Below, piece by piece: positions 1 through 64,000 of a DNA stretch of 64,000 bases. The position numbers and the translations under genes were made by a program. This DNA is from a virus. Taxonomy: Duplodnaviria > Caudoviricetes. The notes beneath the pieces are model-generated. The model had not been told where the DNA came from and did no database searches. It saw only the letters and a list, made by a program, of their open reading frames with translations. Numbering within the stretch: the stretch's first letter is position 1; every line of letters begins with the position of its first letter. The stretch is from positions 2,665 through 66,664 of the IMG/VR virus record IMGVR_UViG_3300031112_000372. The stretch is one strand, 5' to 3'.

Positions 1-18
1 ATAGTTAAAAAATATTAT

Positions 19-267
19 GTGCATACGAAAATAAATGATGGAAATCATTTAAATGCACAATATAATTTAAGACTTTCTTATAGCTTGAAGTAAAAAATTG
101 CTCAATCTTCTAAAGAATTAAATCATTCTATGAATGTAGATATTTTAGCTCGGTTGGAGGAAAGCTTTGAGAGAAAAATTAAAGATTTAGGCTATGTGCC
201 TACTGAAGAGCTAATGAAAGAGTTGGTAAAAATATTGGATGGGTTTAGCGTGGTAGTTAATAAGTGA
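19..267 (+). pseudogene. Arc-family (ribbon-helix-helix) DNA-binding protein with an in-frame stop
   Basis: Frame 1 reads AQYNLRLSYSLK*KIAQSSKELNHSMNVDILARLEESF, an Arc/Mnt-like pattern. TAA at 91-93. Terminal TGA 265-267 overlaps the next ATG. Start position uncertain. Confidence 0.7.
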
Positions 268-1013
268 TGCATCATATAAAAAATAAATTTGAAGCTTTTC
301 TCTATAACGGCAAACAAGCAGGATTAGTCTTTATTTTATTATTAATAATATTATTAATGTTACCTATTTCTGTTTATGGAATGATATTTTTTAATTCCAT
401 ATCACAAGAGGAGGTAAATTATTATTCAAAGTTTGGAGCATGGTTTACTACTTTGGGTGCAATTTTTACAGTAATTAATACTATTGTAGTTATTTACTTA
501 ATGATTTGGTTACATCATAAAGAATCTCAGGCTAATTTGTTTCCACGTTTTCAAGAATTACAAGATAAACTGACAAAAATTTCTAGCATATTTGATCAAG
601 AAGTTGATAGTTTTTTGGATAAACAATCTGCAGCGGCTACGGAATTAGAGATGATTCATTTCGAAGCTCCTAATAGCTCACCTCAGTATGAAAGAGCTTA
701 TAGTTCAGAAATTACTAATATAGATGAAATTATAGTAAAAATTCATGAATTAAAATCCAAATTGAGGTTATTTAGAGATAAATTTTATTCAATAAGTTTA
801 GATATTGACAACCTTAAGGTAACTGCAATAAAAATTCATAAGGTGGATGAATTAAGTACTTTGCACAGACCTATCAATACTTATATGAAAGCCTTCCATA
901 GTAATTACTATGCAGATGATAGAGATCCCGATGATATGATTTTAGAGGCAAAAAATAATGCATTAACTTCAATTCAACAAATAATTGATATTTTAGAAGA
1001 AAAAGCACCCTAG
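264..1013 (+). CDS. Hypothetical membrane protein (two N-terminal hydrophobic helices plus helical C-terminus), cargo
   Basis: 249-aa ORF, AT-rich, hydrophobic segments around aa 19-43 and 57-83. Confidence 0.75.
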   Translation: MMHHIKNKFEAFLYNGKQAGLVFILLLIILLMLPISVYGMIFFNSISQEEVNYYSKFGAWFTTLGAIFTVINTIVVIYLMIWLHHKESQANLFPRFQELQDKLTKISSIFDQEVDSFLDKQSAAATELEMIHFEAPNSSPQYERAYSSEITNIDEIIVKIHELKSKLRLFRDKFYSISLDIDNLKVTAIKIHKVDELSTLHRPINTYMKAFHSNYYADDRDPDDMILEAKNNALTSIQQIIDILEEKAP

Positions 1014-1022
1014 GGTGCTTTA
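1001..1022. terminator. Bidirectional hairpin terminator between convergent genes
   Basis: aaaagcaccc-ta-gggtgctttа-type inverted repeat (AAGCACCC TA GGGTGCTT) overlapping both stop codons. Confidence 0.6.
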
Positions 1023-1937
1023 TATACATGACTCATATAACTGATATAATCCATGGCTCTTCAAAGTACTAATGGCAATTTGTTCACCAATTACAGAAAT
1101 ACCAAAATAATGCCCTTTAAATAATTTATCGTAGTCCTCTACTATCTTTTTATAAGTTAAAGCTGAATTTTGGAGAATGGCCTTAAAAATATCTTTTTCC
1201 TTTATTCCCATACCTGAATAATGGTGTGTATGTTTATCAATGGCTTGATAAGAAAAATGGTTATTATTATGTATTAATACACCTATAGATTCTAAATACT
1301 TCGCGTCTTTTAAATTAACTTGTTCATATTGAGAGAATGGTAGGATTAACGTTTTAATTATTTCATTTATATTCTCTAAAAATTTTTCAATTTTTTGATC
1401 AGCTTTCCAGTCTTCTTCTTTTGTATACTTCGGTAAAAAATTATCAATAAGAAAAATGAAAACTATAAAATCTATATGTCTAGCCACAAGCTTTGGTACT
1501 ATCTCTATTGCCTGATTACAGATTAAGTTATTAAAATCATCTGTACTCGCTAACATTTTAGTATTTATTAATTTAATTAAAAGGTGTGAATTAACTTTTT
1601 CACCATATCTTGCAACTATTTGTAAGGACTGATTAAGACAAAATTGCATATCAGGATCAGCTAATTTATTAATTACAATAGCTTCAATATCTTTACTTAA
1701 ACTATTTTTTAAATCGATAGAGAATTTTTCAATATTTTCATTAGCTACTTTAGCAGCTTCTTCTCGCAATTTAGGAAAATTTAATTCAAAAATTTGATTA
1801 CAAAGTGGTATAACATCTGTGATTTGGACTCCAGCATTAATAGTCAAGCCACTTATATGGTCAGCCTGTAAAGCAATAGAACCACCTTCTACATTTTGTT
1901 CTTGATTATTGGGCATTATCTTACTCCACATTTCCAT
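1020..1937 (-). CDS. LPO_1073/Vpar_1526-like protein with an N-terminal motif shared with the upstream peptide
   Basis: N-terminal EQNVEGGSIALQADHI, then FELNFPKLREEA and KLADPDMQFCLNQ, which I recall from this family. Start may be M8 (1916). Confidence 0.65.
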   Translation of the reverse strand: MEMWSKIMPNNQEQNVEGGSIALQADHISGLTINAGVQITDVIPLCNQIFELNFPKLREEAAKVANENIEKFSIDLKNSLSKDIEAIVINKLADPDMQFCLNQSLQIVARYGEKVNSHLLIKLINTKMLASTDDFNNLICNQAIEIVPKLVARHIDFIVFIFLIDNFLPKYTKEEDWKADQKIEKFLENINEIIKTLILPFSQYEQVNLKDAKYLESIGVLIHNNNHFSYQAIDKHTHHYSGMGIKEKDIFKAILQNSALTYKKIVEDYDKLFKGHYFGISVIGEQIAISTLKSHGLYQLYESCI

Positions 1938-2193
1938 TTCCTTTATTTATCACTACTTCCTTAATAACATCAGCTTGTAATCCAATTGAGTCATCAGAAA
2001 TTTTTTGTTCCTTAGTTACAGATGTGGAAGGCAGGATATTATCTACTTTTTTAGACATTTTAAAACCTGATAAAAACACTATAAATGAAGCTAAAAATGC
2101 ACTCCATGAATCAAAGCCTGGCTTTAATATTGCCCATAGTAATGTAAGAATAGAACTTAAACCTGCCACTATAATAATAATCACTCTCAACAT
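1921..2193 (-). CDS. Small 2-TM protein whose C-terminal motif repeats the N-terminus of the downstream protein
   Basis: 90 aa, two hydrophobic helices (about aa 3-24 and 30-44). C-terminal EQKISDDSIGLQADVIKEVVINKG. Overlaps the next ORF. Confidence 0.8.
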   Translation of the reverse strand: MLRVIIIIVAGLSSILTLLWAILKPGFDSWSAFLASFIVFLSGFKMSKKVDNILPSTSVTKEQKISDDSIGLQADVIKEVVINKGNGNVE

Positions 2194-2569
2194 ATCAGTC
2201 TCATTTAATTACTTCGATTAAATTAAATTTTTTTTAGTTTCATTAAGATATCAGATCGGATTAAATTTTCACATAACACTAACTCTTCAAGCCAAATATT
2301 TTTGCTACATCTTTCACAGTAGCCTTCATATAAAATCTTATTACCTAATTTTCCTACAGTTGTTCTCGTTTCTATTTTTCTAAGTCTCACACGCGCACCC
2401 TAACGACCTAATACAATTTTTAGCTTTTTCTAAAATTAGAACCCATCATTACTTTTTTCGATAGTGAAGAATCTTTTAATTTAACTTATGATGAACTTGT
2501 CGAAATTATTAGTAAGGTTCGAATGACTGGACCACAAATGATTCCAATCTTAGGAACAGTTGGTGATTA

Positions 2570-3238
2570 ATGAATAAACATGCCTTTTCCATAAGTATTA
2601 TGATTATAGGGTTAATTTTAATATTCCTACTTTTTAGTATTTTTGGAATTTTATATTTCTACTGGGGTAATGCTAAAGCCGTTCAAGATAGCCTTTCAAC
2701 TACTGGTAGTATATTCAGTGCAATTGCAACACTTGGTGCAGCCTGTGTTGCAGCTTTTCTATTTAATGACTGGCGAACAGTTCATTCAACTGAAAGTGAT
2801 ACTCAAGACGCAAAAAATCTTCAAAATACTATTTTTGCTATTAAGGGCCTTCTCGATAATGAAATGAACTTTATTGAAATACACTCAATTATGCTTAATA
2901 GTGAAGAGTTTAGAACTCAAGCTAAAATAAACATTGAAGAACTTCATAAAAGATATTGGCCACTCAGAGTAGATATGTCGCTGCAAATATCAATATTTAA
3001 TAATAATGTACTTAATGGAGATAAGCTTTTAGATAATAGTGAAGATATAATATTCCAACATTATTTTTATACTATTACCACCTTGCTTGAGGCAATCCAT
3101 TTAGGAAAACATGAATCTGATAAAATTTATTTTGGAAATTTACTAAATCATTGTAAAAACGAAGAAAAGATTATCTTTGATAACCTAGTTAACAAAATAA
3201 ACGATCTAATCTTAAAAAAGATTAAACCCATCAATTAA
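2570..3238 (+). CDS. Hypothetical membrane protein (N-terminal TM pair), cargo
   Basis: 222-aa ORF with hydrophobic N-terminus and ATLGAACVAAFLFNDWR segment. Confidence 0.75.
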   Translation: MNKHAFSISIMIIGLILIFLLFSIFGILYFYWGNAKAVQDSLSTTGSIFSAIATLGAACVAAFLFNDWRTVHSTESDTQDAKNLQNTIFAIKGLLDNEMNFIEIHSIMLNSEEFRTQAKINIEELHKRYWPLRVDMSLQISIFNNNVLNGDKLLDNSEDIIFQHYFYTITTLLEAIHLGKHESDKIYFGNLLNHCKNEEKIIFDNLVNKINDLILKKIKPIN

Positions 3239-3336
3239 GCCCTCCTCAAAGGGCTTTCACACAAATACCGATATTTACATTACTGTTGATCGTATGAGCT
3301 GTGCAGCCAGATAACAGAATATACAGCATTAAAGCC

Positions 3337-3654
3337 CTAAACATCGATCGGCACCATGTCTACCGTTTGCCCAGCTAATTCATGATGACAATCTGATAAG
3401 AATTGAATCTTTCCATCGGTCAAGAATAAGTGGCAGCGGCTTGCTGGATAATGGTCATTAACAAGTAATGAGGGTGTAAAGGTTGGCTTTTCAATATCCC
3501 CGTTAAAATTCCAGATGCTGCCGTTATGATGTGCGCCATCCTTCACATGGAATGGATGTAAATACTTACAACCGGGGCACTTAAACATATAAATGCCGCT
3601 GCTCCAGTATTCTAAAAATGGCGTGAGCTCAGTGACTGTTTCTGATTGAGTCAT
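3337..3654 (-). CDS. DUF6527-like phage protein (CPGC/His motifs) downstream of the endolysin
   Basis: FKCPGC...WNFNGDIEKPTFTPSLL...CHLFLTDGKIQFLSDCHH pattern. Confidence 0.7.
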   Translation of the reverse strand: MTQSETVTELTPFLEYWSSGIYMFKCPGCKYLHPFHVKDGAHHNGSIWNFNGDIEKPTFTPSLLVNDHYPASRCHLFLTDGKIQFLSDCHHELAGQTVDMVPIDV

Positions 3655-4200
3655 TCACATCACCACTCGATTATTGATCCAGCCATAAAAAAACTGTTCT
3701 TGTGAAGGATTGCATTCACAGATTTCAATGTAGCACTGGCCTTGCATAATATTAAGTACTCGCACTAATACTTTCTCTCCTTCTTTACCACGCTTAGACA
3801 GATAAGTTTTAAGTGCATTTAAAGTAGCTGGACCATAAACCCCATCAACTTTAAGGTCAGGCCACCCTGCTTTACCTTGGTTGTTAAGTAGATTTAATGC
3901 ACGCTGTAAAAGAGGTTTTGCAAAGCCGGTACCACAGTTCACGCCAGTATCTAAAAGCTCTTCTGCCACAGCAGAGTTAATCGAATTCACCTGGTCAAAA
4001 CGTGGAACTGTCCAATAATTCTTTCGGTAAATAGCTTTGGCCACATCAAGCGGCAAATCTTTCATATTGCCCTCAAACCCATTTATTCGGGCAACCGCTT
4101 CAGTAATACCGTATTTAGTTGCGCCTCCTCGATCGGCAGGATTATTTACATAACCACCTTCGCGTTTAATGAGTTCTTCAAGATATTGTTCAATGTTCAT
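3655..4200 (-). CDS. Endolysin, glycoside hydrolase family 108 with C-terminal peptidoglycan-binding domain
   Basis: EGGYVNNPADRGGATKYGIT motif. Likely start MNIEQ at 4200, not the track's 4350. Confidence 0.92.
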   Translation of the reverse strand: MNIEQYLEELIKREGGYVNNPADRGGATKYGITEAVARINGFEGNMKDLPLDVAKAIYRKNYWTVPRFDQVNSINSAVAEELLDTGVNCGTGFAKPLLQRALNLLNNQGKAGWPDLKVDGVYGPATLNALKTYLSKRGKEGEKVLVRVLNIMQGQCYIEICECNPSQEQFFYGWINNRVVM

Positions 4201-4259
4201 TTCACTTTCCTTTTGACGTAAAAAAGCCACCCGTAGGTGGCGCAGTTTTTTAAGTTGGT

Positions 4260-4409
4260 TCATGCTTTTATAGAAGCAATTATTACATCCAACTTCCACA
4301 TTAAGATTGGGATGGAAAACAAAAGAATAAATGCAATTATTGTTTGCCATAAGCCGTACTTTTCAATAGACACTTTTATAAGCTCCACTATTGGTTTAAA
4401 ATGCTCCAT
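4260..4409 (-). CDS. Unannotated 49-aa hydrophobic peptide (type I toxin-like)
   Basis: MEHFKPIVELIKVSIEKYGLWQTIIAFILLFSIPILMWKLDVIIASIKA*. AAGGAG RBS about 12 nt upstream. Below the ORF-track size cut-off. Confidence 0.75.
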   Translation of the reverse strand: MEHFKPIVELIKVSIEKYGLWQTIIAFILLFSIPILMWKLDVIIASIKA

Positions 4410-4485
4410 ATAGATATATCTTCTCCTTAATCTAGCTCTGGTTAAGTTGATAAAAAACCTCAGTGCTCCAACACTGGGGTTTTTG
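4409..4485 (+). ncRNA. Putative antisense sRNA across the RBS/leader of the 49-aa peptide
   Basis: Plus-strand -10 TAAAAT at 4397-4402; hairpin plus U-tract at about 4454-4485. Inferred, not demonstrated. Confidence 0.45.
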
Positions 4486-4596
4486 CTTTTTGATCATAGA
4501 AAACCTAGCTATGAGTATCCTCCGGCCCGATTTCCATGTAATAAAAAACCGCCCGAAGGCGGCTCTTGAGAAAAATCAGTTAATTCAATTTGTTTT

Positions 4597-5370
4597 TTAC
4601 AAAGCTGCTCCGCAAATATCCTTAGTACCTGATGGATAAGTTTGTGTAATTTTTGATTGATCCAGCAAGAACTCGATTGAGACATCTTTGTTCGCATCAG
4701 TTGCTGCTAAATCATAATAATTTGAAGTTAATGAAAAATATAGGTTATCTAGTTTAGAAGGGAAAGTTGCAAAATAGCCTTTGTTAACCCCATTAAAAAC
4801 TAAACCAACTTGATTAGAGTTCTGATTAATATAGATACCAATCTTTTGATAGCCATCAGAAGTAACTTCTGGAGCTAACTTAAATCCATTAGAAACCAAT
4901 GCATCATCATTTGATGTGGTTTGAAAATAGAAATGATTAGCTGTGGGTCCATGTTGGTAAGCAACTATGATATTCATAGCCTTACCGTTCTGCATAATTC
5001 CTGCTGCTAAAGCTGGAAAAATATTTACATATCCGGTATTACCTAATGTAGGAATTTTAATTTTATATTCAAAAGCTATAATTCCAGTGGTGGGTATTAT
5101 TTTGTCACCACGCGTATAAAGTGAAGCTTGATTATCATTTGCTGCTAATGCCCTTGTCAGATAATCCTGACTATAAGCCATATAAATCGGGCTTTGCTGA
5201 GACGTCTTATAGGAAAACTTATTTCCTGTAATAGTTGGGAACTTCTGAACAGAAGTATTACCTAAAGATTGTAACTGAGTTAATGTTGCATCAAAGCTAT
5301 AAGTACATTCTGCAAAAGCACTACTTATTCCACTGAAGCCCATTATTGTTGCTAAAATTATCTTTTTCAC
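4597..5370 (-). CDS. Secreted DUF4882-like protein (paralogue 1)
   Basis: Signal peptide, CTYSFDAT N-terminal motif and YPSGTKDICG C-terminus, both shared with 26313..27188. Confidence 0.7.
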   Translation of the reverse strand: MKKIILATIMGFSGISSAFAECTYSFDATLTQLQSLGNTSVQKFPTITGNKFSYKTSQQSPIYMAYSQDYLTRALAANDNQASLYTRGDKIIPTTGIIAFEYKIKIPTLGNTGYVNIFPALAAGIMQNGKAMNIIVAYQHGPTANHFYFQTTSNDDALVSNGFKLAPEVTSDGYQKIGIYINQNSNQVGLVFNGVNKGYFATFPSKLDNLYFSLTSNYYDLAATDANKDVSIEFLLDQSKITQTYPSGTKDICGAAL

Positions 5371-5488
5371 GGCTTTATCCTATTTTTATTTTGAACATTT
5401 AGTATAAACAAGTCTCTAAATATTTTAATTAAATCCGATAAATGATAGAAAAATAAGTGAACTATTTAATAATACCGCCCGAAGGCGG

Positions 5489-5878
5489 TTAACTATTTTG
5501 AATATCATCTTTGGCTTTTTTAACTTCTTTGATTACTTCAACAATTGTTTTACCTTCCTGTTTATCAATAAAGTTAAAGATCCAGCGGACTAAAGCCCAA
5601 CCTGGGATACCACAAATAAAGAAGAAGCCACCAAGTGCTATCATCCCCCATACATCAGTAACCCATTCATGAAGCCCCCACTTCACAATAATGAATGATC
5701 CACCTGCTAAACTTGATACGACTGTACAAATGAGCCCAACGGCCCATTCTTGAGGTGAGCGCGGCATACGTGTCATCAATACAACTGCTGCAACTAATGC
5801 GACCGCTAAAGTCACCATGATTGCCGCACCATAAAATTTTAAAATTGCTGTTAAACCACTAGTGGAAACTGGTTCCAT
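5489..5878 (-). CDS. Putative holin
   Basis: 129 aa, three hydrophobic helices, charged C-terminal tail, upstream of the endolysin in the late operon. Confidence 0.75.
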   Translation of the reverse strand: MEPVSTSGLTAILKFYGAAIMVTLAVALVAAVVLMTRMPRSPQEWAVGLICTVVSSLAGGSFIIVKWGLHEWVTDVWGMIALGGFFFICGIPGWALVRWIFNFIDKQEGKTIVEVIKEVKKAKDDIQNS

Positions 5879-5953
5879 TTATTTCTCCAGAAAATTTAGA
5901 CAATAAAAAGCCCTGTGCTATGAAGCAAAGGGCTTATGATGGGTTATTGAGTA

Positions 5954-7246
5954 TTAAGCTTGGTCTGTCCACGTTCCTGAGCGATCAAATGCCCACGTGG
6001 TAGCGTTAAGAGCAATTACGCGCAACTTACTACCCAAGGCATTACTTTCCATGTATTTGCCAGCTGCTTTACCGATAAAATTAGCCCCTGCATTCGGGAT
6101 GATTCGTAAATTTTGTGCAGTATCAATACCAAACTCGAAAGTTAAGCCCTTTGTCGGGACGGGAAGCGTGACATTTTGACTACCACTCGCACCAAAATTA
6201 GAGCAATAACCGTTTGAGTAAATAGTCGAAACAGTTGCCCCTATTAACCCAGTGATTACTCGTTTTTTAAAACCACTAAGTTCATTAAGGTTTGTATAAA
6301 CCATTGAGCCATTGCCTGAAGTTTTTGGTGTGAATATTCGATCGCCAGAATCCGAAATATCTTCACGGTGTTGTACTACAGATCCTTTGAACCAAAGCTT
6401 GGTAAAAGTACCTGTATGTCCACTTGGCTGACTAATACGAATTACATGGTTAGCAGCCTGCCATGCAGCATAATTTTCAGGAGCACCTTGGGCAGAGCGT
6501 ATTTGTCTCTTACCCACATTAAGCGTCACATCTTGGACCAGATCCATATTAATAGCCCACCCACCAGGCGAAATAGATTGAAAACCTCCTATCTTCAAGG
6601 TCTTAGTTGATGCCCCTTCTATACTATTTTTACTATCTAGAGCTTCCCCGTTCAATGCTATACCAATGTGAGCCGTAGCTGCATCAGTAACATCCCCACC
6701 AATTTGAAATGAATCAGTGATAGCTGGGTCATTAAATCGAAATAAAACCGACGAACGACACCCCCCAGTCCCTCGAAGGGCATCATTCTCAACGACAAAC
6801 GCTGGATGATACTTGCTACGAATGTTATACGTATTACCGTTTCGAGCGCCCCTCTCACCCTCAAAATTTTTAAAATACACTTGGCGAGAAGCTTGCCATC
6901 TTTCGGCTTCGGGTATCGTGTATCGGCTCTCATACCCTGAATCATCAACAACAACACAATTGTCATTCATTGCTGCATAGACTGCACTAGGATTTGATGT
7001 AGCACTCCACTTTACATTGCGCGGAATATATAGGGCTTCCCCTTCAGATAATTGAGACAGAGCATTCAATATAAGAGCTGTGTGGTCAGTTGTTTGGTCT
7101 GCTAGAACTGTTCCAAACTCACGAAGATCACGCCAATGAGCATAACCGTGTGCCAAAGTTACATTATTTATTTCATGTTGGTTTTTATCGCCATCAATTA
7201 CATCAGTTGCATTTACTGTAGCCATTGCATTACCTCTTAATTGCAT
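5954..7246 (-). CDS. Tailspike/receptor-binding-like protein with a pectate-lyase-3-like N-terminal motif
   Basis: DLREFGTVLADQTTDHTALILNAL resembles the VKDFGAxGDGxTDDTxAIQxAL motif. Lies between tail tip and holin. Start may be MATVN (7225). Confidence 0.5.
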   Translation of the reverse strand: MQLRGNAMATVNATDVIDGDKNQHEINNVTLAHGYAHWRDLREFGTVLADQTTDHTALILNALSQLSEGEALYIPRNVKWSATSNPSAVYAAMNDNCVVVDDSGYESRYTIPEAERWQASRQVYFKNFEGERGARNGNTYNIRSKYHPAFVVENDALRGTGGCRSSVLFRFNDPAITDSFQIGGDVTDAATAHIGIALNGEALDSKNSIEGASTKTLKIGGFQSISPGGWAINMDLVQDVTLNVGKRQIRSAQGAPENYAAWQAANHVIRISQPSGHTGTFTKLWFKGSVVQHREDISDSGDRIFTPKTSGNGSMVYTNLNELSGFKKRVITGLIGATVSTIYSNGYCSNFGASGSQNVTLPVPTKGLTFEFGIDTAQNLRIIPNAGANFIGKAAGKYMESNALGSKLRVIALNATTWAFDRSGTWTDQA

Positions 7247-7474
7247 TTAATTGGAAGCATTATTTAAATCTCTAAATAATTTAGTTTTATGAATTTTTAG
7301 AACTATGGAGTTTCCCGATATTAAATCCACCTTATTTACGATCAATAATAAAATCAAAAGCTTGGTTAAAATCGACCAATATGAGATTTTTTAAATGTTT
7401 CTTTTGGTTAACTCTTAGTTATTAAATTTTAGATTTGTCTAGAATGTTAAAGTAGCTGTTAAGGAGAGCATATT

Positions 7475-8404
7475 ATGAAAAATAATATTATACGGACTAT
7501 ACCAATTTTTTTATGCTTTTTACTAAGCGCATGTGGAGAAGACAATGATGAGCAGTTTCCCCCCTCAAAAAATGCCATAAATAGTCAATTGACTTTAATA
7601 AAAGACAACACGTCATTCTCATTAAGAGTCAAAGAAGAAACAAATGATACTGAACAACCTGTATATTTGTATAAACAAGGCTTCCTCAAAAACAACAATT
7701 TATTCGAACCATCTGAAAATCAATTGGAATACAACTTCTTGTTAAAAGATCAAAGTAATAATAATCACATATATAAAATTACACTGCGATATAAAAGCAA
7801 TGACTTTAATAACCAACCTATCGGTATTGAATTTATTGACCAGACAACTAATTCAACCCAAGTATTTAATTGTAGCTCTATAGCATATCCTTGTATAAAC
7901 ATCACTACTGCAGTAGATAAAAATACAGGTAAAAGTGAAGTCAAGTTTAATAAAACGAATCTTAGAAATACACAGTCCACAATTGAAGTTAACGGAAGTA
8001 TTGTCGGTGAACTTGTTGTTAATCCTCCTAATATTAATGTCATCTCAAGTAGCAATCAGAATCATGTATTAAATATATATGATAATAATGGAAATTTTCA
8101 AAGTACTTTAGATGGAAAGCTTCAATTCATACAGTTTATTAATCATAATATTATGAATTTCAATACAGGATCATCTAATATTTATGATTTTATTAGGGTA
8201 AAAACAATAAATAATAAAGTTACAGATTTTGAACTTATAAGTAACATTGATCCTAATAGTAGCCGTAAAGTTGATCCAAACTCATTTGATAAATTCCTAT
8301 ATAATCCTAATACTTATATTTTTAATATTACCCAACCGAACTTGACCTATTATGACTCCGCAAGTTCAAGCAACCAGTATATTGAAGGTAACCTTGGTCC
8401 TTAA
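7475..8404 (+). CDS. Lipoprotein cargo gene (moron), opposite to the late operon
   Basis: Lipobox LSAC at aa 16-19; Asn-rich and AT-rich; flanked by hairpins. Confidence 0.8.
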   Translation: MKNNIIRTIPIFLCFLLSACGEDNDEQFPPSKNAINSQLTLIKDNTSFSLRVKEETNDTEQPVYLYKQGFLKNNNLFEPSENQLEYNFLLKDQSNNNHIYKITLRYKSNDFNNQPIGIEFIDQTTNSTQVFNCSSIAYPCINITTAVDKNTGKSEVKFNKTNLRNTQSTIEVNGSIVGELVVNPPNINVISSSNQNHVLNIYDNNGNFQSTLDGKLQFIQFINHNIMNFNTGSSNIYDFIRVKTINNKVTDFELISNIDPNSSRKVDPNSFDKFLYNPNTYIFNITQPNLTYYDSASSSNQYIEGNLGP

Positions 8405-8479
8405 GTTTTAAGTCTGATTAAGCTAAAAATTAAAATCATTAAAGCACCCTGTATGGGTGCTTTAAGCTCTTTAAAAGTA

Positions 8480-11400
8480 TTAAAGGGTCTGTAAAATTTT
8501 CCCTCCATTTAATAATTTAGTTGTAAGAGGTGCGACTCCGACAATTGCGGTACCGCCAGCACCCGGTTGCCCTTCAGTTGTGCCGTGGTAATTCCAGTTC
8601 CATGTTCCATCGTTGGTAGACTTGGTGCCACGCTGGCCCCATCCACCACCATCACCCGACAATGGAGATCCATAACGATCATTCTGAGTACGGTATCCTT
8701 TACCTGGCATCTCAGCTTCAGCATCAGTGACTTTTACCACCATGAAACTATCAATAAAGTACCACCGCCAGTCCTGAGTATCATTGTAGATCGGCTGTCC
8801 TGTCATAACCCGTCCAAATGGTGCCCCAGCACCGCCAGGAACACCTTGCACTCCATAGCCAAGTTCAGTGTAGATGCCACTTGGTGTAGCACCTCCACCA
8901 GACCCGCCACGAGCCAGTGTTCCGCCATCAATGATCAGGTTCAATTTGCTGTGCCGGTTCTTTAAACCTGGTGCACCCTGGAACCCATCACGCCGCGACC
9001 TGGTAAAGTTATAATTTGGATCACTTGACCAGGCACTAAATGCCAAATGTGGCAATCCACCATCACCACCACGCCCGACCACAGAACCTTTGATTGTAAG
9101 ATTTACAGTAAGGCCAGAAGGAAATTCTCCCGTATCAATTGCAGCTATTTCTGGAGCAGCAGGAACAATAAACTCTTTTGTCTCGTAATTATTAGTATGC
9201 TTGTAAACCATTCTGGTTTCCGCTCTAAGCGAACTCGAACTCGAAACCAAAGCACCAGCTTCAACTACAAAACTAATTTTGCCTGTGGTTGGCAAATCAC
9301 CTCTTTGCATCTGATATAGACGTGCAAGATTAATATCTAGCTGGTCATATCGAATGTAGATTGGTGAATCATCAACTGGCACATCAATAAAGTCTTTATC
9401 GTTGAGGTAATAACGCACATCGTAATTTACTGCAGTTATCGTATTTGAGAATTGATCAACAGGATCTTTCTTTGCAACCAGATAAGGCAGAGAATCTTTC
9501 GTATCATCATTAACGACTGTATAAATCGTATTAACGAAATCATCAGAACTTAGTTTGAGTGCACCGTTTGGTAAGCGACCTAGTACAACTTTGTTCTTAG
9601 CAGATCCAGCAGTAACAGAAATTAGATCAACAGTACCATCTCCCATTTGCAGATAAATCACATAACTCTTGCCTGCAATGAAATCGACATCATGGCTCAA
9701 TGTAAGAATTAAGCCTTCTTGCTGCACTACCTCACCGCTTTGATGAATTCCATTTCTATAATCAGCTACAGCAATACGGTCACGTAAAACCAGCAATTCA
9801 GACTCAGGTGCTGCATCAAAGGTGATGGACTTGCGCTGAAAGCGAAGCTTGTTCCAAAGCCGGTACGCATTGAAATGCGCTTGCCACTTATTACGCACGC
9901 CTACCGATTTCACCTCTTTTGGATTCTTGGCTCCTTTATCCGGCAAGTAGATATTGATACGGCTATCATCGGTCGGATCCGTATATTCATAGATCAGGCC
10001 ATCGTAATCGTCCATTACACCAAAGGTCAGATCATGCTTATAACTATCAGGGATGATATTCCTGAAGTTAAACAGCAACACCGAGTTATCTGTTGGCCGT
10101 TCAAAATAGATCTTGAGCTTATTGTTTTGCCGGTATGCTGTACAAAACACAGCATCACAAAGGTTAGTGACCAGTTCTTCAAACGAAAGATTGGTATCAT
10201 CAATGGTAGTACAAAATTCTGCAGCTAACGATGTACCGAAGTAGTCGACAATATCGATATAAGTACGATAGATATTTTCTATATCAATTTCGTCAATCGT
10301 ACGGCGTCCGATTTTGTCATCCAACGCCATTGAGACCAGTGCATCAGCAAAGCTTGACGTTGGAAATAACTCCGTCGTCATTGCTCCATTCTTATATGTT
10401 GGCAACATCCGCTGAAGATCAAAATTGATCTTGCGCGACTTAACTGCAAGCGCACCTGTAGTTGCATAAGTACGTGCACGAAAAACCGTTTCATACTCAT
10501 ATTTAGTGCTTTGCAGCGGGAATGCTCCGTAAAGTGCTTGCCACTTCACCTCATCAACTACACTTTCAACAGCCGGTGTAGGTGTTAAACGGCGTGCACG
10601 TACACTGCAGCGTCCTTGGAATGTGACCATATCCAGCGTTGCACCAATAGTTTGTCGTGACTTGGCAGAACCCTTGAGAATGATCTGCTTTAGCATTGGA
10701 TTGCCAATGGCTGCACCCGATTCATTCACCGGCGTGACCTCAACTTCAAGCGTAACGTTTACAGCTGCCTGATTGCCGCCTGCTGATACCGTATAAAGCC
10801 CATTACTGGCTACAAAGTTAAAAATGACACGACTACGTTCAATGTTGTCCAGAATGAATGGACCAATCCATTTCTCACCAATCGATGCAAGCTTTGGAGA
10901 TAAAGCACCTGTTTGTTGGTTACTGAGTTCTTTTAGCTTTAACCAGTTTGGATTAACTGCAGCAGGATTTGATAACGTCATGCGATCATCAGCAACGGAT
11001 AAGACGCTATAAGTACCGTTTAAATCGTATGTTTGCCCGTTATAGGTAAATGAAGCATTAGTGATTTCAACACGGTCATTGCTGACAAATTTAGTCGTTA
11101 AATCGGTATTGTTTGCAGCTGCTCGAAGGATCTCATTTGGATAAGCAAAAATAAGATAATTAGTGCCTTCCAGACTTTGAGTATCAGCTGGTCGAAGGAT
11201 CTGGCCATTCACTGAGTTTTGATGCTGAACACTTAAAGGTGGTGTGGTAATTTCGGTACCAAGTGAAAAATAAGGCTGTCCAGAAACAATATCAACGCCT
11301 GGTCGGAAGACTTCTACTGATGCCCCGGCAATATCAACAATATTGGTTTCACCATCGTATGCACCATTAATTTGATAGTGGCCACGACCAATACAACCAA

Positions 11401-11911
11401 CAATATGCTCAACTTCAACATTATTTTCATAAACCTTATAAGGCACAGCAATCAGATCAGGTGTATTCCATCCAGCACCATAGTTATCTGTAATGCGACC
11501 ATTTACCCTCATCTTATTTTCACGATTTGAAAGTTCGTTATTTGCAGATGAGGATTGGTTGTTATTCTGATTGGTTTGAGCAATCGATGGTGCGGGCATT
11601 AAAAATGCAACCGCCACACTTAAAACAATAGAAACGATTGCCGCAATAAGTGCAGGCATACCTTTCGGGTTTTCAATCACAATAAAAGTGCCAGGTAAGA
11701 AATCGAGCTGTTTTAAGTCATGAGCATTCTTAGGTGTAACTTCATTGGCAAACGAAATTTCCGCATGATCCATATTGCTTGATGTATGAAAAATACGGAC
11801 ATGCTCAGGCATAGATTCATATTTGGAAGTTAGCCATTGCCCTATGGTGTGAGCATGTTCCACTGTCTTTTCTTCAGACAAAGGATCCTGTTTATAAATA
11901 ATCTTAATCAT
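8480..11911 (-). CDS. Tail tip / host-specificity protein (lambda J-like)
   Basis: 1143 aa, follows the NlpC/P60-like and minor tail genes; Gly-rich C-terminal region. Confidence 0.85.
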   Translation of the reverse strand: MIKIIYKQDPLSEEKTVEHAHTIGQWLTSKYESMPEHVRIFHTSSNMDHAEISFANEVTPKNAHDLKQLDFLPGTFIVIENPKGMPALIAAIVSIVLSVAVAFLMPAPSIAQTNQNNNQSSSANNELSNRENKMRVNGRITDNYGAGWNTPDLIAVPYKVYENNVEVEHIVGCIGRGHYQINGAYDGETNIVDIAGASVEVFRPGVDIVSGQPYFSLGTEITTPPLSVQHQNSVNGQILRPADTQSLEGTNYLIFAYPNEILRAAANNTDLTTKFVSNDRVEITNASFTYNGQTYDLNGTYSVLSVADDRMTLSNPAAVNPNWLKLKELSNQQTGALSPKLASIGEKWIGPFILDNIERSRVIFNFVASNGLYTVSAGGNQAAVNVTLEVEVTPVNESGAAIGNPMLKQIILKGSAKSRQTIGATLDMVTFQGRCSVRARRLTPTPAVESVVDEVKWQALYGAFPLQSTKYEYETVFRARTYATTGALAVKSRKINFDLQRMLPTYKNGAMTTELFPTSSFADALVSMALDDKIGRRTIDEIDIENIYRTYIDIVDYFGTSLAAEFCTTIDDTNLSFEELVTNLCDAVFCTAYRQNNKLKIYFERPTDNSVLLFNFRNIIPDSYKHDLTFGVMDDYDGLIYEYTDPTDDSRINIYLPDKGAKNPKEVKSVGVRNKWQAHFNAYRLWNKLRFQRKSITFDAAPESELLVLRDRIAVADYRNGIHQSGEVVQQEGLILTLSHDVDFIAGKSYVIYLQMGDGTVDLISVTAGSAKNKVVLGRLPNGALKLSSDDFVNTIYTVVNDDTKDSLPYLVAKKDPVDQFSNTITAVNYDVRYYLNDKDFIDVPVDDSPIYIRYDQLDINLARLYQMQRGDLPTTGKISFVVEAGALVSSSSSLRAETRMVYKHTNNYETKEFIVPAAPEIAAIDTGEFPSGLTVNLTIKGSVVGRGGDGGLPHLAFSAWSSDPNYNFTRSRRDGFQGAPGLKNRHSKLNLIIDGGTLARGGSGGGATPSGIYTELGYGVQGVPGGAGAPFGRVMTGQPIYNDTQDWRWYFIDSFMVVKVTDAEAEMPGKGYRTQNDRYGSPLSGDGGGWGQRGTKSTNDGTWNWNYHGTTEGQPGAGGTAIVGVAPLTTKLLNGGKILQTL

Positions 11912-12266
11912 AGTAACTGACCCGACTAAACCCCATTGCTCTGATAACGTCTTCAGCTAAATAAGTGACCCCACCTTCCATTAGATGCAGTACACGACCT
12001 AAACGAAAAAGCCCCACATGTGGGGGCTTATTTCTTTGTCTTGGATGGAAGGCGACAATGCAGCCCTCCTTCGGCATGGGCAGCGGATTTAAAAGTTTTA
12101 ATCTTGATGGTAGGAATGTAATTTTGCCCTTAGGTTGCATAAATAAATCCAAAGCTTCACTACGATCTATACCGTAGAGATCCATTGCAGCTTCATGGGC
12201 AAAATGAACGCAGTTGTACTGCTCTTCGTCATATTGCTTATCAAGCAAATGATCATGACTTTTCAT
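11904..12266 (-). CDS. Tail assembly protein, NlpC/P60-like (lambda K-like)
   Basis: YNCVHF...PHVG catalytic Cys/His pattern; position in the tail module. Confidence 0.75.
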   Translation of the reverse strand: MKSHDHLLDKQYDEEQYNCVHFAHEAAMDLYGIDRSEALDLFMQPKGKITFLPSRLKLLNPLPMPKEGCIVAFHPRQRNKPPHVGLFRLGRVLHLMEGGVTYLAEDVIRAMGFSRVSYYD

Positions 12267-12769
12267 ACAGCCCCCTTCAGACCACTAAAGCGATCCAGTG
12301 CAAAAATATCTCCCGTCTTCGCGGTATTTAATCGTGGTGATTCAGCCTTGAATGTCACAGCTTTATGGTTCATTGATATGCCTGAAAGTTTCAGTCCTAA
12401 CAAATAATGGATTGGTGTATTCACGTTGTCCGAACTATAGAGTCGATAATTTACGGTAGGCTTAACGTCTGAATATTGCCCTTCAATTACCCTTTCAAAC
12501 TCATCCGGCAAGACATCCCCAAGTCCTGAAATTGAAACAGTTAAGGTCTGGTCCAGATCCCCTAGCATTCCAGATCTTTGGATAGACATAGGTAGGTATT
12601 CATAAAAGACCTGTCCTGATCCTTCTTTATGCTGGACATAGACACCCTGATCATTGTTGCGAACAACCCGATATATATTTAGAAAAGATGGATGTGATAA
12701 CTCAATACACTCCAGTTGGTAGATATCGACTTTGCGATTGAGAAAGAACTTGGCATATTCGTTATCCAT
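12263..12769 (-). CDS. Minor tail protein (DUF1833-like, lambda L position)
   Basis: Synteny; likely start MDNEY at 12769, overlapping the upstream stop. Confidence 0.7.
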   Translation of the reverse strand: MDNEYAKFFLNRKVDIYQLECIELSHPSFLNIYRVVRNNDQGVYVQHKEGSGQVFYEYLPMSIQRSGMLGDLDQTLTVSISGLGDVLPDEFERVIEGQYSDVKPTVNYRLYSSDNVNTPIHYLLGLKLSGISMNHKAVTFKAESPRLNTAKTGDIFALDRFSGLKGAV

Positions 12770-13167
12770 TAGACCTCCCAATCTTTAATCAATACTGCAT
12801 CAGCTGTAAGGTTTGGCTGATTCTGAATAACTTCTAGCTGGGCAGTTACCCGGTAAAGATTGCCATTCACTTCGTTGGTCTTAAACGAGTTCGGAATAAA
12901 ATTGCATTGGTATTGCTGGCGTGCTCCTTGGTCAATGACTAAATCCGCATAAAACGAGGCTGGCTTGTTCTGATAGACACGCCAGAAAGCCATCATTTTG
13001 TTGAAATCAGTTTTACTTAAATTCCAGTTCACATCGACAATATGGCTATTACGCTTCACATCAATGTAATAGCGTCCACGTCCTCCATCCATCTGCTGAC
13101 GCTTTACATCATCACCTGGTGTTACGCTATAGCCATTTGTTTGAGGATTTAGCTTCAACTTGTACAT
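12769..13167 (-). CDS. Minor tail / distal tail protein (lambda M position)
   Basis: 132 aa immediately after the tape measure gene in the tail order. Confidence 0.7.
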   Translation of the reverse strand: MYKLKLNPQTNGYSVTPGDDVKRQQMDGGRGRYYIDVKRNSHIVDVNWNLSKTDFNKMMAFWRVYQNKPASFYADLVIDQGARQQYQCNFIPNSFKTNEVNGNLYRVTAQLEVIQNQPNLTADAVLIKDWEV

Positions 13168-13228
13168 AACTTTCCTTCAGGCAATAAAAAACCGCCCGAG
13201 GGCGGTACCAAAAGATAAGAACTATTTA

Positions 13229-13390
13229 TCAATCATCATCGTTATCTTTCCTAATAGCTTTAATTATTTCAGGTGATTTCCAAGCAAAAATGCATAGAAG
13301 CACTGAGATAAGTATAAATATTAACGTTCCAATAGGTAAACTTGATGCCATATTGATCAATCCTGTAATTGCTATGATATAATCTGTCAT
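13229..13390 (-). CDS. Unannotated 53-aa hydrophobic peptide (type I toxin-like)
   Basis: MTDYIIAITGLINMASSLPIGTLIFILISVLLCIFAWKSPEIIKAIRKDNDDD*. AAGGAG RBS. Same leader as 4260..4409. Confidence 0.75.
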   Translation of the reverse strand: MTDYIIAITGLINMASSLPIGTLIFILISVLLCIFAWKSPEIIKAIRKDNDDD

Positions 13391-13465
13391 AAGTAGTTTC
13401 TCCTTAACTTTCGCTGGTTGAGTTGAATTGAAAACCTCAGTGCGCCAACACTGGGGTTTTTGCTT
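13390..13465 (+). ncRNA. Putative antisense sRNA across the RBS/leader of the 53-aa peptide
   Basis: Extended -10 TGaTATAAT at 13375-13383 on the plus strand; hairpin plus U-tract at 13431-13468. Inferred. Confidence 0.5.
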
Positions 13466-13707
13466 TTTAAGTGCCCTTATTATTTCATTTCAAAAAAGTG
13501 TCATTTATTCATTTTTCCTACTTTGGAAAACATAGGTATAAAAAAACCACCCGAAGGTGGTCCTTTCATAATATTGACTGTCAATATGTTTTAGAAGAGA
13601 CTAGACGATTACACTGTCAATAGCTCTTCTTTCCTCATACCTGTATCTTTAAAAGGTTTTAGTTACACATCGCTAACATTATCCTCTCTTATACGTGTGC
13701 TCCTAAA

Positions 13708-16700
13708 TTAACGGTTCCGTCTTGCGGTCGTATTCTCAGTCAAAGAGCGGCTAATAGTTGAGTTCGGATTTTTAATATCCTCACTTACCAGTTTCGGTAC
13801 CGCTCTTGGAAGCTGCTTATCCAGTTCATCTTTAACAATGATCCGAACTGTTTTCTCATCCAATTGTTCAGCCTCAACTGTTGCCCCTTTTACCTGATTA
13901 ACTACTTCAATCTTGAAATTGATAGTCGGTGAAGCAGGTTCGATTGAAGGCATAATCTCAGCTTGAGGACGTAAAGATTGTCCTAAAGTGAAATCTTGTA
14001 CATCATTGAGATTTGATCGATCCTGAACTAAACCATTTGAAGAAAAGTAAACCTTTCCGTCATGGAATAAATCTGAATTAGGAGATTTACCAGCATTTGT
14101 ATTGCCTTTATAAATAATCTGGCCATCCTGAACCGGTTGATTAAAGATGTCAGATTGCTTTTGACTTTCCATAAAGGCATTAGAGCTCATCAATGCACGG
14201 CGCATGACACTATCAGTTGAGACATTGTTATTGAGGAAAACTTCAGGGTTTGAACTCTTACGCATTTTCTCAACTAAGCCAACTCCACCCCAACGGCGAA
14301 TATCCTCTTGGGACCAAACAACCTCTCCCTTATGAACAATGCCGGCAGGTTCGTATTTGCCACCTCGCCCAGTAAAACCACCATCAGCAAACCCTTGATC
14401 CTTAATTGCGCGGATATTTGCAATAATGCTGGCACCTTGTGCAACGGCCCCAGCAATCAAAGGCAAGTTGTAAGGAAAACCAACTTTTGAAGCTGCTGCG
14501 ATATTCTGCTGAATCGCAATACCGGCAGCTGCAATTGCATAAGCTTTATCTGCAGCGAACATGAGCTTGTAAGCTTTAGATTGTTCACCAAACATTGAGC
14601 CAAACATCGAGGTAACTGAACCCATCATTTGCCCACCAAGAGCAATCTGAGCGTTTAATCTATCTTGTTGATACTTTTCTTCAACATCCTTAACGTTCTG
14701 AGCATAATCACTGTAAATTTGACTTCGTTGCTCTTGAGCAGCTTGAATGATCGCGGTTTTCTGGTTCTCGAAGTCCTGTTGCTGAATTAATCCAGCTTCC
14801 ATTTGTGCATTCAGATTGTCTAAACCATTTTGTTCGTCTAAATCAGCTGCTGCATATTGGCTATCAGCTAAGTCATTGGCAGCGCCCAAGCGGCTAAACC
14901 GTTCCTGATCCTGTCTATAGAACTCACTGGTACCATTCATATCAGCCTGAATACCACCCCAGTTTTGAACAGCGTTATTCACCTTATCGCGTGTCTCTTT
15001 GTCCTGAGTAGCTTTAGATAATGCGATTAGTTTTTGACGCTCTTCAATAGAAAGCTTTGTATTCTTAAGAATCTCCTCTCGTTCGAGTCTATATCGCTCC
15101 TGCATGGCTTGAGTTTCGGAAAGTAGAGATAAGCGAGCTTGAAATAAGCGTTGTTCTTGGGCCAACTTCATAAGCGCGTTTTCTTGCTGATATTGCTGTT
15201 CCAGCAATTCCACTGCCTGTTTCCGTTCAGACTTAGTTAATTCAATATCATGAGCCGCATTAAACTTTTTACGGTTAAAACTCTCTTCAAGTAATGCAGC
15301 TTCGGTTTTCTGGAACTCCTTATAGTCCTCTAGCTTGCTTCGAATCGCTTGTTTGGCGATCGCAATATCATTGTCTGCACGACGATTTAATTCCGCCTTA
15401 ATTTCAGCAGTACGTTCAGGACTGAAATTAGCTTTGTCCACCTCCCCTAATCTTGTCTTTCTATTATTGTCAATACGCTCAACTTCAGTGGCTACTTCAT
15501 TTTCAAGTGATCGTTGTAAGTCTTGCTGACGATCAAGTTGCGACTGAATATCACCAGAAGCTTTATCACTTCCCTTACTAGCCCCACCTTTAACCTTGCT
15601 TTGCATACTTGGTGACTGGTGAAGAAGTTTTAGTGATACACCATCCTCAAATATCACCTCACTAACATAACCACCACCTTTACTATCGTAGTGGGTCTTA
15701 ATGTCTTTCACAGCAACATTAGTCGTGATCGGCGTACCTTCAGGCATTGAAAAATCAATACCCTTATGAAATGAAGAAGCCCCTTTGGTAGGGGCTTTTC
15801 GTGGACCGTAATTTGAACTGATCTTGTAGGATGACAATGGTTTGCCGCCTGCTTGTAATCGGGCTAGATGTTCATTCGATACTTTCTGGCCAGACATTGA
15901 ACCACCATATCGAACGTCGAGATGAGGACCTGTGCCAATTCCTGACTGGCCTGAAACACCGACTAATCGTTTCGAAAGTTTTTGCTGTTTTGATAACTCA
16001 TTAGTTGTTTCCTTTAATGCTTTATTCTTCGCATCAATCACATTCTTGTTTTGTTCCTCTATCGAAAGAGTCTGCAAACCAATCTGATATAATTCATTAG
16101 AAACTTCAACTCCGCTTTTCCGCGCCCAGCTTGCAGTTTCAACCATTTGCTTCACTTGCTCAGGTGAGTAACCTTTGGCAAGTAAACCTTTGGTAACTAA
16201 TGCTTCAAATTTACGATCTGCCAATGAATCGGCATATTGCTTTTGTGCATTTTTAGCAGCTAATGCAGCCCTTTCATTCTCATTCAAGGACTTGGTGTTT
16301 TTATCCACTCCTACGATAGCATTTTCAGCTTTATTTCCTGCAAGTGTTACCTCAAAACCAAATAAGCTATACGTTTGCTTGGTCTTGGCAGCAGTTTCAG
16401 CTGCCTCATCATAGGCATTCACTTGTTTAAGCAATGCATCCATTAAATCAGCAGGAATTTTTTGACTCTTTAATTGCTCTATCGCTTCAGTATATGAAAT
16501 GGTGCCAAGTCTGGCCTTATTCGAAATTTCAGCAACTTTGGCATTGCCCACCGCATAGTTCTGGATATTGATCAATGCTGAACCGACCGCTAATTCTTGC
16601 CGTTCTAATGCCTTGTTTTGATCTTCAATTGTCGCAGCTAAATCACCTAATTTTTCTTTACGCTGTTCATCATTAAGGGCTTTAATTTCTTCCTTAGTCA

Positions 16701-18186
16701 ACTTTGCAGCTTCAGCTTGCTCTTTTAGCTTTGCAGTGGCTTCAGCAGATTTACTAGAGAAATACATGTAAGTCGCAGCCAAAGCAGTCACGCCTAATGT
16801 GATTGCCCCAATTGGACCACCAATCAATCCCCATGCACCGCTCACTAATCCTGCCATTGAAGCACTTTTGCCTTGCGCTAACGTAACGGCCTTCGTTGCA
16901 TTCTCAACATTATTAGCTGCAAGTACATATCTGGCACTCGCTGCACTTGCTCCAAATCTGGCTTGGGTTTCAGCATTTGTTGCTCGCACATTCACCAAAT
17001 GTGCCTCAGCTTCTGCAAGCGCAGCTTTTGCGCTTTCTATCGCCTTTTGCTTTTGCAATTGTGATGCAGCATTGTCAGCAACTAAAGCCCCTAATTTGGT
17101 ATTTAAAGCTGATACTTGAGTTGCGATTGCTTTGGTAAGTAATGCTGTACCACCGAGAATAGCTACATAAGAGATTGATTCTAAGTTTTCAGCTAAAACC
17201 TTAATTGAACCAGATAAAACGTTAGCTGCACCACTTCCTTGACTAGCCTCGCCGACAAATTTAGTAATCTCATTATTAAGAAGAGTTAATGACTGGCTGA
17301 TCGTAATATCAGTTTTGCCAAATAATGCATCTACATCAGACTCTACATTTCTTAAGGCTTTCACAATTTCTTGCGATGTGATTTTTCCTTCAGCAGCAAC
17401 CGTACGCAACTCTCCTACGGTAATACCCATACCCTGAGCAATAGCTTTTGCTAAAGCAGGTGTTTGTTCCATGACAGAGTTCAGTTCCTCACCACGTAAG
17501 GTACCACTCGCTAAGGCTTGTCCGAACTGAACTAAAGCAGCATCTGCCGCAGAAGCACTCGCGCCACTAATCGCCACAGCTTTTGAAACAGTTTCAGTTA
17601 AACGCGCTGTATCATCCATTGTTAGATTTAAAGATTTAGCATTATCACTAAATCTTTGATAAACCTGTAAAACAGAATCCCAGGCTGAATAGGTATTTTG
17701 AGCAATCCTGAATGTATCTTCAGTCGCCTTATTTAACTCCGTCTGGTCTTTTGTAACTAGCTTTAAACGGTTTTGTAGTCCTGTATAAGCATCTATTTGA
17801 CCAATTGCAGCATTGACCGTAGCCAAGCCTGCCATATATCCAGCCAAAGCTTTAATTGACGTACCGAATAAGTTAGCCGCTTTATCCTGTTTATCCAGCT
17901 CATTGGTTGTAGCTTTAATTTCTTGAGCAAATTTATGATTTTGTTGAGTTGCTTGTTTAGTCACTTCAACCGATTTTTGAACAGACGTATTGGAATTATT
18001 AACTGTGGTATTAAAGTTTTGAACAATGTTATTAGTAACAGAAAGCTGTTTCCCCATATCTTTCGATGAGTTAGATGCGGAATCACCTCGATCAGTAAAT
18101 TTTGACAATTCTTCTGCTAAGGCTTTGACATTACGTTCAGCATTCTGTGAATCAATAACAATGACCAGACGGGATTCTTGTGCCAT
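13708..18186 (-). CDS. Tail tape measure protein with an embedded M23-type peptidase domain
   Basis: 1492 aa, Ala/Gln-rich helical; tape-measure N-domain (QFGQALASGTLRGEELNSVMEQ); HKGID and GTGPHLD motifs. Confidence 0.93.
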   Translation of the reverse strand: MAQESRLVIVIDSQNAERNVKALAEELSKFTDRGDSASNSSKDMGKQLSVTNNIVQNFNTTVNNSNTSVQKSVEVTKQATQQNHKFAQEIKATTNELDKQDKAANLFGTSIKALAGYMAGLATVNAAIGQIDAYTGLQNRLKLVTKDQTELNKATEDTFRIAQNTYSAWDSVLQVYQRFSDNAKSLNLTMDDTARLTETVSKAVAISGASASAADAALVQFGQALASGTLRGEELNSVMEQTPALAKAIAQGMGITVGELRTVAAEGKITSQEIVKALRNVESDVDALFGKTDITISQSLTLLNNEITKFVGEASQGSGAANVLSGSIKVLAENLESISYVAILGGTALLTKAIATQVSALNTKLGALVADNAASQLQKQKAIESAKAALAEAEAHLVNVRATNAETQARFGASAASARYVLAANNVENATKAVTLAQGKSASMAGLVSGAWGLIGGPIGAITLGVTALAATYMYFSSKSAEATAKLKEQAEAAKLTKEEIKALNDEQRKEKLGDLAATIEDQNKALERQELAVGSALINIQNYAVGNAKVAEISNKARLGTISYTEAIEQLKSQKIPADLMDALLKQVNAYDEAAETAAKTKQTYSLFGFEVTLAGNKAENAIVGVDKNTKSLNENERAALAAKNAQKQYADSLADRKFEALVTKGLLAKGYSPEQVKQMVETASWARKSGVEVSNELYQIGLQTLSIEEQNKNVIDAKNKALKETTNELSKQQKLSKRLVGVSGQSGIGTGPHLDVRYGGSMSGQKVSNEHLARLQAGGKPLSSYKISSNYGPRKAPTKGASSFHKGIDFSMPEGTPITTNVAVKDIKTHYDSKGGGYVSEVIFEDGVSLKLLHQSPSMQSKVKGGASKGSDKASGDIQSQLDRQQDLQRSLENEVATEVERIDNNRKTRLGEVDKANFSPERTAEIKAELNRRADNDIAIAKQAIRSKLEDYKEFQKTEAALLEESFNRKKFNAAHDIELTKSERKQAVELLEQQYQQENALMKLAQEQRLFQARLSLLSETQAMQERYRLEREEILKNTKLSIEERQKLIALSKATQDKETRDKVNNAVQNWGGIQADMNGTSEFYRQDQERFSRLGAANDLADSQYAAADLDEQNGLDNLNAQMEAGLIQQQDFENQKTAIIQAAQEQRSQIYSDYAQNVKDVEEKYQQDRLNAQIALGGQMMGSVTSMFGSMFGEQSKAYKLMFAADKAYAIAAAGIAIQQNIAAASKVGFPYNLPLIAGAVAQGASIIANIRAIKDQGFADGGFTGRGGKYEPAGIVHKGEVVWSQEDIRRWGGVGLVEKMRKSSNPEVFLNNNVSTDSVMRRALMSSNAFMESQKQSDIFNQPVQDGQIIYKGNTNAGKSPNSDLFHDGKVYFSSNGLVQDRSNLNDVQDFTLGQSLRPQAEIMPSIEPASPTINFKIEVVNQVKGATVEAEQLDEKTVRIIVKDELDKQLPRAVPKLVSEDIKNPNSTISRSLTENTTARRNR

Positions 18187-18321
18187 TTTACTTTTCTCCA
18201 GGCAATAAAAAACCCACTCATTGAGTGGGTCTATTTAAGTTAAATATATTTACTAAGCTGGACAGTTAAACAAATTTAGTCTTGCTGCAAATCGTTGCCC
18301 AAGTGCTTTTAAATCCATTCA

Positions 18322-18864
18322 CTAATCAATCAATTTCACACATTTAGCAACAACATCCTGTGCATACAATCCCTTATCCTTGAAATTACTGTTATATGCA
18401 CGATCGATATCTTTTAAGCCTTCTTCAATTTCTGCTTTTGATGCATTTTTGTCTGTTAGTATTTCAGTCCTTAAACTTTCTTTGGAAACCCCTTTAAGCC
18501 TTGCATCCATTATGAGGGACTGATTGTATGCATCCTTGACACAATTACTGCGATCTTTTACAGATAACTTATTCGGAGTACAGTGTGCTTCCCAAATTAT
18601 TGCAAATGTTTCTGGATCAATACCCTCTGAGTCCTCCAATAAGACTGCACCCTCAATGGTTACATATTTCTTAAAGCCAACATAACCGCCATAGCTATTC
18701 TTTGAATTTACTTCTCCACAATATCCTTTTATATTTTGGAATTGTGCTGAATCTGGATCTTTTAAAGTGTTTAAGACAGCTTCTTTGGACTCTTTTTCCA
18801 CCTTTGAGCAACCGTTCACCCCCACTACACCTAAAACCAAACTCAATAAAATAATCTTTTTCAT
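18322..18864 (-). CDS. Exported/lipoprotein-like cargo protein
   Basis: Hydrophobic N-terminus with NGC; LKDPDSAQF...CGEVNSKNSYGGYVGF motif. Confidence 0.7.
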   Translation of the reverse strand: MKKIILLSLVLGVVGVNGCSKVEKESKEAVLNTLKDPDSAQFQNIKGYCGEVNSKNSYGGYVGFKKYVTIEGAVLLEDSEGIDPETFAIIWEAHCTPNKLSVKDRSNCVKDAYNQSLIMDARLKGVSKESLRTEILTDKNASKAEIEEGLKDIDRAYNSNFKDKGLYAQDVVAKCVKLID

Positions 18865-18890
18865 ATTAATTAGCTCACTTAAGAGGCGCT

Positions 18891-19427
18891 TTAATTATCT
18901 AAACTTTTAACAATATCATCCAAATACCAGTCCTTTGCAAAAGTATTTAAGTCTTCCATCTGCTTACCCATTACACCCAACAAACCACCTTCCCATATAC
19001 CATAAGCATGCTCACCATCTAACCTATAAACATTCTCTGGCATGGTTCTTAGGGTATAAACAGGATTTTGAAACTCATACTCTTTTCCAAGTGTCTGGAA
19101 ATACTCTCCTTTCAGATAGAACTTATCATCTCCTCTAAAACCGAGATAAACTTTGTTAAATTCCTTATCTTTTATTTTCTCAGCAAATTGTAGTAGAACC
19201 CTGTTTACATCTAATGGGCTATTTTTCCCTGATATATCCCGCAAATCATATTTAAGCTCTGTCGGATTAATAAACCACTTATAGTGAACCCAGACTTTAA
19301 CCCCTTTATTTCTGGGATCCTCTAACAATACTGTATTCATATGCCGTTGAAGCATGTAATAATTTAGTGAAAAAACAATAGCAACAAAACCAACTAATAC
19401 CACAATGAATTTATATACCTTAGACAT
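18891..19427 (-). CDS. Membrane-anchored cargo protein
   Basis: Single N-terminal TM helix, 178 aa. Confidence 0.7.
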   Translation of the reverse strand: MSKVYKFIVVLVGFVAIVFSLNYYMLQRHMNTVLLEDPRNKGVKVWVHYKWFINPTELKYDLRDISGKNSPLDVNRVLLQFAEKIKDKEFNKVYLGFRGDDKFYLKGEYFQTLGKEYEFQNPVYTLRTMPENVYRLDGEHAYGIWEGGLLGVMGKQMEDLNTFAKDWYLDDIVKSLDN

Positions 19428-19429
19428 AG

Positions 19430-20002
19430 TTAAATCACTTTCTCTGCATTATTAAACTTTGAAGTATCAAACTTGAATTGACGAGTTCCATTCGAATAAA
19501 AAGATAGCTCAACCATTAGTGAATTAACTTTTCGAATATTGTCTAAAAAAGCTTTAGAATTTTCAGTAAAAATTAATATAGTGCCATCACTACCAGATGT
19601 CTCATATTTTTGGAAATTAAGATATTGAATTGGGCTATTTCCAAACTTAACTGCTGTATAACAGTAATCATTACAGTCATACTGGCCTTTATCTATTGTT
19701 AGAAATATTTTTGGGTCATCTGATTTAGAGTCAAGAATATCAAATTGGAGTTTATTCTCCCCGTCATAAGGAAAGTTTAGATCAGCATTATTCTCAGAAC
19801 GCAAAGCAAGCCACTTAGACTCTGTGTTCCGCATTTCATCTTTGCTAACTACAGTTCGCCATTTCCCTGTTTGAGATTCAAGACTTGAGTCATTTGTATT
19901 GCTACTAACGCTTGAGGCTTTTTTAGCATTATCACTGTTACTACAGCCGATCAAACCCAAAAGAACACTTAAAAATAATATTTTTTTCAAGTTTTTCACC
20001 AT
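19430..20002 (-). CDS. Lipoprotein cargo, homologous to 33648..34241
   Basis: Lipobox LIGC; shared PY...LT...G...C...C...KF...NG...FD pattern. Confidence 0.75.
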   Translation of the reverse strand: MVKNLKKILFLSVLLGLIGCSNSDNAKKASSVSSNTNDSSLESQTGKWRTVVSKDEMRNTESKWLALRSENNADLNFPYDGENKLQFDILDSKSDDPKIFLTIDKGQYDCNDYCYTAVKFGNSPIQYLNFQKYETSGSDGTILIFTENSKAFLDNIRKVNSLMVELSFYSNGTRQFKFDTSKFNNAEKVI

Positions 20003-20093
20003 TTGTTATAAAATATACTAACTTTAACAAAGTGGTTACTAATTGTCACATAAAGAAAAACCACCCAAAGGTGGTTTTTAAATTAATGATAGT

Positions 20094-20732
20094 TTAATAG
20101 TGATGGGTAAAAAATTTAGTTAATGTCAAATTTGTAGTATCACTAATCGGATAAAGTTTGCCGTTAATTATCAGAGGGAAAAATTTTGCTTTTTTACGGA
20201 ATTCATCTAAAACAAAATTATCTAATTCTTGTAAGCCGGTACTTTTTTGAATCTTTGCAACTGTGATATTGCCATTATCATCTGCTTCTGAATAAATACT
20301 CATGTATCTGATTTGCCCTTTAAGATCATCTTTATTAACCTTAATTTCAGGAAAAAATTCAAAAATTGGCTTTCTAGAAACATCAAAACTGAATGGCTGC
20401 TTACCATAAAAACCAACATAAAAACCATTTTCTTGATAAGGGTAAAAGCTAGCATTCTTCATGGCTTTTAAGCTTTTTTTATCTAGAGATTCAATACCAC
20501 TACTTTTAACGATTGTCGTATCTACCACTTTACCCTTTTCATTCGCTAAAAAACCTACAACAACTTCTCTGTCATATCCTTGAAGTTCCTGATCGCTAAT
20601 ATTAATTTTAGGGACTTGCTTCCAGTGTAAACTTGTAGGCATTACTTCGACTAAATTATTAGGTTCACTGGCATATGCTTTAAGTGCAAAACAGAACAAT
20701 AAACTTAATAAAACTTTGAAGAGAATTCTCAT
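20094..20732 (-). CDS. Exported protein made of TonB C-terminal-like domains
   Basis: Signal-like N-terminus; two repeats of V..GKV....IVKSSG..SLD / D..GNI....IQKSTG..ELD. No Pro-rich spacer. Confidence 0.7.
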   Translation of the reverse strand: MRILFKVLLSLLFCFALKAYASEPNNLVEVMPTSLHWKQVPKINISDQELQGYDREVVVGFLANEKGKVVDTTIVKSSGIESLDKKSLKAMKNASFYPYQENGFYVGFYGKQPFSFDVSRKPIFEFFPEIKVNKDDLKGQIRYMSIYSEADDNGNITVAKIQKSTGLQELDNFVLDEFRKKAKFFPLIINGKLYPISDTTNLTLTKFFTHHY

Positions 20733-20875
20733 ATTGATCCAGATATTAAAATATTTATTTAAAAGTATAAAAAGTGATTAAATTATAAATGATTTCAACC
20801 GCAATATTATTTAATTTTAAAAGCCCTGTAGAGCTTTTTAAATTAAATATTTAAGGTTCAACTTTTAATTCTCTA

Positions 20876-21571
20876 TTAGCGTGGGATTTCAATTTTTATA
20901 TTCTCTAAATCTTTTAAATTAACAGGACCTTTGGCTTCAAGTTTGCTAACTTCATTCATAAGAATATTAAGTTTTTCATTCGTTAGCTCTTCTTGAGGTA
21001 TTTCTACCATCACAGGGTTACTTAATGTAATAGTTTGTGACTCATCAATACTAAGAGTTTCAACTTCTGAACAGTATAAACAAGCTTTATTTTTTACTTT
21101 ATAAGTAGGGGTATTTATTTTACTAATAACTGGATATTCTAACTCCCATTTAGGTCCAAACCTATAAACTGCAGCATACATTGTATAAGCTTTTGATGGA
21201 TTAACACCTTCCTCAATCATTGCTTCAAAAAATACTCTATGAGTATCTTGCCAAGTTCTTTTTTTATCATCACAAGCTTGATCATGAATTACTGCAGATT
21301 TTATATATCCACCGCCATAAGGATCTCCTACTATTGACCAAAGTGACCTAGGTATTGAAGCTCCATCAGTTTTATAACCTTTATTTGTTGTCCACTTATA
21401 GCCAGCTTTATCCACATAAGAGAAATCTTCCATCACTTCATAATAATGCTTTTCTCTAGGCTCTAGTACCAATTTTCCATCAAAACCTGTTGCCGAAACG
21501 TTCATTGCAAGTAAAGAAAAGGATATTAAAAAGTATTTAATCTGATCTTTTTTCATAATAAATGTTCTCAT
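20876..21571 (-). CDS. DUF1353-like exported protein
   Basis: TDGASIPRSLW...AVIHD motif after a signal-like N-terminus. Confidence 0.7.
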   Translation of the reverse strand: MRTFIMKKDQIKYFLISFSLLAMNVSATGFDGKLVLEPREKHYYEVMEDFSYVDKAGYKWTTNKGYKTDGASIPRSLWSIVGDPYGGGYIKSAVIHDQACDDKKRTWQDTHRVFFEAMIEEGVNPSKAYTMYAAVYRFGPKWELEYPVISKINTPTYKVKNKACLYCSEVETLSIDESQTITLSNPVMVEIPQEELTNEKLNILMNEVSKLEAKGPVNLKDLENIKIEIPR

Positions 21572-21710
21572 TTAATTATTATACTTTTAATAAACTCCTA
21601 ACCAATACATTCGTCAACCTAAATCTGACCGACATTTATACATTTTTCCTATGATTTAGAATAACTTAACTATCACCATAGATTGTTAAAATAACCAAAC
21701 CGTAGAATGG

Positions 21711-21929
21711 TTATTTACTAGATTTAGACTTAATTTTCTTTTGGACTTCTTCAATAAATAAATTGTCTAAAGCAAAAATGCAGTCATTAAAGATATGAGC
21801 ATCAACAGGCAAATCATTATGCTCAGCATATACATTGATAGCCTGCTGTTCTAAGGATAACGGAATACCCTGCTCATATCGTCTAGCTCTGATAATCGTG
21901 CTAAAGGCCGCAAGAATTGAGTCAGCCAC
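21711..21929 (-). CDS. Tail assembly chaperone, frameshift-extended part (gpT-like)
   Basis: Open in the -1 frame from the GGGAAAG site of the upstream gene through to 21711. Confidence 0.8.
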   Translation of the reverse strand: MADSILAAFSTIIRARRYEQGIPLSLEQQAINVYAEHNDLPVDAHIFNDCIFALDNLFIEEVQKKIKSKSSK

Positions 21930-21964
21930 ATAAGAATATTCTGGTGGCTCCGGAATGTGTCCAC

Positions 21965-22474
21965 CTAAGAACTTGATTTGTTCGATTTCGTGCGGCGTTT
22001 TCGACGCATACGTTTTCTGGTATTTGTAGAGCTCGATAACTTTCCCAGTATTATCGCCTTGTCCTTATCAGCTTCCTCCTGAATCTTTTGCGCCTGCTCT
22101 TTAATAAATGACCAGATAACAATACCTATATCACCAAGATTAAGAAGCTTTGACGCATTTTCAGGTGTATACGGTTTTTCAGTTTCAACGGATTTGCCTT
22201 CTACTATCTCAGCAAAAACAATACCTTTCCAATCCTCAATTAAATGGGCACCAGCAGCATCTAATAAGAGCTCATGGTATAGCTTGCTGTTTTCATCTTT
22301 TACCATCACATCATAGCCTTTTGACGTGATTTGATTGCCTGCCTTTTCTAATGCTACCTGAAAGGGTTTATAACCAATACCGCGAATTTTAAACTCTGCT
22401 TGTCCACCTGCAGATTCAAACGTACACCATTTCGATACTTCCGAACTTCGAACAATTCCGACTTTTAAAGCCAT
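21965..22474 (-). CDS. Tail assembly chaperone (gpG-like)
   Basis: Between tail tube and tape measure genes; carries a slippery heptamer near its 3' end. Confidence 0.85.
   Translation of the reverse strand: MALKVGIVRSSEVSKWCTFESAGGQAEFKIRGIGYKPFQVALEKAGNQITSKGYDVMVKDENSKLYHELLLDAAGAHLIEDWKGIVFAEIVEGKSVETEKPYTPENASKLLNLGDIGIVIWSFIKEQAQKIQEEADKDKAIILGKLSSSTNTRKRMRRKRRTKSNKSSS
22040..22046 (-). other. Programmed -1 ribosomal frameshift site G GGA AAG
   Basis: Same heptamer as the lambda G/GT site, in the Gly-Lys frame; the -1 frame has no stop until 21711. Confidence 0.85.
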
Positions 22475-22542
22475 ACCTACCTCTAAAATTTAAGAAATAA
22501 AAAGCCCATAGGACTCCATGGGCTTTATTGATTTAAATTGAA

Positions 22543-23460
22543 TTACACAAGAGCACGGACAATCGTTGGGGTTGTACGTACTTGGGCAAAGTTGATATCT
22601 ATAGTGATGATGTCATCGCCTCCACCATCTGGATGGTTCGCTTCCTTAACCTCAAGTTGCGGGAAGTTAAATGAGTACTTACTTCCCTTGCTATCGGTAA
22701 TATCAAAGGACAACGTGAATACATCACGAGTCTTAATTGCATCAATCCAAGCTGCTGATGTTGCTGAGAACATGAAATTGGCATTTACACCAATATCCAT
22801 CATTTTTTCTAAGTAGAACTCAGGCGTGTACTTACCTGAACCGATACAACGGATCGCTTCAAGATTATTACTAAAGTTAATAGTGAGCGTCTGCAGACAA
22901 GCTTTACCCTGAATTGATTGGCCATTAATCAGTAACTTTTCAACGTTCGGCATACTCACTAGAGGGCGGCTTGATGCAGCTACTGGATTGGTAACTGGGT
23001 TTACTTGCTGACGAGTAAAGGAATTACCGACTAAACCAAAGTTACCAGTAATTTTACCTGTGGTCTGAATGGTGATTTCACCTGTATTGACCTGAACACC
23101 ACGGTAAATAAAGACCTGACCAATATCTTCAAATACTTTAACCAGGGTAAATGATTTACGTATATTTCCACCAAAGCTAAGTGCATTGGCTGCCCAGTTA
23201 TTGAATGCAAGCGCACTTAAGAATAAATCGAATGTTCCAACAGACAATTCAAACTCTAACTGCCCTGCCACTTCCGCTTCAGTAACTACGCCACCCTGAC
23301 GGAAGCGTGAATCCACAACCTCACTACTTTCTTCAGTTGAAATGTTTTCTGATAAGCCGTCTGAAACACGGCGAACCGTATACCAGATTGGGTTTGCTGG
23401 AGTAGTTCCTAGTACAGCTTCTTCACAAGCATATAATCGAATTTTTGCGCCTGAACTCAT
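22543..23460 (-). CDS. Major tail (tube) protein
   Basis: 305 aa, directly upstream of the chaperone gene. Confidence 0.85.
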   Translation of the reverse strand: MSSGAKIRLYACEEAVLGTTPANPIWYTVRRVSDGLSENISTEESSEVVDSRFRQGGVVTEAEVAGQLEFELSVGTFDLFLSALAFNNWAANALSFGGNIRKSFTLVKVFEDIGQVFIYRGVQVNTGEITIQTTGKITGNFGLVGNSFTRQQVNPVTNPVAASSRPLVSMPNVEKLLINGQSIQGKACLQTLTINFSNNLEAIRCIGSGKYTPEFYLEKMMDIGVNANFMFSATSAAWIDAIKTRDVFTLSFDITDSKGSKYSFNFPQLEVKEANHPDGGGDDIITIDINFAQVRTTPTIVRALV

Positions 23461-23512
23461 TTATTGTTCTCCAAAATTTAGGCATTAAAAAACCCGCTGT
23501 TTTAGCGGGTTT

Positions 23513-24478
23513 TTAAAGTGTTTCATCTGTATCTGAGATTTCAGGTGGTTCAACACCTGTCAATGCTGCAGCTACTGCTTCAGATAAATTGGTAGGCTGA
23601 AATTCAACAGGTGTTTCACTCATCGATTCTTCAGGCACTTCATGCAATCGGATATCAATCCAACGACCTTCAGGTATATCCATTGGATTATCATGATCAG
23701 CAACGACTGCAGCCAGTTCAATATCAAATTTACGTTTATAGGTCTTTATTGAAATATCCCCATTTTCCAGAGCTGAATACTCAACAGCAACCACCGTATT
23801 TCCATTGGCATCTTTAGGTACTTCGATATACCAACCCTCACTTGCAAAACCTAAAGATCCTTTGAGCAAGTAATTACCTACATCAACTTTTTCAAAATCA
23901 ATTGGCTGTTTACTTGCTTCATCATTTAATTCAATCGATTCTGCAAACAGCTTAACGATTGGAGAAGCTGATTTAACAAAACCATTTGCATCAACAGTTG
24001 TATTGCCTTCTGTCCATAATTTATGCCATACAGAAAAACTGCCTCCTGCTGATGACTTTTGTCTTACACGAATATCACTAGTATATGCAGCTGTCCAAAA
24101 CTGCTTCATAAGATTCGTTGCACCATTCGACCATAATCTACTGTCTAACCAACCAGCACCCGGTGAATTTACGGCAGCACCAGGAATATTAAAAAATCCT
24201 GCTCCAACATTGTTTAAGTCTACAGATGTATCGGCGATAGTTTGTGGCGAACCAGCACCAAAATCGCCAACCTTCATGATTCGTCCAGCTGTCAAATCTG
24301 CATTAGAGGTTGTAATAGTCCCTGTTGCAGCATTTCCTAAACCCTGAACTTGGGTCCAATCCGGTGTTAGGTTTGGAATACCTGAAGCAAAAGGCAGCAT
24401 GAATTGCCGCTTACCTTGAGCTGAGTTATACGGAAACGGCCGATGGTCCCACGAATATTTAAAAACTAGATTTGCCAT
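23513..24478 (-). CDS. Tail fibre-like protein
   Basis: GRIMKVGDFG fibre repeat; C-terminal SPIVKLF...DIPEGRWIDIRLHE domain typical of phage fibres. Confidence 0.7.
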   Translation of the reverse strand: MANLVFKYSWDHRPFPYNSAQGKRQFMLPFASGIPNLTPDWTQVQGLGNAATGTITTSNADLTAGRIMKVGDFGAGSPQTIADTSVDLNNVGAGFFNIPGAAVNSPGAGWLDSRLWSNGATNLMKQFWTAAYTSDIRVRQKSSAGGSFSVWHKLWTEGNTTVDANGFVKSASPIVKLFAESIELNDEASKQPIDFEKVDVGNYLLKGSLGFASEGWYIEVPKDANGNTVVAVEYSALENGDISIKTYKRKFDIELAAVVADHDNPMDIPEGRWIDIRLHEVPEESMSETPVEFQPTNLSEAVAAALTGVEPPEISDTDETL

Positions 24479-24828
24479 TACGCTGTTACTCCATCAATCA
24501 CCTGAAATATCAAAGTTTCCGTATGTTGAATAACACCACCCACGACAGCTTTAATATCCATCTGACACAAACCCAATGGCCACGTAGTAGTACTTGTTCC
24601 TGACTTCACGTTAAGCCAACCCTTTTGTGTACTCTGACTCAAAGGAGCACACGTTAATGTTGCTACAGCTGCTCCTTCTAAAGTTTTGACCTGGGAAGTA
24701 AAGGTGTAACCCGTTAGATCAATTGCACGGCGTACATCATTGGCTGGATATTGCAGCGCATCATCCATATCAACGAGCTGTAAATTTAAGTTGAATGTGT
24801 CACCACGCTTAAAGACATGATTGCTCAT
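24478..24828 (-). CDS. Virion-associated beta-sandwich protein (putative fibre adaptor)
   Basis: KRGDTF...IDLTGYTFTSQVK pattern; coupled to the fibre gene. Confidence 0.55.
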   Translation of the reverse strand: MSNHVFKRGDTFNLNLQLVDMDDALQYPANDVRRAIDLTGYTFTSQVKTLEGAAVATLTCAPLSQSTQKGWLNVKSGTSTTTWPLGLCQMDIKAVVGGVIQHTETLIFQVIDGVTA

Positions 24829-24927
24829 AAGTGATTCCTATAGACATAAAAAAACCACCGATGAGGTGGCTATGACAAAGCAATAAAAAAGGACGCTAAC
24901 CGCGTCCTCTTACCTAACAACTTTTCT

Positions 24928-25146
24928 TTATTCGATCTCTAAATGATGCTTTTCGGTCACCATTTTGATTTTGATCCCTTTGTAATAACGGACCATCGGA
25001 TCTTCTTTACCCTTTTCAATTTTATCTAGAAACTTATCGTTTTCCATTAAGATGGCAAAAGTTTTATATCCAATCACCAATTTCTTTGGAACTTTGCCAC
25101 TGCTTTTAAAATCATCAATTTGTTTATTCAGCTCTTTTAAAGTCAT
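24928..25146 (-). CDS. Hypothetical protein (72 aa)
   Basis: ORF between hairpins, AT-rich. Confidence 0.65.
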   Translation of the reverse strand: MTLKELNKQIDDFKSSGKVPKKLVIGYKTFAILMENDKFLDKIEKGKEDPMVRYYKGIKIKMVTEKHHLEIE

Positions 25147-25273
25147 TCCTATTTCCAGTATTCCAACTTTTAATAGAAATTTAACAATTAATTATGACAA
25201 ATTAATTTTTCTAAAAAATAAGTAAATATAAAAAATGTCTGGTGGCGATCATTTTCTTAATGAATTATGGCTT

Positions 25274-25483
25274 CTAATCGAGATCAACACTTACTCCAGT
25301 AACAATATTGTGTTTACTTCCACCAATACTATTTATATTGGCCAATCGAATATTCACATCAGAAACACATAGCTTATTTTCACTTTGCCATTTGCTCAGC
25401 TCTACAGACATAACATCCTCAAGATGTCGTTCCAGTTCTTGCCGTTTAATTTCGATTTCTTCTAAAGTCAGCATACATGACAT
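25274..25483 (-). CDS. Hypothetical phage protein (69 aa)
   Basis: ORF tightly packed after the tail terminator gene. Confidence 0.7.
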   Translation of the reverse strand: MSCMLTLEEIEIKRQELERHLEDVMSVELSKWQSENKLCVSDVNIRLANINSIGGSKHNIVTGVSVDLD

Positions 25484-25484
25484 A

Positions 25485-25883
25485 TCAATTCACCTTGTAT
25501 CCAATGCTCACATTATACTGAATGAAGTCAGCATCTTGCCCGACAAAAATTGATTGTCCCTGTAAACATTCTAGATGATCGGTTGAGTAATATTCGAAAT
25601 GCTGCAGTAAAGAATCACTGAGCTCAGTTAAGCCTTTCTCTCCGGCATGGTGCCGAGCAAAGCATTGCACCATGATATTACCGGTACGACGTGTACAAGG
25701 ATTATCAGCAATACCAGACATATAGCTGGGTCCACCTGCAATGGTTAAGCGACACCACAAACCTTCCTTTGGGACCTTGAATCCTGGTGCATTTGGATAC
25801 TGAATTCTGTCCTGGGCAATACCTTTAAAATTTTGCATACGGCTGATAATAGCTTGCCTTGTCTGCTCTAAAGTCATTGCCAT
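25485..25883 (-). CDS. Tail terminator-like neck protein
   Basis: Synteny; likely start MAMTLEQ at 25883. Confidence 0.7.
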   Translation of the reverse strand: MAMTLEQTRQAIISRMQNFKGIAQDRIQYPNAPGFKVPKEGLWCRLTIAGGPSYMSGIADNPCTRRTGNIMVQCFARHHAGEKGLTELSDSLLQHFEYYSTDHLECLQGQSIFVGQDADFIQYNVSIGYKVN

Positions 25884-25884
25884 C

Positions 25885-26253
25885 TTAACCACCATACTTT
25901 TGAGAAATATAAGTAAAAGTAGTGCTGTAAATGCCTTGCGGTGCTTGATCAGACCAGCCATTTTCTAAGCGTTCAGCATATGGCTGGTTGTTTTGTATGT
26001 AGACCAAATTGCCGAGCTTAAACTTCACAGCTTGAATAGCAGCATCTTGCACTGCATTAGTTTCAGGTCCACGTACACCATAGTCACCAGATCCAATAGA
26101 AACAATGTGAGAAGCACGATAAGCACCAGTATCAACGGGACTTGAAACAACTAATGATTGCACTGTATCCATCGTAATTTTCTTTACCTTATCTTCTGCT
26201 GCTTTAGAGACATCAAGACTAAAACTAGTCGGTTTTTTCCCCTTCCACCCCAT
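25885..26253 (-). CDS. HK97 gp10-like head-tail protein
   Basis: SPVDTGAYRASH...NNQPYAERLENGWS motif; likely start MGWKG at 26253. Confidence 0.8.
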   Translation of the reverse strand: MGWKGKKPTSFSLDVSKAAEDKVKKITMDTVQSLVVSSPVDTGAYRASHIVSIGSGDYGVRGPETNAVQDAAIQAVKFKLGNLVYIQNNQPYAERLENGWSDQAPQGIYSTTFTYISQKYGG

Positions 26254-26312
26254 AAATTTCTCCATTAAAAAACCACTCAGATAAGAGTGGTTTTTTCTTT
26301 TTCAAAAAGTTC

Positions 26313-27188
26313 TTAATTAGCGCTTCCACAAATATCAGTAGTACCTGTTGGATATGTAAACTGCATATTTGCTTTATTAGTAATTAACTGGACTGAAACA
26401 GTTTTACCTAGAAATTTAGAATTAGGATTTGGTGATTGTATACCTGCCCCTTTAAAACCAATACTTTTTAAAGAGTTTTCCGTAAGTAAGTTAAGGTATC
26501 CATAATTTGTACCATTGATGATATACCCCATTTGTTTACTAACCTGATTAAAATAAAGACCTACTCTAACTTTGCCATCTGTTGGCACCGTAACAGGGAT
26601 TACCTTGCGATCAAGCTCCTTTGCAACTACTGAACCAGAACTATCTCTTTTAGTACTTGCTCCAGTGAGTGTCACATAACTTCCATCAGCATAATTTGCA
26701 TCTTTATTAGATAACCCATAACCAAGATCTAAACTAATTTCATTTTTTAAATTAGAAGCTCCTAATATATTGAAGGCTAGCTGTTGAGTTTCATGGCTAT
26801 CTCCTAATGCGATGTTTTTAATATTTAAAACATCAAATATAAACTCTGCTGCTATAATATTTGTTCCTATTACTGATTTATCAACTAAAGTAGTCTGAAT
26901 AGAAGGTAAACTTATCATTTTACCGGAAGTTACAATTTGGTCAGCTGGTGTACTTCCTATATAACCAATTGTTGCCGTACCTTTTTGCTCAGCAATACTT
27001 ATTGGAGACATTAATTTAATCGGTCTTCCTCCTGCTGCATTTACCGCATCGACTTGAGACTGAGTTGCATCAAAACTATAAGTACAGGCAGCATAAGTAT
27101 TTACTGAAAATCCACTGCTGATTAATAAACCCAAAATAATTTTATTCATGTAATCTTCCTTTTTTATTTGAGCAAACAGTATAGCCAA
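26313..27188 (-). CDS. Secreted DUF4882-like protein (paralogue 2)
   Basis: CTYSFDAT and YPTGTTDICG motifs shared with 4597..5370. Start probably MNKII. Confidence 0.7.
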   Translation of the reverse strand: MAILFAQIKKEDYMNKIILGLLISSGFSVNTYAACTYSFDATQSQVDAVNAAGGRPIKLMSPISIAEQKGTATIGYIGSTPADQIVTSGKMISLPSIQTTLVDKSVIGTNIIAAEFIFDVLNIKNIALGDSHETQQLAFNILGASNLKNEISLDLGYGLSNKDANYADGSYVTLTGASTKRDSSGSVVAKELDRKVIPVTVPTDGKVRVGLYFNQVSKQMGYIINGTNYGYLNLLTENSLKSIGFKGAGIQSPNPNSKFLGKTVSVQLITNKANMQFTYPTGTTDICGSAN

Positions 27189-27457
27189 GCATATAAAAAG
27201 ATTGATTAAAAACTGACAAGCGGTAATTTTTATTTCTTTAAAAAATTTTTCTTATTTAACTTCTAACCAGCGTGTACTGTGGATGCTGAAACGGTGAGTT
27301 GTGCCATAAGAGAATGTAATTTGTACTTATCATCTAAACCCCTAACTTGCACCCATTAAAAAACCCACCGAAGTGGGTTTAAGCTTATATCCATAAATTA
27401 ATACTACAATTTAGTTTCCTAATACATTTTGGTTCCGTATCCGCCTTGCTCGAAACT

Positions 27458-27913
27458 TTAATATTTAATTGATATCCATATACCGGAAACAAAACTAGAT
27501 ATTAGATAAATAAATGCAGCAATAATTACGGAAATAAAGACTATGATAATCCCGTCAGAAATATAATCTCTATTGGCATCATTCTCAGGATTTTCCTTGG
27601 GATTAAGTATCATTGGGGTATTTAAAGATTTTTTCGCCTCATAGAATCCCCAGCCTATACCCAGCAACACAATTAGTATCGCAAAACCAACTCCAAGATC
27701 ATAAATAACCTCTTCAGCAGCATATTTATCATTTGAAGCTGAAACACATTTATCAAAGTATTTTTTTTCAGTTTCAGAAAGCGTAGAGATGGCTTTTTGA
27801 TCTTTAAAATGAATATTACATGTCTCAATAAATTCTTCTTTATCGTCAGTTCCATCGCCCTCGTAATTGCTTGTACGAGAAATATAAAGTGTGCTATGGG
27901 TAGTTGTAGCCAT
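27458..27913 (-). CDS. Membrane protein with two C-terminal TM helices, cargo
   Basis: 151-aa ORF with two long hydrophobic segments. Confidence 0.7.
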   Translation of the reverse strand: MATTTHSTLYISRTSNYEGDGTDDKEEFIETCNIHFKDQKAISTLSETEKKYFDKCVSASNDKYAAEEVIYDLGVGFAILIVLLGIGWGFYEAKKSLNTPMILNPKENPENDANRDYISDGIIIVFISVIIAAFIYLISSFVSGIWISIKY

Positions 27914-27988
27914 ATAATTTCATTAAATTTATAAAGGGATATTTAATTAATAGAAAATCAGTCAATTCAGCTATCTTTTTTCAATAGC

Positions 27989-28585
27989 CTAACTATCTTC
28001 AAACTGAGTAATATTGCATATAAAGGGCCCACCTTCATCAAACTCCTCACCATTTAACAATATATTAAAACTTCCACTGAAAGTACTGAGTGCTCGTACA
28101 GATCCTTTCTTTTCTTTTAATTCCAAATCATGACTTAATTTATCTATTACAATGCTGAAGCTTGGAGAGATAAGTGAAGTAATTTCTTTACAATATTTAA
28201 TAGCTTCATCTTTAGATGCTTGATAATTTCCTGAATGTTTTGAATATACATAAAGATCTCTCCATATTTTTTCATCAAAACTCTGTGATAGATAAAAATT
28301 TAACCATTTTTTGTCATTTTTATGCTCATAATAGTAATCTGAACTTACAGGATTAAATCTTATAGACATTGGACGACCATAAGTTGACGTCTTCATCTCT
28401 GGGTATTTTGTTTTTATTTCTTTTGCATAATTTAAAAATAAGCGAGATTTGTAATCCTTGATTTCAGAAATTCCTTTATACGCATCTGAGATATTAGGGG
28501 GAGTTAATTCTTGCTTCACTGGATTATTAACAGATGAACAACCTGATAATAAAATTATACTCCATATTAAAAATTTCCTATTCAT
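27989..28585 (-). CDS. Lipoprotein cargo
   Basis: Lipobox LSGC at aa 12-15. Confidence 0.75.
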   Translation of the reverse strand: MNRKFLIWSIILLSGCSSVNNPVKQELTPPNISDAYKGISEIKDYKSRLFLNYAKEIKTKYPEMKTSTYGRPMSIRFNPVSSDYYYEHKNDKKWLNFYLSQSFDEKIWRDLYVYSKHSGNYQASKDEAIKYCKEITSLISPSFSIVIDKLSHDLELKEKKGSVRALSTFSGSFNILLNGEEFDEGGPFICNITQFEDS

Positions 28586-28626
28586 AAGAACTCCTATATT
28601 TCGAGCCTAATTATATAGAATCTTTC

Positions 28627-28995
28627 CTATATTTTCCTCAACTGGCATTTCCAAATAGTTTCTGCTCGATCCTGTTGAATATGAATAACTCTAAATGAGC
28701 CTAAGGCTGTTACCCATTCATCATCAATCTTTGGGGCCATGGTCACTTCATTTTGAAGCACAGTTGCTTTCTTATCTGTGGCCAGTACTCCAAGCGTTTG
28801 TATTTCATATTGACTGTATGAGCCGAATAGTACGCCACGACCAGAATAGTTTTCTTTAACTTCAACATAAGTTTCTGTCTTAGGGTCCCACTTTGATTTA
28901 GTGACTCGCTCACACGTAAAAGTATGAACGGCATCCGCCAAATCGTCATTAAATGCTTCAGCAATTTCTGCCTGAATTTCTTCACGTAGGCCCAT
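28627..28995 (-). CDS. Head closure / head-tail joining protein
   Basis: Neck module synteny; likely start MGLREE at 28995. Confidence 0.7.
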   Translation of the reverse strand: MGLREEIQAEIAEAFNDDLADAVHTFTCERVTKSKWDPKTETYVEVKENYSGRGVLFGSYSQYEIQTLGVLATDKKATVLQNEVTMAPKIDDEWVTALGSFRVIHIQQDRAETIWKCQLRKI

Positions 28996-29375
28996 TAGAT
29001 TTTCCTGACAAAAAAGACGGATTTCCGTTTGCAATACGGTTTTATCAAATCAAGAATGAATTGCTCGATCGCACTAAGCTTTACTGATCCGTCTTGATAT
29101 TCCTTTTCGGCCTCAACAGTATCGGCTTTTACTTTCTTACGCTTTAATGCTTGTTCCTGCCCTTGGTATATCTCCCCTTTCATAATGCCTTTGATGACTT
29201 GATAAGAGGCAGTTTTTAAAGGCCTAGGAACTTCGGTTACATCTTCATAAGGTTTAACATTACGTGCTAATAAATAAGCTTCTGACATCTGAAGGTATTG
29301 AGCCTTATCACTGGCAGATAAAGCATCAAAGCCTTCAACATGTTCTATCGCTTCTTGTTCAGTGATAAAGCTCAT
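28995..29375 (-). CDS. Head-tail connector (adaptor) protein
   Basis: Second gene after the capsid gene; KRKKVKADTVEAEKEY motif. Confidence 0.7.
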   Translation of the reverse strand: MSFITEQEAIEHVEGFDALSASDKAQYLQMSEAYLLARNVKPYEDVTEVPRPLKTASYQVIKGIMKGEIYQGQEQALKRKKVKADTVEAEKEYQDGSVKLSAIEQFILDLIKPYCKRKSVFFVRKI

Positions 29376-29378
29376 GGT

Positions 29379-29705
29379 TTATTCCTTTGGAATTAATGCT
29401 AAAAGTTCTTCTTTTTTAGCACCTGATTCAAATGCAATGCCCTTTTCAGTTAATACAGCCTTTAGTTCATCAACTTTAAGCCCTGTGTAGTTGATTGGTT
29501 GGACTTCACTTGGTTTTTGATCACCTTCTGGAATTTGGTTTCCTTCATCAGATTCAAGCTCAGCAATACGTGCTTTCATTGCCTCAGGAATATTCTGAAA
29601 AGCAATAAACTCACCTTTCATTGTTGCCAGTTGTTCTTCGAGTTCAGTTACTTTTGCTTGTGTCATTTGACGCTCTCTCATGCGGTTAAATGCAGATAGG
29701 CCCAT
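29379..29705 (-). CDS. HeH/LEM-like domain phage protein
   Basis: C-terminal LKVDELKAVLTEKGIAFESGAKKEELLALI. Confidence 0.7.
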   Translation of the reverse strand: MGLSAFNRMRERQMTQAKVTELEEQLATMKGEFIAFQNIPEAMKARIAELESDEGNQIPEGDQKPSEVQPINYTGLKVDELKAVLTEKGIAFESGAKKEELLALIPKE

Positions 29706-29747
29706 TGATTTATCTCCAAAAGAAAAGGCGGATAATTCCGCCCGTCT

Positions 29748-30698
29748 TTACTTAACTTTGTGCTTGAACGCCACAATACGAATCTGTTTTGGATCGTAGA
29801 CGCGTTCCCAATTGGTATCAGTTGAAAGACCTGCATTATTCGGTGCGACACCCATTGCACCAGCCCACTTGATACCACGAGGATGCAAGACAAAGTGACG
29901 GCGGTTAATGAGGATGTCGGAGCCTGCGAGACTATCTCGGTCAGTCTCAACCCCTACGGGTGCACCGATATCCTGAAAGCCGATAGCGCCTTGCCCGAAC
30001 AGGAATGATGTAAATACATCACCATCAACTGGCATACCGTCATCGACAATCACACGGCGATCCATGAAGGTTTTGTAAAGCACTACGCCATCTGCATCAC
30101 GTACGGTTTCAATCAGGCCCTGTTTGGCTAGTGCAGCCATGGTTGCAGAATGCATGGCAATGGCCGTTAATTTATCAACTGCATCCCCTAGCTTGTAAGA
30201 CGCGTCAATAAATGAAACACCATCAATAACTGCTGCGGCTCCAGTACCAGCAGAGATATCATGTGTATTGCTTGCCATACTTGCAGAACCAAACACACCT
30301 TTAAGCGTATTCACTGTAAAGCCTTGGAATTCACGTGCCCAGTAATCAGCAACCAGATCACCAACTGCACCAAGTGGATCATCACCAGATAAAGCTTTAG
30401 CAAGGTCATTGGCACCCCATGCCTTACCACGTGCATGCAAAATAGCAATATCCTGACCTGCAGCAATGTTGTTTACGGTTAGAGGTGTTGCATCTGAAAG
30501 TACTTCAGATTCCCCGTCTAAATCGTTCCAGAACGGGATATTTACGGTAGATCCACCTTGAGTGCCGAATGCAACTTCAACATCCAGCTCCCCTACAATG
30601 CCCGACTGCCATAAAGCAGATTTCTTGGCAGTTTTATTTAAAACGTACTGAGTAAATAACTCGGGTACGATTACATCAGCAATTTTTGTCTCAGCCAT
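29748..30698 (-). CDS. Major capsid protein
   Basis: 316 aa after the scaffold gene; TKIADVIVPELF...GSTVNIPFWNDLDG pattern. Confidence 0.88.
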   Translation of the reverse strand: MAETKIADVIVPELFTQYVLNKTAKKSALWQSGIVGELDVEVAFGTQGGSTVNIPFWNDLDGESEVLSDATPLTVNNIAAGQDIAILHARGKAWGANDLAKALSGDDPLGAVGDLVADYWAREFQGFTVNTLKGVFGSASMASNTHDISAGTGAAAVIDGVSFIDASYKLGDAVDKLTAIAMHSATMAALAKQGLIETVRDADGVVLYKTFMDRRVIVDDGMPVDGDVFTSFLFGQGAIGFQDIGAPVGVETDRDSLAGSDILINRRHFVLHPRGIKWAGAMGVAPNNAGLSTDTNWERVYDPKQIRIVAFKHKVK

Positions 30699-30711
30699 TA
30701 GGCTTTACTCC

Positions 30712-31467
30712 TTAAAGATTAATACCGTGTTTTGCAGCCAGCTCTTTAGCTAGCTGAGGATTTTCATTTCGTAATTGGGCAAGTTTGGTCAGGTTCACCG
30801 AACCATCTGGCTTGGTGATATCGATCTGTCCTTTTGTATTGGTGCTACCGGGTGAACCTGTACCATTTGCTTTAGGCCAGAAATAAGGCTTTTGCTCACG
30901 CAAGGTTTCGACCCATTCTTTGGGTGATAACGCCGTCTTACCGTCTTTACCAATGATTACTTCGCCTTGTGTATCGACTGCTACGGCCTTACCGTTTTCA
31001 TCGAGTACAAATTTAGAATGGGCAAGAAATGCGATATCTGCGGTTGCTTCCGGCAATGCCTCTAGTTCAAGGGCAGCTTGTACAATCTGGCTCTGAACAA
31101 CCGATTGCTTGAACTTGTTGGCATAGGCTTCTGCTTTATCAGCCCGCTCTTTTTCAGCATTGAGTAATTTGTCATGCTGTTCACGCATCTTCTCGGTACG
31201 TTTATGGATGACTTCTTCAACCTTGCCCTCGGCAATAAGTCTTGTTTCTTCATCCATACTCGCCTTGGTAAGCAGCTCCTTAATTGCTCCCAGATCAACT
31301 CCTTCAAGTTGTTGCTTCAAGTCACCAAGTTCAGTTTTTAATTCACTGTTCTTAGTGATGAGTTCGCTATTCTTGGTTTTTAAACCCTGTACCTGCTCAT
31401 CAACAGCTTTTTGAATAGCAGCTTTAACTTCTGGATTTTCCAGATCAACTTTGATTTCATCTGACAT
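30712..31467 (-). CDS. Capsid scaffolding protein
   Basis: Coiled-coil, charged, directly upstream of the capsid gene. Confidence 0.75.
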   Translation of the reverse strand: MSDEIKVDLENPEVKAAIQKAVDEQVQGLKTKNSELITKNSELKTELGDLKQQLEGVDLGAIKELLTKASMDEETRLIAEGKVEEVIHKRTEKMREQHDKLLNAEKERADKAEAYANKFKQSVVQSQIVQAALELEALPEATADIAFLAHSKFVLDENGKAVAVDTQGEVIIGKDGKTALSPKEWVETLREQKPYFWPKANGTGSPGSTNTKGQIDITKPDGSVNLTKLAQLRNENPQLAKELAAKHGINL

Positions 31468-31572
31468 TTAAAATCTCCTAGAGATACCGCCTTGCGGATT
31501 TAATTGTTTAGCCCTCTGCCTTGCTTCAGGCATTAAAAAACCGCCCGAAGGCGGTACGTTGTAAGAGAGCGA

Positions 31573-31677
31573 TTATTTCAGTGCCAAAATAATCGCGATA
31601 ACAATGATTCCTAAGGCTAAGCCCAAATTGGTAATTGCCTGCATTAGTCCTGCACGGTCAGCACCTTTCTCGCTCAT
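31573..31677 (-). CDS. Unannotated 34-aa single-TM peptide
   Basis: MSEKGADRAGLMQAITNLGLALGIIVIAIILALK*; purine-rich RBS-like sequence; bracketed by hairpins. Confidence 0.6.
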   Translation of the reverse strand: MSEKGADRAGLMQAITNLGLALGIIVIAIILALK

Positions 31678-31742
31678 TTTTCCATCTACCTTTAATTTAG
31701 ATATAAAAAACCACCTCTTGGTGGTGTGCTATTAAGTACATA

Positions 31743-32273
31743 TCAATGCTTTGGATCAAAATCTAATTTGTATTGAGCTTGCTTAACCAGATCATCTAAT
31801 TTACTTAATATTTTTGGTTTAACTTGCTTGCCACCCACACTCAAGATACGCCCAGCATTTGATAGAGTTTCAGTCCATTGTTCAGCAAGTAAATTAAGCT
31901 TTCCAATTTCTAGTTGAACACCTGCAAAGGTATCACGAGCAAGTTTTTCTTGTTCAATATAGTATTTTCGGATTTCATGCCCTTTATCATTGCGTTCCAT
32001 CATTCCTAAGTGTTTCGTCATATCTACAGAGATAATATATTCAATAGCTGTTTGGCCTGTTTTTGAAAGCTCGTCTTTTTTGACGACCTTTATATAATCA
32101 AAATTCTCTTCGAATTTACATTGATAGATTCGCCGCTTAATCCAATGTGAAAAATCAGATTTAATCTCTAACATTTCATGCAAATCACGAGCATTAACAC
32201 CAAGTTGTACTTCTCCATTTAAATCAAACTCAACAAATGGTGTCTGATTTTCAATTTTCATAATTTCATTCAT
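31743..32273 (-). CDS. AntA/AntB-family antirepressor
   Basis: VNARDLHEMLEIKSDFSHWIKRRI...F.ENFDY...EYIISVDMTKHLGMMERNDKG..IRKYYI motif. Confidence 0.85.
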   Translation of the reverse strand: MNEIMKIENQTPFVEFDLNGEVQLGVNARDLHEMLEIKSDFSHWIKRRIYQCKFEENFDYIKVVKKDELSKTGQTAIEYIISVDMTKHLGMMERNDKGHEIRKYYIEQEKLARDTFAGVQLEIGKLNLLAEQWTETLSNAGRILSVGGKQVKPKILSKLDDLVKQAQYKLDFDPKH

Positions 32274-32282
32274 ATCGTTTAC

Positions 32283-32342
32283 CTCGTTACCTTATAAAAA
32301 AAGCCGCATAGACATGTGGTAACGAGACACATCTACGCGGCT
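32283..32342 (-). promoter_or_regulatory. Structured leader/attenuator of the antirepressor
   Basis: Hairpin 32302-32342 followed by a U-run; its 9-nt loop is complementary to the 9 nt beside the RBS (32283-32291). Confidence 0.6.
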
Positions 32343-32582
32343 AAACTTTTCAAAAAGAACTGGCAAGCACACTGAATATGAAAAGCATGCTTTTTAAACC
32401 GTCGTTCTAACTAGTATTGAGTTGCCTAAATTTCAGGCATAAAAAAACCACCTCGAAAGGTGGTTTAGAATTTCTTAATAGTTGATGCGTATTTGTTATA
32501 AAAACAAGATGTTTGCACAACTATTCATTGTGGTAAAAATTAGCCCAAAACTGCTTTTGCTGTCAAGACTTTAAATTTTGAC

Positions 32583-33434
32583 TTAAACAAGATCTTTATT
32601 GTCTTTAATAATCATAATTCCATGAAGATCATTAAAAGACCTATCGTCAATTAAATCTCTATTATCTATTTGATCATAAGAATTAGTATTAATTAATCTC
32701 AAGACATAATCAGGTACGATTCCCTCATTAGGCAACTCTTCACTTACCTGAATACTTGAACCTTCAACCAATCTAAACTCTTTTGTTGCCTCCCACACTC
32801 TTTTTGGAAGAGAGATATTTGAATTTTGAGAGTGAGGAGGACAAACTAAAAAATGCCAAGGGTATATTTTGTCTATTACATCTCCTAAATGATCTTTTTT
32901 TATAGGTTTTTTTAATTTTTTAACATTTCCAACCGATAAAATAGAACAGCCGAAATGTTCCAATGTATATACATAATGGAAACATTTTACCCAAGCTAAG
33001 AGTGGATTTAAGTCATTTAATAAATCATTTTTTTGAATATACAAACAATATAGAGGAATTAAATTTTTGCTTTGTGCAGCCTTAATAAGCAATTCTGTCT
33101 GTGATTGTTCAGTCGGTTCACCTTTATTTTTTATATAATGCAATTGTTTAAATGAATTACTTTCGAAATTAATAATTTTAGCTTGTACTCGAAATCCAAT
33201 TCCTTTAGTACCAGTTGAATCAACAAACCACCATTCCCAGTCTGCTCCATTTTTTCCCTCTTCGTAACGCGTAAAGGTAGTGGTAATAACATCATATGGG
33301 TGCCTAAGCTTCAATTCTACCATTAGAGAATCTGTAATCGACTCTTCAAGCATTTGATGTTTTACTTGTCGTGCCTTACCCAACTGTATCCATGTTTGAT
33401 AAGATAGTTCTCTAAAAGTTTGACAAAGACTCAT
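32583..33434 (-). CDS. DUF6615-like protein, probable restriction-endonuclease-like fold
   Basis: EESITD...NGADWEWWF...FRVQAK motif. Confidence 0.6.
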   Translation of the reverse strand: MSLCQTFRELSYQTWIQLGKARQVKHQMLEESITDSLMVELKLRHPYDVITTTFTRYEEGKNGADWEWWFVDSTGTKGIGFRVQAKIINFESNSFKQLHYIKNKGEPTEQSQTELLIKAAQSKNLIPLYCLYIQKNDLLNDLNPLLAWVKCFHYVYTLEHFGCSILSVGNVKKLKKPIKKDHLGDVIDKIYPWHFLVCPPHSQNSNISLPKRVWEATKEFRLVEGSSIQVSEELPNEGIVPDYVLRLINTNSYDQIDNRDLIDDRSFNDLHGIMIIKDNKDLV

Positions 33435-33647
33435 CTAATATCCTCATTATAATTACATGAAATATATCAAAAAATTACCCCAAAAGGAGCAATGCTTTTG
33501 TCTTATGCTTTTAAAGTAAATTTTTCACCATCCATCAGATCCTTAAAGTCCATTCTGTCTTTATGCCAGTCATGACCTTTAGCTAATTCGAATATAGGCA
33601 TGTGGACGTCTCGACCGACTAAGTGCCTTAAATTATCTAATTTAAAA

Positions 33648-34241
33648 TCATTTTTTTTGACTATTTTCTTTCAAGAACCGATCTAAAACATAGCTAAAAT
33701 CAGAAATATCGAATTGTGCTGTTTTAACTCCATTATTGATTAAAGATATATCTACTTTTAACTGCTTACTTTTCTTAAGTAACTTAATAATTTCTTCTTT
33801 ATCTTGAGTACGTTTAACTTGAAAAGAATGTCCATCAAAATCATCTAAAACAAACATTTTAACTTTTACAGGTTTTTCTTCATCAAATTTGAATATAATG
33901 TCACAATCAGTTTCAGGACAAATAGCAAGTCCACTAGTTACAGTTAACAAAATACTATTATCATTAGACTCCTGTTTATACAGGAATATTAAACGTGAAT
34001 CTTTAGAATATGGTTCAGCTGTGGTATTTAAAAGCTCACTTGCAGTTGCCAAGTTATAGGTAACCTTTCCACTTTGTTCCTCAATATATTTTGAGGGAAT
34101 CCAGTTACTGCCGGGTGCTGGTACAAATTCAGCTTCCTTTTCATATAAATCGTTTTGCTTCAACCATTTAGAATCATCACAACCAGAAATAAGATTTATA
34201 AAAGATAGAATGAGTAGTGATTTTAGAAAGATCTTTGTCAT
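33648..34241 (-). CDS. Lipoprotein cargo, homologous to 19430..20002
   Basis: Lipobox ISGC; shared Cys pair and C-terminal NG..FD.S.F. Confidence 0.75.
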   Translation of the reverse strand: MTKIFLKSLLILSFINLISGCDDSKWLKQNDLYEKEAEFVPAPGSNWIPSKYIEEQSGKVTYNLATASELLNTTAEPYSKDSRLIFLYKQESNDNSILLTVTSGLAICPETDCDIIFKFDEEKPVKVKMFVLDDFDGHSFQVKRTQDKEEIIKLLKKSKQLKVDISLINNGVKTAQFDISDFSYVLDRFLKENSQKK

Positions 34242-34340
34242 TCAATTTAAACTCTATGATTTATTGTATAAGTGATAAGTTATATTAACATTATGATATA
34301 TAAAATTTTAATAAACTTAATTACTTTTTAAGAGCAATGA

Positions 34341-35447
34341 TTACAGTTCAAAATTTCTAAAAGCACTCTCATCCAACTTTCTTAACTCATCTAAGGTGTA
34401 TAACCTACCTTCCGGATCAAAGAACTTATCAAAATCAAACTGGCCTTCTTTGTAGAGTTTGAAACGTTTAGGCCCTAGCCATTCTTTCTGAAAAAACTCA
34501 TCTGTTTTCTTAAAGAACTCTCTAAATGTGGTGTTGGCATCCAGTTGGCCGATGAGTTGGCTACGCTCCTCTTTGGGGATGTCTTTAACTCTTCGCTCAT
34601 CCATAACAAACGGGCGTTCACCAACAAGTCGACCATCTTTCTCAACTGGTACCAGAATACTGCGACAATTGGGATGTAACGGCGGTACACGCTTTGCTGG
34701 ATCGTTAATTTCCCATATAGCACCATCTAAAGAGGCACAAAGTTTTGAAGTCCTTCCATCCAGCGTTGCAACCAATCGAACATATTCAAAGCCAATCTGG
34801 GTGAAGCTATTCAGATAAGTTTGATTCGCCACGTGGCTACGTAAAGTTCTAACAGTCCGATCAATATCAGACTTAGAACTAGTTAATAGACCATCCTCAA
34901 AATTAAGACGCTTGGTACCACGAATACGCTGAACAATCTCTTGATTGGTTTTGCCTGAGCTAATTCCATCGCGAATAGCATATTCAACTTTTTGGCGAGC
35001 GGTCTCGGCAATCTTAAATAGAAGATCATCAACCAACGCCCCGCCAACTAAAGGTGCTTTCTTGGCAGCAGAATAAAGTTTTCCGCCGTTAGGCTTTTTG
35101 ATCTTGCCGCCATACAACTTGGCTGTGTAATTCGCTTCATATACAGCCAATGCTGTAGCAGATACGATGAATGCTTCAGGTAAAGAAGTGTTTATGGCCG
35201 TAAACCACTGAGAGATTAAATCCCGAATCTCTTTGAGGTTTGTTGTTGTATATTGGCCACCACCAAGTGCTAATTTTTCAGAATCATTTAATTCATCTAA
35301 CAAATCCCGAAGTTTTGCCAGCATTAATGCTGACTCTTCATTAAAGATTGTTAGTAATTCATTAACTGATTGAGATGAAGCTCGATACAAATATGCTTGA
35401 TGTTGAGTTAATACCTCGATCAATGATTTATCTTCTTTTGAAGCCAT
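34341..35447 (-). CDS. Head morphogenesis / minor capsid protein (SPP1 gp7, Mu F-like)
   Basis: ATLDGRTSKLCASLDG...PPLHPNCRS motif. Confidence 0.9.
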   Translation of the reverse strand: MASKEDKSLIEVLTQHQAYLYRASSQSVNELLTIFNEESALMLAKLRDLLDELNDSEKLALGGGQYTTTNLKEIRDLISQWFTAINTSLPEAFIVSATALAVYEANYTAKLYGGKIKKPNGGKLYSAAKKAPLVGGALVDDLLFKIAETARQKVEYAIRDGISSGKTNQEIVQRIRGTKRLNFEDGLLTSSKSDIDRTVRTLRSHVANQTYLNSFTQIGFEYVRLVATLDGRTSKLCASLDGAIWEINDPAKRVPPLHPNCRSILVPVEKDGRLVGERPFVMDERRVKDIPKEERSQLIGQLDANTTFREFFKKTDEFFQKEWLGPKRFKLYKEGQFDFDKFFDPEGRLYTLDELRKLDESAFRNFEL

Positions 35448-35456
35448 TTCTCACCT

Positions 35457-36797
35457 CTACAAAGGCATGTTGTTCCGTTCAGTCTCAACTCGCTTCAGTT
35501 CTTCCTGAAAATCATGAGCTGGTAACTTACCAGTAGCGATGTATTCCCAATAGGTTTCGAATGAGTTCTTTCCAGCTATAGCGCCTTCATAAAGCTGCTT
35601 AGCAAGATTGATATCGTATTGCTGAACAATAAATTCAGGTTCTACCGTAAATGTATATTTGGATGCATCCAGCTTTAACCACTGTGCTGCATATTTGATA
35701 GCTTGTTCGATGGCCTGAGCTGCACACATCACAATGCTATGTAGACTTGCATGCTGATCATCCTGACGCGCACGGCGTGCTTCACCTGATTCTTGTGTAT
35801 TGGTATCGATGACCTTTGCACCTGCCTCTAATGCTGAATTCTTCTGGGCATCCATTTCACTTTTAGTCAGCTCAATGCCATCGCCGGAGATTTCCAGATA
35901 ATCACACTGTGCATCCTTAGGTAGACTCCAGACAGCCATAACACCAGTGACACTAATATCTTCGTCTCCATCAAGTCCACTAATCCAAGGCTGAGGATGA
36001 GCTGTGTGATGAAGTGACTGAAAATAGTCAGCACTGAGCTGGTAATACTTGAGTGCTGCTTTTGCCATAGTTAAAAGCGGAATAGTTCCAACATTTGGGG
36101 AATTATCCGTGGTACCACAGAATACAAATGGTGTGAATGAAAGCTGATTACCGCCAAGATCCGGAGTTTTATCCTCCACACTAGAACCATCAAACAAACG
36201 GACTGCTAAGGCTCCATCAATCATGGATAAAACGCGGTGGACCGTTTTTGTATCATGGCCAAACTCATCTCCACCGTTTTCAAACTGCTCCTCGAGCACT
36301 AATAGTTTCAGATCCTTACGGCCACCAATGCTGTTTTCCTTCCAGTTAATAATGGATAAGGCATCATATAAGGCGAAGTATGGAACGCCGTTAGCATCTA
36401 CATCCACCAGCAAGCCACAACGACCATATTCCAGTAACTCTAGGCAAATTCGGATAAAAAGCTGTTTTAATCCAAATCCGTCATTCGTTGCATTCTCTAT
36501 AAGCCCTTTTAATAAAGTACTTTCAATCACAATATTCGGCTCAAGCTTTGAGACCAGACCAATCATCGTACGAAGAGAATCTTGTACCCATAATGGATAC
36601 TGAGCACGACTTAGATAAGCTTTATAAATCTCTCCAGTCTTATCACCTTGCTTTTCAGCCTCAATCATTCCAGCCGACTTAGGAAGATACTTGGTTTGTG
36701 CCTGTTTAATCTGCTCTTCACCGGCAACGGCGTCGCGCATAATCAACCAGCTTTTTTGTGCAGCAATATACTGCGGATGTTTATCCGTAACTGCCAT
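35457..36797 (-). CDS. Portal protein (DUF4055-like)
   Basis: 446 aa directly after the large terminase. Confidence 0.85.
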   Translation of the reverse strand: MAVTDKHPQYIAAQKSWLIMRDAVAGEEQIKQAQTKYLPKSAGMIEAEKQGDKTGEIYKAYLSRAQYPLWVQDSLRTMIGLVSKLEPNIVIESTLLKGLIENATNDGFGLKQLFIRICLELLEYGRCGLLVDVDANGVPYFALYDALSIINWKENSIGGRKDLKLLVLEEQFENGGDEFGHDTKTVHRVLSMIDGALAVRLFDGSSVEDKTPDLGGNQLSFTPFVFCGTTDNSPNVGTIPLLTMAKAALKYYQLSADYFQSLHHTAHPQPWISGLDGDEDISVTGVMAVWSLPKDAQCDYLEISGDGIELTKSEMDAQKNSALEAGAKVIDTNTQESGEARRARQDDQHASLHSIVMCAAQAIEQAIKYAAQWLKLDASKYTFTVEPEFIVQQYDINLAKQLYEGAIAGKNSFETYWEYIATGKLPAHDFQEELKRVETERNNMPL

Positions 36798-36836
36798 AAA
36801 AACACCAATAAAAAAGCACCTGTAAGGGTGCGTTGT

Positions 36837-38123
36837 TTAAGCCATACCCCGAATCCGCCTGACCTGAACAATCCGTTTAATAATCGGGAACCGTTTCGCT
36901 AATGGATAGCCACCTGCATCACCAACATGGTCTAGGCCTGATTTCTTGTCAGGCATTCCAAAGTCATCATAAATCTGCTGTTCCAATGTCTCGGTAAACC
37001 GTGGGCACTTATAAGTATTAACCTTTAATGTCCGTTCTCCATCACCATTCAGGATCAAAGCATTCACGGCATTTAAACGGTCTTTAATGGTCGGGTTAGT
37101 GTTATTTACCTCTACCCGTAAACCATGCTGCCTTAAGATGGCATGATCCGATTCACTGCTATTTTTTGATGAAGTAGATTGTCCGGCAGCATCAGGAATA
37201 ATCGTAATTTCATGACCAGGGAAACGTTCAATAATCAGTTTGGCCATAGTTGGTGTATCACGAACTCCTACCAGCTCATCCAGCGCCAGAGGTTTACCGT
37301 CACGGATCACATACACCACGGCGGCCATTTTCAGAACGTTAAAGTCCATACCGATAATTAACGGCTCATTTGGCTTAATCTCTTCATCGGTATGGTTGAG
37401 CTTACGGTCAAAATCAGGATAAACAGCACCACTGGTTAAGTTAACGAACTGCCCACGTAAATAAGCCTCAATGAGCTGAGGTGGATAGGATTCCCGTAAA
37501 GATGCAATATAGTCATCTGGTAGATTGGCCTCATTGTCATAGGTTGAAGCCTGAATCATTCCATAGAGCTTTCGCTTGGCCTCTGATTTATTTGCCTCTT
37601 TAACGAATTGCTCATACGTAAATTTAAAACCTTCCGGTGTGGTCGCTACATCAATACCATTCAGCAAACCTGCCTGTTTAAAGCGCATACGTGCGATGAT
37701 CTTACGCCACGCTTGCTGAGCCTTGTGGGTAGCCATAACATCGAGCTCATCAATCAGTGCATGACCAATCTTAAAACCGACAATTGTTGCCGGCTTCTCC
37801 ATAGACCGGCAGATAATCGTGCTTCGATACTGACGACCGTAATAAAGATCGACCTCTTTATTCGATTCATAGATTTTGGTCTTTAAACCCCAGTCAAAAG
37901 CAACCTCATCGACTGTTGGATAAAAGATATCCCGAATCTGAGGATATGTCGGTGCAAAATAGCCCAGCCTAACTTTGGGGAATTCCCAAGCCTTATGGCA
38001 TAAAGAACCACAACCCACCCAAGTTTTTCCGCCCCCAAATCCGGATATAAATGCCCTGAATTTGTTTTCCATTTGAAGAAATCTAGCCTGAGGCACATTC
38101 AGCGTCGGATTGATGTTCGGCAT
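36837..38123 (-). CDS. Terminase large subunit
   Basis: Walker A GFGGGKT, Walker B ALIDELD, nuclease GMDFN...DHVGDA. Likely start MPNIN at 38123. Confidence 0.93.
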   Translation of the reverse strand: MPNINPTLNVPQARFLQMENKFRAFISGFGGGKTWVGCGSLCHKAWEFPKVRLGYFAPTYPQIRDIFYPTVDEVAFDWGLKTKIYESNKEVDLYYGRQYRSTIICRSMEKPATIVGFKIGHALIDELDVMATHKAQQAWRKIIARMRFKQAGLLNGIDVATTPEGFKFTYEQFVKEANKSEAKRKLYGMIQASTYDNEANLPDDYIASLRESYPPQLIEAYLRGQFVNLTSGAVYPDFDRKLNHTDEEIKPNEPLIIGMDFNVLKMAAVVYVIRDGKPLALDELVGVRDTPTMAKLIIERFPGHEITIIPDAAGQSTSSKNSSESDHAILRQHGLRVEVNNTNPTIKDRLNAVNALILNGDGERTLKVNTYKCPRFTETLEQQIYDDFGMPDKKSGLDHVGDAGGYPLAKRFPIIKRIVQVRRIRGMA

Positions 38124-38604
38124 CTTTTTTACTCGCATCTACAACTTGAATGGTTACCTTGACCGGTGTTGGATCATCTGCACCCTCACCGTCGCCCGTC
38201 CTGATCTTTTCAATCTCAAGCTGCTTTAACTCAATATTCAGGAGTGTTAAGTCATAACCCTGCATTTCTTCCCGAACCTGTTTAATCACACCTTGCTTCA
38301 TTAGCCGGTTGTTCTTCCAGCCTTCATAAATCTTCTGAAGTTCTTTAATACGATAGGCTTTATTAGCAAGTGGAATGTCATAAACATTCTTTTGGAAATC
38401 TGCTCTGGTTTTATTAAACAAAGTCACCAGTTTCTTGCTTAGGTTTTTCCCCGTTGCTTTTGTTGGGTCATATAAAGCGACCTGCTGACGTTCAATTTCG
38501 ATGTTAAATTCTTGCTTTACAGCATCTGCCACCTGTTGAGGGGTTTCAAAGCAAGCAAGAGACTGAACTATAAAGATTTTTACAGGCTCTCTTAGTGTTG
38601 CCAT
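38083..38604 (-). CDS. Terminase small subunit (DUF2280-like)
   Basis: FIVQSLACFETPQQVADAVK pattern; overlaps the large subunit start. Confidence 0.8.
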   Translation of the reverse strand: MATLREPVKIFIVQSLACFETPQQVADAVKQEFNIEIERQQVALYDPTKATGKNLSKKLVTLFNKTRADFQKNVYDIPLANKAYRIKELQKIYEGWKNNRLMKQGVIKQVREEMQGYDLTLLNIELKQLEIEKIRTGDGEGADDPTPVKVTIQVVDASKKDAEHQSDAECASG

Positions 38605-38662
38605 ACTTGCCCCTTCGTAAAGCTACGTAAAGCAAAACAGGCAAAAAAAAGAGCCTTATGGC

Positions 38663-39316
38663 TCAATTGATTACGCAGTTTCCGCAGCAATTTGAAATAT
38701 CTAGATTTGAAACAAACGGCGGATTCTTCGCAACTTCAACAAGACGTTTAACGCTCTTACTTGCTCCCCACCGTTTAGTTACACCAATGAATTCTTCGAC
38801 ATCGTGACCTGATAAATAGTGCTTAGGTAAACCAGTTGAGCTGCTAAAGATCATCTCGCCATCTTCATCACGTTCTACACCTATATGGTAAAGTTCATGC
38901 TCAAGCAAAGCACAGAATTCACTATCGTTAGCTTTATCGCAAAAGGAAGCATCGATCGTAATCAGGTAAGTTGGTATAAATCCGAACCATTCTCGCATCT
39001 GTTGCTCTTGTCTTGCTTTACGCCAGCCACCGACATTAAACATAACCTTTTCACACTGCCCAAGAATCATGGCTTGTTTGCTTTTAAATGCTGACGAAGC
39101 CCAAGCAAACGCCAGAAACTCTTCATTGTCATGAAGCAGCTCAGCAATATGGTCATGATCTGGATTGTGAAGAGGTCCACCAAGCGTTAGATAATTAGCA
39201 ACAACCCATGTTTTCAAATCTGGTGCCGGTATTAAACGGATTGCTTCCTCTTCTTCAGCTTGGTCAATAAAGTCAGTTGGTGGAAATGGTCTGATCTGTT
39301 CCATTAGTTTCACCAT
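38663..39316 (-). CDS. Putative phage metallopeptidase
   Basis: ALLEHELYHI (HExxH) plus HDVEEF. Confidence 0.8.
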   Translation of the reverse strand: MVKLMEQIRPFPPTDFIDQAEEEEAIRLIPAPDLKTWVVANYLTLGGPLHNPDHDHIAELLHDNEEFLAFAWASSAFKSKQAMILGQCEKVMFNVGGWRKARQEQQMREWFGFIPTYLITIDASFCDKANDSEFCALLEHELYHIGVERDEDGEMIFSSSTGLPKHYLSGHDVEEFIGVTKRWGASKSVKRLVEVAKNPPFVSNLDISNCCGNCVIN

Positions 39317-39384
39317 TAAAAATTAATTTTATTCATAAAATTAATTAGATTACAATTAATTAAATTTAACACTTATGGTTAAGC

Positions 39385-40191
39385 ATGTTCTCTGATAAAG
39401 ATCTTATAAATCGAAAAGATAAAGATTACTCAATCATTCCATTTAAAGAAGAAAATATCCATCCAATTGGTTATGACTTAACAATGAGTGATCTTATTTT
39501 TTCAAAGAAAAATGGACTAATAACACTTGATAATCAAAATAATTATGTAATAAAACCTTTAGATACAATTCATATTTTAACTAATGAAATTATTTGGTTA
39601 TCTGGTAGAGTTTCAGGAACTTTACATTCACGTACCTCACTTGCCTTCAAAGGTTTCTCTAACATTTCGACAACAGTAGACCCTAAGTGGATTGGTCAGT
39701 TACTTGTAACTATGACTAATATGACAAATAATGAAATTACACTAAAAAAGGACAGACCGTTTTGCACTCTAAATATTCATAAGTTAAATACCCCCACTGA
39801 AACTGAGTTACATAAAAAATCCTTTATTACTAGCTATCTAACTGAGGAAATTAACAAGCAAAACAATGAGTATTTCAAAAAAGTACAAGAATTTATAACA
39901 AAAGAAGAATTGGATCAGTTTAAGAAAATCCTCTCTAAAAAAAATATTAAAGAATTAAGTGAATTAAAAAACACTATCACCAAAAATGAAAAAATTGATT
40001 TATTCTATAAGCTAGTCAGTTTAGTTTATTATTTTTTCTTAATAGCTTGTATAACTCTTATTATATACTCGATATTTAAATGGGATTTCTTTGCTCCATT
40101 TTTTCCAAATATTGAATATGACACCACAGTTTTCACATCCCAAATTTCTACTCTTTTACTTTTTGTCTTCGCATTGATTAATAGGAAATAA
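39385..40191 (+). CDS. dCTP deaminase/dUTPase-fold domain with substituted catalytic residues, fused to C-terminal TM segments
   Basis: GYDLT, SRTSLAFKG and VDPKWIGQLLVT align with Dcd motifs GRSSLARLG and IDPGWSGCIVLE; hydrophobic C-terminus. Confidence 0.8.
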   Translation: MFSDKDLINRKDKDYSIIPFKEENIHPIGYDLTMSDLIFSKKNGLITLDNQNNYVIKPLDTIHILTNEIIWLSGRVSGTLHSRTSLAFKGFSNISTTVDPKWIGQLLVTMTNMTNNEITLKKDRPFCTLNIHKLNTPTETELHKKSFITSYLTEEINKQNNEYFKKVQEFITKEELDQFKKILSKKNIKELSELKNTITKNEKIDLFYKLVSLVYYFFLIACITLIIYSIFKWDFFAPFFPNIEYDTTVFTSQISTLLLFVFALINRK

Positions 40192-40192
40192 A

Positions 40193-40702
40193 ATGATAAT
40201 TAGTAATTTTGATAAAATTTTCGACAAGAATGATATTGTTATTTATACCCAAGGTGTATTTGATCTATTACATAATGGACATATAAATTATTTAATTAAT
40301 TCAAAAAAATATGGAAATAAACTTATTGTAGGTGTGGACTCGGATGAAAAGGTTCAATTAAGAAAAGGGTTGGATCGCCCGTTTCAAAATTGGGAAACTA
40401 GAGTCCAAAATTTATTAAATCTAAATTTAATTGATTATATTTTTAAAAAAAATATAAATATAGATAGCTCATACTACATTGATATGATTAAGCCTTCTAA
40501 AATAATCATTTCTACAGATCACAATCCGAATGTTACAAGACTAAAATTTTTAGAAAAAGAGAAAATTGAATTGATTGTTATTAAGAGAACAGAAAATATT
40601 TCAACAACGCAAATTTTAAAAGCTAAAAGATTTAAACAAGAACAAAAAACCTCACATTTGCGAGGTCTTTCTTATGAATTACTATTACTTCGACCACTAT
40701 AA
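40193..40702 (+). CDS. HIGH-motif nucleotidyltransferase (cytidylyltransferase / RfaE domain II-like)
   Basis: GVFDLLHNGH, LIVGVDSD, KGLDRP and ISTT motifs; starts 1 nt after the upstream stop. Confidence 0.88.
   Translation: MIISNFDKIFDKNDIVIYTQGVFDLLHNGHINYLINSKKYGNKLIVGVDSDEKVQLRKGLDRPFQNWETRVQNLLNLNLIDYIFKKNINIDSSYYIDMIKPSKIIISTDHNPNVTRLKFLEKEKIELIVIKRTENISTTQILKAKRFKQEQKTSHLRGLSYELLLLRPL
40645..40671 (-). terminator. Putative tR'-like terminator downstream of the late promoter
   Basis: Minus strand AAAGACCTCGCAAATGTGAGGTTTTTT hairpin plus U-tract. Confidence 0.6.
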
Positions 40703-40735
40703 CGCAAAAATAGCATTTACCCTGTACAGGGTCAA
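40696..40735 (-). promoter_or_regulatory. Putative late promoter (pR'-like)
   Basis: TTGACC-17 bp-TATTTT, followed 5 nt later by a second -10-like TATAGT; 12-bp palindrome CCCTGTACAGGG at 40720-40731. Confidence 0.6.
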
Positions 40736-40780
40736 GTTTTGTATTTAATTCACCCAGTTATTAGGTGAAATTTAATAGAT

Positions 40781-42031
40781 CTACGAGTTAGTACCTAATT
40801 GATCAATCAAATCTTTCCCAAGTTGCCTTGTGTTCTTTTTACCACCTTTACTATTTAAATGACTGATACCCTTGGTAGTTGCCAACTCTAGTAATACTCC
40901 ATAAGCCGATACTTTCTCGCCATTTTTATAAACTAGAATAGTGGTATCTTCGAGCTGCTCTATCAAATAATCACCATATTCAACTGAACGTTTCAAATGA
41001 TCTTTTGAAGTGTTAATAATTTCATAGTTAAAGTTGGCTGCAATTTCTATCAACTGATAAATATTACCTTTGCCCCATTGATTGGAAATAACATATATGT
41101 CTCCATTACTCATCTGTAACTGATGTTCTTTCTCAATAAAATAACGGTCATATCTTTGCTCATCCAGCTGGTTAAGTTTAACAAGCAATCTATCCAGATT
41201 CGGATATTCATTAAACTCAGCCCTAAGATTTTCGATATTTTTATTATTGATTTCTTCAAACCGACATTTGATAATTTCGAGGGCCAGATAACGCTTGTTC
41301 AGAGTTTTGCCATTAAACGTGAAACTTGAATAATCTCTTGCATTTGTAAGCTTGGCTTCCCGTCTTTCTTCTGATTTTTTCTGCGCCTTAATCTGATAAT
41401 CCTTTGCTTCAGGTAAAGGTATAATTTGTTGAATATCAACCAGAATCTGTGAATTGTGAGTATATGGCTGCATTCTTATACAAGTAATATCCAGATCACG
41501 CTCATTAAGCCAGATCACTGAGGTGGTTAGTTCTTTTGAAAAGTTTGATGAGACCAGAATGATTCTCACGTCATCCGCAAAATTACTTTCATCCAGGTTA
41601 TCAACATCTACAAAATTTGAAATTTCTTTACGTGCATTGTCATGATCAAAAGATGGATAGCCATTATTTATTTTATATCGACGATAGATATCTATCGCTA
41701 TATCCAGAGTCATCGTAGAAACCATAGATGCATATCGAAGAGCCTGAAGTTCCATATGGTCACCAGTATCTGTACGCTTCAGCTCTATAATTACAAGATT
41801 TGCATTTTTATCGATTGCCAGTAAATCAATTCTTCTCTTTGAGCCATCCCATTCAGCATACTCTTCAGCAATAATGAGACAGTCCTCAGCAATTACCCCG
41901 ATATTTTTCTTGAGTGCCTGCTGGAGATGCAATCTTTCCAGAATAGCTTCTTCTTTAAAAGACGTGGTCTCAACTGCATTTAGTTCATTATTATTTAAAG
42001 TAAATATTGGCATGGAATTCAATCTCTGCAA
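40781..42031 (-). CDS. NucS/EndoMS-like PD-(D/E)XK nuclease-domain protein with extra C-terminal domains
   Basis: RIDLLAIDKNANLVIIELKR...QALRYA motif. Confidence 0.75.
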   Translation of the reverse strand: MQRLNSMPIFTLNNNELNAVETTSFKEEAILERLHLQQALKKNIGVIAEDCLIIAEEYAEWDGSKRRIDLLAIDKNANLVIIELKRTDTGDHMELQALRYASMVSTMTLDIAIDIYRRYKINNGYPSFDHDNARKEISNFVDVDNLDESNFADDVRIILVSSNFSKELTTSVIWLNERDLDITCIRMQPYTHNSQILVDIQQIIPLPEAKDYQIKAQKKSEERREAKLTNARDYSSFTFNGKTLNKRYLALEIIKCRFEEINNKNIENLRAEFNEYPNLDRLLVKLNQLDEQRYDRYFIEKEHQLQMSNGDIYVISNQWGKGNIYQLIEIAANFNYEIINTSKDHLKRSVEYGDYLIEQLEDTTILVYKNGEKVSAYGVLLELATTKGISHLNSKGGKKNTRQLGKDLIDQLGTNS

Positions 42032-42172
42032 AAGATTTTGCCTTTATACAGCATATGTCATTCAACTCATAGAAAAAAGCCCCACAAATAATCTATATTT
42101 AGAGGAGCTTCTATTCTGGAATCAGCCTTCTTACTACCTATAGTATTAGCATTCAAAAACTTTCTATGGATA

Positions 42173-42736
42173 TTATAAATCAGCTCTAATAGTTACTATA
42201 ACAATCATAATATCTCTTATAGTTCTTCTCACTAGCTCTAATTCAAAACTGCATTTTTCTTTTATAACTTCTATTGATTCAATTTTATCCATTTCTTTTT
42301 TTAAAAAATCAAAACGGATAAGTAAAGAAGGTAAATTAACTGCATCTATATGTATACGGTCAATCTGATAACCGGTAGTTTTTTTAAAAGCTAAATTTGA
42401 AATGAATATATGATTAACATCATATCTGGAATTATTAGCCTTTAATGTATCATAACTTAGTTCAAATTTTTTTCTGACTTGTTCAATTTCCATATCATTG
42501 GCGGCAGATAACTCGTTTTTCCGCAAAGAGAAATAATTCTCCATTGTGGATTGAAAAGAAAGTAATAAATTTGTCAAACACAGTTCCTGTTCTGAAAGTT
42601 TATCTCTAATAAAGGAATAGTTTTGCTGCTTTTTCCAGAATACCCATCCTAAAATAGAAATAAGTAATCCTAAAACTGATAAAATAGTTACAATATTTGC
42701 AATAAAAGAAGCCCATTGTTGAATATCATTTGGCAT
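42173..42736 (-). CDS. Hypothetical protein with an N-terminal TM helix
   Basis: 187 aa; hydrophobic around aa 8-33. Confidence 0.7.
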   Translation of the reverse strand: MPNDIQQWASFIANIVTILSVLGLLISILGWVFWKKQQNYSFIRDKLSEQELCLTNLLLSFQSTMENYFSLRKNELSAANDMEIEQVRKKFELSYDTLKANNSRYDVNHIFISNLAFKKTTGYQIDRIHIDAVNLPSLLIRFDFLKKEMDKIESIEVIKEKCSFELELVRRTIRDIMIVIVTIRADL

Positions 42737-42940
42737 TTTATTTGATATAAAAGAAATTAAATAAATATTATATCTAAATCCTGATTAAGATAATACGAAA
42801 AGCTATAGCTCGCTATAAGCAACTAAATACATCTACTTACTTTATTTACAATACCTTCACTATAACGAAAAATTCTGCTCAACCTTTATATGGAGTGGTG
42901 CTGGTAAACTGAAGGTTAGTGATGAAAAGGATAAATAATA

Positions 42941-43450
42941 ATGGTAGATATCGTCGATAGCGCAACCCGTAGCCGTATGATGTCAAATATTAAAGGACGG
43001 AATACAAAACCTGAATTGCTCATCCGTAGCCTTCTTCATGCGCAGGGCTTCCGCTTCCGTATCCACCGTAAGGACCTGCCAGGTAAACCTGATATCGTAT
43101 TACCCAAATACAAGGCTATCATTTTTATACATGGCTGTTTCTGGCATGGCCATCAAAACTGCCGGTTGTTCAAGCTACCAGCCAGCCGTACCGAATTCTG
43201 GGAAGCAAAAATTTATAAAAATCAGGAAAATGACCTGAAAGCCAAAGAGCTTCTTTTAAATAGTGGCTGGAGAATATGTACCATCTGGGAGTGTGCAGTA
43301 CGTCGCTCTAAAAAAGACCCAGTAGCACTTATGGATATTCTGACAAAATGGTTATCTGGTTCTGAACAATTGCTTGAAATAGATGAGCCGATGATTATGC
43401 ATAAACAGACAAGTGATGCCTTGGGTGAAATTAATATGCCAGCTTCCTGA
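42941..43450 (+). CDS. vsr: Very short patch repair endonuclease
   Basis: RSRMMSNIKGRNTKPE, GKPDIVLPKY, FIHGCFWHGH motifs. Confidence 0.95.
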   Translation: MVDIVDSATRSRMMSNIKGRNTKPELLIRSLLHAQGFRFRIHRKDLPGKPDIVLPKYKAIIFIHGCFWHGHQNCRLFKLPASRTEFWEAKIYKNQENDLKAKELLLNSGWRICTIWECAVRRSKKDPVALMDILTKWLSGSEQLLEIDEPMIMHKQTSDALGEINMPAS

Positions 43451-43576
43451 GCTAACCTACTAAGTATGGGTTTAATCCAGGTATTGTCCTCTTTTAAATA
43501 ATTCGTTATCTTTCATACCACTCATGAATTTAAAACAATTTATTCTTTAATTTTAAAAATGTAATCTGGTCTCGAA

Positions 43577-44557
43577 ATGAATCAACAAAATAAAATAGAT
43601 TTACTGAATGCACTTCATATTCTCATAGCAAACAATGTAATTACACAGAATGCATATACCAGCAGATATAAAGGTTTTGTAGCAGAACTTGATTTTTTAC
43701 CATGGATGAGAAAAAACAGGCCTGCTGTTCCACTTTTTACAGGAGGTTACTTTTTACCTGCAGTGAAAAAAGCCGATTCTCTTCAATTCCCCGTCTACTT
43801 CACTATTTGCAATTCCTCGCCAGATGAATATATAGAAATTTATAAAAAAATAGCTCTTGTCCCCTGTAAGAGTATGTATTTTATTCAATGGGATGAATCT
43901 ATACCGGTAAATGAATGGCCTCAAATAGATGTAATGAATATTCAGTATCCTGTTCCGGTACCCTCATTAGTTTGTTACGAGTTTTCAGTACAGGACAATA
44001 CATTTAAGCAGGTACAATTTAGTACTTTTACTAATAATTTTATCAGCCAGACACCAAGCCGGAGTGCCAATGCAATCACATCCCAAGCTTTCAATGCTGC
44101 AATAAATATGCTTCTCCCGTTTGAATATAACGATATTTTAAGTTTATATGTGCAGCGGCTTATATTTGATGGATATATTGGGTATGCCAAGGTTAAAGGA
44201 ACTCCAAGCGATATTGACTCAATCATTTTTTCAGAAAGCTTAAAAAAATATAGTCTGATTGAGATTAAAGACAAGGATTTGAGTAAAAGGCCCCCTCAGG
44301 GATTCGGTATGGATCTTAGACGTATAGATGCCCTACTCAGATTAAGTGAAATTACAGGTTGGCCAACATATTACCTTGTAAGGCATATTAATAATCAGCA
44401 CGAAAGAAAGTTTCTAGGCTGGAAAATGATCAGTATGGAAAAGTTTAATTCTAAACTGGCATCACCAGTGATTCAGGGTGGAAGCGGGATGGCATCACCC
44501 GATGGGCAATATCCAACAAGAATATGCCCAGTTAAGGAATTTAAACCATTAGAATAA
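43577..44557 (+). CDS. Putative restriction endonuclease, PD-(D/E)XK
   Basis: PSDID...LIEIKDKD motif; convergent and overlapping with the methyltransferase 3' end. Confidence 0.6.
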   Translation: MNQQNKIDLLNALHILIANNVITQNAYTSRYKGFVAELDFLPWMRKNRPAVPLFTGGYFLPAVKKADSLQFPVYFTICNSSPDEYIEIYKKIALVPCKSMYFIQWDESIPVNEWPQIDVMNIQYPVPVPSLVCYEFSVQDNTFKQVQFSTFTNNFISQTPSRSANAITSQAFNAAINMLLPFEYNDILSLYVQRLIFDGYIGYAKVKGTPSDIDSIIFSESLKKYSLIEIKDKDLSKRPPQGFGMDLRRIDALLRLSEITGWPTYYLVRHINNQHERKFLGWKMISMEKFNSKLASPVIQGGSGMASPDGQYPTRICPVKEFKPLE

Positions 44558-45841
44558 TTTCAGCTGTTTCTCTGCGACAATCTTTTCAGCCTTATCAAGA
44601 CAGCTAACCATTTGTCCTGCTACAGCTTCAATCACCTTGACGCATACAGAGTTGCCGAACTGTTTATAGATCTGGCCATGTGAAACGGCATCAACTATAT
44701 AGTTCTCAGGAAATCCCTGTAAGCGCGCACACTCGCGTGGAGTCAGTTTACGCGGATTCTTGCCATGCTCGGCCTGCGAAATAAGGATTTCCGAGCCGTC
44801 CTTGTAATACCGGGCACTTAATGTGTTTGTATATGGACTGTCTCCGGTATAAAGCGTATAGCCAAATCCGTTACCCTTGATTCCATGTTCTTCCTTACGG
44901 CGCTGGTGACCTTCCCAGAGGCGATCCGAAATCGTATAGACATCTTCACTCTTTTTGAGTTTTGAGACATCTTCAAGGATATCACCGAGTTGGGTCTGCT
45001 TTTTGGGAGGAACAGGCCAGCTGAAGAGCTCATCAAAGTTACACTCTTCACCAAAGTAATTCTTGTCAAAACCTACAAGGAAAATACGCTCACGGTTCTG
45101 TGGTACACCAAAATCTGCAGCGCGAAGTACCTTCACATCCACCCAGTAATTCAGTTTTTCCGAAAGCGCCTTTTTGGTTTCATCAGAAAGCTCAACCTCA
45201 AGATCAAGTTCCTGGTCAAACTCGCCACGCAAAATCTCGAGAATTGTTTTGAGTGTACGGCCCTTGTCATGCCCCTGTAGCTGCTTCACGTTTTCAAGCA
45301 GGAATGCTTTCGGGCGCTTCTCTACAAGAATACGCTGGATCTCGAAGAACATGGTACCGCGGGTATCCTGAAAGCCCTGACGCTTACCAGCCTGTGAAAA
45401 CGCCTGACACGGGAAACCACCCAGAAGAATGTCATGATCAGGAATATCAGCTGCCTTGATCTGTGTGATGTCACCTGAAGGTAATTCACCAAAATTAGCA
45501 GCATAGGTTTTCTGCGCAAACTTGTCCCACTCGGAACTGAATACGCACTTCCCTTTTAATTGCTGGAAAGGTAAACGGATTCCGCCAATACCGGCGAAAA
45601 GGTCAATAAACGTGAATTTATGCTTCTGGTCAGGACGTTCCCTGTATGGAGCTTTATCTGGCAAGGCAATGATCTGTTCCCATTTTGCTTTTGTAGGAAC
45701 ATGCTCGCCACTTTCCCAGCCCCTGACTGTTCTTTCACCATTCTCTTTCATATCAAGCAGCAAAGCGAACTCTTTGAGGGATAACCCCATGTTATTTCTT
45801 TTTTGTCTGATATAAGATGAATCAAGATCAACGTACTTCAC
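44549..45841 (-). CDS. C5-cytosine DNA methyltransferase with an N-terminal HTH (M.SsoII/Dcm-like)
   Basis: FAGIGG, GFPCQ, ENV, QNRERIF and GNSV motifs; TRD TLSARYYKDGSEILI resembles CC(W/N)GG enzymes. Confidence 0.95.
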   Translation of the reverse strand: MKYVDLDSSYIRQKRNNMGLSLKEFALLLDMKENGERTVRGWESGEHVPTKAKWEQIIALPDKAPYRERPDQKHKFTFIDLFAGIGGIRLPFQQLKGKCVFSSEWDKFAQKTYAANFGELPSGDITQIKAADIPDHDILLGGFPCQAFSQAGKRQGFQDTRGTMFFEIQRILVEKRPKAFLLENVKQLQGHDKGRTLKTILEILRGEFDQELDLEVELSDETKKALSEKLNYWVDVKVLRAADFGVPQNRERIFLVGFDKNYFGEECNFDELFSWPVPPKKQTQLGDILEDVSKLKKSEDVYTISDRLWEGHQRRKEEHGIKGNGFGYTLYTGDSPYTNTLSARYYKDGSEILISQAEHGKNPRKLTPRECARLQGFPENYIVDAVSHGQIYKQFGNSVCVKVIEAVAGQMVSCLDKAEKIVAEKQLKLF

Positions 45842-45917
45842 AATAACTTATCCGCTTTTTGACCCGGTTATTTTAGCATTCAATGCTTATTACATCAATA
45901 GAAAGGTATTACTCTAC

Positions 45918-47696
45918 ATGGAAACTAGATTGTTATCAGATTTAGATGGCTTAATAAATAAATGTAGAAAAGACTATGAAAATTTAGCTTATAAAGGGGA
46001 CATCCAAATTAATTCGGAGCTTGCAGCTCTTATTGAAGAATATTTAAAAGATAAGAATGATCGTTACATTAAGGCATTACCTTATAGTATTGAGATAGTA
46101 AACAAAGGGAAGTTAAAAGCTTTAATCCCTTCAACTTGGTTGTGGATAGCTAATTGTTTCTGGCCACTAGTAGAAGCATTAGAACTTTATAGCTCGACTT
46201 TCGATACACTGGTAAAACAACTAAAAGCTGAGAAGAATGTAGATGAAGAGCTATTTAAGAAATTCTTAAAAGCTCTTCCTTTGTCAGCGTTGCAATCTGA
46301 TTTAACTTTTATACTTGATGAGCCACAAGAACAGATAATTGAAGATCTTCTTTCAACAAAATTAAGAACAGGCAATAAACCTTTAACTCAAAATGAAATA
46401 AATCAGGTACAACAATATAGAAAAGACTTAGACCGAATTGCAAAGGATTATTTTAAAAATACTCCCGAACAGTATGAATACTTTAATCATTTTCTCTATG
46501 ACAGAGACTGGTGGTTTAAAGGGACTGGTAAAACATTAGACAGAACAGATTACTGTGAATCCAGCCTTCTTCTGGCAACACAAATGATTGTGGCAAATGC
46601 GGCAAAGTTATATCCATTAACTTCAAGTTTTGCCAATCATAAAGATTTGCGGGATGCCTTTGATGCTCTTCCAAAAAGTATTGAAGTTTTAGAAGAAAAA
46701 ACCTCATCTAAACCTTTGAATATTTTAAATTTCTCTGGTGAGAATATCATTTTCTACGGTGCTCCTGGCACAGGGAAAAGCTTTGCAATTGAAGAAAAAG
46801 TCAAAGGACATACTTCAGTTCGTACTGTTTTTCATCCCGAAACCCAGTATGGTGATTTTGTAGGATGTCTAAGACCTTCTATGGATGACAATGGTATTGA
46901 GTACAGCTTCAAAAAAGGTCCTTTTATTGAAGCACTTCTTAAGGCTCTTAAAGACCCTGAACATCACTATTATTTAATTATTGAGGAAATCAACCGCGCA
47001 CCTGCAGCAGCCGTTTTCGGAGAGCTGTTTCAGTTACTTGATAGAGATAGCAATGGGGAAAGTGAATACCGGATCGATATTAATGACAAGGATCTTCTGA
47101 ATTTATTAAATAAAGAACATCCGGGAGGTTTCCCTGATAATAAACTTTATATCCCAAATAACCTTAGCCTCTACGCGACCATGAACAGTAGTGATCAGGC
47201 TGTTATGCCCCTTGATACAGCATTTAAACGACGCTGGAAGTTTGAATACATGCCACTTGATTTCTCAACCTCACCATCAGGTTACTTTAAAATCAATACA
47301 GAAAGTGGAGAAAAGACTGTTAGCTGGTCACAATTTGCCCAAGTAGTAAACTTAATATTATCTACCCTATCAATTCCGGAAGATCGACATCTAGGTCCAT
47401 GGTTTGTAAACGAAAATGAAATTTCTGATCTGAAAAATGCCAAGAGAACCCTGACTGGTAAAGTCCTAATGTATATCTGGGATGATGTACTTCGACATAG
47501 TGAGCGATCAGCTCTCTTCAATACAGATATTAAAACCTTTGGGTCTCTCGTTAAAAAAATTGAGAATAATGAAATTATTTTTTCTGAAAACTTTTTAAAG
47601 GTATTAGAAAAAGAAATCGAAAAAACTAATGCTGAAACTCAAAATGAGAACTTAAAGCCGGAAATTACTGAGGAAGAGGATACTGGTGAAAACTAG
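45918..47696 (+). CDS. McrB-like AAA+ GTPase
   Basis: GAPGTGKS, LIIEEINRA, TMNSSD (NxxD signature), LDTAFKRRW. Confidence 0.9.
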   Translation: METRLLSDLDGLINKCRKDYENLAYKGDIQINSELAALIEEYLKDKNDRYIKALPYSIEIVNKGKLKALIPSTWLWIANCFWPLVEALELYSSTFDTLVKQLKAEKNVDEELFKKFLKALPLSALQSDLTFILDEPQEQIIEDLLSTKLRTGNKPLTQNEINQVQQYRKDLDRIAKDYFKNTPEQYEYFNHFLYDRDWWFKGTGKTLDRTDYCESSLLLATQMIVANAAKLYPLTSSFANHKDLRDAFDALPKSIEVLEEKTSSKPLNILNFSGENIIFYGAPGTGKSFAIEEKVKGHTSVRTVFHPETQYGDFVGCLRPSMDDNGIEYSFKKGPFIEALLKALKDPEHHYYLIIEEINRAPAAAVFGELFQLLDRDSNGESEYRIDINDKDLLNLLNKEHPGGFPDNKLYIPNNLSLYATMNSSDQAVMPLDTAFKRRWKFEYMPLDFSTSPSGYFKINTESGEKTVSWSQFAQVVNLILSTLSIPEDRHLGPWFVNENEISDLKNAKRTLTGKVLMYIWDDVLRHSERSALFNTDIKTFGSLVKKIENNEIIFSENFLKVLEKEIEKTNAETQNENLKPEITEEEDTGEN

Positions 47697-48948
47697 TTTA
47701 AAAAAGAATCATTTTCTTCTGGATAGAAGTTTAATAAATGAATTACCCTCTTCAATAGCAAACTATATTCAGGGTCAGGGCTTACTAAGCTCATTCAATG
47801 GATTTGGGATCTCATTTTGTGGCTTGGTTTGCTATCAGGGAGAGAATTATTTCTTTTTCCCACGGCAGTCAGATATAGAAAAAATCAAAACTGATCCGGA
47901 ACAGTACACAGCTCTTCTAATGCAGGCACTTTTTAAATTTGCCCAAGATTCAAAAACACAAGTCACCAGCCCTGAAGATGGAGCTGACGAAACCGGTTTT
48001 GAAAAACTGGAGATGTTCAAATACCTGATTAATGATTTCCAGCAACACGGCATTTTTAAGAATGAAGAAGTTCTTTTAAGGAAGAATTCCGGAAAAACAG
48101 ACTGGAAAAAAACCATTAACCGGTCGGTTTCTTTCCCTGACAGTTCTGGTCGCCCTGTTTATCTGGATGTGTACGGGAAACAGAGAACTTCTACCAATTC
48201 GGAAATTACACGCATTCATGCCGGAATCCTTAAACAGGTATATAAAAACTACGGGTTTATTTTTACAGGCAAGAACAAGGTTCCATACTCATTAAAACAG
48301 TATGGTGAAACTGCCCTGTCTACTGATGCCCAGATTTCGGTTTTAAAGAATGAAATCAGGAATCATTTTGCCGATCGCCAGACTCTTCTTCTAAAAACGC
48401 TTATTGAGTATCTTGAAGCCTATAAGGGTAATAAACAGAAGAACCAGATCATTGGCGTTACACGCTTTCATGTCGCTTGGGAACACATGCTTTCCAGATG
48501 CCTTGATAATGTCATTGATATTAATAGCCGGTTACCTAAACCCGTATTTATAAAGCCAGATGGAACAGCAATACCGGCGAAAAAATCAGGTATGCGAACT
48601 GATATCGTCATTGAAGACAAGGCAAACAAAAAACTGACTATTCTGGATGCCAAATATTATGAAGCAACCAGTATAGAGAATGCTCCGGGCTGGGCAGATC
48701 TCGTCAAACAGTTCTTCTATGAAAAAGCAATTTCAATAATGCCGGAATTCACAGGCTATAAATTTGAAAATGCCCTGATCTTTCCAGGGCAAAAAAACGC
48801 ATTTGATAAGATTCATATGCAAAATCAAAAAAATGGTAATTATCTGGATACCGACTTCCCTATCATCAAATGTATATATATTGATCCAATTGATGTAATG
48901 GAAAGCTATAAAAACTCGGGAAAACTAAAAGACTTATTTCGCTCATAA
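47686..48948 (+). CDS. McrC/LlaJI-like restriction endonuclease subunit
   Basis: GKTDWKKTI and MRTDIV...ILDAKYY...DLVKQFFY motifs; overlaps the McrB stop. Confidence 0.85.
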   Translation: MKTSLKKNHFLLDRSLINELPSSIANYIQGQGLLSSFNGFGISFCGLVCYQGENYFFFPRQSDIEKIKTDPEQYTALLMQALFKFAQDSKTQVTSPEDGADETGFEKLEMFKYLINDFQQHGIFKNEEVLLRKNSGKTDWKKTINRSVSFPDSSGRPVYLDVYGKQRTSTNSEITRIHAGILKQVYKNYGFIFTGKNKVPYSLKQYGETALSTDAQISVLKNEIRNHFADRQTLLLKTLIEYLEAYKGNKQKNQIIGVTRFHVAWEHMLSRCLDNVIDINSRLPKPVFIKPDGTAIPAKKSGMRTDIVIEDKANKKLTILDAKYYEATSIENAPGWADLVKQFFYEKAISIMPEFTGYKFENALIFPGQKNAFDKIHMQNQKNGNYLDTDFPIIKCIYIDPIDVMESYKNSGKLKDLFRS

Positions 48949-48952
48949 ACTG

Positions 48953-49579
48953 TCATATGTATGGCAAATTTTTGATGACGCCATGGGATAATAAATATTG
49001 GTAATTAAGGAGAGTTCTCACTTTGATAAAGAATATGTATCCGAAACAAGCACCTATAATAAAGGATAAAAAGGGAATGTAATACATTAAAACCTCCTTA
49101 TTTAATGTTATTACTTTATGAAAAAACAAGTTCACAAAAATAGGTGTAAACCAAAAAGCACCTCCTATTAACAGAAAAACCAATGCATTAACATTTCTTT
49201 CTTTCAGTTCTTGTGGAGTTATTCTTCCAATAATCATGTCTACATGATTATTTTCATCATAGGTAATAAGAACACTTTTTTCATCCTGATCTGATAGAAA
49301 TTTAAAATGATACATTCCTAATTTTGCAGCTTGATAATTTTCATTAAGTTTAAGAATTGATTCATAATCGAATTTATTACTTTGTGTGGCTTCCTGCACG
49401 ATCAAGTCTTTAGTCTTATTTTCAATATTTTTCCTTTTTGAAGGATCTACTTCAACACTATAAAGTTCTTTATATACATTTATGTCCTGTCGGGTCTTTA
49501 GAAAGAAAGGAGCGATTATTTTAATTATTTCGATCAAGATTTTACTTTCAGAAAATACAGACATAAAATTTGACTCCAA
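48953..49579 (-). CDS. Hypothetical protein with two C-terminal TM helices
   Basis: 208 aa, hydrophobic C-terminal pair. Confidence 0.7.
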   Translation of the reverse strand: MESNFMSVFSESKILIEIIKIIAPFFLKTRQDINVYKELYSVEVDPSKRKNIENKTKDLIVQEATQSNKFDYESILKLNENYQAAKLGMYHFKFLSDQDEKSVLITYDENNHVDMIIGRITPQELKERNVNALVFLLIGGAFWFTPIFVNLFFHKVITLNKEVLMYYIPFLSFIIGACFGYIFFIKVRTLLNYQYLLSHGVIKNLPYI

Positions 49580-49686
49580 TTATTGATTAAATATTCCACC
49601 ATCTAAACATAATATATTTTCTACAGATATTGAATTTATTAAAAAATTGAATAAAAATAAATTTTTCTTTTATAAAAAAATACATT

Positions 49687-50424
49687 ATGTCTTCTAACAA
49701 AACATTTTTAGTTGATTGCAATTTTTGTGCAGCTAAAGTTGCTGCAATCTGGAAAGGAGAAGCTGTCATTGATGGTCATCCCGATGAAACACTTTATGGA
49801 TATCGCCTTATACTTGGACAATGTCCTAAATGTTACGGGCTTCTTACTGCTGAACAAACTCAAGTAGAATTTGAAGGAATTACTAATGATGTTGATGTTT
49901 GGAGTGATCCAATTAGAGTTTTCCCAAGCCCATCAAGAAACTTTAGTGCAAATACGCCTAAAGTAGTTAAAGCATCAATAACCGAAGCACAAAAATGTAT
50001 TCATGCTGGAGCTAATACCGCAGCTTGTGTAATGCTTCGAAGAACAATGGAAGCAATTTGTTTAGATATACTTACTCCTCTCAGAAATGAGGAAAAAAAA
50101 CAAGCATCTATTGAAGGAACGTGCCTTCCAAAGAAGCAGAAAAATCTTATGTTAGGAGAAGGACTCAAAGAATTACATACTCGACAAATTATTGATGAGC
50201 GTTTATTCAATTGGGGAAAACAAGTACAAAATATTGGGAATAAATCAGCACACGCAGTTGATATAAATATTTCAAGACAAGATGTAGACGATTTGATGTC
50301 ATTCGTTACTGCCTTAATAGAGTATATCTTTGATTTATCTCTCAGATATAATCAGTTTTTAAAGCGTCTTGAAAATCAACAAGCCTTTAAACCAAACAAC
50401 TCAATAGATAGTAATTTGAATTAA
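49687..50424 (+). CDS. DUF4145 (HEPN-like) domain protein
   Basis: N-terminal CxxC...CxxC; AACVMLRRTME...GNKSAH motif. Confidence 0.75.
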   Translation: MSSNKTFLVDCNFCAAKVAAIWKGEAVIDGHPDETLYGYRLILGQCPKCYGLLTAEQTQVEFEGITNDVDVWSDPIRVFPSPSRNFSANTPKVVKASITEAQKCIHAGANTAACVMLRRTMEAICLDILTPLRNEEKKQASIEGTCLPKKQKNLMLGEGLKELHTRQIIDERLFNWGKQVQNIGNKSAHAVDINISRQDVDDLMSFVTALIEYIFDLSLRYNQFLKRLENQQAFKPNNSIDSNLN

Positions 50425-50503
50425 TGGAATAAAATTATTTATAATTTTAAGAAAGCCCGATTAAATTTCGGGCTTTCTCCATGCAATATCTTTTATAATT
50501 AAA

Positions 50504-50941
50504 TCATTTTATTAAATTTTCAAATAAATCATCGGGAAACGAATAATCATAATCTTTACTAAAAACAGCATAATCATCTGTAACTTTAATATCATTTAGA
50601 AGTAAACAAATAACATTAAAATCAGATTGATATAGAGCTAATTTAAGCGCTAAGTGCGCCGTTTTTTCCCCCTTAGATAATTCCATTTTATATAAGCTTA
50701 CAATATGCTCCAAAATTTGCTCTAGATCTTTTATAGATTGAACATTACAATCTAAATCCACGGATGATAGATACACCAATGTTCTCTCATCATTAAAACA
50801 TGTAGGTATTGCTCTTATCGTTGAAAGATACGGCGTCTTTTCCCATATCTTGTTGAAACTATTCTTTCCAACCCAACGCACCCAATCAAAATTTTTCATA
50901 AAAGACCTTAGAATTAGTGATTTATAATAAACCCACATCAA
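50504..50941 (-). CDS. Hypothetical protein
   Basis: ORF in the cargo region; start probably MKNFD. Confidence 0.6.
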   Translation of the reverse strand: MMWVYYKSLILRSFMKNFDWVRWVGKNSFNKIWEKTPYLSTIRAIPTCFNDERTLVYLSSVDLDCNVQSIKDLEQILEHIVSLYKMELSKGEKTAHLALKLALYQSDFNVICLLLNDIKVTDDYAVFSKDYDYSFPDDLFENLIK

Positions 50942-50959
50942 GTAGAATTAAAATTCCAC

Positions 50960-51307
50960 CTAATACTTAGCATTTACATGTATTTGAAATTTATATAAAA
51001 TATATAAAATCAATACATAATAAAATAAAAAAACTATCTGTACTATCCAAATTTTTTTATTTATCCCTAAGTCTTTTGGTATAGGGAAATATACAAAAGT
51101 ACCGACAATAAAATGTATTATAGAAACTATAATTAATCCACAACCAATATATTCCAAACTCGGAGCACTACTTGGGAGAGTACCTGTTCTCTCAACATAT
51201 CCTGCAGCAATTAGTACACTAATCGAGATACCAAGATTTCGTAAACTGTCAAAGAAAAATTTAATTCTTTCATTGAAAAATGACCAAGTTTTTTCTTTAG
51301 TTTCCAT
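50960..51307 (-). CDS. Small 3-TM membrane protein
   Basis: Likely start METKE at 51307 after AGGGGGAG; three hydrophobic segments. Confidence 0.7.
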   Translation of the reverse strand: METKEKTWSFFNERIKFFFDSLRNLGISISVLIAAGYVERTGTLPSSAPSLEYIGCGLIIVSIIHFIVGTFVYFPIPKDLGINKKIWIVQIVFLFYYVLILYILYKFQIHVNAKY

Positions 51308-51389
51308 TATTCTCCCCCTAATAAAATATATAATAATTATATGCTGAATAAGTTTAATTCCTAATATAAATACTAGGAATTTTCTGTAC

Positions 51390-51914
51390 TTAATTTCCTT
51401 TTTTAAATTTATACCCAATAAACCCATACCGGCAATGCAACACCGCTAACCCACACTTTACATCACTACGAGCATCTGATTGCGAGCGATCTTCTCGTAT
51501 CATCTCCGGCCATGACTGACCACGGAAGTAACGATCAATAATCGCATCCATCCATTCGTCCATAACTTCGCTCTGCCCCATTAAGTCCAGTATTAAACGT
51601 TGTACTGCACGGGCTTCATTATCATCAATCTGGCAGTGGGTCTTAGATTTGGTTTTACGAAACAGATCTGATTCACTCACAAAGTAATTGGCAATGATTT
51701 CCCGTTGCTTCTTCTTGCCCAATCGTTTTAAACGGCGCTGCTTTTCAACCTGTACCATCGCTGATGCAATTGGATTGCTATATGCCCCAGAAGGAATACC
51801 GGTAAAACTCTTTTGATCTAGCCATGCACCGAACTGATATAACCAGCCCTCCAGATCAAATCGTGTCCAGTCCACTGAGTGCATAACATGCTTCTTATCG
51901 ATCATTAGTGTCAT
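51390..51914 (-). CDS. Late-gene antiterminator (Q-like)
   Basis: Last early-right gene; WLYQFGAW...IDDNEARAVQRL...C-terminal HTH-like segment. Confidence 0.7.
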   Translation of the reverse strand: MTLMIDKKHVMHSVDWTRFDLEGWLYQFGAWLDQKSFTGIPSGAYSNPIASAMVQVEKQRRLKRLGKKKQREIIANYFVSESDLFRKTKSKTHCQIDDNEARAVQRLILDLMGQSEVMDEWMDAIIDRYFRGQSWPEMIREDRSQSDARSDVKCGLAVLHCRYGFIGYKFKKGN

Positions 51915-52311
51915 TCATTCCCCCAATCATTTTCTCTATTTGCTGAATCGCTAAACCTGACTTCACTTGTTCTGTACTGAACCGTAAAACTGTAAAACCC
52001 ATCATTGCTGCCGAGTTATATTTCTCCATATCCCCAATGTAACCTTTGCCTCTTGTGTGACGTCCACCACTCCAGATACCACCTTCGACCTCGACCAAAA
52101 TCTTTGTGTCGGTAATCAGAAAATCAGCTCTCCACTTACGTTTTGGATAGAATTTATATTCCTGCTCAAAACTGATCTTGCATGCTCTTAGGTGTGTTGC
52201 CAGTAAGGTCTCGCCCTCACTTGGTTGTCTGGTACCTTGCTTTGCTGAACGGCGTTTCTTTGTCTTCACTGGAAATAATTCACGGTATTCAGCAAGGCTC
52301 ATTGATGTCAT
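51895..52311 (-). CDS. DUF559-like endonuclease
   Basis: EQEYKFYPKRKWRADF...LVEVEGG...DMEKYN; likely start MTSMS at 52311. Confidence 0.8.
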   Translation of the reverse strand: MTSMSLAEYRELFPVKTKKRRSAKQGTRQPSEGETLLATHLRACKISFEQEYKFYPKRKWRADFLITDTKILVEVEGGIWSGGRHTRGKGYIGDMEKYNSAAMMGFTVLRFSTEQVKSGLAIQQIEKMIGGMNDTNDR

Positions 52312-53249
52312 GCTGCCCCCTGCAATATGCCTTTGAACCCGACTTGCTTGAGATACGGTTCCCATTGTTTGGCCTGAGCTGGATCGCTAAGTTTTACAGC
52401 GATCCGTGCTGCGAGCTGATCGTAGCTTTCCCCTGCAGCTGCAAACTGGCTTGCGAACTCAGCATGTTGTGAGAGTTTTTGAGCAAAGGTGTGAACCTGT
52501 TTGTCACTGAGTTGATTTGACTCCCCCTGCGGGACTCGAACCTGCGTCCCTGAATTCCGAAAAAATGCCTGTTCACGTGCTTGGTATTTGCCACATGCGT
52601 TGATTAACCAATCTGCAAAGTGGTAATGCATGAGTTCATCACAAAGATTCTTATCGGCATTGTAGAGTTCAAATGCTCGAAGCTCCCGATCGAACCATGT
52701 CGCGTTTTTGATCTGCTCGTAAGTTTCCTGATCAGTTGCCAAACGAATTTCTTCACCAAGTTTTTTCAAACTCAACCATGTTTTTTTATTTTTAGATTCT
52801 TCTGATAGATTCCCTGATAGGTTCTGTGTCCCAATATTGGGACTGGTCTCGGTACCGTTTTTGGGACTGGTTGCGGTCCCATTATTGGTACTAGTACCGT
52901 TTTTGGAACCAGTACCGAAATTGGAACTAGTTCCGTTATTGGTACTAGTCCCCTTTTTGGGACTGGTTAAATCATTTTCTTCACGGCCCATCACGCCAAT
53001 TAACTGGTAAACCTTGACACCATTGCCGGTTATCTCACCTGTAAATCTAATTAATGAAATAGCCTCAAGCTCATCTAAAACCTTGATCACTGTTTTACGG
53101 TTAAGGACAGTATCTTTAACCATACGTTTAATGCTTGGGTAGCACTTGTGAGACTCACCCGCTCTATCAGCCAAGGCCAATAAAACGAGTCTTTGACTTG
53201 AGGTTTTAACCTCTGCTTTAAAAGCCCAAATGGTTGCGTCCAGACTCAT
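52308..53249 (-). CDS. Replication initiator (HTH, lambda O-like)
   Basis: N-terminal LVLLALADRA...CYPSI winged HTH; internal iteron-like repeats. Confidence 0.85.
   Translation of the reverse strand: MSLDATIWAFKAEVKTSSQRLVLLALADRAGESHKCYPSIKRMVKDTVLNRKTVIKVLDELEAISLIRFTGEITGNGVKVYQLIGVMGREENDLTSPKKGTSTNNGTSSNFGTGSKNGTSTNNGTATSPKNGTETSPNIGTQNLSGNLSEESKNKKTWLSLKKLGEEIRLATDQETYEQIKNATWFDRELRAFELYNADKNLCDELMHYHFADWLINACGKYQAREQAFFRNSGTQVRVPQGESNQLSDKQVHTFAQKLSQHAEFASQFAAAGESYDQLAARIAVKLSDPAQAKQWEPYLKQVGFKGILQGAA
52828..52968. repeat. Seven imperfect ~18-bp direct repeats, probable replication-origin iterons
   Basis: Minus-strand units such as ACCAGTCCCAAAAAGGGG / ACTAGTACCAATAACGGA / ACCAGTCCCAAAAACGGT inside the initiator gene. 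Confidence 0.75.
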
Positions 53250-53542
53250 TACTCACCAACCTTAGGCTTTACATATCCGCCCATGTATTCAATCTTTTGA
53301 GCCTTATACAAACTCGTTTCAATTTCCCCAGCCAAATACAAAGTAATACGACCACAGCGAGCGAGTTCTTGCCTAAACTCTTCGCGTGTTATGGCTGCAT
53401 TCTTTTCGTTGTATCCGCGTTTACGGAGATTTGCTTTATTTCGTTCAAGCATTTTGTTTAGAAGATTAAGAGCTGGCTCATACCATGACTGGATACCTTC
53501 TCTCTGCTTATGTTCAGGAAGGTGTTTAAATTGTTGATTCAT
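53249..53542 (-). CDS. Hypothetical early phage protein
   Basis: Likely start MNQQF at 53542 (ATGA overlap). Confidence 0.75.
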   Translation of the reverse strand: MNQQFKHLPEHKQREGIQSWYEPALNLLNKMLERNKANLRKRGYNEKNAAITREEFRQELARCGRITLYLAGEIETSLYKAQKIEYMGGYVKPKVGE

Positions 53543-53832
53543 GACACCTCCGCCCGTGCTAATTCTTCTGCAGTTAATCGGCGTTTTAATTGGTTTTCTG
53601 CAACGGTGGCATGACGTATATACCTCACTCCAGATGTCCAAAATTTTCCGTCGATGTCAGTCATAGAGACATGGTCGCCAAGAAAGTCACTTTTTATTTC
53701 TATGATGCAGAAAATACTATCGCTACCAAGTGGGCCTATAATGTGGTTTTGAATAACCACCATGTCACCTACGACAAATTCTTGTGTGTTGAGTTCAATT
53801 GGTTGTTCTGATAAATTGTTTTGCATATTCAT
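53539..53832 (-). CDS. Hypothetical early phage protein
   Basis: 97 aa, coupled to the next gene. Confidence 0.7.
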   Translation of the reverse strand: MNMQNNLSEQPIELNTQEFVVGDMVVIQNHIIGPLGSDSIFCIIEIKSDFLGDHVSMTDIDGKFWTSGVRYIRHATVAENQLKRRLTAEELARAEVS

Positions 53833-53885
53833 GGGTTCCTAAATTTGTGAATTGAAACCACTCCTGTTACCGCAGGTAGTGGTTT

Positions 53886-54338
53886 TTATTTGCCCTGAAT
53901 ACAGGCATTAATTTGTTGCTCGAGCGTGGCAAGCAGTACATGCATATCGTGTATGACCTTGGCCATATCGATTGCCTCACCTTTTGTAATTCGTCCATCT
54001 GCAAGCATTTCTCTAAATTGCTTGCTTACGTTGCCTTTCTTTATGCCGATGTTTAAAAAGGTATCCATCAAACAACTATCTCTTTTGCTCTCAGGTATAT
54101 CTGGTAAGTCAATGGCAGCTTTGCCATGTTCTGCACAGATCGCCTGAAGTATTCGGAAATCCGCTGTTATGCCCATCAGCTTTGAAGCTTCGAGCAAAGT
54201 TAGGTGATGAGTTTTCGTATTGGGGTTGACCTTACTGTTGAGTACCGCTGGGCTTTTGATGCCCATGCGTGATGCAAGCGCATTTGCCCCTCCTTTAAAG
54301 TCGTGAACCGTGTGGTAAGCCGCATCCAATATGTTCAT
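53886..54338 (-). CDS. CII-like regulatory protein
   Basis: GGANALASRMG...VLNSKVNPNTKTHHLTL motif, downstream of cro. Confidence 0.8.
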   Translation of the reverse strand: MNILDAAYHTVHDFKGGANALASRMGIKSPAVLNSKVNPNTKTHHLTLLEASKLMGITADFRILQAICAEHGKAAIDLPDIPESKRDSCLMDTFLNIGIKKGNVSKQFREMLADGRITKGEAIDMAKVIHDMHVLLATLEQQINACIQGK

Positions 54339-54362
54339 TGCGAGTCCTTTTGAACGTGTTTA

Positions 54363-54611
54363 TTAAATCGCTTGCCTAATAATATTGCTGGCTCTGATCG
54401 GTTCTCTTAGTTCAATCCAAATATCAACATATGTATCTGGAAAGATTGCTTTACGAGTACTAATTCCATTTTCTTCGGCAATTACTGCCAAACGAATCTT
54501 GCGATCAGTAGGAATCGCCTTCCAACCACTTACTGAAGAAGGCTTTATTCCTAACAAACGAGCAACGGCGTTACATCCACCCAAAGCTTCAATAAGTTGG
54601 TTGTCTGTCAT
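54363..54611 (-). CDS. Cro-like HTH regulator
   Basis: LGGCNAVARLLGIKPSSVSGW; divergent from cI. Confidence 0.85.
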   Translation of the reverse strand: MTDNQLIEALGGCNAVARLLGIKPSSVSGWKAIPTDRKIRLAVIAEENGISTRKAIFPDTYVDIWIELREPIRASNIIRQAI

Positions 54612-54640
54612 GTTCAGCTCCTAATTTCTCAAATCAATTA

Positions 54641-54703
54641 TTAGGTATTCCTTATTTTAAATCAATAGGAATACCTAATTTAATTTATGTTAGGATTGCC
54701 TAA
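54641..54703. promoter_or_regulatory. Three repressor operators (OR-like)
   Basis: 14-bp TTAGG-N4-CCTAA-like palindromes at 54641-54654, 54665-54678 and 54690-54703. Confidence 0.8.
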
Positions 54704-54719
54704 CAGTTAGGGTAAGATA

Positions 54720-55415
54720 ATGAAAACATTAGCAGAACGTCTTAAATATGCTATGGAAATACTTCCTCCTAAAAAAATTAAGGGGGTTGATCTAGCACGT
54801 GCTGTTGGAGTGAAACCTCCATCTGTAAGTGATTGGTTAAGTGGTAAGTCTAAGACGATGGAAGGAGAAAACCTTTTAAAAGCGGCTAAATTCTTAGGAG
54901 TGAATGCGAATTGGTTAGCTTCAGGAAATGGAACCGCTATAAATAAAAATATAGAGAAAATTAATGATGAAGAATTATCAAATATTTTATATAGAGATCT
55001 AAATTTACATAAAATTCCAGTATTTGATTACATTCAAGCAGGATTATGGAAAGAGGTTTCATATGATGGAGCTACCCCTCTCAGCTATACTTACACTGAT
55101 TATTTAGGCAGCACTCCTGATGCTGTTTTTAGTGTAATTGTTCAAGGCAATAGTATGGAGCCTGATTTTAAAGAGGGTGATAAGTTAATCGTTGATACAT
55201 CTCTAAGTCCTAAACCAGGAAGTTTTGTAATCGCTCAAAACGGAGCACATGAGGCTACTTTTAAAAAATATAGAGCCATATCACATGATAGCTATGGGCG
55301 AGAGATTTTTGAACTTATTCCATTAAATAATGACTATCCTATTCTTTCTTCAAAAGTGCATGATATTCGCATCATTGGTGTGGTTGTAAGGCATATGAGA
55401 GATTTTAAAAACTGA
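54720..55415 (+). CDS. CI-like repressor (HTH plus S24 autopeptidase)
   Basis: N-terminal HTH; IQAG cleavage site; GNSMEP Ser and TFKK Lys. Confidence 0.93.
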   Translation: MKTLAERLKYAMEILPPKKIKGVDLARAVGVKPPSVSDWLSGKSKTMEGENLLKAAKFLGVNANWLASGNGTAINKNIEKINDEELSNILYRDLNLHKIPVFDYIQAGLWKEVSYDGATPLSYTYTDYLGSTPDAVFSVIVQGNSMEPDFKEGDKLIVDTSLSPKPGSFVIAQNGAHEATFKKYRAISHDSYGREIFELIPLNNDYPILSSKVHDIRIIGVVVRHMRDFKN

Positions 55416-55437
55416 CTTTAAAATAAAAGGTAACAAG

Positions 55438-56424
55438 ATGGCCGAAACTGAAGCTATAGCTAAAATGGCTGAATTAATTTCAGAAGATATTTTTCAACAT
55501 TTCCGCTGGAAAAGAATTGGTGGTAAAAATCTAAACTGGGACTGTGCAAAGGTTGCTGAACATAATAAAGAAAAGGTAAAGACGCATCCGGCGGATGTTG
55601 TATTTTGCTATAAAGATCCTTACACAGAAAACACCATTTTCATGCATACTGATTTGAAAAGTTATGGAAAGAAAACTATTGCTAGTAAAGACTTCTCGAG
55701 TGTACTCAAAAGTCTGGCACAACAGATAGACTGTGCTGAAATTAGTCAGTCATGGAAAGATAAATTTCTGAAGTCTAATACAAATTATACTATTCATGGG
55801 CTGATGTTTGTTTACAATCATAATAGTGATGCTGATGTATCTTTAGTTAATAAATTATCCACAATTAAACCTCAATCAATACAACTTCTACCATCCAAAA
55901 AAATATTTGTATTTGACCCAATTGATATTGGGTGGTTAGTAGATGTAAGTAATGGCATTAGTCAATTAAGTTTTAAAGGTAAAATTTCCAAAGATTATTG
56001 TTTTTTCTATCCACAAAAAACTTTTCAAGGTGTAGATGGGTTTGAAGAAAGTGCTACTATTGAACTCTTAAAATCAAATATAATTATTGTTAAATCATCT
56101 AAAAGTAGTAGAGCTCAGCACTTAAAAGTATTCTATAGAGGTCGTGGTGAGACAACAGAAGAGTTTCAATATTTATTAGACTATTTCCGACATAATCAAT
56201 TTCTCGAGCATACTGAAGATACTATTGAAATCTACTTCCATACTTCAGTACATAGTAATGCAGCAAATACATTTGATAAAAGCCGAGTCGATTACATTGA
56301 TAAATATACGAAAAACCAAGAAACATTAAATATGTGCTTAAACTCTATAAGTGTTAATGGCTTAGACCATATTGATAAAAGTGCCAGCTTTAATGAAAAT
56401 ATAATTGGAATGGAGCCTAGATAA
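55438..56424 (+). CDS. Putative PD-(D/E)XK nuclease (GapS4a-like), gene 1 of the immunity-region cassette
   Basis: W...N..C...H...KTHPADVVF.Y.DP...TDLKSY motif. Confidence 0.55.
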   Translation: MAETEAIAKMAELISEDIFQHFRWKRIGGKNLNWDCAKVAEHNKEKVKTHPADVVFCYKDPYTENTIFMHTDLKSYGKKTIASKDFSSVLKSLAQQIDCAEISQSWKDKFLKSNTNYTIHGLMFVYNHNSDADVSLVNKLSTIKPQSIQLLPSKKIFVFDPIDIGWLVDVSNGISQLSFKGKISKDYCFFYPQKTFQGVDGFEESATIELLKSNIIIVKSSKSSRAQHLKVFYRGRGETTEEFQYLLDYFRHNQFLEHTEDTIEIYFHTSVHSNAANTFDKSRVDYIDKYTKNQETLNMCLNSISVNGLDHIDKSASFNENIIGMEPR

Positions 56425-57578
56425 TGAAAGCACTACAATTTGATGGTCTTGTTGTTTCTGATCGAGATGTTATTGATCTCTTAGAAAGCCAAAAACACCG
56501 TATATCAAAAGATAAAATATTAAATTTTTTACAGGAAAGAGGAATTTTCTGTTCTGAAGATGAATCACGATATGCTTTACATGAATTGATCGCATCTTTA
56601 AATATTGATTGGTTTTTGATTGAAGACTTGTTAAGTCTTGCTGCCTCTATGGATGAGCAACAGAAGGTTACTGCAACAAACTTCTCTATTAACGAGCCTG
56701 ATGCAATTGAAAAGACATTAGAAAAACTAAAAACAGAATTAGCTCATAAAGATTTTGTAGTTGATAAATTAAAAAATGGTGGCTTTGAGATTCAATATAA
56801 AACTGAGAAATTAGAAAGAAATAATGCAAGATTAATTCAAAGAACAAGTAGAGATGAAAAAATAGCCATAAATGTCGATGGTGATAACATCAGCATGGTC
56901 AGTAGTGTTGGTGAAGGTACAGAACCAGTCATAGCAAAATTCTTTGACGAATTAGGTCGTAATTGTAAAACAGATATTGAAAACTTAAATATTGATTTCT
57001 CTGCTATTATTGATAGTAAAATTATTAATGATTTTTTCTTGGCCCTTATCAAAATTGATGCGAAAAAATATAAGGTTAGTGATGTAATCAAATTAAAATT
57101 AAATAAATTTAATTCAAAAAGAGCAAAAGAATTAGAACTTGAAAATACAGATATTTATGATGAGAGTGATAGTGAAGTCACCCCTTTCTCGAATAAATCT
57201 GGAGTTGAGCCAGATAAAGAAGACATTAAATCCGCTTTGATTTCTGGTTCATCTTTATTAACAAGTGATGTATTCGAAAGTTTTAATAGAAAAGGCTACT
57301 TTATTAGTAATATTTCATGGCAAGTAACTGAAAAAAATGGTGATAAGAGGAGAATTGAATATTCTGCTGGATTTACAGATCCAGACAAAAGAGATGGATT
57401 TATTTACGAAAGTAAAGGCTATTATGAAATTAGCACTGTAAATCAAGAATATAAGAAGAATAAAACTAAGTGGAAAAGATCGCAAAAAAAGAGTATTGAG
57501 TTTGCTTTTCAGCAAGTAGCTTTTGATCTTTTTAAAAAACTAACTGAGCGTTTAGATAGCGAGGAAGCTGATGGATAA
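56424..57578 (+). CDS. Hypothetical protein (GapS4b-like N-terminus), gene 2 of the cassette
   Basis: SDRDVIDLL...FLQERGIFCS...R..L pattern; TAATG overlap with gene 1. Confidence 0.5.
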   Translation: MKALQFDGLVVSDRDVIDLLESQKHRISKDKILNFLQERGIFCSEDESRYALHELIASLNIDWFLIEDLLSLAASMDEQQKVTATNFSINEPDAIEKTLEKLKTELAHKDFVVDKLKNGGFEIQYKTEKLERNNARLIQRTSRDEKIAINVDGDNISMVSSVGEGTEPVIAKFFDELGRNCKTDIENLNIDFSAIIDSKIINDFFLALIKIDAKKYKVSDVIKLKLNKFNSKRAKELELENTDIYDESDSEVTPFSNKSGVEPDKEDIKSALISGSSLLTSDVFESFNRKGYFISNISWQVTEKNGDKRRIEYSAGFTDPDKRDGFIYESKGYYEISTVNQEYKKNKTKWKRSQKKSIEFAFQQVAFDLFKKLTERLDSEEADG

Positions 57579-58245
57579 ATTTAAGCTCTACTCAATCGAG
57601 TCTATATACTCATTAGATGAATTATTTTCAAAAATTGTTGAGTCAAGCAATAGCTTAGACTCTTCATATGAAATTCAGCCACTTAAAAATCGCTCTAATA
57701 TTCTTGCTTTTAAATTTATTGAAAGAAAAATATTAGAAACATCTTTATTAGATAAAGATGGAATAGAGCAATTTATTCAATATTTACATATAGATAACTT
57801 TGATTTTTATATTGAAAAAAAATCTACAAAATATTATTTACTATTAAAAAACCCTCCAAGAAGCTTAAAATTCTTTAAACAAACACTTGCAGATATTTTA
57901 GATTACAAAATTGCAATTATTGATATCAAAATTGATCCATTAGGATGGTTACAAAATTTAGAGCACAATTATGATTCAATTTTTTCAGTAGTATCTATTG
58001 AAGTAAAAGATATTATTTTTAATTCAAAAACAAATGGTTCTTTAACTCTTAAAAGCTCAGTTGATTTACGTTCAAATTATCAAGCTTTAATAAACTCAAA
58101 TAACTATAAAGTTTATAAAATTCTTATAAATAATGAGAGTTACTTTAAAGGAAAGTTCATTCTATGTCAGGATGCTTCTTTGCAATTCGATTGTATAAAT
58201 TCGAATAATTTAATTAATCTTCTTTTAGACTACATTCCTAATTAA
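57571..58245 (+). CDS. Hypothetical protein, gene 3 of the cassette
   Basis: 224 aa, 8-bp overlap with gene 2. Confidence 0.7.
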   Translation: MDKFKLYSIESIYSLDELFSKIVESSNSLDSSYEIQPLKNRSNILAFKFIERKILETSLLDKDGIEQFIQYLHIDNFDFYIEKKSTKYYLLLKNPPRSLKFFKQTLADILDYKIAIIDIKIDPLGWLQNLEHNYDSIFSVVSIEVKDIIFNSKTNGSLTLKSSVDLRSNYQALINSNNYKVYKILINNESYFKGKFILCQDASLQFDCINSNNLINLLLDYIPN

Positions 58246-58254
58246 GTCAAAATA

Positions 58255-58296
58255 TTAGGCATACCTATTGACTTATTAATTAGGCATGCCTAATAT
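58255..58296 (+). promoter_or_regulatory. pL-like promoter with two repressor operators (OL-like)
   Basis: TTAGGCATACCTAT 58255-58268 and TTAGGCATGCCTAA 58280-58293; TTGACT-17 bp-TAATAT. Confidence 0.8.
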
Positions 58297-58368
58297 TTAT
58301 CTCGTAGACAATAAAAAAGCACCCCTGCCTTCGAACTCATGGGTGCTTTGCATAACTGCGAGATAAGT

Positions 58369-58557
58369 ATGAAACAAAACCCTATTCCTAGTCAAACCAC
58401 ATCACGCCTATATCAACATCCAACTGTTGAAGAACAGCGTCCTTCTCGTTTCGCGACCATTAAAGCGAATGTCATCGATTTTCTTATATTCATTGCCCTT
58501 TCATTCGTTCTTTGGGTGATTGCTGTAGCCGCTGCATCTTGGATGATGGGAGGCTAA
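58369..58557 (+). CDS. Small early protein with a C-terminal TM helix
   Basis: Likely start MKQNP at 58369; hydrophobic C-terminus. Confidence 0.7.
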   Translation: MKQNPIPSQTTSRLYQHPTVEEQRPSRFATIKANVIDFLIFIALSFVLWVIAVAAASWMMGG

Positions 58558-58559
58558 TC

Positions 58560-58889
58560 ATGAATGCTCAATTCAAACCACACCCAGAAGGTTTTAAAGC
58601 TTATATGGGCCATGACCGCTTAACAGGTCTTTACTCTGTACGTATCGGCTGGACTGTATATGCAGCTAATGCAAACGGTAGTGTTCTGTACACGGTAAAA
58701 GGTGAAGTGAAGACTCCTTTAAATGTAGAAGAGTTTAAGACGAAACGCCCTAAGGTTTACGCATCCTTAATGAATGAAATTAACTTCCAGCGTAAAAAAG
58801 CTTTAGCAACTGCACTGCAACTTAGCAACATCCCTTCATATGACCGCAAAGCTTATAAGAAAAAGCGAGGCTTTACGGGTTCAAAATAA
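58560..58889 (+). CDS. Hypothetical early phage protein
   Basis: Likely start MNAQF at 58560 after GGAGG. Confidence 0.75.
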   Translation: MNAQFKPHPEGFKAYMGHDRLTGLYSVRIGWTVYAANANGSVLYTVKGEVKTPLNVEEFKTKRPKVYASLMNEINFQRKKALATALQLSNIPSYDRKAYKKKRGFTGSK

Positions 58890-58900
58890 GGATAAGAAAA

Positions 58901-60019
58901 ATGGCTCTACCTATTATTACTGCTGACCAAACATTATTAGTTCAAGCAATTATTGTGTATCTCTATGCTGATCCTGGCTTAGGTAAAACTTCGATAGGTT
59001 TTACTGCAGATAAAGCAATTTCGTTCGACTTTGACCGTGGTGCTCACCGTACTGGTGAATTGCGTCGCGGTGCCGTTGTACAGGTTCAGCAATGGAGTGA
59101 TGCAGCAAACCTAACACCACAGGATTTAGCACCTTATAACACTGTAGTTATCGACACTGTAGGCGCGATGCTTGAGTGCATTAAAACCCACTTATTGCTC
59201 ACGGCTAATAACCGTCAAAAAGATGGCTCTTTAAAGTTAAAAGCTCAAGGGTTAGCTAACCAAACATTTAAGCAGTACATCAATACATTAATCAGTCTTG
59301 GTAAAGATGTTGTTTTCATTGCTCATGCTTCTGAAGATCAAAACGGTGATCAAATAATTTATCGTCCAGATCTGGGCGGTAAAAACCGTAATGAGCTTTA
59401 CCGTATAGCCGACATCATGGGTTATCTAACTACTGTAACCACAGGTGAAGGTAAAAACGCCCGTGTTATCAGTTTCAAACCATCCCCAACACACCATGCG
59501 AAAAACTCAGGTGCATTAGGTGGTGAAACTGGCGAAGTATGGGTTCCTGATCTTAAATCTAATCCAACTTTCTTAGCTGATCTTATTACTCAAGCTAAAG
59601 ATCACATCAACACTTTAACGCCAGCACAACTTGCAGCAGCTAAAGCTCAAGAAGAGCTAGAAAACTGGAAACAAAGCTGTGAAGAGGCTGAACATGCAGG
59701 TGATCTAAATCAATTAACTGAATCGCTTGATAAAGAACACATGTATTACCAGAACATGCGTCAAACAATGTTAATGCGTGCTAAGGCATTGAACTGCCAA
59801 TATGACAAAGAAAGAAACACATGGATTAGTCCACCCGAATTTAATGGGATTAGTGATAAGCAACGTGATCAATTACAAGCTTTTATAGATGAGCGTGGTT
59901 TAGACGTTAAAACCGTGTGTGAATACTTAGGAATAGACTCACTCATGCAAATCGAGGTAGTCAAACTACAAGCCGTTCAAGTTGAAATTGAAAAGCTTGC
60001 TAAGGGAGAAATTGCCTAA
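58901..60019 (+). CDS. AAA_24 / Sak4-like recombination ATPase
   Basis: YADPGLGKTS Walker A, VVIDT Walker B, VVFIAH motif. Confidence 0.8.
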   Translation: MALPIITADQTLLVQAIIVYLYADPGLGKTSIGFTADKAISFDFDRGAHRTGELRRGAVVQVQQWSDAANLTPQDLAPYNTVVIDTVGAMLECIKTHLLLTANNRQKDGSLKLKAQGLANQTFKQYINTLISLGKDVVFIAHASEDQNGDQIIYRPDLGGKNRNELYRIADIMGYLTTVTTGEGKNARVISFKPSPTHHAKNSGALGGETGEVWVPDLKSNPTFLADLITQAKDHINTLTPAQLAAAKAQEELENWKQSCEEAEHAGDLNQLTESLDKEHMYYQNMRQTMLMRAKALNCQYDKERNTWISPPEFNGISDKQRDQLQAFIDERGLDVKTVCEYLGIDSLMQIEVVKLQAVQVEIEKLAKGEIA

Positions 60020-60162
60020 TGAGCTTCCGTTACTCATCGTTAGCCCGAACATTGATTGTGTTCGGCAACCTGATGAATCATTACTACGACAATGTAAACC
60101 CGTCTCAAATCGACAACTTGGTTGATGAGGCGAAATTTAAAGAAGCGACTTGGAGAAAGTAA
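60019..60162 (+). CDS. Unannotated 47-aa protein
   Basis: MSFRYSSLARTLIVFGNLMNHYYDNVNPSQIDNLVDEAKFKEATWRK*; TAATG-coupled to the ATPase gene. Confidence 0.65.
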   Translation: MSFRYSSLARTLIVFGNLMNHYYDNVNPSQIDNLVDEAKFKEATWRK

Positions 60163-60270
60163 AAACAATTTTAGAGCTGCAATGTTCTACATGAGTGACT
60201 GTATTGCTGACCCTCTGCAGTCACTCTTGAGAACATTGCAGTATTTAGGGGTAATTAGATAGGTAAAGGT

Positions 60271-60567
60271 ATGGGAAAATATATAGTCGTTGTTGAAGCA
60301 GAAAAACCACCTCAGGTATTCATTCATGAGATCATCCCTAATGTTGGGAAAGTCATTGAAATGAAAGCTGAGGAAATACCTAACCGTGTTACTGCAGCAT
60401 GGTTAATGGATCGCTATAGCCTGTCCCGTAAATTGATTATTGATGAGCTTCGTCCATTCAATAAAGGGACTGATGGTAAACATCTTTATGATCCGAATGA
60501 AGTTATTCCTATCCTTGAAAACTTGAATATTCAAAGACAGCAACGGCAGTCTAGACGGAAGAATTAA
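60271..60567 (+). CDS. Putative excisionase / DNA-binding protein
   Basis: VTAAWLMDRYSLSRKLI...KHLYDPNEV winged-helix-like segment; last early-left gene. Confidence 0.5.
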   Translation: MGKYIVVVEAEKPPQVFIHEIIPNVGKVIEMKAEEIPNRVTAAWLMDRYSLSRKLIIDELRPFNKGTDGKHLYDPNEVIPILENLNIQRQQRQSRRKN

Positions 60568-60876
60568 TATGGGGCTTCTGCCCCTTTATTATTTTTTATA
60601 AAAATATATTCCACCAAAAATTCCAAGTTTAAATAAATAAAATCACAAATTTAAAAACAATGTTTTTATTAAAGTTATTCAATGTAAAAACCACTTATAA
60701 ATTAATTTATTTACAATTTTATAATGATTTTATTTTTATATTTATATTAACCACTTAACATATCAATTCTTATATTTTATCAATTGGTAAAATATTTAGT
60801 TACACGCTTTAATATTTTATAAAAAAACTATATGTTAGGTTTTAGACTCATAATTGATTCCATTGTGAGATAAAAA

Positions 60877-62310
60877 ATGTCATCTAAATACAAGAAATTT
60901 AAATTAAAAACCCTTTCAACCACCTTATTTATTGCATTTACTTCGACTGGTGTATTTGCAGCAGATAGTAATTCAAATCAACAAAAACCTGTAATGAATG
61001 TCGCTGAGACATTAGCATTTGATGCAAAACACTATGCAGCATCTTATGGAGTTACATTAGACGAAGCTATGCGAAGATTACTTATTATGCATGGTACAGA
61101 TAATCAAGTAGCAGGTTTAAGTGATAAATATAAAAATGTTATTTCTGGTCTATATTTTGATAATGGACCTGACTTCGGATTAAAAGTAAAAGTTGTTGGA
61201 AATAATAATTCTCAACAAGCTTTTAAATTAGAAAGAAAACCAGATGCATCAATTAAACTTTTAAAAAATAAAAATGTTCAAGAACGTATTCAAGTTAGAA
61301 AGCTGGCAAATTTAACTGAAACTGAAGTGGAATCAGCATATAGAGCTATTGAGCGCGGTGTAAGTGCCCCTATTACCCTTATACAAGGAGCTTCAAATAC
61401 TAAGCAACAACGAGTAAATCATCTTAATAAATCATTTGCTGCTGTTAAAAAGGCGTACCCTACAGTTGAAATGATTTTAGATAATGAGCAGACAGGAAAT
61501 GCCTTAGTCTATGTGAAATCTCTAAAACAAGTTGATAAACAAGCTCTCGAAAGACTACTCAACGTCAAAGTAGATTTATCAGAAATTCCTACTGGTATTC
61601 GCCCTACTAAAACACGTGGTGGATCTTGGTTAGTAACGAATTCAGGTGGTAACTACTGTATGACTGGTTTTACTGCAAAAAGGATCTCAACTGGTGAACT
61701 CGGTGTTATAACTGCAGGCCACTGTATAGATCCAAATGTTCCTTTGAATTATAAAGATAAAGATGGAACTCAATATGCTATTTCACCAGTAGCAGGTATG
61801 TATCGTGACGATACTGGAATGGATCTAGCTTTCATGAAAGCTGGAACGACTACTACTCAACAAGCTGTACCAGAGTTTTATGCGGATGCTACATCACCAG
61901 CTCGAGCATTAACAGGTAAACGAAATCGAACAAGTACTGCAGTAAAAAGTGGAACAGTTAAAGGATCTTATGTTTGTCACCTTGGACAAACTTCACCAAC
62001 AAATCCAGCATTGATGCAAAGCTGTGGTGAAGTAATATCAATTACTGGTGCGAATCATCATCCAGGTGGAAACACTTATGTAGTTGTTACCAATACCCAA
62101 AGTGGAGCTGGCACTAATCATACATCTGGCTTAGGTACTTTGCGTTGTGTGCGAGGTGACAGTGGCGGCCCATGGTTTGCTTTAAATGTAGCATTTGGTA
62201 TTCAGTCAGCATGCTCATGGAAAGATACTGGCGAAACAATCACAAATACAGTCATTTATACCAGCGTAGATTACTTGGCTGATATAGGAGCTCAACTTGT
62301 ATATCAATAA
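60877..62310 (+). CDS. Secreted chymotrypsin-fold (S1) serine protease with prodomain, alpha-lytic protease-like
   Basis: Signal peptide; CMTGF, TAGHC, DLA and GDSGG catalytic-triad motifs. Confidence 0.88.
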   Translation: MSSKYKKFKLKTLSTTLFIAFTSTGVFAADSNSNQQKPVMNVAETLAFDAKHYAASYGVTLDEAMRRLLIMHGTDNQVAGLSDKYKNVISGLYFDNGPDFGLKVKVVGNNNSQQAFKLERKPDASIKLLKNKNVQERIQVRKLANLTETEVESAYRAIERGVSAPITLIQGASNTKQQRVNHLNKSFAAVKKAYPTVEMILDNEQTGNALVYVKSLKQVDKQALERLLNVKVDLSEIPTGIRPTKTRGGSWLVTNSGGNYCMTGFTAKRISTGELGVITAGHCIDPNVPLNYKDKDGTQYAISPVAGMYRDDTGMDLAFMKAGTTTTQQAVPEFYADATSPARALTGKRNRTSTAVKSGTVKGSYVCHLGQTSPTNPALMQSCGEVISITGANHHPGGNTYVVVTNTQSGAGTNHTSGLGTLRCVRGDSGGPWFALNVAFGIQSACSWKDTGETITNTVIYTSVDYLADIGAQLVYQ

Positions 62311-62692
62311 AATATTATTAGCGGTTGCTTCGTTAGGACTACTTGCTGCATGTCAGCAGCAAGTACCCAGTAAGCAAGAAAATAAAGATCAACTTAACTC
62401 AGTAAAAATTCCTGTTTATCAATTCAATGGTATTTCTGCTTCTGCACGATTAAGAGGACCATTACAACTTAAGGATGAGTGTCTATATGTGAATGACATT
62501 TTAGTTGTATTTCCTGAACGATCTACAGAATGGAATAGCAAAAATCAGACTTTAACTTATAAAGGTAAAAAAATTGCCTTAGGTGAAGAATTGGACATAG
62601 CTGGTGGTTTTGGTCAGTTTGAACGAGATAGCCAGCGAATTCAAAACTTAAGTACTTTATGTGATCATAAAAGTATTTGGTTTGCTGGATAA
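62297..62692 (+). CDS. Lipoprotein partner of the protease
   Basis: Lipobox LAAC; TTG start overlapping the protease stop; two Cys in the mature part. Confidence 0.7.
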   Translation: MYINKILLAVASLGLLAACQQQVPSKQENKDQLNSVKIPVYQFNGISASARLRGPLQLKDECLYVNDILVVFPERSTEWNSKNQTLTYKGKKIALGEELDIAGGFGQFERDSQRIQNLSTLCDHKSIWFAG

Positions 62693-62811
62693 CTTAACAT
62701 CTACTAAAAGTGTATTTCATTAATTGAAATGCACTTTTCTTTTATATAGTAATTGTTAAACTAATTAATCTTCAAATCGCTTAATATCTCAGCTTTAATT
62801 GTAAAAAATTA

Positions 62812-62832
62812 TTCGACACCACTTCGACACCA
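62812..62832 (+). repeat. Tandem 10-bp direct repeat TTCGACACCA, probable integrase arm-type sites
   Basis: Copies at 62812-62821 and 62823-62832, 36 bp before the att core. Confidence 0.6.
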
Positions 62833-62868
62833 TCAAAATATAACTCATTGTTATTCAATATTAATTAT

Positions 62869-62917
<49 letters not shown>

Positions 62918-62924
62918 AAATTCA

Positions 62925-62962
62925 AAAACCACTTTATTCGAAAGAATTAGGTGGTTTTTTTA
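62925..62962 (+). terminator. Terminator downstream of the tRNA fragment
   Basis: AAAAACCAC...GTGGTTTTTT hairpin plus U-tract. Confidence 0.7.
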
Positions 62963-63484
62963 TTGTCTATTGGTTAGTTTGAGCTAATTAAAATTCATAT
63001 CAAAGAAATCCTTTATATTCTGTTGCAACACTACCCTCTTTGTTCGCTAAGTTTCCTATATTAATTTCAGTATAAGATGAGTCTTATATAATTTATTAGT
63101 AGGTGAAAATATGGGACTACAACAGAATTTGTTCCAACTGCATTAATCTTAAAGTTGATAAAATAGTTATAGTTTAAATATTGTTTAAAATTGGATGTTT
63201 TCAGAACTTCTATCAAATGTTAAAGTATGTAAAACCTGACTTTCAAATAAGTGATTTAAAACAGGTAATTTGGTTATCGTTGTATCTGACAGGAAAAATA
63301 GAAGTAATTTTTAAGAAATTAAACGTAGAGATCACTGTCTGTATTTAGAATACTTTAGCCCTAAATAGTATAAAAAATTAGTCTTCTAAGTGAAGACTGT
63401 AAATTAATAGGAAAAGTTGTTGGTTTATATGAGAGGTCTAATTAGAAAAAGTCAAACCATATATTTATAAAGGAATAAAATGTA

Positions 63485-64000
63485 ATGCTGGGCGCCTTAC
63501 TAGATATGCAAAATGATCGCTCTGTTAATGGAAAAATAATTTATCCCTCGCTTTTACCTGCAGGTGTCCATAAAATTAAGCTCCATCAATTTGAAGAAAC
63601 ATTTCTTAATCACTTCGATGAAAAAAGAACCAGAGCTTATCTTTGCAATCGGTTTAGAGAACTTTTAGATGAGCTTAGAAAGTTTAAAATTAATATGATC
63701 ATTTGGGTTGATGGTTCTTTCTGTTCATTAAAGCCTCATCCAGATGATATAGATATCGTAATTTTTTTAGATGAGTCTGAAATCAATGGAATGCAGAAAG
63801 CAGAGTCAGATAAACTTTTTGTTTTTCTAGAGAAAAGAGATGTAATCAAAGCTAGATATAGATGCGATCTGTTTTTCGAGAAGTTAAATGACGTAAAACA
63901 GTATTACTATTGGAAAGGATTATTCAGCTTTAACCAATTGAATGAAGCAAAAGGATTTATACAAATTAAGGTAGAAGCGAATGAATATCCAATCTCTTGA
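63485..64000 (+). CDS. DUF6932-like protein, Pol-beta-type nucleotidyltransferase motif; outside the prophage
   Basis: WVDGSF...PDDIDIV motif; a following ORF appears to start at ATG 63981. Confidence 0.7.
   Translation: MLGALLDMQNDRSVNGKIIYPSLLPAGVHKIKLHQFEETFLNHFDEKRTRAYLCNRFRELLDELRKFKINMIIWVDGSFCSLKPHPDDIDIVIFLDESEINGMQKAESDKLFVFLEKRDVIKARYRCDLFFEKLNDVKQYYYWKGLFSFNQLNEAKGFIQIKVEANEYPIS

Follow-up and report, generated by a model that had tools for sequence, protein, structure and literature searches.

A co-varying motif shared by overlapping prophage genes for a small membrane protein and an LPO_1073/Vpar_1526 protein: a possible two-part membrane switch

Two overlapping prophage genes encode a small transmembrane (TM) protein and a larger protein of the LPO_1073/Vpar_1526 family, which share a 24-residue motif located at the C-terminus of the former and the N-terminus of the latter. 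The arrangement recurs in several phyla, and the motif is conserved pairwise and co-varies between cognate partners. The pair lies in a window of 64,000 nucleotides, i.e., the whole stretch of viral DNA that was analysed (IMG/VR record IMGVR_UViG_3300031112_000372, positions 2,665 to 66,664). We tentatively favour the view that the two proteins serve abortive infection or exclusion as a two-part module, the halves of which are linked through a RHIM/BASS-like beta-motif, a reading that we hold to be plausible rather than probable. The pair comprises the following features:

1921..2193, minus strand: gene for the small membrane protein (90 amino acids; from the list of open reading frames, ORFs)
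1020..1937, minus strand: gene for the large protein of the LPO_1073/Vpar_1526 family (NF045477 / PF28206; 305 amino acids)
2062..2193, minus strand: predicted TM hairpin of the small protein, residues about 1-23 and 30-44 (hydropathy scan)
1939..2010, minus strand: motif copy of the small protein, residues 62-85, EQKISDDSIGLQADVIKEVVINKG (ungapped alignment)
1830..1901, minus strand: motif copy of the large protein, residues 13-36, EQNVEGGSIALQADHISGLTINAG (ungapped alignment)
1059..1832, minus strand: globular LPO_1073 domain, residues 36-293 (NF045477 match and AF2 model)
1002..1021, minus strand: intrinsic-terminator-like hairpin (8-bp stem) and T-run, directly 3' of the large gene

Counted from the first ATG of the large ORF, the two genes overlap by 17 nt. 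Other possible starts of this ORF are the ATGs at residues 3 and 8, which show a better Shine-Dalgarno spacing and from which the homologues are called; the choice of the start does not affect the motif. Two terminator-like sites were found versus 0.4 expected in shuffles, and a promoter scan yielded matches at chance level only. The carrier of the window pair is an Acinetobacter prophage.

The initial annotation had described a 24-residue motif common to the 90-residue, 2-TM protein and the overlapping protein, and its position and extent were confirmed. The two copies align without gaps and are identical at 12/24 residues and 42/72 nucleotides. The best ungapped BLOSUM62 segment scores 54, compared to 28.2 +/- 3.9 (maximum 44) for 1000 shuffles of the small protein. 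Five of the 12 identical residues of the window pair (S, Q, D, I and I) are specified by differing codons. Over 28 pairs the amino acid identity amounts to 281/560 and the nucleotide identity to 965/1680, and the same codon is used at only 122 of the 281 identical residues. This codon divergence points to selection on the peptide, as proposed in the initial annotation, rather than to a fresh duplication. Recent gene conversion as the source of the pair similarity was likewise rejected on codon use.

On the side of the large protein, the motif is nearly invariant in 18 Acinetobacter homologues. Among 143 family members the residues Q14, Q24 and G36 are each conserved in at least 90%, at a mean column identity of 21%, and the pattern phi-Q-[AVGSIT] occurs within the first 60 residues in 139/147 of the top 150 family matches. 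The profile of the large-protein family detects the small protein through the motif (E 2.4e-6 in the local ORF set), and the matches of a motif profile comprise only small TM proteins and, among longer proteins, PF28206 proteins. Q, N and G abound in the motif and hydrophobic residues alternate, a make-up also seen in amyloid signalling motifs. G-phi-Q-phi-G is the stated core of metazoan RHIM, fungal PP and BASS3 (Dyrka et al., bioRxiv 10.1101/2020.01.06.895854). With Ala counted as phi, this core is present in 37 of 72 small partners; the small protein of the window instead harbours G-L-Q-A-D, and the large-side core is mostly A-phi-Q-A-G, the strict G-phi-Q-phi-G being found in 3/147.

The layout of an effector C-terminus and a receptor N-terminus carrying a common motif, which the initial annotation had likened to known signalling pairs, is real and recurs widely. 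The fetched loci, with hosts including Acinetobacter, Burkholderiales, Methylocystaceae and Bacteroidota as well as IMG/VR proviruses, contain 52 family members. In 44 of these a distinct small TM ORF, the product of which has the motif in its C-terminal part, lies directly upstream at a gap of -16 to +20 nt. The other eight are natural fusions, second tandem paralogues, members at contig edges and members without a partner (2 each). At E <= 1e-3 the family profile matches 3131 cluster representatives, and the family clusters (at least 3131 at 50% identity) are spread over Proteobacteria, Bacteroidota, Bacillota, Actinomycetota and Saccharibacteria. Within taxa the pair is patchy: 9/401 Moraxellaceae genomes exceed the family cut-off, and 6/5426 complete E. 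coli genomes carry the pair. An IMG/VR scan with a single protein found nothing and class-specific alignments retrieved 32 loci from the same database; blastn and tblastn searches of a phage GenBank collection gave no match.

Co-variation within pairs, suggested earlier as a check on homologues, is borne out by these loci. The mean motif score of cognate partners is 51.1, compared to 37.1 +/- 1.6 for permuted partners; the cognate mean is reached by 0/10000 permutations, which ignore phylogeny. Cognate partners score higher than swapped ones in 449/496 locus-pair comparisons. Some strings are specific for one pair, such as QKGGIGS.NIQ in both L043 proteins or QTI.SG.NSTNIQG in both L055 proteins. 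The large protein of L015 is 57% identical to that of L014 in its body, yet its N-terminal motif is 85% identical to that of L011, the body of which is only 26% identical; the small protein of L015 is of the L011 type (68% identity). Judged by these identities, L015 is a chimera, in which the motif is inherited with the small partner and not with the large-protein body. The swap could also result from neighbouring DNA being physically linked, and not from a functional match.

The large protein matches NF045477 (LPO_1073_dom) at 138.4 bits (cut-off 45), with residues 36-293 covering profile positions 1-244 of 257. Since the domain match begins at residue 36, the curated domain does not include the motif, which precedes it. 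A Pfam search assigned no domain to the window protein itself; the PF28206 (Vpar_1526) assignment is precomputed on homologues, and RefSeq gives E. coli relatives the LPO_1073/Vpar_1526 name. The family entry consists of a name without a function, and no NTPase family was detected among the 143 members. An AF2 monomer model (pLDDT 89, pTM 0.82; most of the body >90) predicts an all-alpha fold with two short strands, while the motif is a coil (pLDDT 55-63) that is not folded on the body. The N-terminal half of the protein is less variable than the C-terminal half. Foldseek searches of the model against PDB and BFVD returned nothing at E <= 1e-3, and a wide VIA-align search gave no significant fold match: the top hits (Z 6.7) are designed helical bundles, and winged-helix/MarR-like rows over residues 145-305 reach a non-significant Z of 4.5-5.4. 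An ESM Atlas search identified no family other than the LPO_1073 family itself, and neither protein of the pair has a match in PADLOC-DB 2.0.0 (2023) at E <= 0.1.

The small protein consists of two hydrophobic helices (about residues 1-23 and 30-44 in a hydropathy scan), a Lys/Ser/Thr-rich linker, the motif and a short charged tail. In the family alignment W20, P25, Q63 and Q73 are conserved, and the loop K-P-G-F-D-S between the helices (W...KPGFDS) is kept in partners of the 2-TM type from several phyla. Two TM helices would place both termini on one side of the membrane, such that the motif can reach a cytoplasmic partner. Weak PHROG matches (phrog_27656, E 3.6e-7) point to phage families without an assigned function, and no Pfam, PADLOC or NCBIfam family scores above its cut-off. 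A Pfam search of 19 small proteins at E <= 10 recovered neither RHIM nor anything else meaningful, under HMMER filters that drop weak short matches.

In E. coli the pair resides in P2-like prophages, in the cargo slot between gpA/DinI and portal, where it adjoins GAPS4 and is far from the lysis genes. Acinetobacter relatives carry it in prophage cargo, in the interval between lysis genes and integrase, with SNIPE-T5orf172 or DarT/Macro nearby. The window pair shows the same cargo layout, and endolysin or holin genes lie within a few kb of the pair in the window as well as in the Acinetobacter relatives. The setting in prophage cargo and defence hotspots fits an immune role.

A two-part membrane switch might operate as follows. 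Both genes would be co-transcribed as a single module of prophage cargo. The small protein would reside in the inner membrane with its C-terminal motif facing the cytoplasm, and the all-alpha LPO_1073/Vpar_1526 protein would be cytoplasmic, with its own motif copy located on a flexible N-terminal arm. Pairing of the two copies is predicted to involve short beta-strands with Gly/Asn/Asp turns in between, i.e., a RHIM/BASS-like beta-arch of the pattern k-Q-x-Q-x-v / G-d-n-S / x-g-I-Q-A / G-g-D / V-x-I. The large protein might oligomerise or release its arm when a phage cue acts on its variable C-terminal half; the arm may then template or zip many small proteins, via their motifs, into a cross-beta stack. 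TM hairpins clustered in this way could breach or depolarise the membrane, leading to abortive infection or to the exclusion of superinfecting phage. Binding, amyloid character, the trigger, membrane damage and a defence phenotype are inferred elements of this scheme.

The proposed arrangement has precedents. In the fungal HET-S/NWD2 layout a motif is common to the C-terminus of a membrane-active effector and the N-terminus of the adjacent receptor, and the two motif repeats of some small partners resemble those of HET-s. Bacterial amyloid signalling sequences, BASS1-10, have been described with Bell/NLR pairs, and BASS3 is RHIM-like (Dyrka et al., bioRxiv 10.1101/2020.01.06.895854). As in BASS/FASS pairs, the genes studied here are adjacent and often overlap, and a Q/N/G-rich motif is located at the effector C-terminus and the receptor N-terminus. 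Unlike BASS/FASS receptors, the large protein is devoid of NB-ARC or NACHT and is no NLR/STAND protein or recognised oligomerising sensor; unlike the effectors, the small protein harbours no Bell/HeLo/Hell, TIR or CHAT-type execution domain and comprises a TM hairpin and the motif only. The hosts also differ: the present pairs occur in unicellular Proteobacteria, Bacteroidota and Bacillota and their prophages, whereas BASS are mainly found in filamentous Actinobacteria and Cyanobacteria.

The motif of the Bab/Agp system (BASS11) from a prophage of E. coli ECOR25 forms amyloid and relays a phage signal, with cell death as the outcome (Ibarlosa et al., bioRxiv 10.1101/2024.11.07.622273). Similar to the pairs described here, Bab and Agp are encoded by adjacent genes in a prophage defence region, with the motif at the C-terminus of the small protein and the N-terminus of its partner; the motif spans roughly 23 residues, compared to 24 in the window pair, and the comparison concerns layout and not motif letters. 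In contrast, Bab (109 aa, versus 90 aa here) contains a soluble Bell-like helical domain that turns membrane-active instead of a pre-formed 1- or 2-TM hairpin, and Agp (1094 aa, versus 305 aa) has a TPR-GreA/B-C-PIN architecture; neither the Bell-like domain nor this architecture was found in the present pairs.

Similarities to two further groups were considered, and profile comparisons do not support kinship with Abi-alpha or SLATT. Like Abi-alpha (PF14337 Abi_alpha), the large protein is a helical protein of prophage and defence regions without an enzymatic motif, but hhalign gave a probability of 0.55% (E 0.11) with an Abi_alpha alignment of only 7 sequences, which may miss a very remote relation, and hmmscan a weak match in 1/143 family members (E 0.0068). 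Like SLATT, other small TM conflict effectors and class II holins, the small protein has a short 2-TM hairpin with the potential to oligomerise within the membrane; its SLATT_1 (NF033634) score of 13.5 bits (E 0.051) falls far short of the cut-off of 41. For SLATT and S_4TM effectors, the coupling is to nucleotide signalling and not to a common peptide motif.

The same sequence data would be explained by a static tether, i.e., a heterotypic beta-strand interface that docks the LPO_1073 protein permanently on a small membrane anchor and involves neither amyloid nor templating. The active part would then be the soluble protein at the inner membrane, e.g., as a superinfection-exclusion factor blocking DNA entry or as an Abi effector. 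We consider this alternative unlikely on balance, with a real chance of being correct. Co-variation would be expected equally of any specific binding interface, and the overlapping, co-transcribed genes suggest near-stoichiometric expression, as expected of a stable complex. Three unrelated types of TM modules pair with different LPO_1073 classes, always via the motif, as if they were interchangeable anchors. In P0145 a TM helix is joined to the LPO_1073 body through a single motif, and in L012, which has no small partner, a hydrophobic Gly-rich N-terminal helix replaces the motif. Natural fusions (L036, L039/P0102, P0165 and P0166) are single chains comprising TM module, both motif copies and LPO_1073 body, and constitutive structural pairing accounts for them more easily than a trigger-dependent template does. 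In the AF2 model of P0165 (TM, motif, motif, body) both motifs are low-confidence coils (pLDDT 36-54), which speaks neither for nor against pairing. Yet, a simple docking interface should drop one copy upon fusion, and these four fusions keep both motifs. Moreover, some small partners (L040-L042) contain two motif repeats, reminiscent of stacked rungs and not of a 1:1 interface; the make-up of the motif resembles amyloid signalling motifs, and the AF2 monomer model shows no packing of the motif on the body.

A toxin-antitoxin-like mode of action, in which the small TM protein is toxic (holin-like or depolarising), the large protein holds its C-terminal motif and phage infection frees the toxin by removing or inactivating the large protein, appears rather improbable. 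The tightly coupled operon of two genes with the small membrane protein first, the specific recognition of cognates through matching motifs and the location in prophage cargo, where relatives have other defence genes of the toxin-antitoxin type (DarT/Macro, for example) close by, agree with this mode. However, the large protein is the more conserved partner and sometimes duplicated (L005/L027, two tandem copies after one small gene), which is odd for a labile antitoxin, and a toxin fused to its antitoxin in one chain would be hard to regulate. Alternatively, the pair might serve the prophage life cycle instead of defence, e.g., lysis timing (holin/antiholin-like), lysogeny maintenance or remodelling of the host membrane. 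By its size and topology the small protein recalls a class II holin, and the window and Acinetobacter pairs are close to endolysin/holin genes; this role is nevertheless improbable, given that the E. coli pair is remote from lysis genes and next to GAPS4, that the L004 pair is found beside conjugation-type genes (by-eye reading of translations) and that patchy presence fits accessory cargo, not core phage functions. Finally, a chance similarity or a functionless leftover of a local duplication might be suspected for a short motif rich in the common residues Q, G, S and N. This reading is already refuted by the comparative data: none of the 1000 shuffles reaches the observed score, both partners keep the motif in different phyla, co-variation is seen within pairs, and selection on the peptide is visible in codon use.

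A literature search by family names and motif strings found no paper naming the LPO_1073/Vpar_1526 family, the pairing or the motif, in agreement with the earlier remark that no description of this family in such a role is known. Amyloid signalling in prophage Abi has already been described for Bab/Agp, and the novelty would be the protein families involved. We regard it as possible, albeit doubtful, that minimal killers with one or two TM helices are coupled by a RHIM-like cross-beta motif to PF28206, a sensor fold that is not an NTPase and was not recognised before, in a very widespread immune module of phages and mobile elements. If this were true, unicellular bacteria would commonly use amyloid/RHIM-type signalling, their prophages would carry it, and sensors and effectors could exchange the motif as a cassette. 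A motif working as proposed would represent the simplest amyloid-type immune switch known, consisting of a bare membrane hairpin and a sensor of ~300 residues; it would assign a function to PF28206 and provide natural motif swaps to dissect specificity. In case of a plain tether, the pair would still constitute a large unstudied two-gene family of prophage cargo with a co-evolving interface and a fold without a PDB match.

In the breadth of its distribution the pair by far exceeds the Bell/NLR and Bab/Agp pairs, and the cargo slots of P2-like and Acinetobacter prophages offer a setting for easy testing. At L004 the neighbours of the pair are proteins of 587 and 667 aa, which appear relaxase-like and coupling-protein-like when their translations are read by eye.

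Two overlapping genes of the window encode a small protein with two hydrophobic helices and a large protein of the LPO_1073/Vpar_1526 family (NF045477, PF28206), which share a short terminal peptide motif.

Gene pair in the window
1921-2193, minus strand: small protein gene, 90 aa, two hydrophobic helices (ORF list)
1020-1937, minus strand: large protein gene, 305 aa, overlapping the small gene (ORF list)
1021-1002, minus strand: terminator-like hairpin directly 3' of the large gene (hairpin scan)

Residues 62-85 of the small protein align without gaps to residues 13-36 of the large protein (12/24 identical), and the top ungapped BLOSUM62 segment scores 54, compared with 28.2 ± 3.9 (maximum 44) for 1000 small-protein shuffles. 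The common 24-residue stretch reported in the initial annotation is thus present, and chance similarity of the two copies is excluded. The copies agree at 42 of 72 nucleotides, and 5 of the 12 identical residues are specified by different codons. At 138 bits (cut-off 45) the large protein clearly belongs to NCBIfam NF045477, whose curated domain starts at residue 36, right behind the motif. The small protein has no significant match in a local copy of Pfam, PADLOC or NCBIfam, and in PHROGs both proteins fall into phage families of unknown function. Judging from starts called in homologues, the large gene may begin at an ATG at residue 3 or 8; the motif is unchanged either way. The small proteins of the window (1921-1945), of an IMG/VR provirus (L026, 2745-3011) and of locus L001 have a K-G-N-G-N-V-E string in common, which overlies the large-gene start region and in L001 is found right before a short extra tail.

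The motif recurs throughout the family and is almost invariant at the N-terminus of 18 Acinetobacter homologues (39-97% identity). A profile search of 1.84 billion cluster representatives retrieved 3131 proteins at E <= 1e-3 (1264 at E <= 1e-30), and nearly all of the best 150 of the 3131 matches begin with the motif. The large-side consensus reads K-Q-x-Q-x-x-G-D-x-S-x-x-[ILV]-Q-A-G-x-[DN]-[IV]-x-[IV]...G, and in an alignment of 143 sequences with 21% mean column identity, 3 of the 10 columns with at least 90% conservation lie in the motif (Q14, Q24, G36). Upstream DNA was inspected for 52 family members from reference genomes, Moraxellaceae genomes and IMG/VR.

Upstream partners of 52 family members
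44/52: distinct gene for a small 1-TM or 2-TM protein, motif close to the C-terminus; gene end at -16 to +20 nt relative to the large-gene start
2/52: natural fusion (L036, L039)
2/52: second of two tandem large paralogues behind one small gene (L005, L027)
2/52: family member at a contig edge
2/52: family member without partner (L012, L050)

The hosts of the fetched loci include Acinetobacter, Jezberella, Rhodoferax, Methylocystaceae, Flavobacterium and Algibacter. When a profile of the small-side motif was searched among proteins of 71-2000 residues, the matches among the 8000 candidates scored were of two kinds only, small TM proteins and PF28206 proteins, with no NLR, TIR or other architecture. 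These small TM proteins occur in E. coli, Citrobacter, Salmonella, Cronobacter, Acinetobacter, Bacillus, Streptomyces and a Saccharibacteria MAG.

The motif sequence varies by lineage, the two copies change together, and the membrane module comes in three unrelated types, found with different LPO_1073 classes.

Examples of motif pairs, and membrane modules
Acinetobacter pairs: S-I-G-L-Q-A-D-x-I / S-I-A-L-Q-A-D-x-I
Burkholderiales and Bacteroidota pairs: G-[IV]-Q-A-G-R-D-V-x-I / [AS]-[IL]-Q-A-G-[RK]-D-I-x-I
Pairs with a 1-TM partner: G-G-D-S-S-T-N-I-Q / G-G-D-S-S-T-N-Y-Q
Module type 1: 2-TM, W...KPGFDS
Module type 2: 1-TM, NKEWLFSG
Module type 3: 1-TM, Gly-zipper

For 32 non-identical pairs the cognate mean is 51.1 versus 37.1 ± 1.6 after permutation (0/10000), and summed cognate scores exceed summed swapped scores in 449 of 496 locus pairs, both without correction for shared ancestry; the co-variation that the initial annotation had suggested looking for in homologues is therefore found. 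The concern over shared ancestry is reduced by the shuffled membrane modules and by a natural chimera, L015. The body of its large protein is 57% identical to that of L014 and only 26% to that of L011, whereas its N-terminal motif is 85% identical to that of L011 and its upstream small protein is L011-type (68% identity). The motif is thus inherited together with the small partner, a pattern that physical linkage might also cause. Aligned segments of 28 pairs show 50% protein and 57% DNA identity, with the same codon at only 122 of 281 identical residues, which excludes recent gene conversion and upholds the earlier argument from codons against a fresh duplication.

In an AF2 model (143 sequences), residues 39-305 of the large protein are confidently predicted as all-alpha (mean pLDDT 89, pTM 0.82), and the conserved residues 1-38 as coil (pLDDT 55-63). 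A motif that ranks among the best-conserved segments of the family, yet is coil in the monomer model, fits a peptide that would fold only upon assembly. An AF2 model of P0165, a natural fusion protein, with its relatives leaves both motif copies unstructured and speaks neither for nor against their pairing. The large-protein body has no significant PDB or BFVD match, and in VIA it scores highest against designed helical bundles (Z 6.7). Residues ~145-305 (window 1059-1500) repeatedly gave weak winged-helix/MarR-type DNA-binding matches (Z 4.5-5.4, below any reliable threshold), and a nucleic-acid-sensing C-terminal half is possible. Sequence conservation is higher in the N-terminal than in the C-terminal half; we infer that the conserved half signals and that the other, diversifying half senses.

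The sequence comparisons establish a two-gene module, the parts of which would recognise each other via matched terminal peptides. The motif is composed like an amyloid signalling motif: rich in Q, N and G, with Gly/Asn/Asp turns between short stretches of alternating hydrophobic residues. In the candidate mechanism, the large protein would act as a sensor that, once triggered, makes the small membrane protein cluster by templating through the motif, with membrane failure as the outcome; we put forward this whole chain tentatively, at somewhat less than an even chance. Its main rival is a permanent tether, by which the small partner would hold the soluble large protein at the membrane. The overlapping genes, the natural fusions and the interchangeable membrane anchors would suit a tether, but the variant architectures fit it more poorly, as the fusions keep both motif copies and some small partners carry two repeats; we consider it somewhat less likely than the candidate mechanism. 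Toxin-antitoxin-like sequestration appears unlikely, and a function in the prophage's own life cycle more improbable still.

Variant architectures
L036:2773-4098; L039:2731-4101 (= P0102); P0165; P0166: single-chain fusion of TM module, both motifs (small-side, then large-side) and LPO_1073 body
L005:2743-4876; L027:1237-3370: one small 2-TM gene, then two tandem LPO_1073 paralogues
L040:2703-3002; L041:2718-3005; L042 (same): small partners with two tandem motif repeats

In both three-gene arrays, each paralogue has its own N-terminal motif. The large protein P0154 has two motif-like N-terminal repeats, and the doubled motifs of P0154 and L040-L042 recall the two rungs of HET-s. In P0145 a TM helix is joined through a single motif. 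L012 (1426-2265) lacks both motif and small partner, starts with a Gly/Ala-rich hydrophobic helix (ITLAVLAGAAAGGAAG) and is possibly an all-in-one form. P0210 (607 aa, metagenome) begins with the motif (weak match, E 0.32) and the family's first helix, followed by an unrelated 550-residue body without Pfam match; it may be a different sensor with the same arm.

The G-phi-Q-phi-G core (phi, hydrophobic) given for RHIM, PP and BASS3 (Dyrka et al., bioRxiv 10.1101/2020.01.06.895854) is present in half of the small partners, whereas A-phi-Q-A-G is the usual form on the large side and the small protein of the window has G-L-Q-A-D. A precedent in which a shared motif in this arrangement drives abortive infection is Bab/Agp, the BASS11 system of an E. 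coli prophage (strain ECOR25; bioRxiv 10.1101/2024.11.07.622273). Of the amyloid-type signalling pair proposed initially, the family-wide, co-varying shared-motif layout stands; the sensor/effector layout itself is already known from this precedent. New are both protein families in such a layout and a far more widespread system, with functional steps that are proposed. As the initial annotation had surmised, no paper in the searched literature names LPO_1073, Vpar_1526 or PF28206 in this context, and PADLOC-DB 2.0.0 holds no model for either protein. A relationship to Abi-alpha found no support in profile comparisons of the LPO_1073 family.

The source provirus, from Acinetobacter, is 66.6 kb long, and the window covers its left part, with the gene order integrase, Bro-N antirepressor, Arc-like proteins, 249-aa TM protein, pair, 222-aa TM protein and endolysin. 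In Acinetobacter relatives the pair occupies the same cargo region, with lysis genes on one side and the integrase on the other, near a SNIPE-T5orf172 nuclease and, in one relative, near DarT/Macro. In E. coli, P2-like prophages carry a version of 81 aa + 285 aa in the stretch from gpA/DinI to the portal gene. The gpA-portal interval of P2-like phages is a known hotspot of anti-phage cargo. Of 401 Moraxellaceae genomes, 9 have a member above the family cut-off, and of 5426 complete E. coli genomes, 6 have the family, a patchy distribution such as accessory cargo would show.

Neighbouring genes
L071:14100-15813: DarT and Macro-domain protein (DarTG-type defence toxin-antitoxin), Acinetobacter sp. 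WC-323 prophage with a homologous pair
L057:2945-7113: E. coli pair directly beside GAPS4 (PF26115 PDDEXK_GAPS4, PF26110 GAPS4b_N), P2-like prophage
Window 264-1013, plus strand: 249 aa, N-terminal TM helices and helical C-terminal part
Window 2570-3238, plus strand: 222 aa, N-terminal TM helices and helical C-terminal part; phrog_17209 (unknown function)

The two flanking proteins of the window show marginal mutual similarity (E 0.029), and their genes are possibly additional cargo of the prophage or exclusion genes.

Follow-up and report, generated by a model that had tools for sequence, protein, structure and literature searches.

A predicted antisense RNA cassette over small membrane-peptide genes in the late operons of Acinetobacter temperate phages

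In the sar/ant system of phage P22 and the RNA-OUT/RNA-IN system of IS10, a short antisense RNA (~69 nt) is made from a promoter just inside or next to its target gene, and it pairs with the ribosome-binding site (RBS) and start codon of a gene that is harmful if expressed at the wrong time. SymR likewise has its promoter within the first codons of its target gene and is ~77 nt long, similar in size to the RNA described below. Temperate phages also carry morons, which bring a sense promoter of their own and are expressed in the prophage state; those of the HK97 gp15 type are small membrane proteins inserted among tail genes. In the SymE/SymR system of Escherichia coli, the RNA extends over both RBS and start codon and acts on translation, which it blocks, rather than on mRNA stability (PMC4147584). 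The Ibs/Sib and Hok/Sok systems combine small hydrophobic peptides with translation-blocking cis-antisense RNAs, occur in paralogous copies and are linked to mobile elements (PMC4147584). By analogy of architecture, the locus examined here appears nearest to SymE/SymR and next to Ibs/Sib and Hok/Sok, with P22 sar/ant and IS10 RNA-OUT also close.

The window, that is, the whole 64-kb stretch of DNA that was analysed, makes up most of a 66.6-kb IMG/VR provirus whose nearest annotated relatives belong to the genus Vieuvirus (temperate siphoviruses of Acinetobacter baumannii). The locus of interest, module 1, lies on the minus strand, where a putative holin gene is followed by a DUF4882 gene with its terminator, a hairpin element, an AAGGAG sequence, a 49-codon ORF, a bidirectional terminator and the endolysin gene. 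A paralogous cassette, module 2, lies elsewhere in the window. The features are as follows.

5489..5878, minus strand: putative holin of 129 aa with three hydrophobic (TM) segments, phrog_1024
4597..5370, minus strand: DUF4882 protein of 257 aa with a signal-like N-terminus, directly upstream of module 1
4543..4563, minus strand: intrinsic terminator of the DUF4882 gene, CCGCC-TTCG-GGCGG followed by T6
4454..4491, plus strand: terminator of the predicted antisense RNA, identical with the 38-nt element; a 12-bp stem followed by U5GCU5
4422..4450, plus strand: stem-loop 1, with the anti-SD CUCCUUAA at its 5' foot and arm
4409..4491, plus strand: predicted antisense RNA of ~80 nt, from folding, covariance model R1 and strand comparison
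4423..4428, minus strand: Shine-Dalgarno AAGGAG, 13 nt before the ATG and inside the span of the predicted antisense RNA
4397..4402, plus strand: antisense -10 hexamer TAAAAT, within codons 3-5 of the peptide gene, no TGn
4375..4380, plus strand: weak -35-like TTTATA, 16 nt upstream of the -10
4260..4409, minus strand: peptide gene, 49 aa plus stop, from translation, PHROG 35629 match and AlphaFold2
4220..4241, both strands: bidirectional terminator closing the module 1 cassette, 20 nt before the endolysin RBS
3655..4200, minus strand: endolysin (GH108 and PG_binding_3), directly downstream of module 1
13229..13470, minus strand: module 2, the paralogous cassette, with a 53-aa peptide, the same leader and an R1 score of 78.7 bits

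An earlier sequence-only reading of this DNA had placed the module between holin and endolysin. The endolysin is indeed its downstream neighbour, but the gene directly upstream encodes the DUF4882 protein, and the likely holin lies one gene further up. The DUF4882 gene, which has terminators on both sides and sits between the putative holin and the endolysin, looks like cargo in a lysis-cassette hotspot. At another locus (L131), a member of the putative holin's family, phrog_1024, directly precedes a cassette and the endolysin.

The hydrophobic ORF named in that reading was recovered as described: 4409..4260(-) translates into a 49-aa peptide with one hydrophobic span, residues 20-38. It is, however, neither hidden nor unannotated, since it matches PHROG 35629 over its full length ('membrane protein', moron category; E 2.5e-36, residues 1-49 on profile positions 1-49 of 49) and is annotated as 'putative membrane protein' in Ab105-2phi (ORF91) and A1626.2. 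The AlphaFold2 model, built from a 28-sequence alignment, has helices at residues 5-18, 20-38 and 40-48 with a mean pLDDT of 92.6; these are predicted to be an N-terminal amphipathic helix, a transmembrane helix and a short C-terminal helix, respectively. The family motif W-K-L-[DP]-x-I-I-x-x-I-K falls within the C-terminal helix, and the C-terminal tail is short, with a net charge of +1. Among the 24 distinct nucleotide versions of the gene, divergent pairs have dN ~0.1 and dS 1.1-2.1, and with dN/dS at ~0.05-0.1 the protein is evidently under strong purifying selection, so that the ORF is a real, selected gene.

A profile search of 1.8 billion representatives returned only 21 clusters (50% identity), all of 35-69 aa, and this superfamily is characterized by the C-terminal motif TM-W-[KRQ]-x-P-E-[IL]-[IL]-x-A-[IL]-[KR]. 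The same motif connects the 49-aa and 53-aa peptides of the window through intermediates such as L049. Pairwise BLAST between the two peptides is not significant; given the common C-terminal motif and the intermediates, we take the module 1 and module 2 peptides to be distant paralogs rather than unrelated. At fewer than 60 aa and with a hydrophobic, transmembrane character, the 49-aa peptide is what one would look for in a type I toxin. It has no Pfam match at E<0.01, known type I toxin families included, and relaxing the threshold to E up to 10 added chance matches only, e.g. TraQ and bCoV_NS6; the Pfam profiles of the type I toxin families Hok/Gef, Ldr, TisB, Ibs, ShoB and Fst all fail to match it. 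PADLOC gave only a weak 2TM-TIR match (E 0.013) in two of eight members, attributable to the TM segment, and neither the ESM Atlas clusters nor a BFVD fold search with the AlphaFold2 model yielded an informative relative of the peptide.

The RBS claimed for the gene is present as AAGGAG at 4428-4423(-), at a long spacing of 13 nt from the ATG, and TAAGGAG or TAAGAGG is kept in all leaders compared. The leader repeat reported earlier is likewise real: 13431-13468 holds a second copy of the 38-nt element at 4454-4491 that differs from it at one position. The 66.6-kb provirus has no further copy, and 100 shuffles gave 0 matches. Over their whole length the two leaders are 72% identical (63 of 87 columns); identity is lower over the 5' part (56%) than over the terminator (90%). 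The 53-aa ORF of module 2 lies between the tape-measure gene and a minor tail gene.

Read on the plus strand, the leader of module 1 is predicted to encode an RNA in three parts: an unpaired 5' tail that is complementary to start codon and spacer, then stem-loop 1, then an intrinsic terminator. The whole 83-nt predicted RNA folds with an MFE of -24.1 kcal/mol (z -4.6); on the sense strand, the leader of the peptide mRNA has no significant structure (z -1.6). In the window, stem-loop 1 has a folding energy of -6.6 kcal/mol on the plus strand versus -2.5 kcal/mol on the minus strand, the latter no better than shuffles, and the terminator has -15.6 versus -13.3 kcal/mol. The hairpin's U-tract had been said to face the plus strand; T-runs occur on both strands, but perfect pairing is confined to the plus strand. 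On the minus strand the 38-nt element forms a weaker hairpin with a C.A mismatch and U6, and so read it is also a partial barrier before the peptide gene.

Comparison of related leaders bears on which strand is folded. The comparison drew on leaders of 80 viral loci with the 49-aa family and 4 with the 53-aa family, and on three annotated phages whose peptides are of other kinds. The hairpin was found in every leader variant, with stems that differ by compensatory changes (CCCCAGTG/CACTGAGG, CCCCAGTAG/CTACTGGGG, CCCCGATG/CATCGGGG and CCCTCGA/TCGAGGG). Where a stem is imperfect, the pair is throughout G.U on the window plus strand and C.A on the peptide strand. In an 18-sequence alignment, 99.5% of terminator helix cells are paired on the antisense strand versus 92.1% on the sense strand, with compensatory changes in 5 pairs, and the corresponding values for stem-loop 1 in 18 leaders are 88% versus 59%; 7 pairs show double changes, and the covariation score of 0.358 exceeds all 500 shuffles and every slid control, although, the aligned leader sequences being related, paired-cell counts and covariation overstate the number of independent events. 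The RNAalifold consensus has -17.7 kcal/mol on the antisense strand versus -11.5 kcal/mol on the sense strand, and stem-loop 1 appears on the antisense strand only. Rfam 15 gave 0 matches at the gathering score in the 64-kb window. At four loci (L019, L038, L045 and L091, ~1440-1470) the loop and inner stem of the hairpin are exactly reverse-complemented and the outer stem keeps its orientation (GTG-CGCCAA-CAC compared with GTG-TTGGCG-CAC; window 4461-4478 and 13438-13455), which looks like a template-switch inversion within the hairpin.

The covariance model R1 comprises 85 positions and begins at the start codon, so that none of the proposed promoter lies inside it. In the window R1 finds two cassettes only, both on the plus strand, with 93.8 bits for module 1 (4406-4491(+)) and 78.7 bits for module 2; the overlapping reverse-strand match at module 1 scores only 32.4 bits. 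In a covariance search of 151 Acinetobacter species genomes, of the kind suggested by the sequence-only reading, R1 has matches at E<=1e-4 in 37, and a single genome (G124) contains as many as six copies. The matches precede at least nine families of peptides of 37-59 aa that have a hydrophobic span and quite different N-terminal residues. In the plasmid search, the matches were ~50-kb Acinetobacter replicons resembling phage genomes, plus one chromosome filed there; outside phages, the cassette thus occurs only on such phage-sized ~50-kb replicons.

Several individual loci deserve mention. Two cassettes with different peptide families stand in tandem, ~380 nt apart, at L144:1124-1587 (= L102:1037-1500). 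Phage Abau_Attikon1 (L006:1230-1492) has a version of the cassette with two peptides in an operon: a single leader is followed by membrane-peptide ORFs of 52 aa and 35 aa that share 4 nt, and the second (35-aa) ORF has the SIPILIWKLD motif, the same as module 1. Premature stops beside an intact RNA element were found in two species (n=2). In A. courvalinii (L097:1300-1530), Gln22 of a 49-aa family copy is changed to a stop (70.6 bits), and a 39-aa family copy (L130:1480-1720) has a stop at codon 19 (68.6 bits); both retain the RNA element and the -10. Nonsense mutation of the peptide gene beside an intact RNA gene is how a cassette would be expected to decay if its peptide were costly, and these two cases are weak evidence in that direction.

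The plus-strand -10 proposed earlier is where it was placed: TAAAAT occupies 4397-4402, its last base 7 nt ahead of the start codon's A (4409). Across the cassettes, an extended -10 (TGnTAnnnT) lies <=22 nt upstream of R1 on the RNA strand in 20 of the 33 matches, against 1.7% of same-size windows in the same loci, an enrichment of ~35-fold; examples are TGaTATAAT, TGcTATAAT, TGaTAAAAT, TGtTAAAAT, TGgTATTCT and TGgTAAACT. Module 2 has TGaTATAAT at 13374-13382(+). A -10 hexamer is present in all nine peptide families, in seven of them with TGn. It ends 4-13 nt, mostly 7-10 nt, before the A of the ATG, which puts the predicted transcription start at or beside the start codon. Within the module 1 family the hexamer is TAAAAT, with TAATAT in F4I variants and TAGAAT in a relative. 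To judge by its motifs, the module 1 promoter is the weakest and least convincing of the families, with no TGn and a poor -35; the -35-like TTTATA is not conserved, codon 11 being ATA in some sequences and ATG in others. Codons 3-7 of the peptide gene, which overlap the hexamer, show no synonymous change among the 24 distinct sequences, and synonymous variation affects 4 of the 11 codons at positions 2-12 versus 30 of 34 later codons (Fisher p 0.0016), a deficit to which translation-initiation constraints could contribute.

No conserved sense promoter, whether -35/-10 or extended -10, was seen upstream of the hairpin in the 27 leaders inspected, so that the promoter for the toxin mRNA that is usual in type I systems is lacking from the cassette. 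In the commonest layout, the terminator of the upstream gene abuts the predicted RNA terminator, ending ~10 nt before it. In this window 45-65 nt separate the upstream terminator from the hairpin, and the -10-like TATGAT at 4498-4493(-) is weak and without a credible -35. Among the sampled loci, every cassette that could be placed lies inside the phage late region and is co-oriented with it. Some stand ahead of the endolysin or of a minor tail gene, others next to the tape-measure gene or to BRO/antirepressor-type cargo, and others between the major tail and chaperone genes. Of the 80 copies of the 49-aa family, 41 stand directly before a GH108 endolysin gene, and 38 are followed by a 115-aa gene and the tape-measure gene. 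A gene like Ab105-2phi ORF90 (L003:1840-2787), annotated as alpha/beta hydrolase or BRO N-terminal domain, stands immediately upstream of the 49-aa cassette in 66 of the 80 loci and at both genomic positions, which suggests that the two form a two-gene mobile unit.

The co-directional late region of the window, 3000-22900(-), contains at least seven sense-direction intrinsic terminators, and late transcription must therefore read through. The Q-type antiterminator profiles PF06530 and PF03589 have no match in the provirus; PF06323 has none either, but its control was also unmatched, which makes that search uninformative. Many terminator tails of these phages have a TTTTTTA[AT]TACC-like ending in common. 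RNA-seq data came as contigs from three runs of other strains; the one run with a related prophage, from a relative ~90% identical, carries no strand or end information. Two of its contig ends, at 4431 and 13422, are tagged with Illumina adapter sequence and fall in the leaders between RBS and hairpin. They could reflect abundant RNA ends or processing there; as they do not coincide with the predicted RNA ends, we gave them no weight.

The plus-strand RNA put forward in the sequence-only reading, running from the start codon over the RBS to the hairpin, thus has strong comparative support, from strand-specific pairing, a conserved -10 and suppressed synonymous change. In sequence terms, the antisense RNA has a defined anatomy of conserved promoter, strand-specific structure and terminator, the signatures of a small pairing RNA gene as found in type I modules. 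We consider it probable that the cassette is a portable control element of Vieuvirus-like late operons in which the antisense RNA locks a harmful late membrane peptide. For the function of this element, we infer the transcription of the RNA, the repression, the source of the sense transcript and the toxicity of the peptide as follows. The sigma-70-type -10 inside codons 3-5 would start a plus-strand RNA of ~80 nt at the start codon, which would cross the spacer, the Shine-Dalgarno and ~45 nt of leader and stop at its own intrinsic terminator (4454-4491). Because this RNA is perfectly complementary to the translation-initiation region, we propose that it blocks ribosome binding; the sense-antisense duplex would probably also be exposed to RNase III. 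The peptide mRNA would arise solely by read-through of upstream late or cargo transcription across one or two terminators, and it is accordingly proposed that constitutive antisense RNA silences this leak in a lysogen. Antisense RNA and the sense-strand version of its own terminator would together prevent peptide synthesis in the lysogen. In the lytic cycle, heavy late transcription would out-titrate and interfere with the antisense promoter, and the peptide would be made. Untimely production of the peptide probably harms the membrane, and this would account for the double lock. Since the sampled cassettes are all co-oriented in late operons, the peptide probably belongs to the late products, with the RNA as its lock. 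The cassette may thus work like a type I module while being a gated late gene rather than an addiction module. With no toxin promoter and no known toxin or RNA family, it is best described as a putative variant of the type I plan.

Classical addiction looks less likely. A type I toxin-antitoxin system for addiction or abortive infection would keep a stable peptide mRNA and an unstable antisense RNA in the lysogen, and prophage loss, or a transcription shut-off by an infecting phage, would free the toxin. Much of the architecture fits, namely a small TM peptide with a cis-antisense RNA over RBS and start codon, several paralogous copies per genome (up to 6) and nonsense-mutated peptide genes beside an intact RNA gene, and here 45-65 nt, with the -10-like TATGAT at 4498-4493(-), separate upstream terminator and hairpin. 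A sense promoter is nevertheless not conserved, and the commonest layout has abutting terminators. The cassettes are found in phage late operons only and always co-oriented, the 'plasmid' matches are just phage-sized ~50-kb replicons, and the peptide matches no known toxin family; we therefore regard this explanation as unlikely. Still more doubtful is an ordinary moron, that is, an accessory membrane protein, lysogen-expressed or late, with a role such as superinfection exclusion or lysis and with no regulatory RNA. The hairpin would then be a bidirectional terminator or insulator and the -10-like sequences by-products of AT-rich N-terminal codons. The PHROG category (moron, membrane protein) agrees with this, the cassette is flanked by terminators as morons are and fills the slots of HK97 gp15-type morons, and the hairpin is a competent terminator on both strands; as the sense strand still reaches -13.3 kcal/mol with U6, it could be mainly a terminator or insulator. 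What speaks against a plain moron is that families whose residues differ share a ~35-fold enrichment of TGnTAnnnT at a fixed spacing from the start codon, and that an insulator needs neither a stem-loop 1 on the antisense strand only nor the G.U versus C.A asymmetry of several independent stem variants.

The small RNA could also be the main product, a trans-acting phage sRNA on host or other phage transcripts, those of the sister cassette included, with the overlap with the peptide secondary. The near-identity of the 38-nt 3' part in both cassettes while the remainder has diverged, the conservation of a GGTTGAGTTGAAT-like stretch 5' of the terminator and the persistence of RNA elements next to broken peptide genes would all suit such an RNA. 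Yet what is conserved on the 3' side is a terminator, Rfam has no matching family, and the predicted RNA start tracks the start codon in all nine peptide families, which argues for coupling to the translation-initiation region; we hold a trans-acting role to be very improbable. The 49-aa peptide itself may be a holin, though this reading is not favoured: 41 of the 80 copies come directly before the endolysin but 38 lie by tail genes, there is a separate 3-TM holin candidate, the C-terminal tail, typically charged in holins, is short with a net charge of +1, and a terminator intervenes before the endolysin. To go by the same positions, the cassette may have a part in lysis timing, as the sequence-only reading also suggested, but almost as many copies sit with tail genes.

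Taken more broadly, and more tentatively than the reading of a locked late peptide at this locus, the cassettes may represent an undescribed 'antisense lock' of Acinetobacter temperate phages: a portable RNA gene (~85 nt) with a translation-initiation region, recombined with at least nine peptide families, whose lethal peptides would be freed when late transcription overwhelms the lock. No description of the cassette was found in the literature searched on Acinetobacter type I toxin-antitoxin systems, prophage sRNAs or the hairpin sequence, and two AB5075 interactome papers mention no toxin or prophage RNA. The cassette is a well-defined candidate, strong on computational grounds, with a covariance model ready for use; roughly one in four of the sampled Acinetobacter species genomes has it, as do phages used for phage-therapy research, e.g. 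Ab105-2phi derivatives. Its promoter-less late-operon design suggests an antisense RNA serving as a safety catch on phage late membrane peptides, a design that bears on lysis timing, prophage stability and the silencing of phage cargo, and it indicates that one regulatory leader can be shuffled among unrelated coding sequences.

SymE is a 113-aa soluble nuclease-like protein with its own promoter and LexA control, whereas module 1 encodes a 49-aa membrane peptide, has no recognisable promoter and lies in a phage late operon; the two show no sequence relationship. With Ibs/Sib and Hok/Sok the cassette shares a hydrophobic peptide, a predicted cis-antisense RNA, several paralogs and an association with mobile elements. 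Sib covers the whole ibs ORF, whereas the predicted RNA of the cassette covers the translation-initiation region and leader only, and Sok acts on the mok leader of the long, structured and stable hok mRNA, unlike the cassette with its sense leader that lacks significant structure. The likeness to HK97-type morons lies in a terminator-bracketed small membrane gene between tail or lysis genes of a temperate siphovirus; the cassette differs from them in having no conserved sense promoter and, instead, a conserved antisense one. The targets of P22 sar and the IS10 RNA are an antirepressor and a transposase, and those of the cassette are membrane peptides. Finally, P22 sar and IS10 are single loci, whereas the cassette is portable and has been reused with many ORF families.

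Follow-up and report, generated by a model that had tools for sequence, protein, structure and literature searches.

Why would a gene for a small hydrophobic peptide, lying between two tail genes of a phage, carry a promoter-like sequence on the opposite strand and inside its own first codons? The question is raised by module 2, a 53-aa peptide gene with its leader, which is located in a 64-kb piece of a 66.7-kb provirus record (this 64-kb stretch as a whole is referred to as the window). By BLAST the window belongs with temperate siphoviruses of Acinetobacter baumannii. A sister copy, module 1, is present in the same window, and the original prediction read the two as type I toxin-antitoxin (TA)-like units with one leader and unrelated peptides. 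As judged from the sequence, the ribosome-binding site of this small membrane-peptide gene is very probably covered by an antisense RNA of about 80 bases, and the locus would represent a cis-antisense-gated cassette of Acinetobacter temperate phages.

Two modules with a common leader in the late operon

The late genes of the window are encoded on the minus strand. Module 2 is situated among them, flanked by the tape measure gene on one side and by a minor tail gene on the other (Table 1). It is bracketed, and presumably insulated, by predicted minus-strand intrinsic terminators on both sides. The Shine-Dalgarno (SD) context TTAAGGAGAA has just two occurrences in the window, one in each module (13398-13407 and 4421-4430) and both on the minus strand. 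The leaders of the two modules (4409-4491 in module 1) show 88% identity over 71 nt, and the 38-nt hairpin region (13431-13468 and 4454-4491, repeat family D7) shows 97% identity. The two modules do share leader, ribosome-binding-site context and hairpin, as had been claimed for them.

Near-identical minus-strand intrinsic terminators of the AAAAAACCGCCCGAAGGCGGT type, with 7-9 similar copies, flank accessory genes along the late operon. Some of them directly precede essential genes, for example those for the endolysin and the minor tail protein, which implies antitermination of late transcription, with the accessory genes in between forming insulated units. Upstream of module 1 and the GH108 endolysin gene we also noted two further minus-strand genes. 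One encodes a secreted DUF4882 protein of 257 aa (4597-5370) and is moron-like in being bracketed by terminators, the other a phrog_1024 protein of 129 aa with multiple transmembrane (TM) segments (5489-5878) that is holin-like by position.

Table 1. Positions of the two modules, their predicted RNA elements and the surrounding terminators in the window
Feature	Position	Strand	Basis or remark
Peptide gene, module 2	13229..13390	-	53 aa + stop; ORF list, hydropathy, dN/dS
Shine-Dalgarno context TTAAGGAGAA	13398..13407	-	AAGGAG at 13400-13405, 9 nt before ATG
Predicted antisense promoter, extended -10 (TGaTATAAT) TGATATAAT	13375..13383	+	within codons 3-6 of the peptide gene
Predicted antisense sRNA, ~79 nt	13390..13468	+	ends predicted; fold, terminator call, covariance model match
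Predicted sRNA 5' tail, single-stranded		+	over start codon and spacer
Predicted sRNA stem-loop 1	13398-13427	+	
Predicted sRNA terminator hairpin	13430-13461	+	
Predicted sRNA U-tract		+	
Candidate extended -10 (TGaAATAAT) for the peptide mRNA	13479..13487	-	weak candidate, from sequence
Upstream intrinsic terminator, after the tape measure gene	13537..13570	-	terminator scan; families D1/D2
Downstream intrinsic terminator + T-run	13184..13206	-	before minor tail gene start at 13167; terminator scan (13206-13191), repeat family
Tape measure gene	13708-18186		
Minor tail gene	12769-13167		phrog_384
Peptide gene, sister module 1	4260..4409	-	49 aa; phrog_35629 'membrane protein'; directly upstream of GH108 endolysin
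Predicted antisense -10 TAAAAT, module 1	4397-4402	+	promoter-region sequence
Predicted antisense sRNA, module 1	~4409-4491	+	fold, covariance model match
AAAAAACCGCCCGAAGGCGGT-type terminators	4207-4243, 4529-4565, 5465-5489, 13172-13208, 13527-13563	-	further copies at 18193-18229, 20051-20075, 27344-27380, 31521-31557

A conserved antisense -10 within the first codons

In module 2 the offset is 7, from the last base of the TGATATAAT hexamer (13383) to the A of the start codon (13390). The hexamer of module 1 ends at 4402 with the A at 4409, so that the identical placement in both modules is confirmed by the sequence. For a wider comparison 41 non-redundant modules were taken from other contigs and genomes, and a -10 was scored as TAnnnT with at least 4/6 matches to TATAAT on the antisense strand. 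Such a hexamer ends 3-10 nt before the complement of the start codon in 37 of the 41 modules (about 4-5 expected), and in 22 of the 41 it has the TGn extension (about 0.1 expected). At other places on this strand of the same ORFs, the background rate per position was 1.4% for TAnnnT and 0.02% for the TGn-extended form, which corresponds to an enrichment of about 8-fold and more than 100-fold, respectively. This bears out the suggestion that the placement goes beyond chance, and the homologous leaders, on whose keeping the antisense -10 at this offset the original prediction had staked itself, largely do keep it. Most often (24 modules) the gap between hexamer and start-codon complement is 6 nt; gaps of 8 and 9 nt occur in 7 and 4 modules, respectively. 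The four modules with no -10 in the 3-10 nt range belong mostly to peptide family G.

The hexamer is conserved across three peptide superfamilies with coding sequences as varied as TDYII, PEIIA, EDFIK, EHFKP, TNHTS and SEKNT, and is spelled by equally varied codons (GAT TAT ATC, GAA ATT ATA GCA, GAT TTT ATC, CAT TTT AAA, AAT CAT ACA, AAG AAT ACC). The TA...T frame is also kept despite residue changes within a family, as in the exchange of EIIA for KSIA, where TATAAT becomes TATACT. A -35 hexamer with 4-5/6 matches at a spacing of 17-18 nt was found in several families. In module 2 itself a two-hexamer promoter scan found no antisense (plus-strand) and no sense promoter, and the predicted antisense promoter appears to be of the extended -10 type.

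The hairpin and the fold of the predicted antisense RNA

In the terminator scan the module 2 hairpin is called as a plus-strand terminator of 14 pairs and a subsequent CTTTTT. Read on this strand, the hairpin has 13 uninterrupted pairs including G.U, followed by UUUUUGCUUUUU, with the tail TTTTTGCTTTTT. Read on the minus strand, it has a C.A mismatch at the same position and four U only. The module 2 hairpin is predicted to work mainly as a plus-strand terminator. The plus-strand U-tract TTTTTGCTTTT is the most conserved part of the whole element, in contrast to the minus-strand run, which varies from 3 to 8 T.

The 79-nt plus-strand RNA of module 2 folds with -26 kcal/mol (z -3.7), compared to -16.4 kcal/mol (z -1.6) for its complement, where z-scores refer to dinucleotide shuffles and are thus controlled for composition. 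The corresponding z-scores in module 1 are -4.6 for the antisense RNA and -2.1 for the complement. Of 55 leaders, 48 have an antisense fold more stable than the sense fold, with a mean difference of 6.7 kcal/mol, and over the 55 leaders G.U pairs number 3.3 in the antisense versus 1.5 in the sense RNA. The recurrent antisense fold consists of a stem-loop 1, with the anti-SD CUCCUU in its 5' arm, and the terminator. No pair of stem-loop 1 shows a fully compensatory double change. Five of its pairs vary by U-A, U-G and C-G exchange, and pairing is preserved in the antisense RNA only, as the sense RNA has C.A at these places. In divergent genomes free covariation is seen in the terminator stem (CCUCAG/CUGGGG, GCUCAU/AUGGGC, CCCAAG/CUUGGG and GCCCAGC/GCUGGGC), and the invariance of its 3' arm in the first survey set reflects the exact 19-mer that was used to pick those loci. 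With the covariance model R1, built for the antisense RNA, the sRNAs of modules 2 and 1 score 94 and 98 bits.

Duplexes between the sRNA of one module and the leader of the other have calculated energies of -98 to -102 kcal/mol with the SD included, compared to -146 to -147 kcal/mol for the cognate duplexes. Cross-neutralisation between the two modules, which had been proposed from the similarity of the leaders, is thermodynamically plausible according to these calculations.

Peptide families behind the common leader

The module 2 peptide is a small (<60 aa) hydrophobic protein of the generic type I kind with predicted membrane activity (GRAVY 0.84, 15-aa hydropathy maximum from residue 22, charged C-terminus). 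It is laid out as an amphipathic N-terminal part, one TM segment (approximately residues 17-37) and a charged tail WKSPEIIKAIRKDNDDD. Its dN/dS is 0.25-0.32 (against the relatives at survey loci L022 and L108), and across seven peptide families dN/dS ranges from 0.04 to 0.32, which indicates purifying selection. Each family has a strong SD, and the peptide ORFs appear to be real coding sequences. Relatives of the module 2 peptide in A. pittii and A. baumannii share 70-74% identity with it and are named 'hypothetical protein', and the peptides in general carry either this name or no annotation in the databases. Ten peptides spanning all families gave no match in Pfam, NCBIfam and PADLOC, only families of unknown function or 'membrane protein' families match in PHROG, and an ESM Atlas look-alike search returned only unnamed clusters below 0.9.

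At least three peptide superfamilies were found downstream of the common leader in the surveyed viral contigs and Acinetobacter genomes. Superfamily I has an amphipathic N-terminus, a TM segment and the motif W-K/Q-x-P/D-x-II-x-A-x-K; it comprises families A, C, D and E, with module 2 in family D and module 1 in family E. Superfamily II (families B, F and G) combines a hydrophilic N-terminus (HTSKSxLKVDGKMSExGAD) with a C-terminal TM segment. Superfamily III begins with MSEKNTKFLVKFLGATMEA..., followed by a TM segment and then HY.

Regarding the two peptides of the window, the original statement that they have no obvious similarity stands at the level of BLASTP (E 0.25). It does not stand at the level of profiles, as the D-group and the E/A-group align over the C-terminal 20 columns, i.e. 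the end of the TM segment and the tail, with a probability of 81% and an E-value of 1.3e-5. The aligned motif is W-K/Q-x-P/D-x-I-I-x-A-I-K, and the sequences from L049, L086 and L103 are intermediates that link the two peptides. The description of the two copies as unrelated was therefore dropped, and the peptides are probably distant, divergent relatives. A side observation concerns Acinetobacter phage Abau_Attikon1 (L001:1987-2094), in which a second ORF of 35 aa overlaps the end of the family A gene by an ATGA overlap. This ORF resembles the C-terminal half of the module 1 peptide, pointing to mosaic recombination between peptide genes.

A probable cis-antisense RNA over the ribosome-binding site

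Since both the antisense -10 and the terminator on the plus strand are conserved, these modules are best explained by a cis-antisense RNA that covers SD and start codon. Transcription of the plus-strand sRNA would start at about 13390 from the extended -10 within codons 3-6. The 5' tail of 8-15 unpaired nt would be complementary to the start codon and the spacer, pairing would run on through the SD to the 5' end of the mRNA, and the sRNA would end at the conserved hairpin and U-tract. Pairing with the leader is expected to occlude the ribosome-binding site and thereby to repress translation, would probably trigger cleavage of the duplex, and would keep the peptide off in the lysogen. On this reading the peptide may be toxic, and its mRNA may have a promoter of its own rather than arising from late read-through.

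Taken together, we favour a new antisense-gated, type I TA-like family of peptide cassettes in Acinetobacter temperate siphophages, which inserts at two hot spots of the late operon. The module would act like a type I TA system, not filed under any known family. Its two copies in this prophage and tandem copies elsewhere are typical of type I TA loci and were counted for the type I reading. On balance it is probable that the layout is type I TA-like, with an sRNA that pairs with the leader and keeps the peptide off in the lysogen, and with a portable leader/sRNA unit and an exchangeable coding part. A more far-reaching version is put forward only tentatively, as we are inclined to doubt it. 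It holds that one leader/antisense unit serves as a universal, recombination-portable lock for at least three unrelated cargoes within an unrecognised family, that codons 3-6 of each cargo are forced to encode the -10 of the sRNA, and that a resident sRNA silences the cassettes of incoming relatives. The last point would follow from the near-identity of the leaders between phages, and would give prophages an RNA-based form of cross-talk or immunity.

Insertion sites and the comparison with morons

The modules were found at two insertion hot spots, one between the tape measure and minor tail genes and one between the holin-like phrog_1024 or DUF4882 gene and the endolysin gene. Peptide families are not specific for one site, since A, B and E occur at both. 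The idea of a portable cassette with exchangeable cargo gains support from superfamilies II and III standing behind the same leader, and families that occur at either site agree with it. The two peptides of the window do not provide an example of such an exchange, because they are probably divergent relatives. Most related phages match the flanking tail gene alone, without the module. Like a moron, the module is an insertion of the non-essential type between conserved genes, present or absent in relatives, with its own terminators and at two recurrent sites.

These features also suit an explanation in which the sRNA is real and the peptide is no toxin, only a benign moron product for superinfection exclusion or modification of the envelope, similar to HK97 gp15, with the sRNA limiting its level. 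Terminators flank the module at what are classical moron sites, PHROG lists the module 1 peptide under 'moron, auxiliary metabolic gene and host takeover: membrane protein', and no known toxin resembles the peptides. Insertion beside the tape measure gene is also reminiscent of HK97 gp15; this lambdoid moron is a gene for a small inner-membrane protein among the tail genes, which forms a transcription unit of its own with a terminator. The module is similar in being a small inner-membrane protein gene inserted among tail genes with a terminator, but shows no homology to gp15 and has a conserved predicted antisense RNA lock of a kind not known from morons. A tight antisense lock over the SD together with a bidirectional terminator in the leader would be unusual for a harmless product and is typical for toxic peptides, and this lock is common to at least three unrelated families of hydrophobic peptides. 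We consider a benign product unlikely, albeit worth keeping in mind.

Sense promoter and late transcription

A promoter of its own is expected for the stable toxin mRNA of a type I system, in which the antitoxin RNA is labile, and likewise for a moron, where a sigma-70 promoter would be active in the lysogen. Evidence for a dedicated promoter of the module 2 peptide mRNA is weak. The sole candidate is TGaAATAAT at 13487-13479, which would start the mRNA near 13472-13468, just 5' of the hairpin, and it is not conserved in relatives where the upstream terminator directly adjoins the leader. This arrangement, which leaves no room for a sense promoter, is found in about 11 of 30 genomic relatives, and sense transcripts would have to come from read-through or antiterminated late transcription there. 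The absence of promoter room appears atypical for type I TA systems and fits a gate on late transcripts. Late-operon read-through may thus supply the message for the peptide, a situation equally compatible with a 'sar-like' phage gate on translation and with a classical type I TA system. CI-operator-like palindromes (TTAGG-N4-CCTAA) were found only at 54.6-54.7 kb and 58.3 kb, with a 1-mismatch site at 26.7 kb, and none is near the modules; control by the repressor is hence not indicated. An iteron-like array (52876-52963, family D3) was noticed some 2 kb away from the 54.6-54.7 kb operator palindromes; it consists of four head-to-tail copies of a repeat with an 18-nt period (GTNCC..TTGG.AC) and could be a replication origin or another binding array.

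The missing promoter room raises the possibility that the module has no promoter of its own and works as a late-gene gate of the P22 sar/ant type, with the peptide, e.g. a lysis or assembly accessory, translated from antiterminated late transcripts only. The resident sRNA may then silence leaky late transcripts and perhaps also the conserved leaders of superinfecting relatives. P22 sar is a phage antisense RNA of 68-69 nt with its promoter at the start of the target gene; it covers the ribosome-binding site of ant and ends at an intercistronic terminator. The sRNA predicted here has the same antisense layout, but the target of sar is an antirepressor in the immunity region, compared to a membrane peptide in the late region, and there is no sequence relation. 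Such a gate would agree with the position of one hot spot inside the lysis cassette, with strong terminators ahead of essential late genes, which require an antiterminated late operon, and with leaders so nearly identical across phages that cross duplexes reach about -100 kcal/mol. However, the same peptide families are found as well at the site between tape measure and minor tail genes, from which the lysis genes are distant, most A. baumannii copies do have a spacer of 50-100 nt with a -10-like box about 7 nt before the leader, and the module is dispensable, with most related phages lacking it at a given site. A pure late-transcript gate thus appears to us quite improbable.

The antisense-gated, type I TA-like cassette has finally to be set against the view that there is no functional antisense RNA at all, with the hairpin as a bidirectional late-operon terminator and the -10-like hexamers as a by-product of AT-rich N-terminal codons. 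This is very improbable: although the hairpin scores as a minus-strand terminator as well in module 1 and in C/E-type leaders (6-8 U), the two-hexamer scan reports no plus-strand promoter at module 2 and no Rfam family matches, the enriched -10 keeps a fixed offset across unrelated codons, the fold is strand-asymmetric and includes stem-loop 1, which is part of no terminator, the minus-strand hairpin of module 2 is the mismatched one with the short U-run, and a strong terminator is already present 70 nt upstream.

Comparison with type I systems and known Acinetobacter sRNAs

An Rfam search of the window at the gathering score gave no match to the element, including the type I antitoxin RNAs and C4, the model relevant for the C4-like Group 1 sRNAs of A. 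baumannii. At E≤10 there was no C4 match in the region 13100-13750 either, where the best hits were unrelated sRNAs far below threshold. Accordingly, none of the known type I families (Hok/Sok, Ldr/Rdl, Ibs/Sib, TisB/IstR, ShoB/OhsC, Zor/Orz, SymE/SymR and others) matches the element by Rfam, Pfam or NCBIfam. In Hok/Sok and Ldr/Rdl the antisense RNA is located 5' of the ORF (T1TAdb, PMC8594479). The module resembles these two systems in its hydrophobic peptide of ~50 aa, its location on a mobile element, its several copies per element and its short cis antisense RNA (predicted in our case), which the mRNA leader overlaps over its whole length. The module is related to neither system by sequence or Rfam family, and in contrast to both the predicted sRNA of the module directly covers the SD and the start codon, without coupling to a leader peptide of the mok type, its promoter is located within the first codons of the peptide gene, and one leader is common to at least three unrelated peptide families.

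The literature searched contained no description of a type I toxin-antitoxin system or of this sRNA in Acinetobacter, and the sRNA papers on strains ATCC 17978 and AB5075 make no mention of toxins. A possible counterpart was nevertheless noted among the sRNAs of AB5075. ABUWs015 is an experimentally detected sRNA of 82 nt (777,765-777,846), located in antisense orientation between ABUW_0801 and ABUW_0802, two co-directional genes (Weiss et al. 2016, PMC5320573). Since these genes fall within ABUW_0733-0815, which is a prophage of AB5075 (PMC6834608), ABUWs015 lies inside this prophage. By its description it fits the predicted sRNA in size, orientation and place, and is a candidate for it. The Group 4 sRNAs ABUWs013 and ABUWs021 (62 nt) of the same strain were rejected as a match, as ABUW_0747/ABUW_0748 by ABUWs013 are the Cro/CI genes; next to such genes, both sRNAs are probably something else than the module sRNA.

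Distribution and significance

The IMG/VR survey used an exact 19-mer from the hairpin as query and yielded 68 contigs; the 19-mer was also found in four genomes of the A. calcoaceticus-baumannii complex. With the covariance model, matches were obtained in 80 of 151 Acinetobacter species genomes at E≤0.01, and in about 30 at E<1e-5. Among sequenced GenBank phages only Abau_Attikon1 and vB_AbaS_qsb1 carry the leader, which is also present in a few ~50-kb GenBank 'plasmid' records that resemble phage genomes. The cassette is common: for the family A peptide alone, the index lists 894 blocks of assemblies.

Acinetobacter is a priority hospital pathogen. If the proposed mechanism holds true, the cassette would represent a new antisense RNA family with a clear target and a natural case of a regulatory RNA unit that is shuffled between unrelated coding cargoes, in which the promoter of one gene constrains the N-terminal codons of another. 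Its candidate membrane-active peptides and RNA locks would also be of interest for prophage stability, exclusion between phages and the design of phage therapy.

Regarding copy number, this prophage carries two modules, and tandem copies are present in some genomes. A second sRNA/leader copy is located ~400 nt from the first at L096:1880-1964 and L111:1904-1988, and eight covariance model matches were found in a single genome (G123). At six survey loci (L079, L087, L089, L091, L092 and L105) a small conserved hairpin motif, CGGAAGTCTTTCCGCCTGAT with variants, is located ~70-120 nt upstream of the leader and could be a regulator binding site or a promoter element.

Follow-up and report, generated by a model that had tools for sequence, protein, structure and literature searches.

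How should a prophage gene pair be interpreted when one partner resembles the enzymes of deoxypyrimidine metabolism and the other the makers of nucleotide-linked precursors? This question is raised by a rare, conserved two-gene cassette of 1.3 kb in an Acinetobacter-type prophage, which we analysed within a window of 64,000 nucleotides (IMG/VR record IMGVR_UViG_3300031112_000372, positions 2,665 to 66,664). Gene 1 (39385-40191, + strand) encodes a protein of 268 aa comprising a Dcd/dUTPase-fold domain, a helical stalk and a C-terminal hairpin of two transmembrane (TM) segments; gene 2 (40193-40702, + strand) encodes a nucleotidyltransferase (NTase) of 169 aa from the cytidylyltransferase/HldC subfamily of the HIGH superfamily. 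Comparative sequence analysis suggests that the pair is probably an undescribed anti-phage module. The explanation we prefer, with a probability of about 0.42, is that the pair acts in defence: gene 2 would make an NDP-linked product, and this would control a nucleotide-gated membrane effector, the protein encoded by gene 1.

Genomic context of the gene pair

The two genes are 1 nt apart, with an AGGAAA Shine-Dalgarno-like sequence ahead of the gene 2 ATG, and they diverge from the late operon, in which PhageMetallopep (38663-39316), TerS, TerL and the portal gene all lie on the - strand. GC content is 26.1% across the pair, compared to 39.7% in the late operon (29000-39316). Open reading frame coordinates, strands and composition therefore agree with the original prediction of an AT-rich operon with minimal spacing that opposes the late genes. 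A perfect 12-nt inverted repeat (AATTAATTTTAT / ATAAAATTAATT; 39321-39346, without strand) lies in the 68 nt that separate gene 1 from the divergent gene upstream of it, and is a possible operator. On the - strand, a terminator-like hairpin of 12 pairs followed by a T run (40644-40671) falls within the 3' tail of gene 2; we infer that it ends the convergent PDC-S11 gene and/or represents a tR'-like site of the late operon. A sigma-70-like promoter match (TTGACC-17-TATTTT with upstream TG; 40707-40735, - strand) is weak, since promoter-like sites are no more numerous in the region than in shuffled sequences; transcripts from it, if it is used at all, would run antisense through the pair and into the late operon.

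The slot at 39.4-50.5 kb also carries PDC-S11 (8.6e-118), Vsr with a Dcm methylase, a pair of AAA_5 and RE_LlaJI genes and a DUF4145 protein, while the related phage TRS1 is without this cargo. A related prophage locus of the pair has AAA_15/DUF3696 and GmrSD_N genes close by. Judged by these neighbours, the pair is located in a phage-defence island.

Small, AT-rich genes with tight translational coupling, carried as prophage cargo at a moron position and facing a convergent late promoter-like site that would silence them on induction, might also constitute a toxin-antitoxin-like or superinfection-exclusion pair. Gene 1 would then encode a membrane toxin or injection blocker that gene 2 neutralises or matures by contact, and no diffusible ligand would be involved. 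We consider this quite improbable, given that the small-molecule catalytic motifs of gene 2 are all kept and strictly conserved, that the effector-like gene precedes that of the enzyme, with ligand-binding folds in both types of partner protein, and that solitary relatives of gene 1 occur without any neutraliser.

Gene 1 and its nearest known enzymes

The beta domain of gene 1 (residues 1-142; 39385-39810, + strand) was delimited using Pfam, PDB profiles, Foldseek and alignments, and matches the Pfam families DCD (PF22769, 3e-10) and dUTPase (PF00692, 7e-06) over residues 3-139. It is followed by a helical linker or stalk (residues 143-209; 39811-40011, + strand), placed by AF2 and family alignments, and by a TM region (residues 210-265; 40012-40179, + strand) indicated by hydrophobicity, AF2 (pLDDT 95-98) and the family. 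The AF2 model (mean pLDDT 87.5, low at 187-200) comprises a beta core at residues 1-133, helices at 146-231 and then the TM hairpin. The hydrophobic segments, TM1 (210-228) and TM2 (247-265, including Q253), are joined by a loop with conserved W233, N242, Y245 and D246, and a basic tail (RK) follows TM2. Both the model and the hydrophobic segments bear out the earlier suggestion that a helical linker and two hydrophobic segments replace the usual lid: the stalk, which is variable across the family, stands where the C-terminal lid of Dcd and dUTPases would be. In those enzymes the lid, or motif V, closes over the triphosphate. A hairpin of two helices could equally well anchor the protein in the membrane or form a pore.

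When gene 1 was aligned to E. coli K-12 Dcd (b2065) using MAFFT, the catalytic residues S111, R115 and E138 corresponded to T84, F88 and T109, and D128 to D99, exactly the residue mapping made previously by eye. Structures of Dcd and DCD-DUT enzymes (E. coli 1xs1, M. tuberculosis 2qxx, M. jannaschii 1ogh) match the fold (Foldseek probability 1.0, TM 0.6-0.78) and share the nucleotide-pocket Asp, but differ from gene 1 at these three catalytic positions, in possessing a lid and in not being membrane-anchored. Set against Dcd (EC 3.5.4.13), gene 1 hence has the beta fold, without Glu138, Ser111, Arg115 or lid. The best matches in both sequence and structure are instead archaeal Dcd-like dUTPases (the P. 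furiosus-type P45, 9ln0/9ln3, and Thermococcus pacificus 8y1w), which cover residues 1-145, with a PDB profile E-value of 4.7e-34 for 8y1w, approximately 30% identity, and Foldseek TM scores, normalised by target, of 0.82-0.86 (9ln3, 0.86). Gene 1 shares with them E68, R83, S85, D99-P-x-W, G104 and N112, and in both the deaminase Glu is absent; the archaeal enzymes differ in having the LAR arginine (F88 in gene 1), the motif-IV Gln (T128) and a YRGNYQGS-type lid, and they have neither the helical stalk and 2-TM hairpin nor H81 and T96/T97, which are specific to the gene 1 family. The full signature of gene 1 reads GT-x-H81-S-R83-T84-S85, T96-T97-x-D99-P-x-W102-x-G104, N112 and T128, with no Glu at 109 and no Arg at 88. 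In terms of dUTPase (EC 3.6.1.23), motif I (GYDL), motif II (R83-T84-S85) and motif III (D99-P-K-W102-I-G104) are present, while an equivalent of Arg115, the motif-IV Gln (Thr128 instead) and the C-terminal motif V or lid are missing.

The view of gene 1 as a catalytically altered Dcd survives in part. The deaminase residues have gone, and on this alignment gene 1 is unable to deaminate. However, the nearest structures belong to archaeal Dcd-like dUTPases, which are named enzymes and also have no deaminase Glu; loss of the Glu is therefore no proof by itself of a sensor, and the label 'dead Dcd' is mis-framed by the same comparison. Since D99, a catalytic-type Asp, is kept together with R83 and S85, gene 1 may simply be an enzyme, and pyrophosphatase activity may persist.

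The gene 1 family and its neighbours

Gene 1 is no lone oddity; sequence searches place it in a large family, annotated only as 'dCTP deaminase family protein', whose other members occur without an NTase. There are 753 representatives at E<=1e-10 and hundreds of clusters at 50% identity. Among 241 members, the pocket is highly conserved (E68 and G104, 100%; N112, 99.6%; D99, 98%; T96/T97, 97%; T128, 92%), and Glu at 109 or Arg at 88 is found in none of them (0/241). C-terminal TM segments are present in 93% of full-length representatives. The family is patchy, and a housekeeping role for the cyanobacterial operon was weighed and rejected on finding the family in just 28 of 121 sampled Nostocaceae genomes. 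Plasmids gave only distant members from the Bacillus group; an IMG/VR search for relatives returned a single distant locus, and neither blastn of the pair nor tblastn of gene 1 against GenBank phages produced a match. Word-based protein searching returned only 5 and 7 relatives and missed known ones, so that it understates family sizes.

Deoxypyrimidine genes are recurrent neighbours. A defensive dCTP deaminase (PADLOC dCTPase, 1e-100) adjoins family members at 20 of 80 loci, and dUTPase, Dcd, dCMP deaminase/TS-like genes and ThyX are found beside others; solitary relatives of gene 1 also sit in restriction islands, between DndB-like and HsdM genes. An NTase is absent within 5 kb at 76 of the 80 wider family loci. 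Because most loci have no NTase and many members accompany ordinary-looking deoxypyrimidine enzymes, a metabolic role for the gene 1 domain fits as well.

These observations sustain the main rival to a signalling system. Here, gene 1 would be an active, membrane-tethered pyrophosphatase of dUTPase/dCTPase-like type and gene 2 a consumer of CTP or dCTP, and together they would deplete or reshape the deoxypyrimidine pool to the detriment of phage DNA synthesis, with neither signalling nor a pore. Defence by nucleotide depletion is already well established (10.1101/2021.04.26.441389); the solved structures nearest to gene 1 carry the name dUTPase; motif I, R83, S85 and D99 are retained; family operons include dCMP deaminase, a TS-like gene, ThyX, dUTPase, Dcd and defensive dCTP deaminase; and distant relatives of gene 2 are fused or adjacent to dCMP-type deaminases. 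We nonetheless regard the proposal as unlikely. The family has no equivalent of Arg115, no Gln in motif IV (the residue is Thr in 92%) and no lid or motif V at all; a second dUTPase or Dcd would be redundant at the several loci where a canonical one is encoded next door; and the proposal leaves unexplained both the conserved 2-TM hairpin with its loop motif and the 2TM-Macro pairing in the sister clade of gene 2, described below.

Gene 2 and its partner proteins

Gene 2 matches Pfam CTP_transf_like (PF01467; 2e-12, 47.6 bits against a gathering cut-off of 21) and NCBIfam rfaE_dom_II (3.7e-24), the latter at 85.2 bits and thus below the equivalog cut-off of 181.5. Its conserved core spans residues 16-148, while the last ~21 codons are unconserved and run into the terminator-like hairpin. 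The motifs H27-N-G-H30, K58-G-L-D-R62-P63 and R132-T-E-N-I-S-T-T139 are present, corresponding to the HxGH, KGxxRP and RTxxISTT motifs of the cytidylyltransferase/HldC subfamily, and H27, H30, K58, R62, S137 and T138 are invariant among relatives; the original prediction was right that the first two motifs are intact. Among known structures, gene 2 matches ECT (3elb), HldC (5x9q), CCT (4zcp) and TagD (1coz) at 1e-24 to 1e-12. An NMNAT/NadD-type enzyme was rejected, since ECT, HldC, CCT and TagD head the matches in PDB and NCBIfam and PPAT is marginal. Unlike these cytidylyltransferase/HldC enzymes, gene 2 falls far under every NCBIfam equivalog cut-off, and it belongs to a separate clade whose partners are TM-anchored Dcd-fold or Macro proteins and not envelope genes. 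Nor does it qualify as RfaE domain II or HldC, for the score is sub-equivalog and the surroundings contain no gene of the heptose pathway.

In the NTase-linked clade, an NTase lies directly downstream of gene 1 in 5 of 5 sequence clusters (38-62% identity), with the genes overlapping or 1 nt apart; the co-occurrence anticipated for the pair is thereby confirmed within a clade that is tiny, accounting for 5 of 5.8 billion non-redundant protein clusters. The pair is found in at least two mobile contexts, among them the slot of a related prophage and a position next to a Tn7-like module. In gene trees, each partner forms its own clade (SH-aLRT 99 and 90).

A different partner, a protein with N-terminal 2TM and a Macro domain, accompanies the enzymes of the clade that is sister to that of gene 2 (SH-aLRT 95 for the two clades jointly), with a 4-nt overlap or 9-nt gap between the genes. 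At two loci, one of them on an integrase island, a CmdT/PD-T4-9_A-like ADP-ribosyltransferase sits beside this NTase/2TM-Macro pair. We considered whether the 2TM-Macro partners are type II ThsA and rejected this, there being no PADLOC match and a likeness in architecture only. Two unrelated partners, both membrane-anchored and nucleotide-binding, are thus served by a single clade of small enzymes, and the sister pairing lends independent support to an enzyme-plus-membrane-receptor logic; by analogy, one enzyme with two types of membrane partner is the layout of signal-plus-effector systems.

The same relationships bear on the suggestion that gene 2 supplies the precursor of a surface polymer, whether CDP-glycerol, CDP-choline, CDP-ethanolamine or ADP-heptose, in lysogenic conversion or prophage nucleotide metabolism, with gene 1 an accessory membrane protein. 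ECT, HldC, CCT and TagD are indeed closest to gene 2, and many of its distant relatives have LicD, GT2 and multi-TM genes as neighbours. The cassette, however, is without transferase, flippase or polymerase, its neighbours are defence genes, and its NTase clade stands apart in the tree from the clades of polysaccharide context; to our knowledge, moreover, the Dcd/dUTPase fold has no role in envelope synthesis. This is in our estimation the least probable of the alternatives, and a very unlikely one.

Comparison with known systems

PADLOC models gave no match for either gene, and a literature search found no paper describing a Dcd-fold/TM protein paired with an NTase, in keeping with the claim that this domain pair has no described system. 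PHROGs and ESM Atlas labels are generic only ('dCTP deaminase' and 'heptose adenylyltransferase'). CBASS, Pycsar, Thoeris and other catalogued systems are set apart both by the absence of any match to a catalogued model and by an enzyme of the HIGH superfamily in place of a CD-NTase, pyrimidine cyclase or TIR signal enzyme. The defensive dCTP deaminase is a zinc CMP/dCMP deaminase with an N-terminal kinase-like domain, and both are absent from the cassette. That the pair is not a defence of the dCMP-deaminase type, as first asserted, holds for the fold; the separation is less complete than supposed, in that gene 1 relatives adjoin that very defence gene and fusion to dCMP-type deaminases is seen in more distant relatives of gene 2.

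The closest resemblances are of layout. Type II Thoeris (ThsA), Hailong (HalA/HalB) and Panoptes, like this pair, combine a small nucleotide-handling enzyme with a TM protein that has a cytoplasmic ligand-binding domain (PMC11204291; PMC13434031; PMC12657218). The type II Thoeris effector type is 2TM-Macro (10.1101/2024.01.03.573942; PMC11204291), as is the partner of the sister NTase clade, and in Hailong an NTase holds a TM effector shut (PMC13434031), although the likeness of the Hailong/Panoptes guard type to the pair is in layout only. A HIGH cytidylyltransferase and a dUTPase/Dcd receptor fold would both be new among such systems, and signalling by the pair is suggested by analogy. In Kongming, which combines a deaminase with a dead HAM1 sensor, KomB is a nucleotide-cleaning pyrophosphatase fold turned sensor (PMC13434031). 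Gene 1 relatives beside dCTP deaminase suggest a similar logic, in which the deaminase would make an odd nucleotide and a crippled pyrophosphatase would read it. The pair itself differs from Kongming and from the defensive dCTP deaminase (kinase plus zinc deaminase; Tal et al., AvcD) in having an NTase partner and no deaminase, and from Kongming also in its dUTPase rather than HAM1 fold and in a membrane hairpin where Kongming has a SIR2 effector.

A model for the gene pair

Under the signalling explanation that we favour, the pair would be prophage cargo that serves as a mobile anti-phage, or conflict, module. In it, gene 2 would be an active small enzyme of cytidylyltransferase/HldC type whose substrates are a phosphorylated small molecule and an NTP, the latter probably a pyrimidine (CTP or dCTP, for example), and whose product is NDP-X. 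We know of cytidylyltransferases of this subfamily only as makers of biosynthetic precursors and not of signals. Gene 1 would be a membrane protein, presumably a trimer as are all Dcd and dUTPase enzymes, and its cytoplasmic pocket, now devoid of deaminase residues, motif-IV Gln and triphosphate lid, would act as a receptor or very slow hydrolase for that pyrimidine nucleotide. The helical stalk could relay occupancy of the pocket to the membrane, where the 2-TM hairpins, which would provide six helices in each trimer, would cause membrane damage and abortive infection. The ligand might open the effector, as an activator in the manner of CBASS or Thoeris, or, made constitutively, might hold it shut, as a guard in the manner of Hailong or Panoptes; the guard version is slightly favoured because there is no sensor domain on an enzyme of 140-170 aa.

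Implications

The cassette is small and offers clear targets for point mutants, and hence the idea is directly testable. Even if the pair acts on the pyrimidine pool instead, it would still be a new form of nucleotide-pool defence. A wider proposal, which we regard as doubtful, is that the pair belongs to a new branch of immune signalling, in which an NDP-alcohol or NDP-sugar messenger made by a cytidylyltransferase-type enzyme is read by interchangeable membrane effectors, either a trimer with a crippled dUTPase fold, carried on a 2-TM hairpin, or a 2TM-Macro protein, and that the whole membrane-anchored Dcd-like family consists of pyrimidine-nucleotide-gated effectors for variable partners (dCTP deaminase, ThyX/TS-like proteins or NTase). 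Were the favoured signalling explanation right, the defensive dCTP deaminase would gain a frequent, hitherto unrecognised membrane partner, and bacterial immune signalling would extend to two groups of proteins seen so far only in housekeeping chemistry, namely the dUTPase/Dcd fold and the cytidylyltransferases responsible for CDP- or ADP-linked precursors.

A conserved two-gene unit in a prophage cargo slot

Gene 1 (39385-40191, + strand, 268 aa) encodes a Dcd/dUTPase-fold protein with a helical stalk and a two-transmembrane (2TM) hairpin, and gene 2 (40193-40702, + strand, 169 aa) a cytidylyltransferase-type nucleotidyltransferase (NTase) of the HIGH superfamily. Both open reading frames lie where the original prediction had placed them, one base apart, and a Shine-Dalgarno-like AGGAAA stands just before the gene 2 start. 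The pair has a GC content of 26.1%, compared with 39.7% for the late operon, which runs divergently on the - strand from PhageMetallopep (38663-39316), the first late gene facing the pair, through a DUF2280-type small terminase, the large terminase and the portal, onward. The window comes from a virus record of 66.7 kb. Its large terminase shares 88.7% identity with the one in Acinetobacter phage vB_AbaS_TRS1, which makes Acinetobacter the probable host.

The pair lies in a cargo slot (39.4 to ~50.5 kb) bounded on one side by the late operon and on the other by early genes, among them an HTH_36 replication gene (52308-53249) and a CI-like repressor (54720-55415). The slot also holds a PDC-S11 protein (40781-42031, - strand, 416 aa), from a PADLOC candidate defence family (8.6e-118), a single-TM open reading frame, a Vsr mismatch endonuclease (42941-43450), a 326-aa open reading frame of no assigned family, possibly a restriction enzyme (43577-44557), an HTH-Dcm C5-cytosine methylase (44549-45841, - strand), AAA_5 (McrB-like, 592 aa) and RE_LlaJI (420 aa) genes overlapping by 11 nt (45918-48948), and a DUF4145 protein (49687-50424). 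The PDC-S11 gene is convergent with gene 2 and its product has a NucS_C-like nuclease region. The Vsr, 326-aa and methylase genes (42941-45841) resemble a type II restriction-modification unit that includes Vsr; the AAA_5 and RE_LlaJI genes are a McrBC/LlaJI-type restriction pair, followed by a 208-aa open reading frame without a known family and then DUF4145. None of this cargo is present at the equivalent position in TRS1.

A word-indexed search of 5.8 billion protein clusters for relatives of gene 1 returned only five clusters, and in every one with downstream DNA the NTase is the next gene, overlapping or abutting. The NTase-linked loci are L001-3, where a related prophage carries the pair in the equivalent slot, L004-6, L007, L173 and the window itself; in L004/5 the pair adjoins a Tn7-like TnsA/TnsB/TniB/TniQ module. 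Phylogenetic trees unite the NTase-linked gene 1 proteins in a single clade (SH-aLRT 99) and their NTases in another (SH-aLRT 90).

Putative regulatory sites surround the pair. A perfect 12-nt inverted repeat (39321-39346) occupies the divergent PhageMetallopep/gene 1 intergenic region. Just downstream of gene 2 is a promoter-like site on the - strand (40735-40707; TTGACC-17-TATTTT with TG), although promoter-like matches across the whole region were no better than in shuffled sequence. A terminator-like - strand hairpin of 12 pairs and a T run (40671-40644) overlaps the 3' tail of gene 2, whose last ~21 codons are unconserved. If the site at 40735-40707 is the late promoter and the hairpin tR', late transcripts would be antisense to the pair, and such transcription, if real, would keep the two genes silent while the prophage itself grows lytically.

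Gene 1 retains the conserved pocket of its family

Residues 3-139 of gene 1 match Pfam DCD (3e-10) and dUTPase (7e-06). An AlphaFold2 model built from a 48-sequence alignment (mean pLDDT 87.5) has a beta domain (1-133), helices (146-231) and a confident C-terminal helical hairpin; the hydrophobic segments are 210-228 and 247-265. Alignment to E. coli K-12 Dcd reproduced exactly the residue mapping proposed beforehand (S111, R115, E138 and D128 to T84, F88, T109 and D99). However, the closest solved relatives are archaeal Dcd-like dUTPases rather than Dcd: Foldseek placed 9ln3, 9ln0 ("thermostable enzyme dUTPase P45") and 8y1w ("T. pacificus dUTPase with dUMP") at the top (~30% identity, target TM 0.82-0.86), and the gene 1 profile matched 8y1w at 4.7e-34. 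These dUTPases also lack the deaminase glutamate, so the missing glutamate is a mark of the dUTPase branch and not of a dead enzyme. Compared with the same enzymes, gene 1 has lost the LAR arginine, has Thr where the motif-IV Gln stands, and carries the stalk and membrane hairpin in place of the C-terminal lid.

An exhaustive profile search gave 2015 family representatives at E<=1e-3, of which 753 also reach E<=1e-10. A C-terminal hydrophobic segment is present in 125 of the 134 full-length top matches, and two segments in 93. Across 241 members the pocket signature is E68 (100%), G104 (100%), N112 (99.6%), D99 (98%), T96/T97 (97%), T128 (92%) and H81 (89%), and none has Glu at 109 or Arg at 88. 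Automatic annotation calls the family only "dCTP deaminase family protein". It is patchy, being present in 28 of 121 sampled Nostocaceae genomes, with stops in some copies.

We surveyed 80 wider-family loci from Cyanobacteria, Bacillota, Bacteroidota, archaea and others, at least 76 of which have no NTase within 5 kb. The neighbours are a TS-like/PterinBD gene with a dCMP deaminase, usually plus a nucleoside-deoxyribosyltransferase-like gene (27/80); a 660-820-aa kinase-plus-zinc-deaminase protein (20/80); dUTPase and/or canonical Dcd (11/80); ThyX (1/80); and none of these (21/80). The kinase-deaminases hit PADLOC's model for the known defensive dCTP deaminase (~1e-100); the Dcd-like TM proteins matched no model there.

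In Clostridia and other Bacillota, a 300-440-aa Dcd-like TM protein directly adjoins the PADLOC dCTPase protein, in either order (L029, L035, L040, L053-L056, L058, L070, L071, L074-L076, L079-L081, L083, L086 and L087, mostly around position 5000). This TM protein would represent a second gene, so far unrecognised, of the dCTPase defence system. A conserved cyanobacterial operon encodes a TS-like protein with PterinBD-DUF4346, dCMP deaminase, Dcd-like 2TM protein and nucleoside-2-deoxyribosyltransferase-like protein, and adjoins BtuR and adenylate kinase (L020, L023, L025, L026, L028, L030, L031, L033, L034, L036, L037, others among L019-L068, and L085). In a Bacteroidota MAG (L009:3781-8466), a solitary Dcd-like 2TM gene whose product shares 33% identity with gene 1 across residues 1-253 lies between DndB-like and HsdM plus PD-(D/E)XK genes.

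Gene 2 belongs to an NTase clade with two membrane partners

Gene 2 matches Pfam CTP_transf_like (2e-12), NCBIfam RfaE domain II at 85 bits (equivalog cut-off 181.5) and TagD at 59 bits, and its clade profile matches ECT (1e-24), HldC (6e-21), CCT and TagD in the PDB. It is not orthologous to any named enzyme. Since the HxGH, KGxxRP and RTxxISTT motifs are intact and key residues invariant among relatives, these family matches indicate that it is probably an active enzyme that couples a small phosphorylated compound to an NMP.

Among 80 metagenome loci, low-scoring relatives lie mostly in polysaccharide-type contexts (LicD, GT2, multi-TM genes). In the closest (L088, L089/90, L093, L101) the NTase follows, with a 4-nt overlap or 9-nt gap, a gene whose product combines a Macro domain with two TM helices at the N terminus (2TM-Macro), and a CmdT/PD-T4-9_A-like ADP-ribosyltransferase stands beside the NTase in L088, an integrase island whose phage-type integrase adjoins the module, and L099 (sites L088:5159-6405, L089:3784-5151, L093:31-881, L101:642-1927 and L099:36-1000). 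The 2TM-Macro proteins had no PADLOC matches; in type II Thoeris the effector is of the 2TM-Macro type (10.1101/2024.01.03.573942; PMC11204291). 2TM-Macro plus NTase, with or without the ADP-ribosyltransferase, is an undescribed two- or three-gene module.

Dcd-2TM-linked and Macro/ADP-ribosyltransferase-linked NTases are sister groups (joint clade SH-aLRT 95), apart from HldE-type, polysaccharide-type and deaminase-fused NTases. The last form a further clade, fused or adjacent to dCMP-type deaminases matching the PADLOC dCTPase model. The fusions (P0162, P0167, P0169, P0173, P0180, P0184, P0186 and P0187) join an N-terminal cytidylyltransferase-like domain to a ~280-aa deaminase module (dCTPase match 2.5e-26); the genes are adjacent and unfused at L091:3128-5451, where NadE lies immediately upstream, and at L109:3890-5289.

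A candidate signal-plus-effector defence module

Neither gene matches any PADLOC model, and full-text literature searches for the domain combinations found none. We tentatively propose (probability about 0.4) that the pair is a defence module in which an NDP-linked product of gene 2 would control gene 1, a putative nucleotide-gated membrane effector. A depletion-type enzyme pair, defensive in that reading too, is less likely. The module is favoured because of the two partner types of the NTase clade, the pocket and neighbours of the gene 1 family, and the precedents of Kongming, a deaminase with a crippled nucleotide pyrophosphatase as sensor, and Hailong, whose NTase holds a TM effector closed (PMC13434031). 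The first two of these carry the most weight. The Dcd-like 2TM family conserves the pocket, has lost three elements with a part in catalysis, and recurs beside makers of unusual pyrimidine nucleotides, one a proven defence enzyme. One small NTase clade is tied to two membrane-anchored proteins that are unrelated to each other and both have a fold that binds nucleotides: dUTPase/Dcd, for deoxynucleotides of the pyrimidine kind, in one case, and Macro, for ligands of the ADP-ribose type, in the other. This is the same modular layout as that of signal-plus-effector immune systems.
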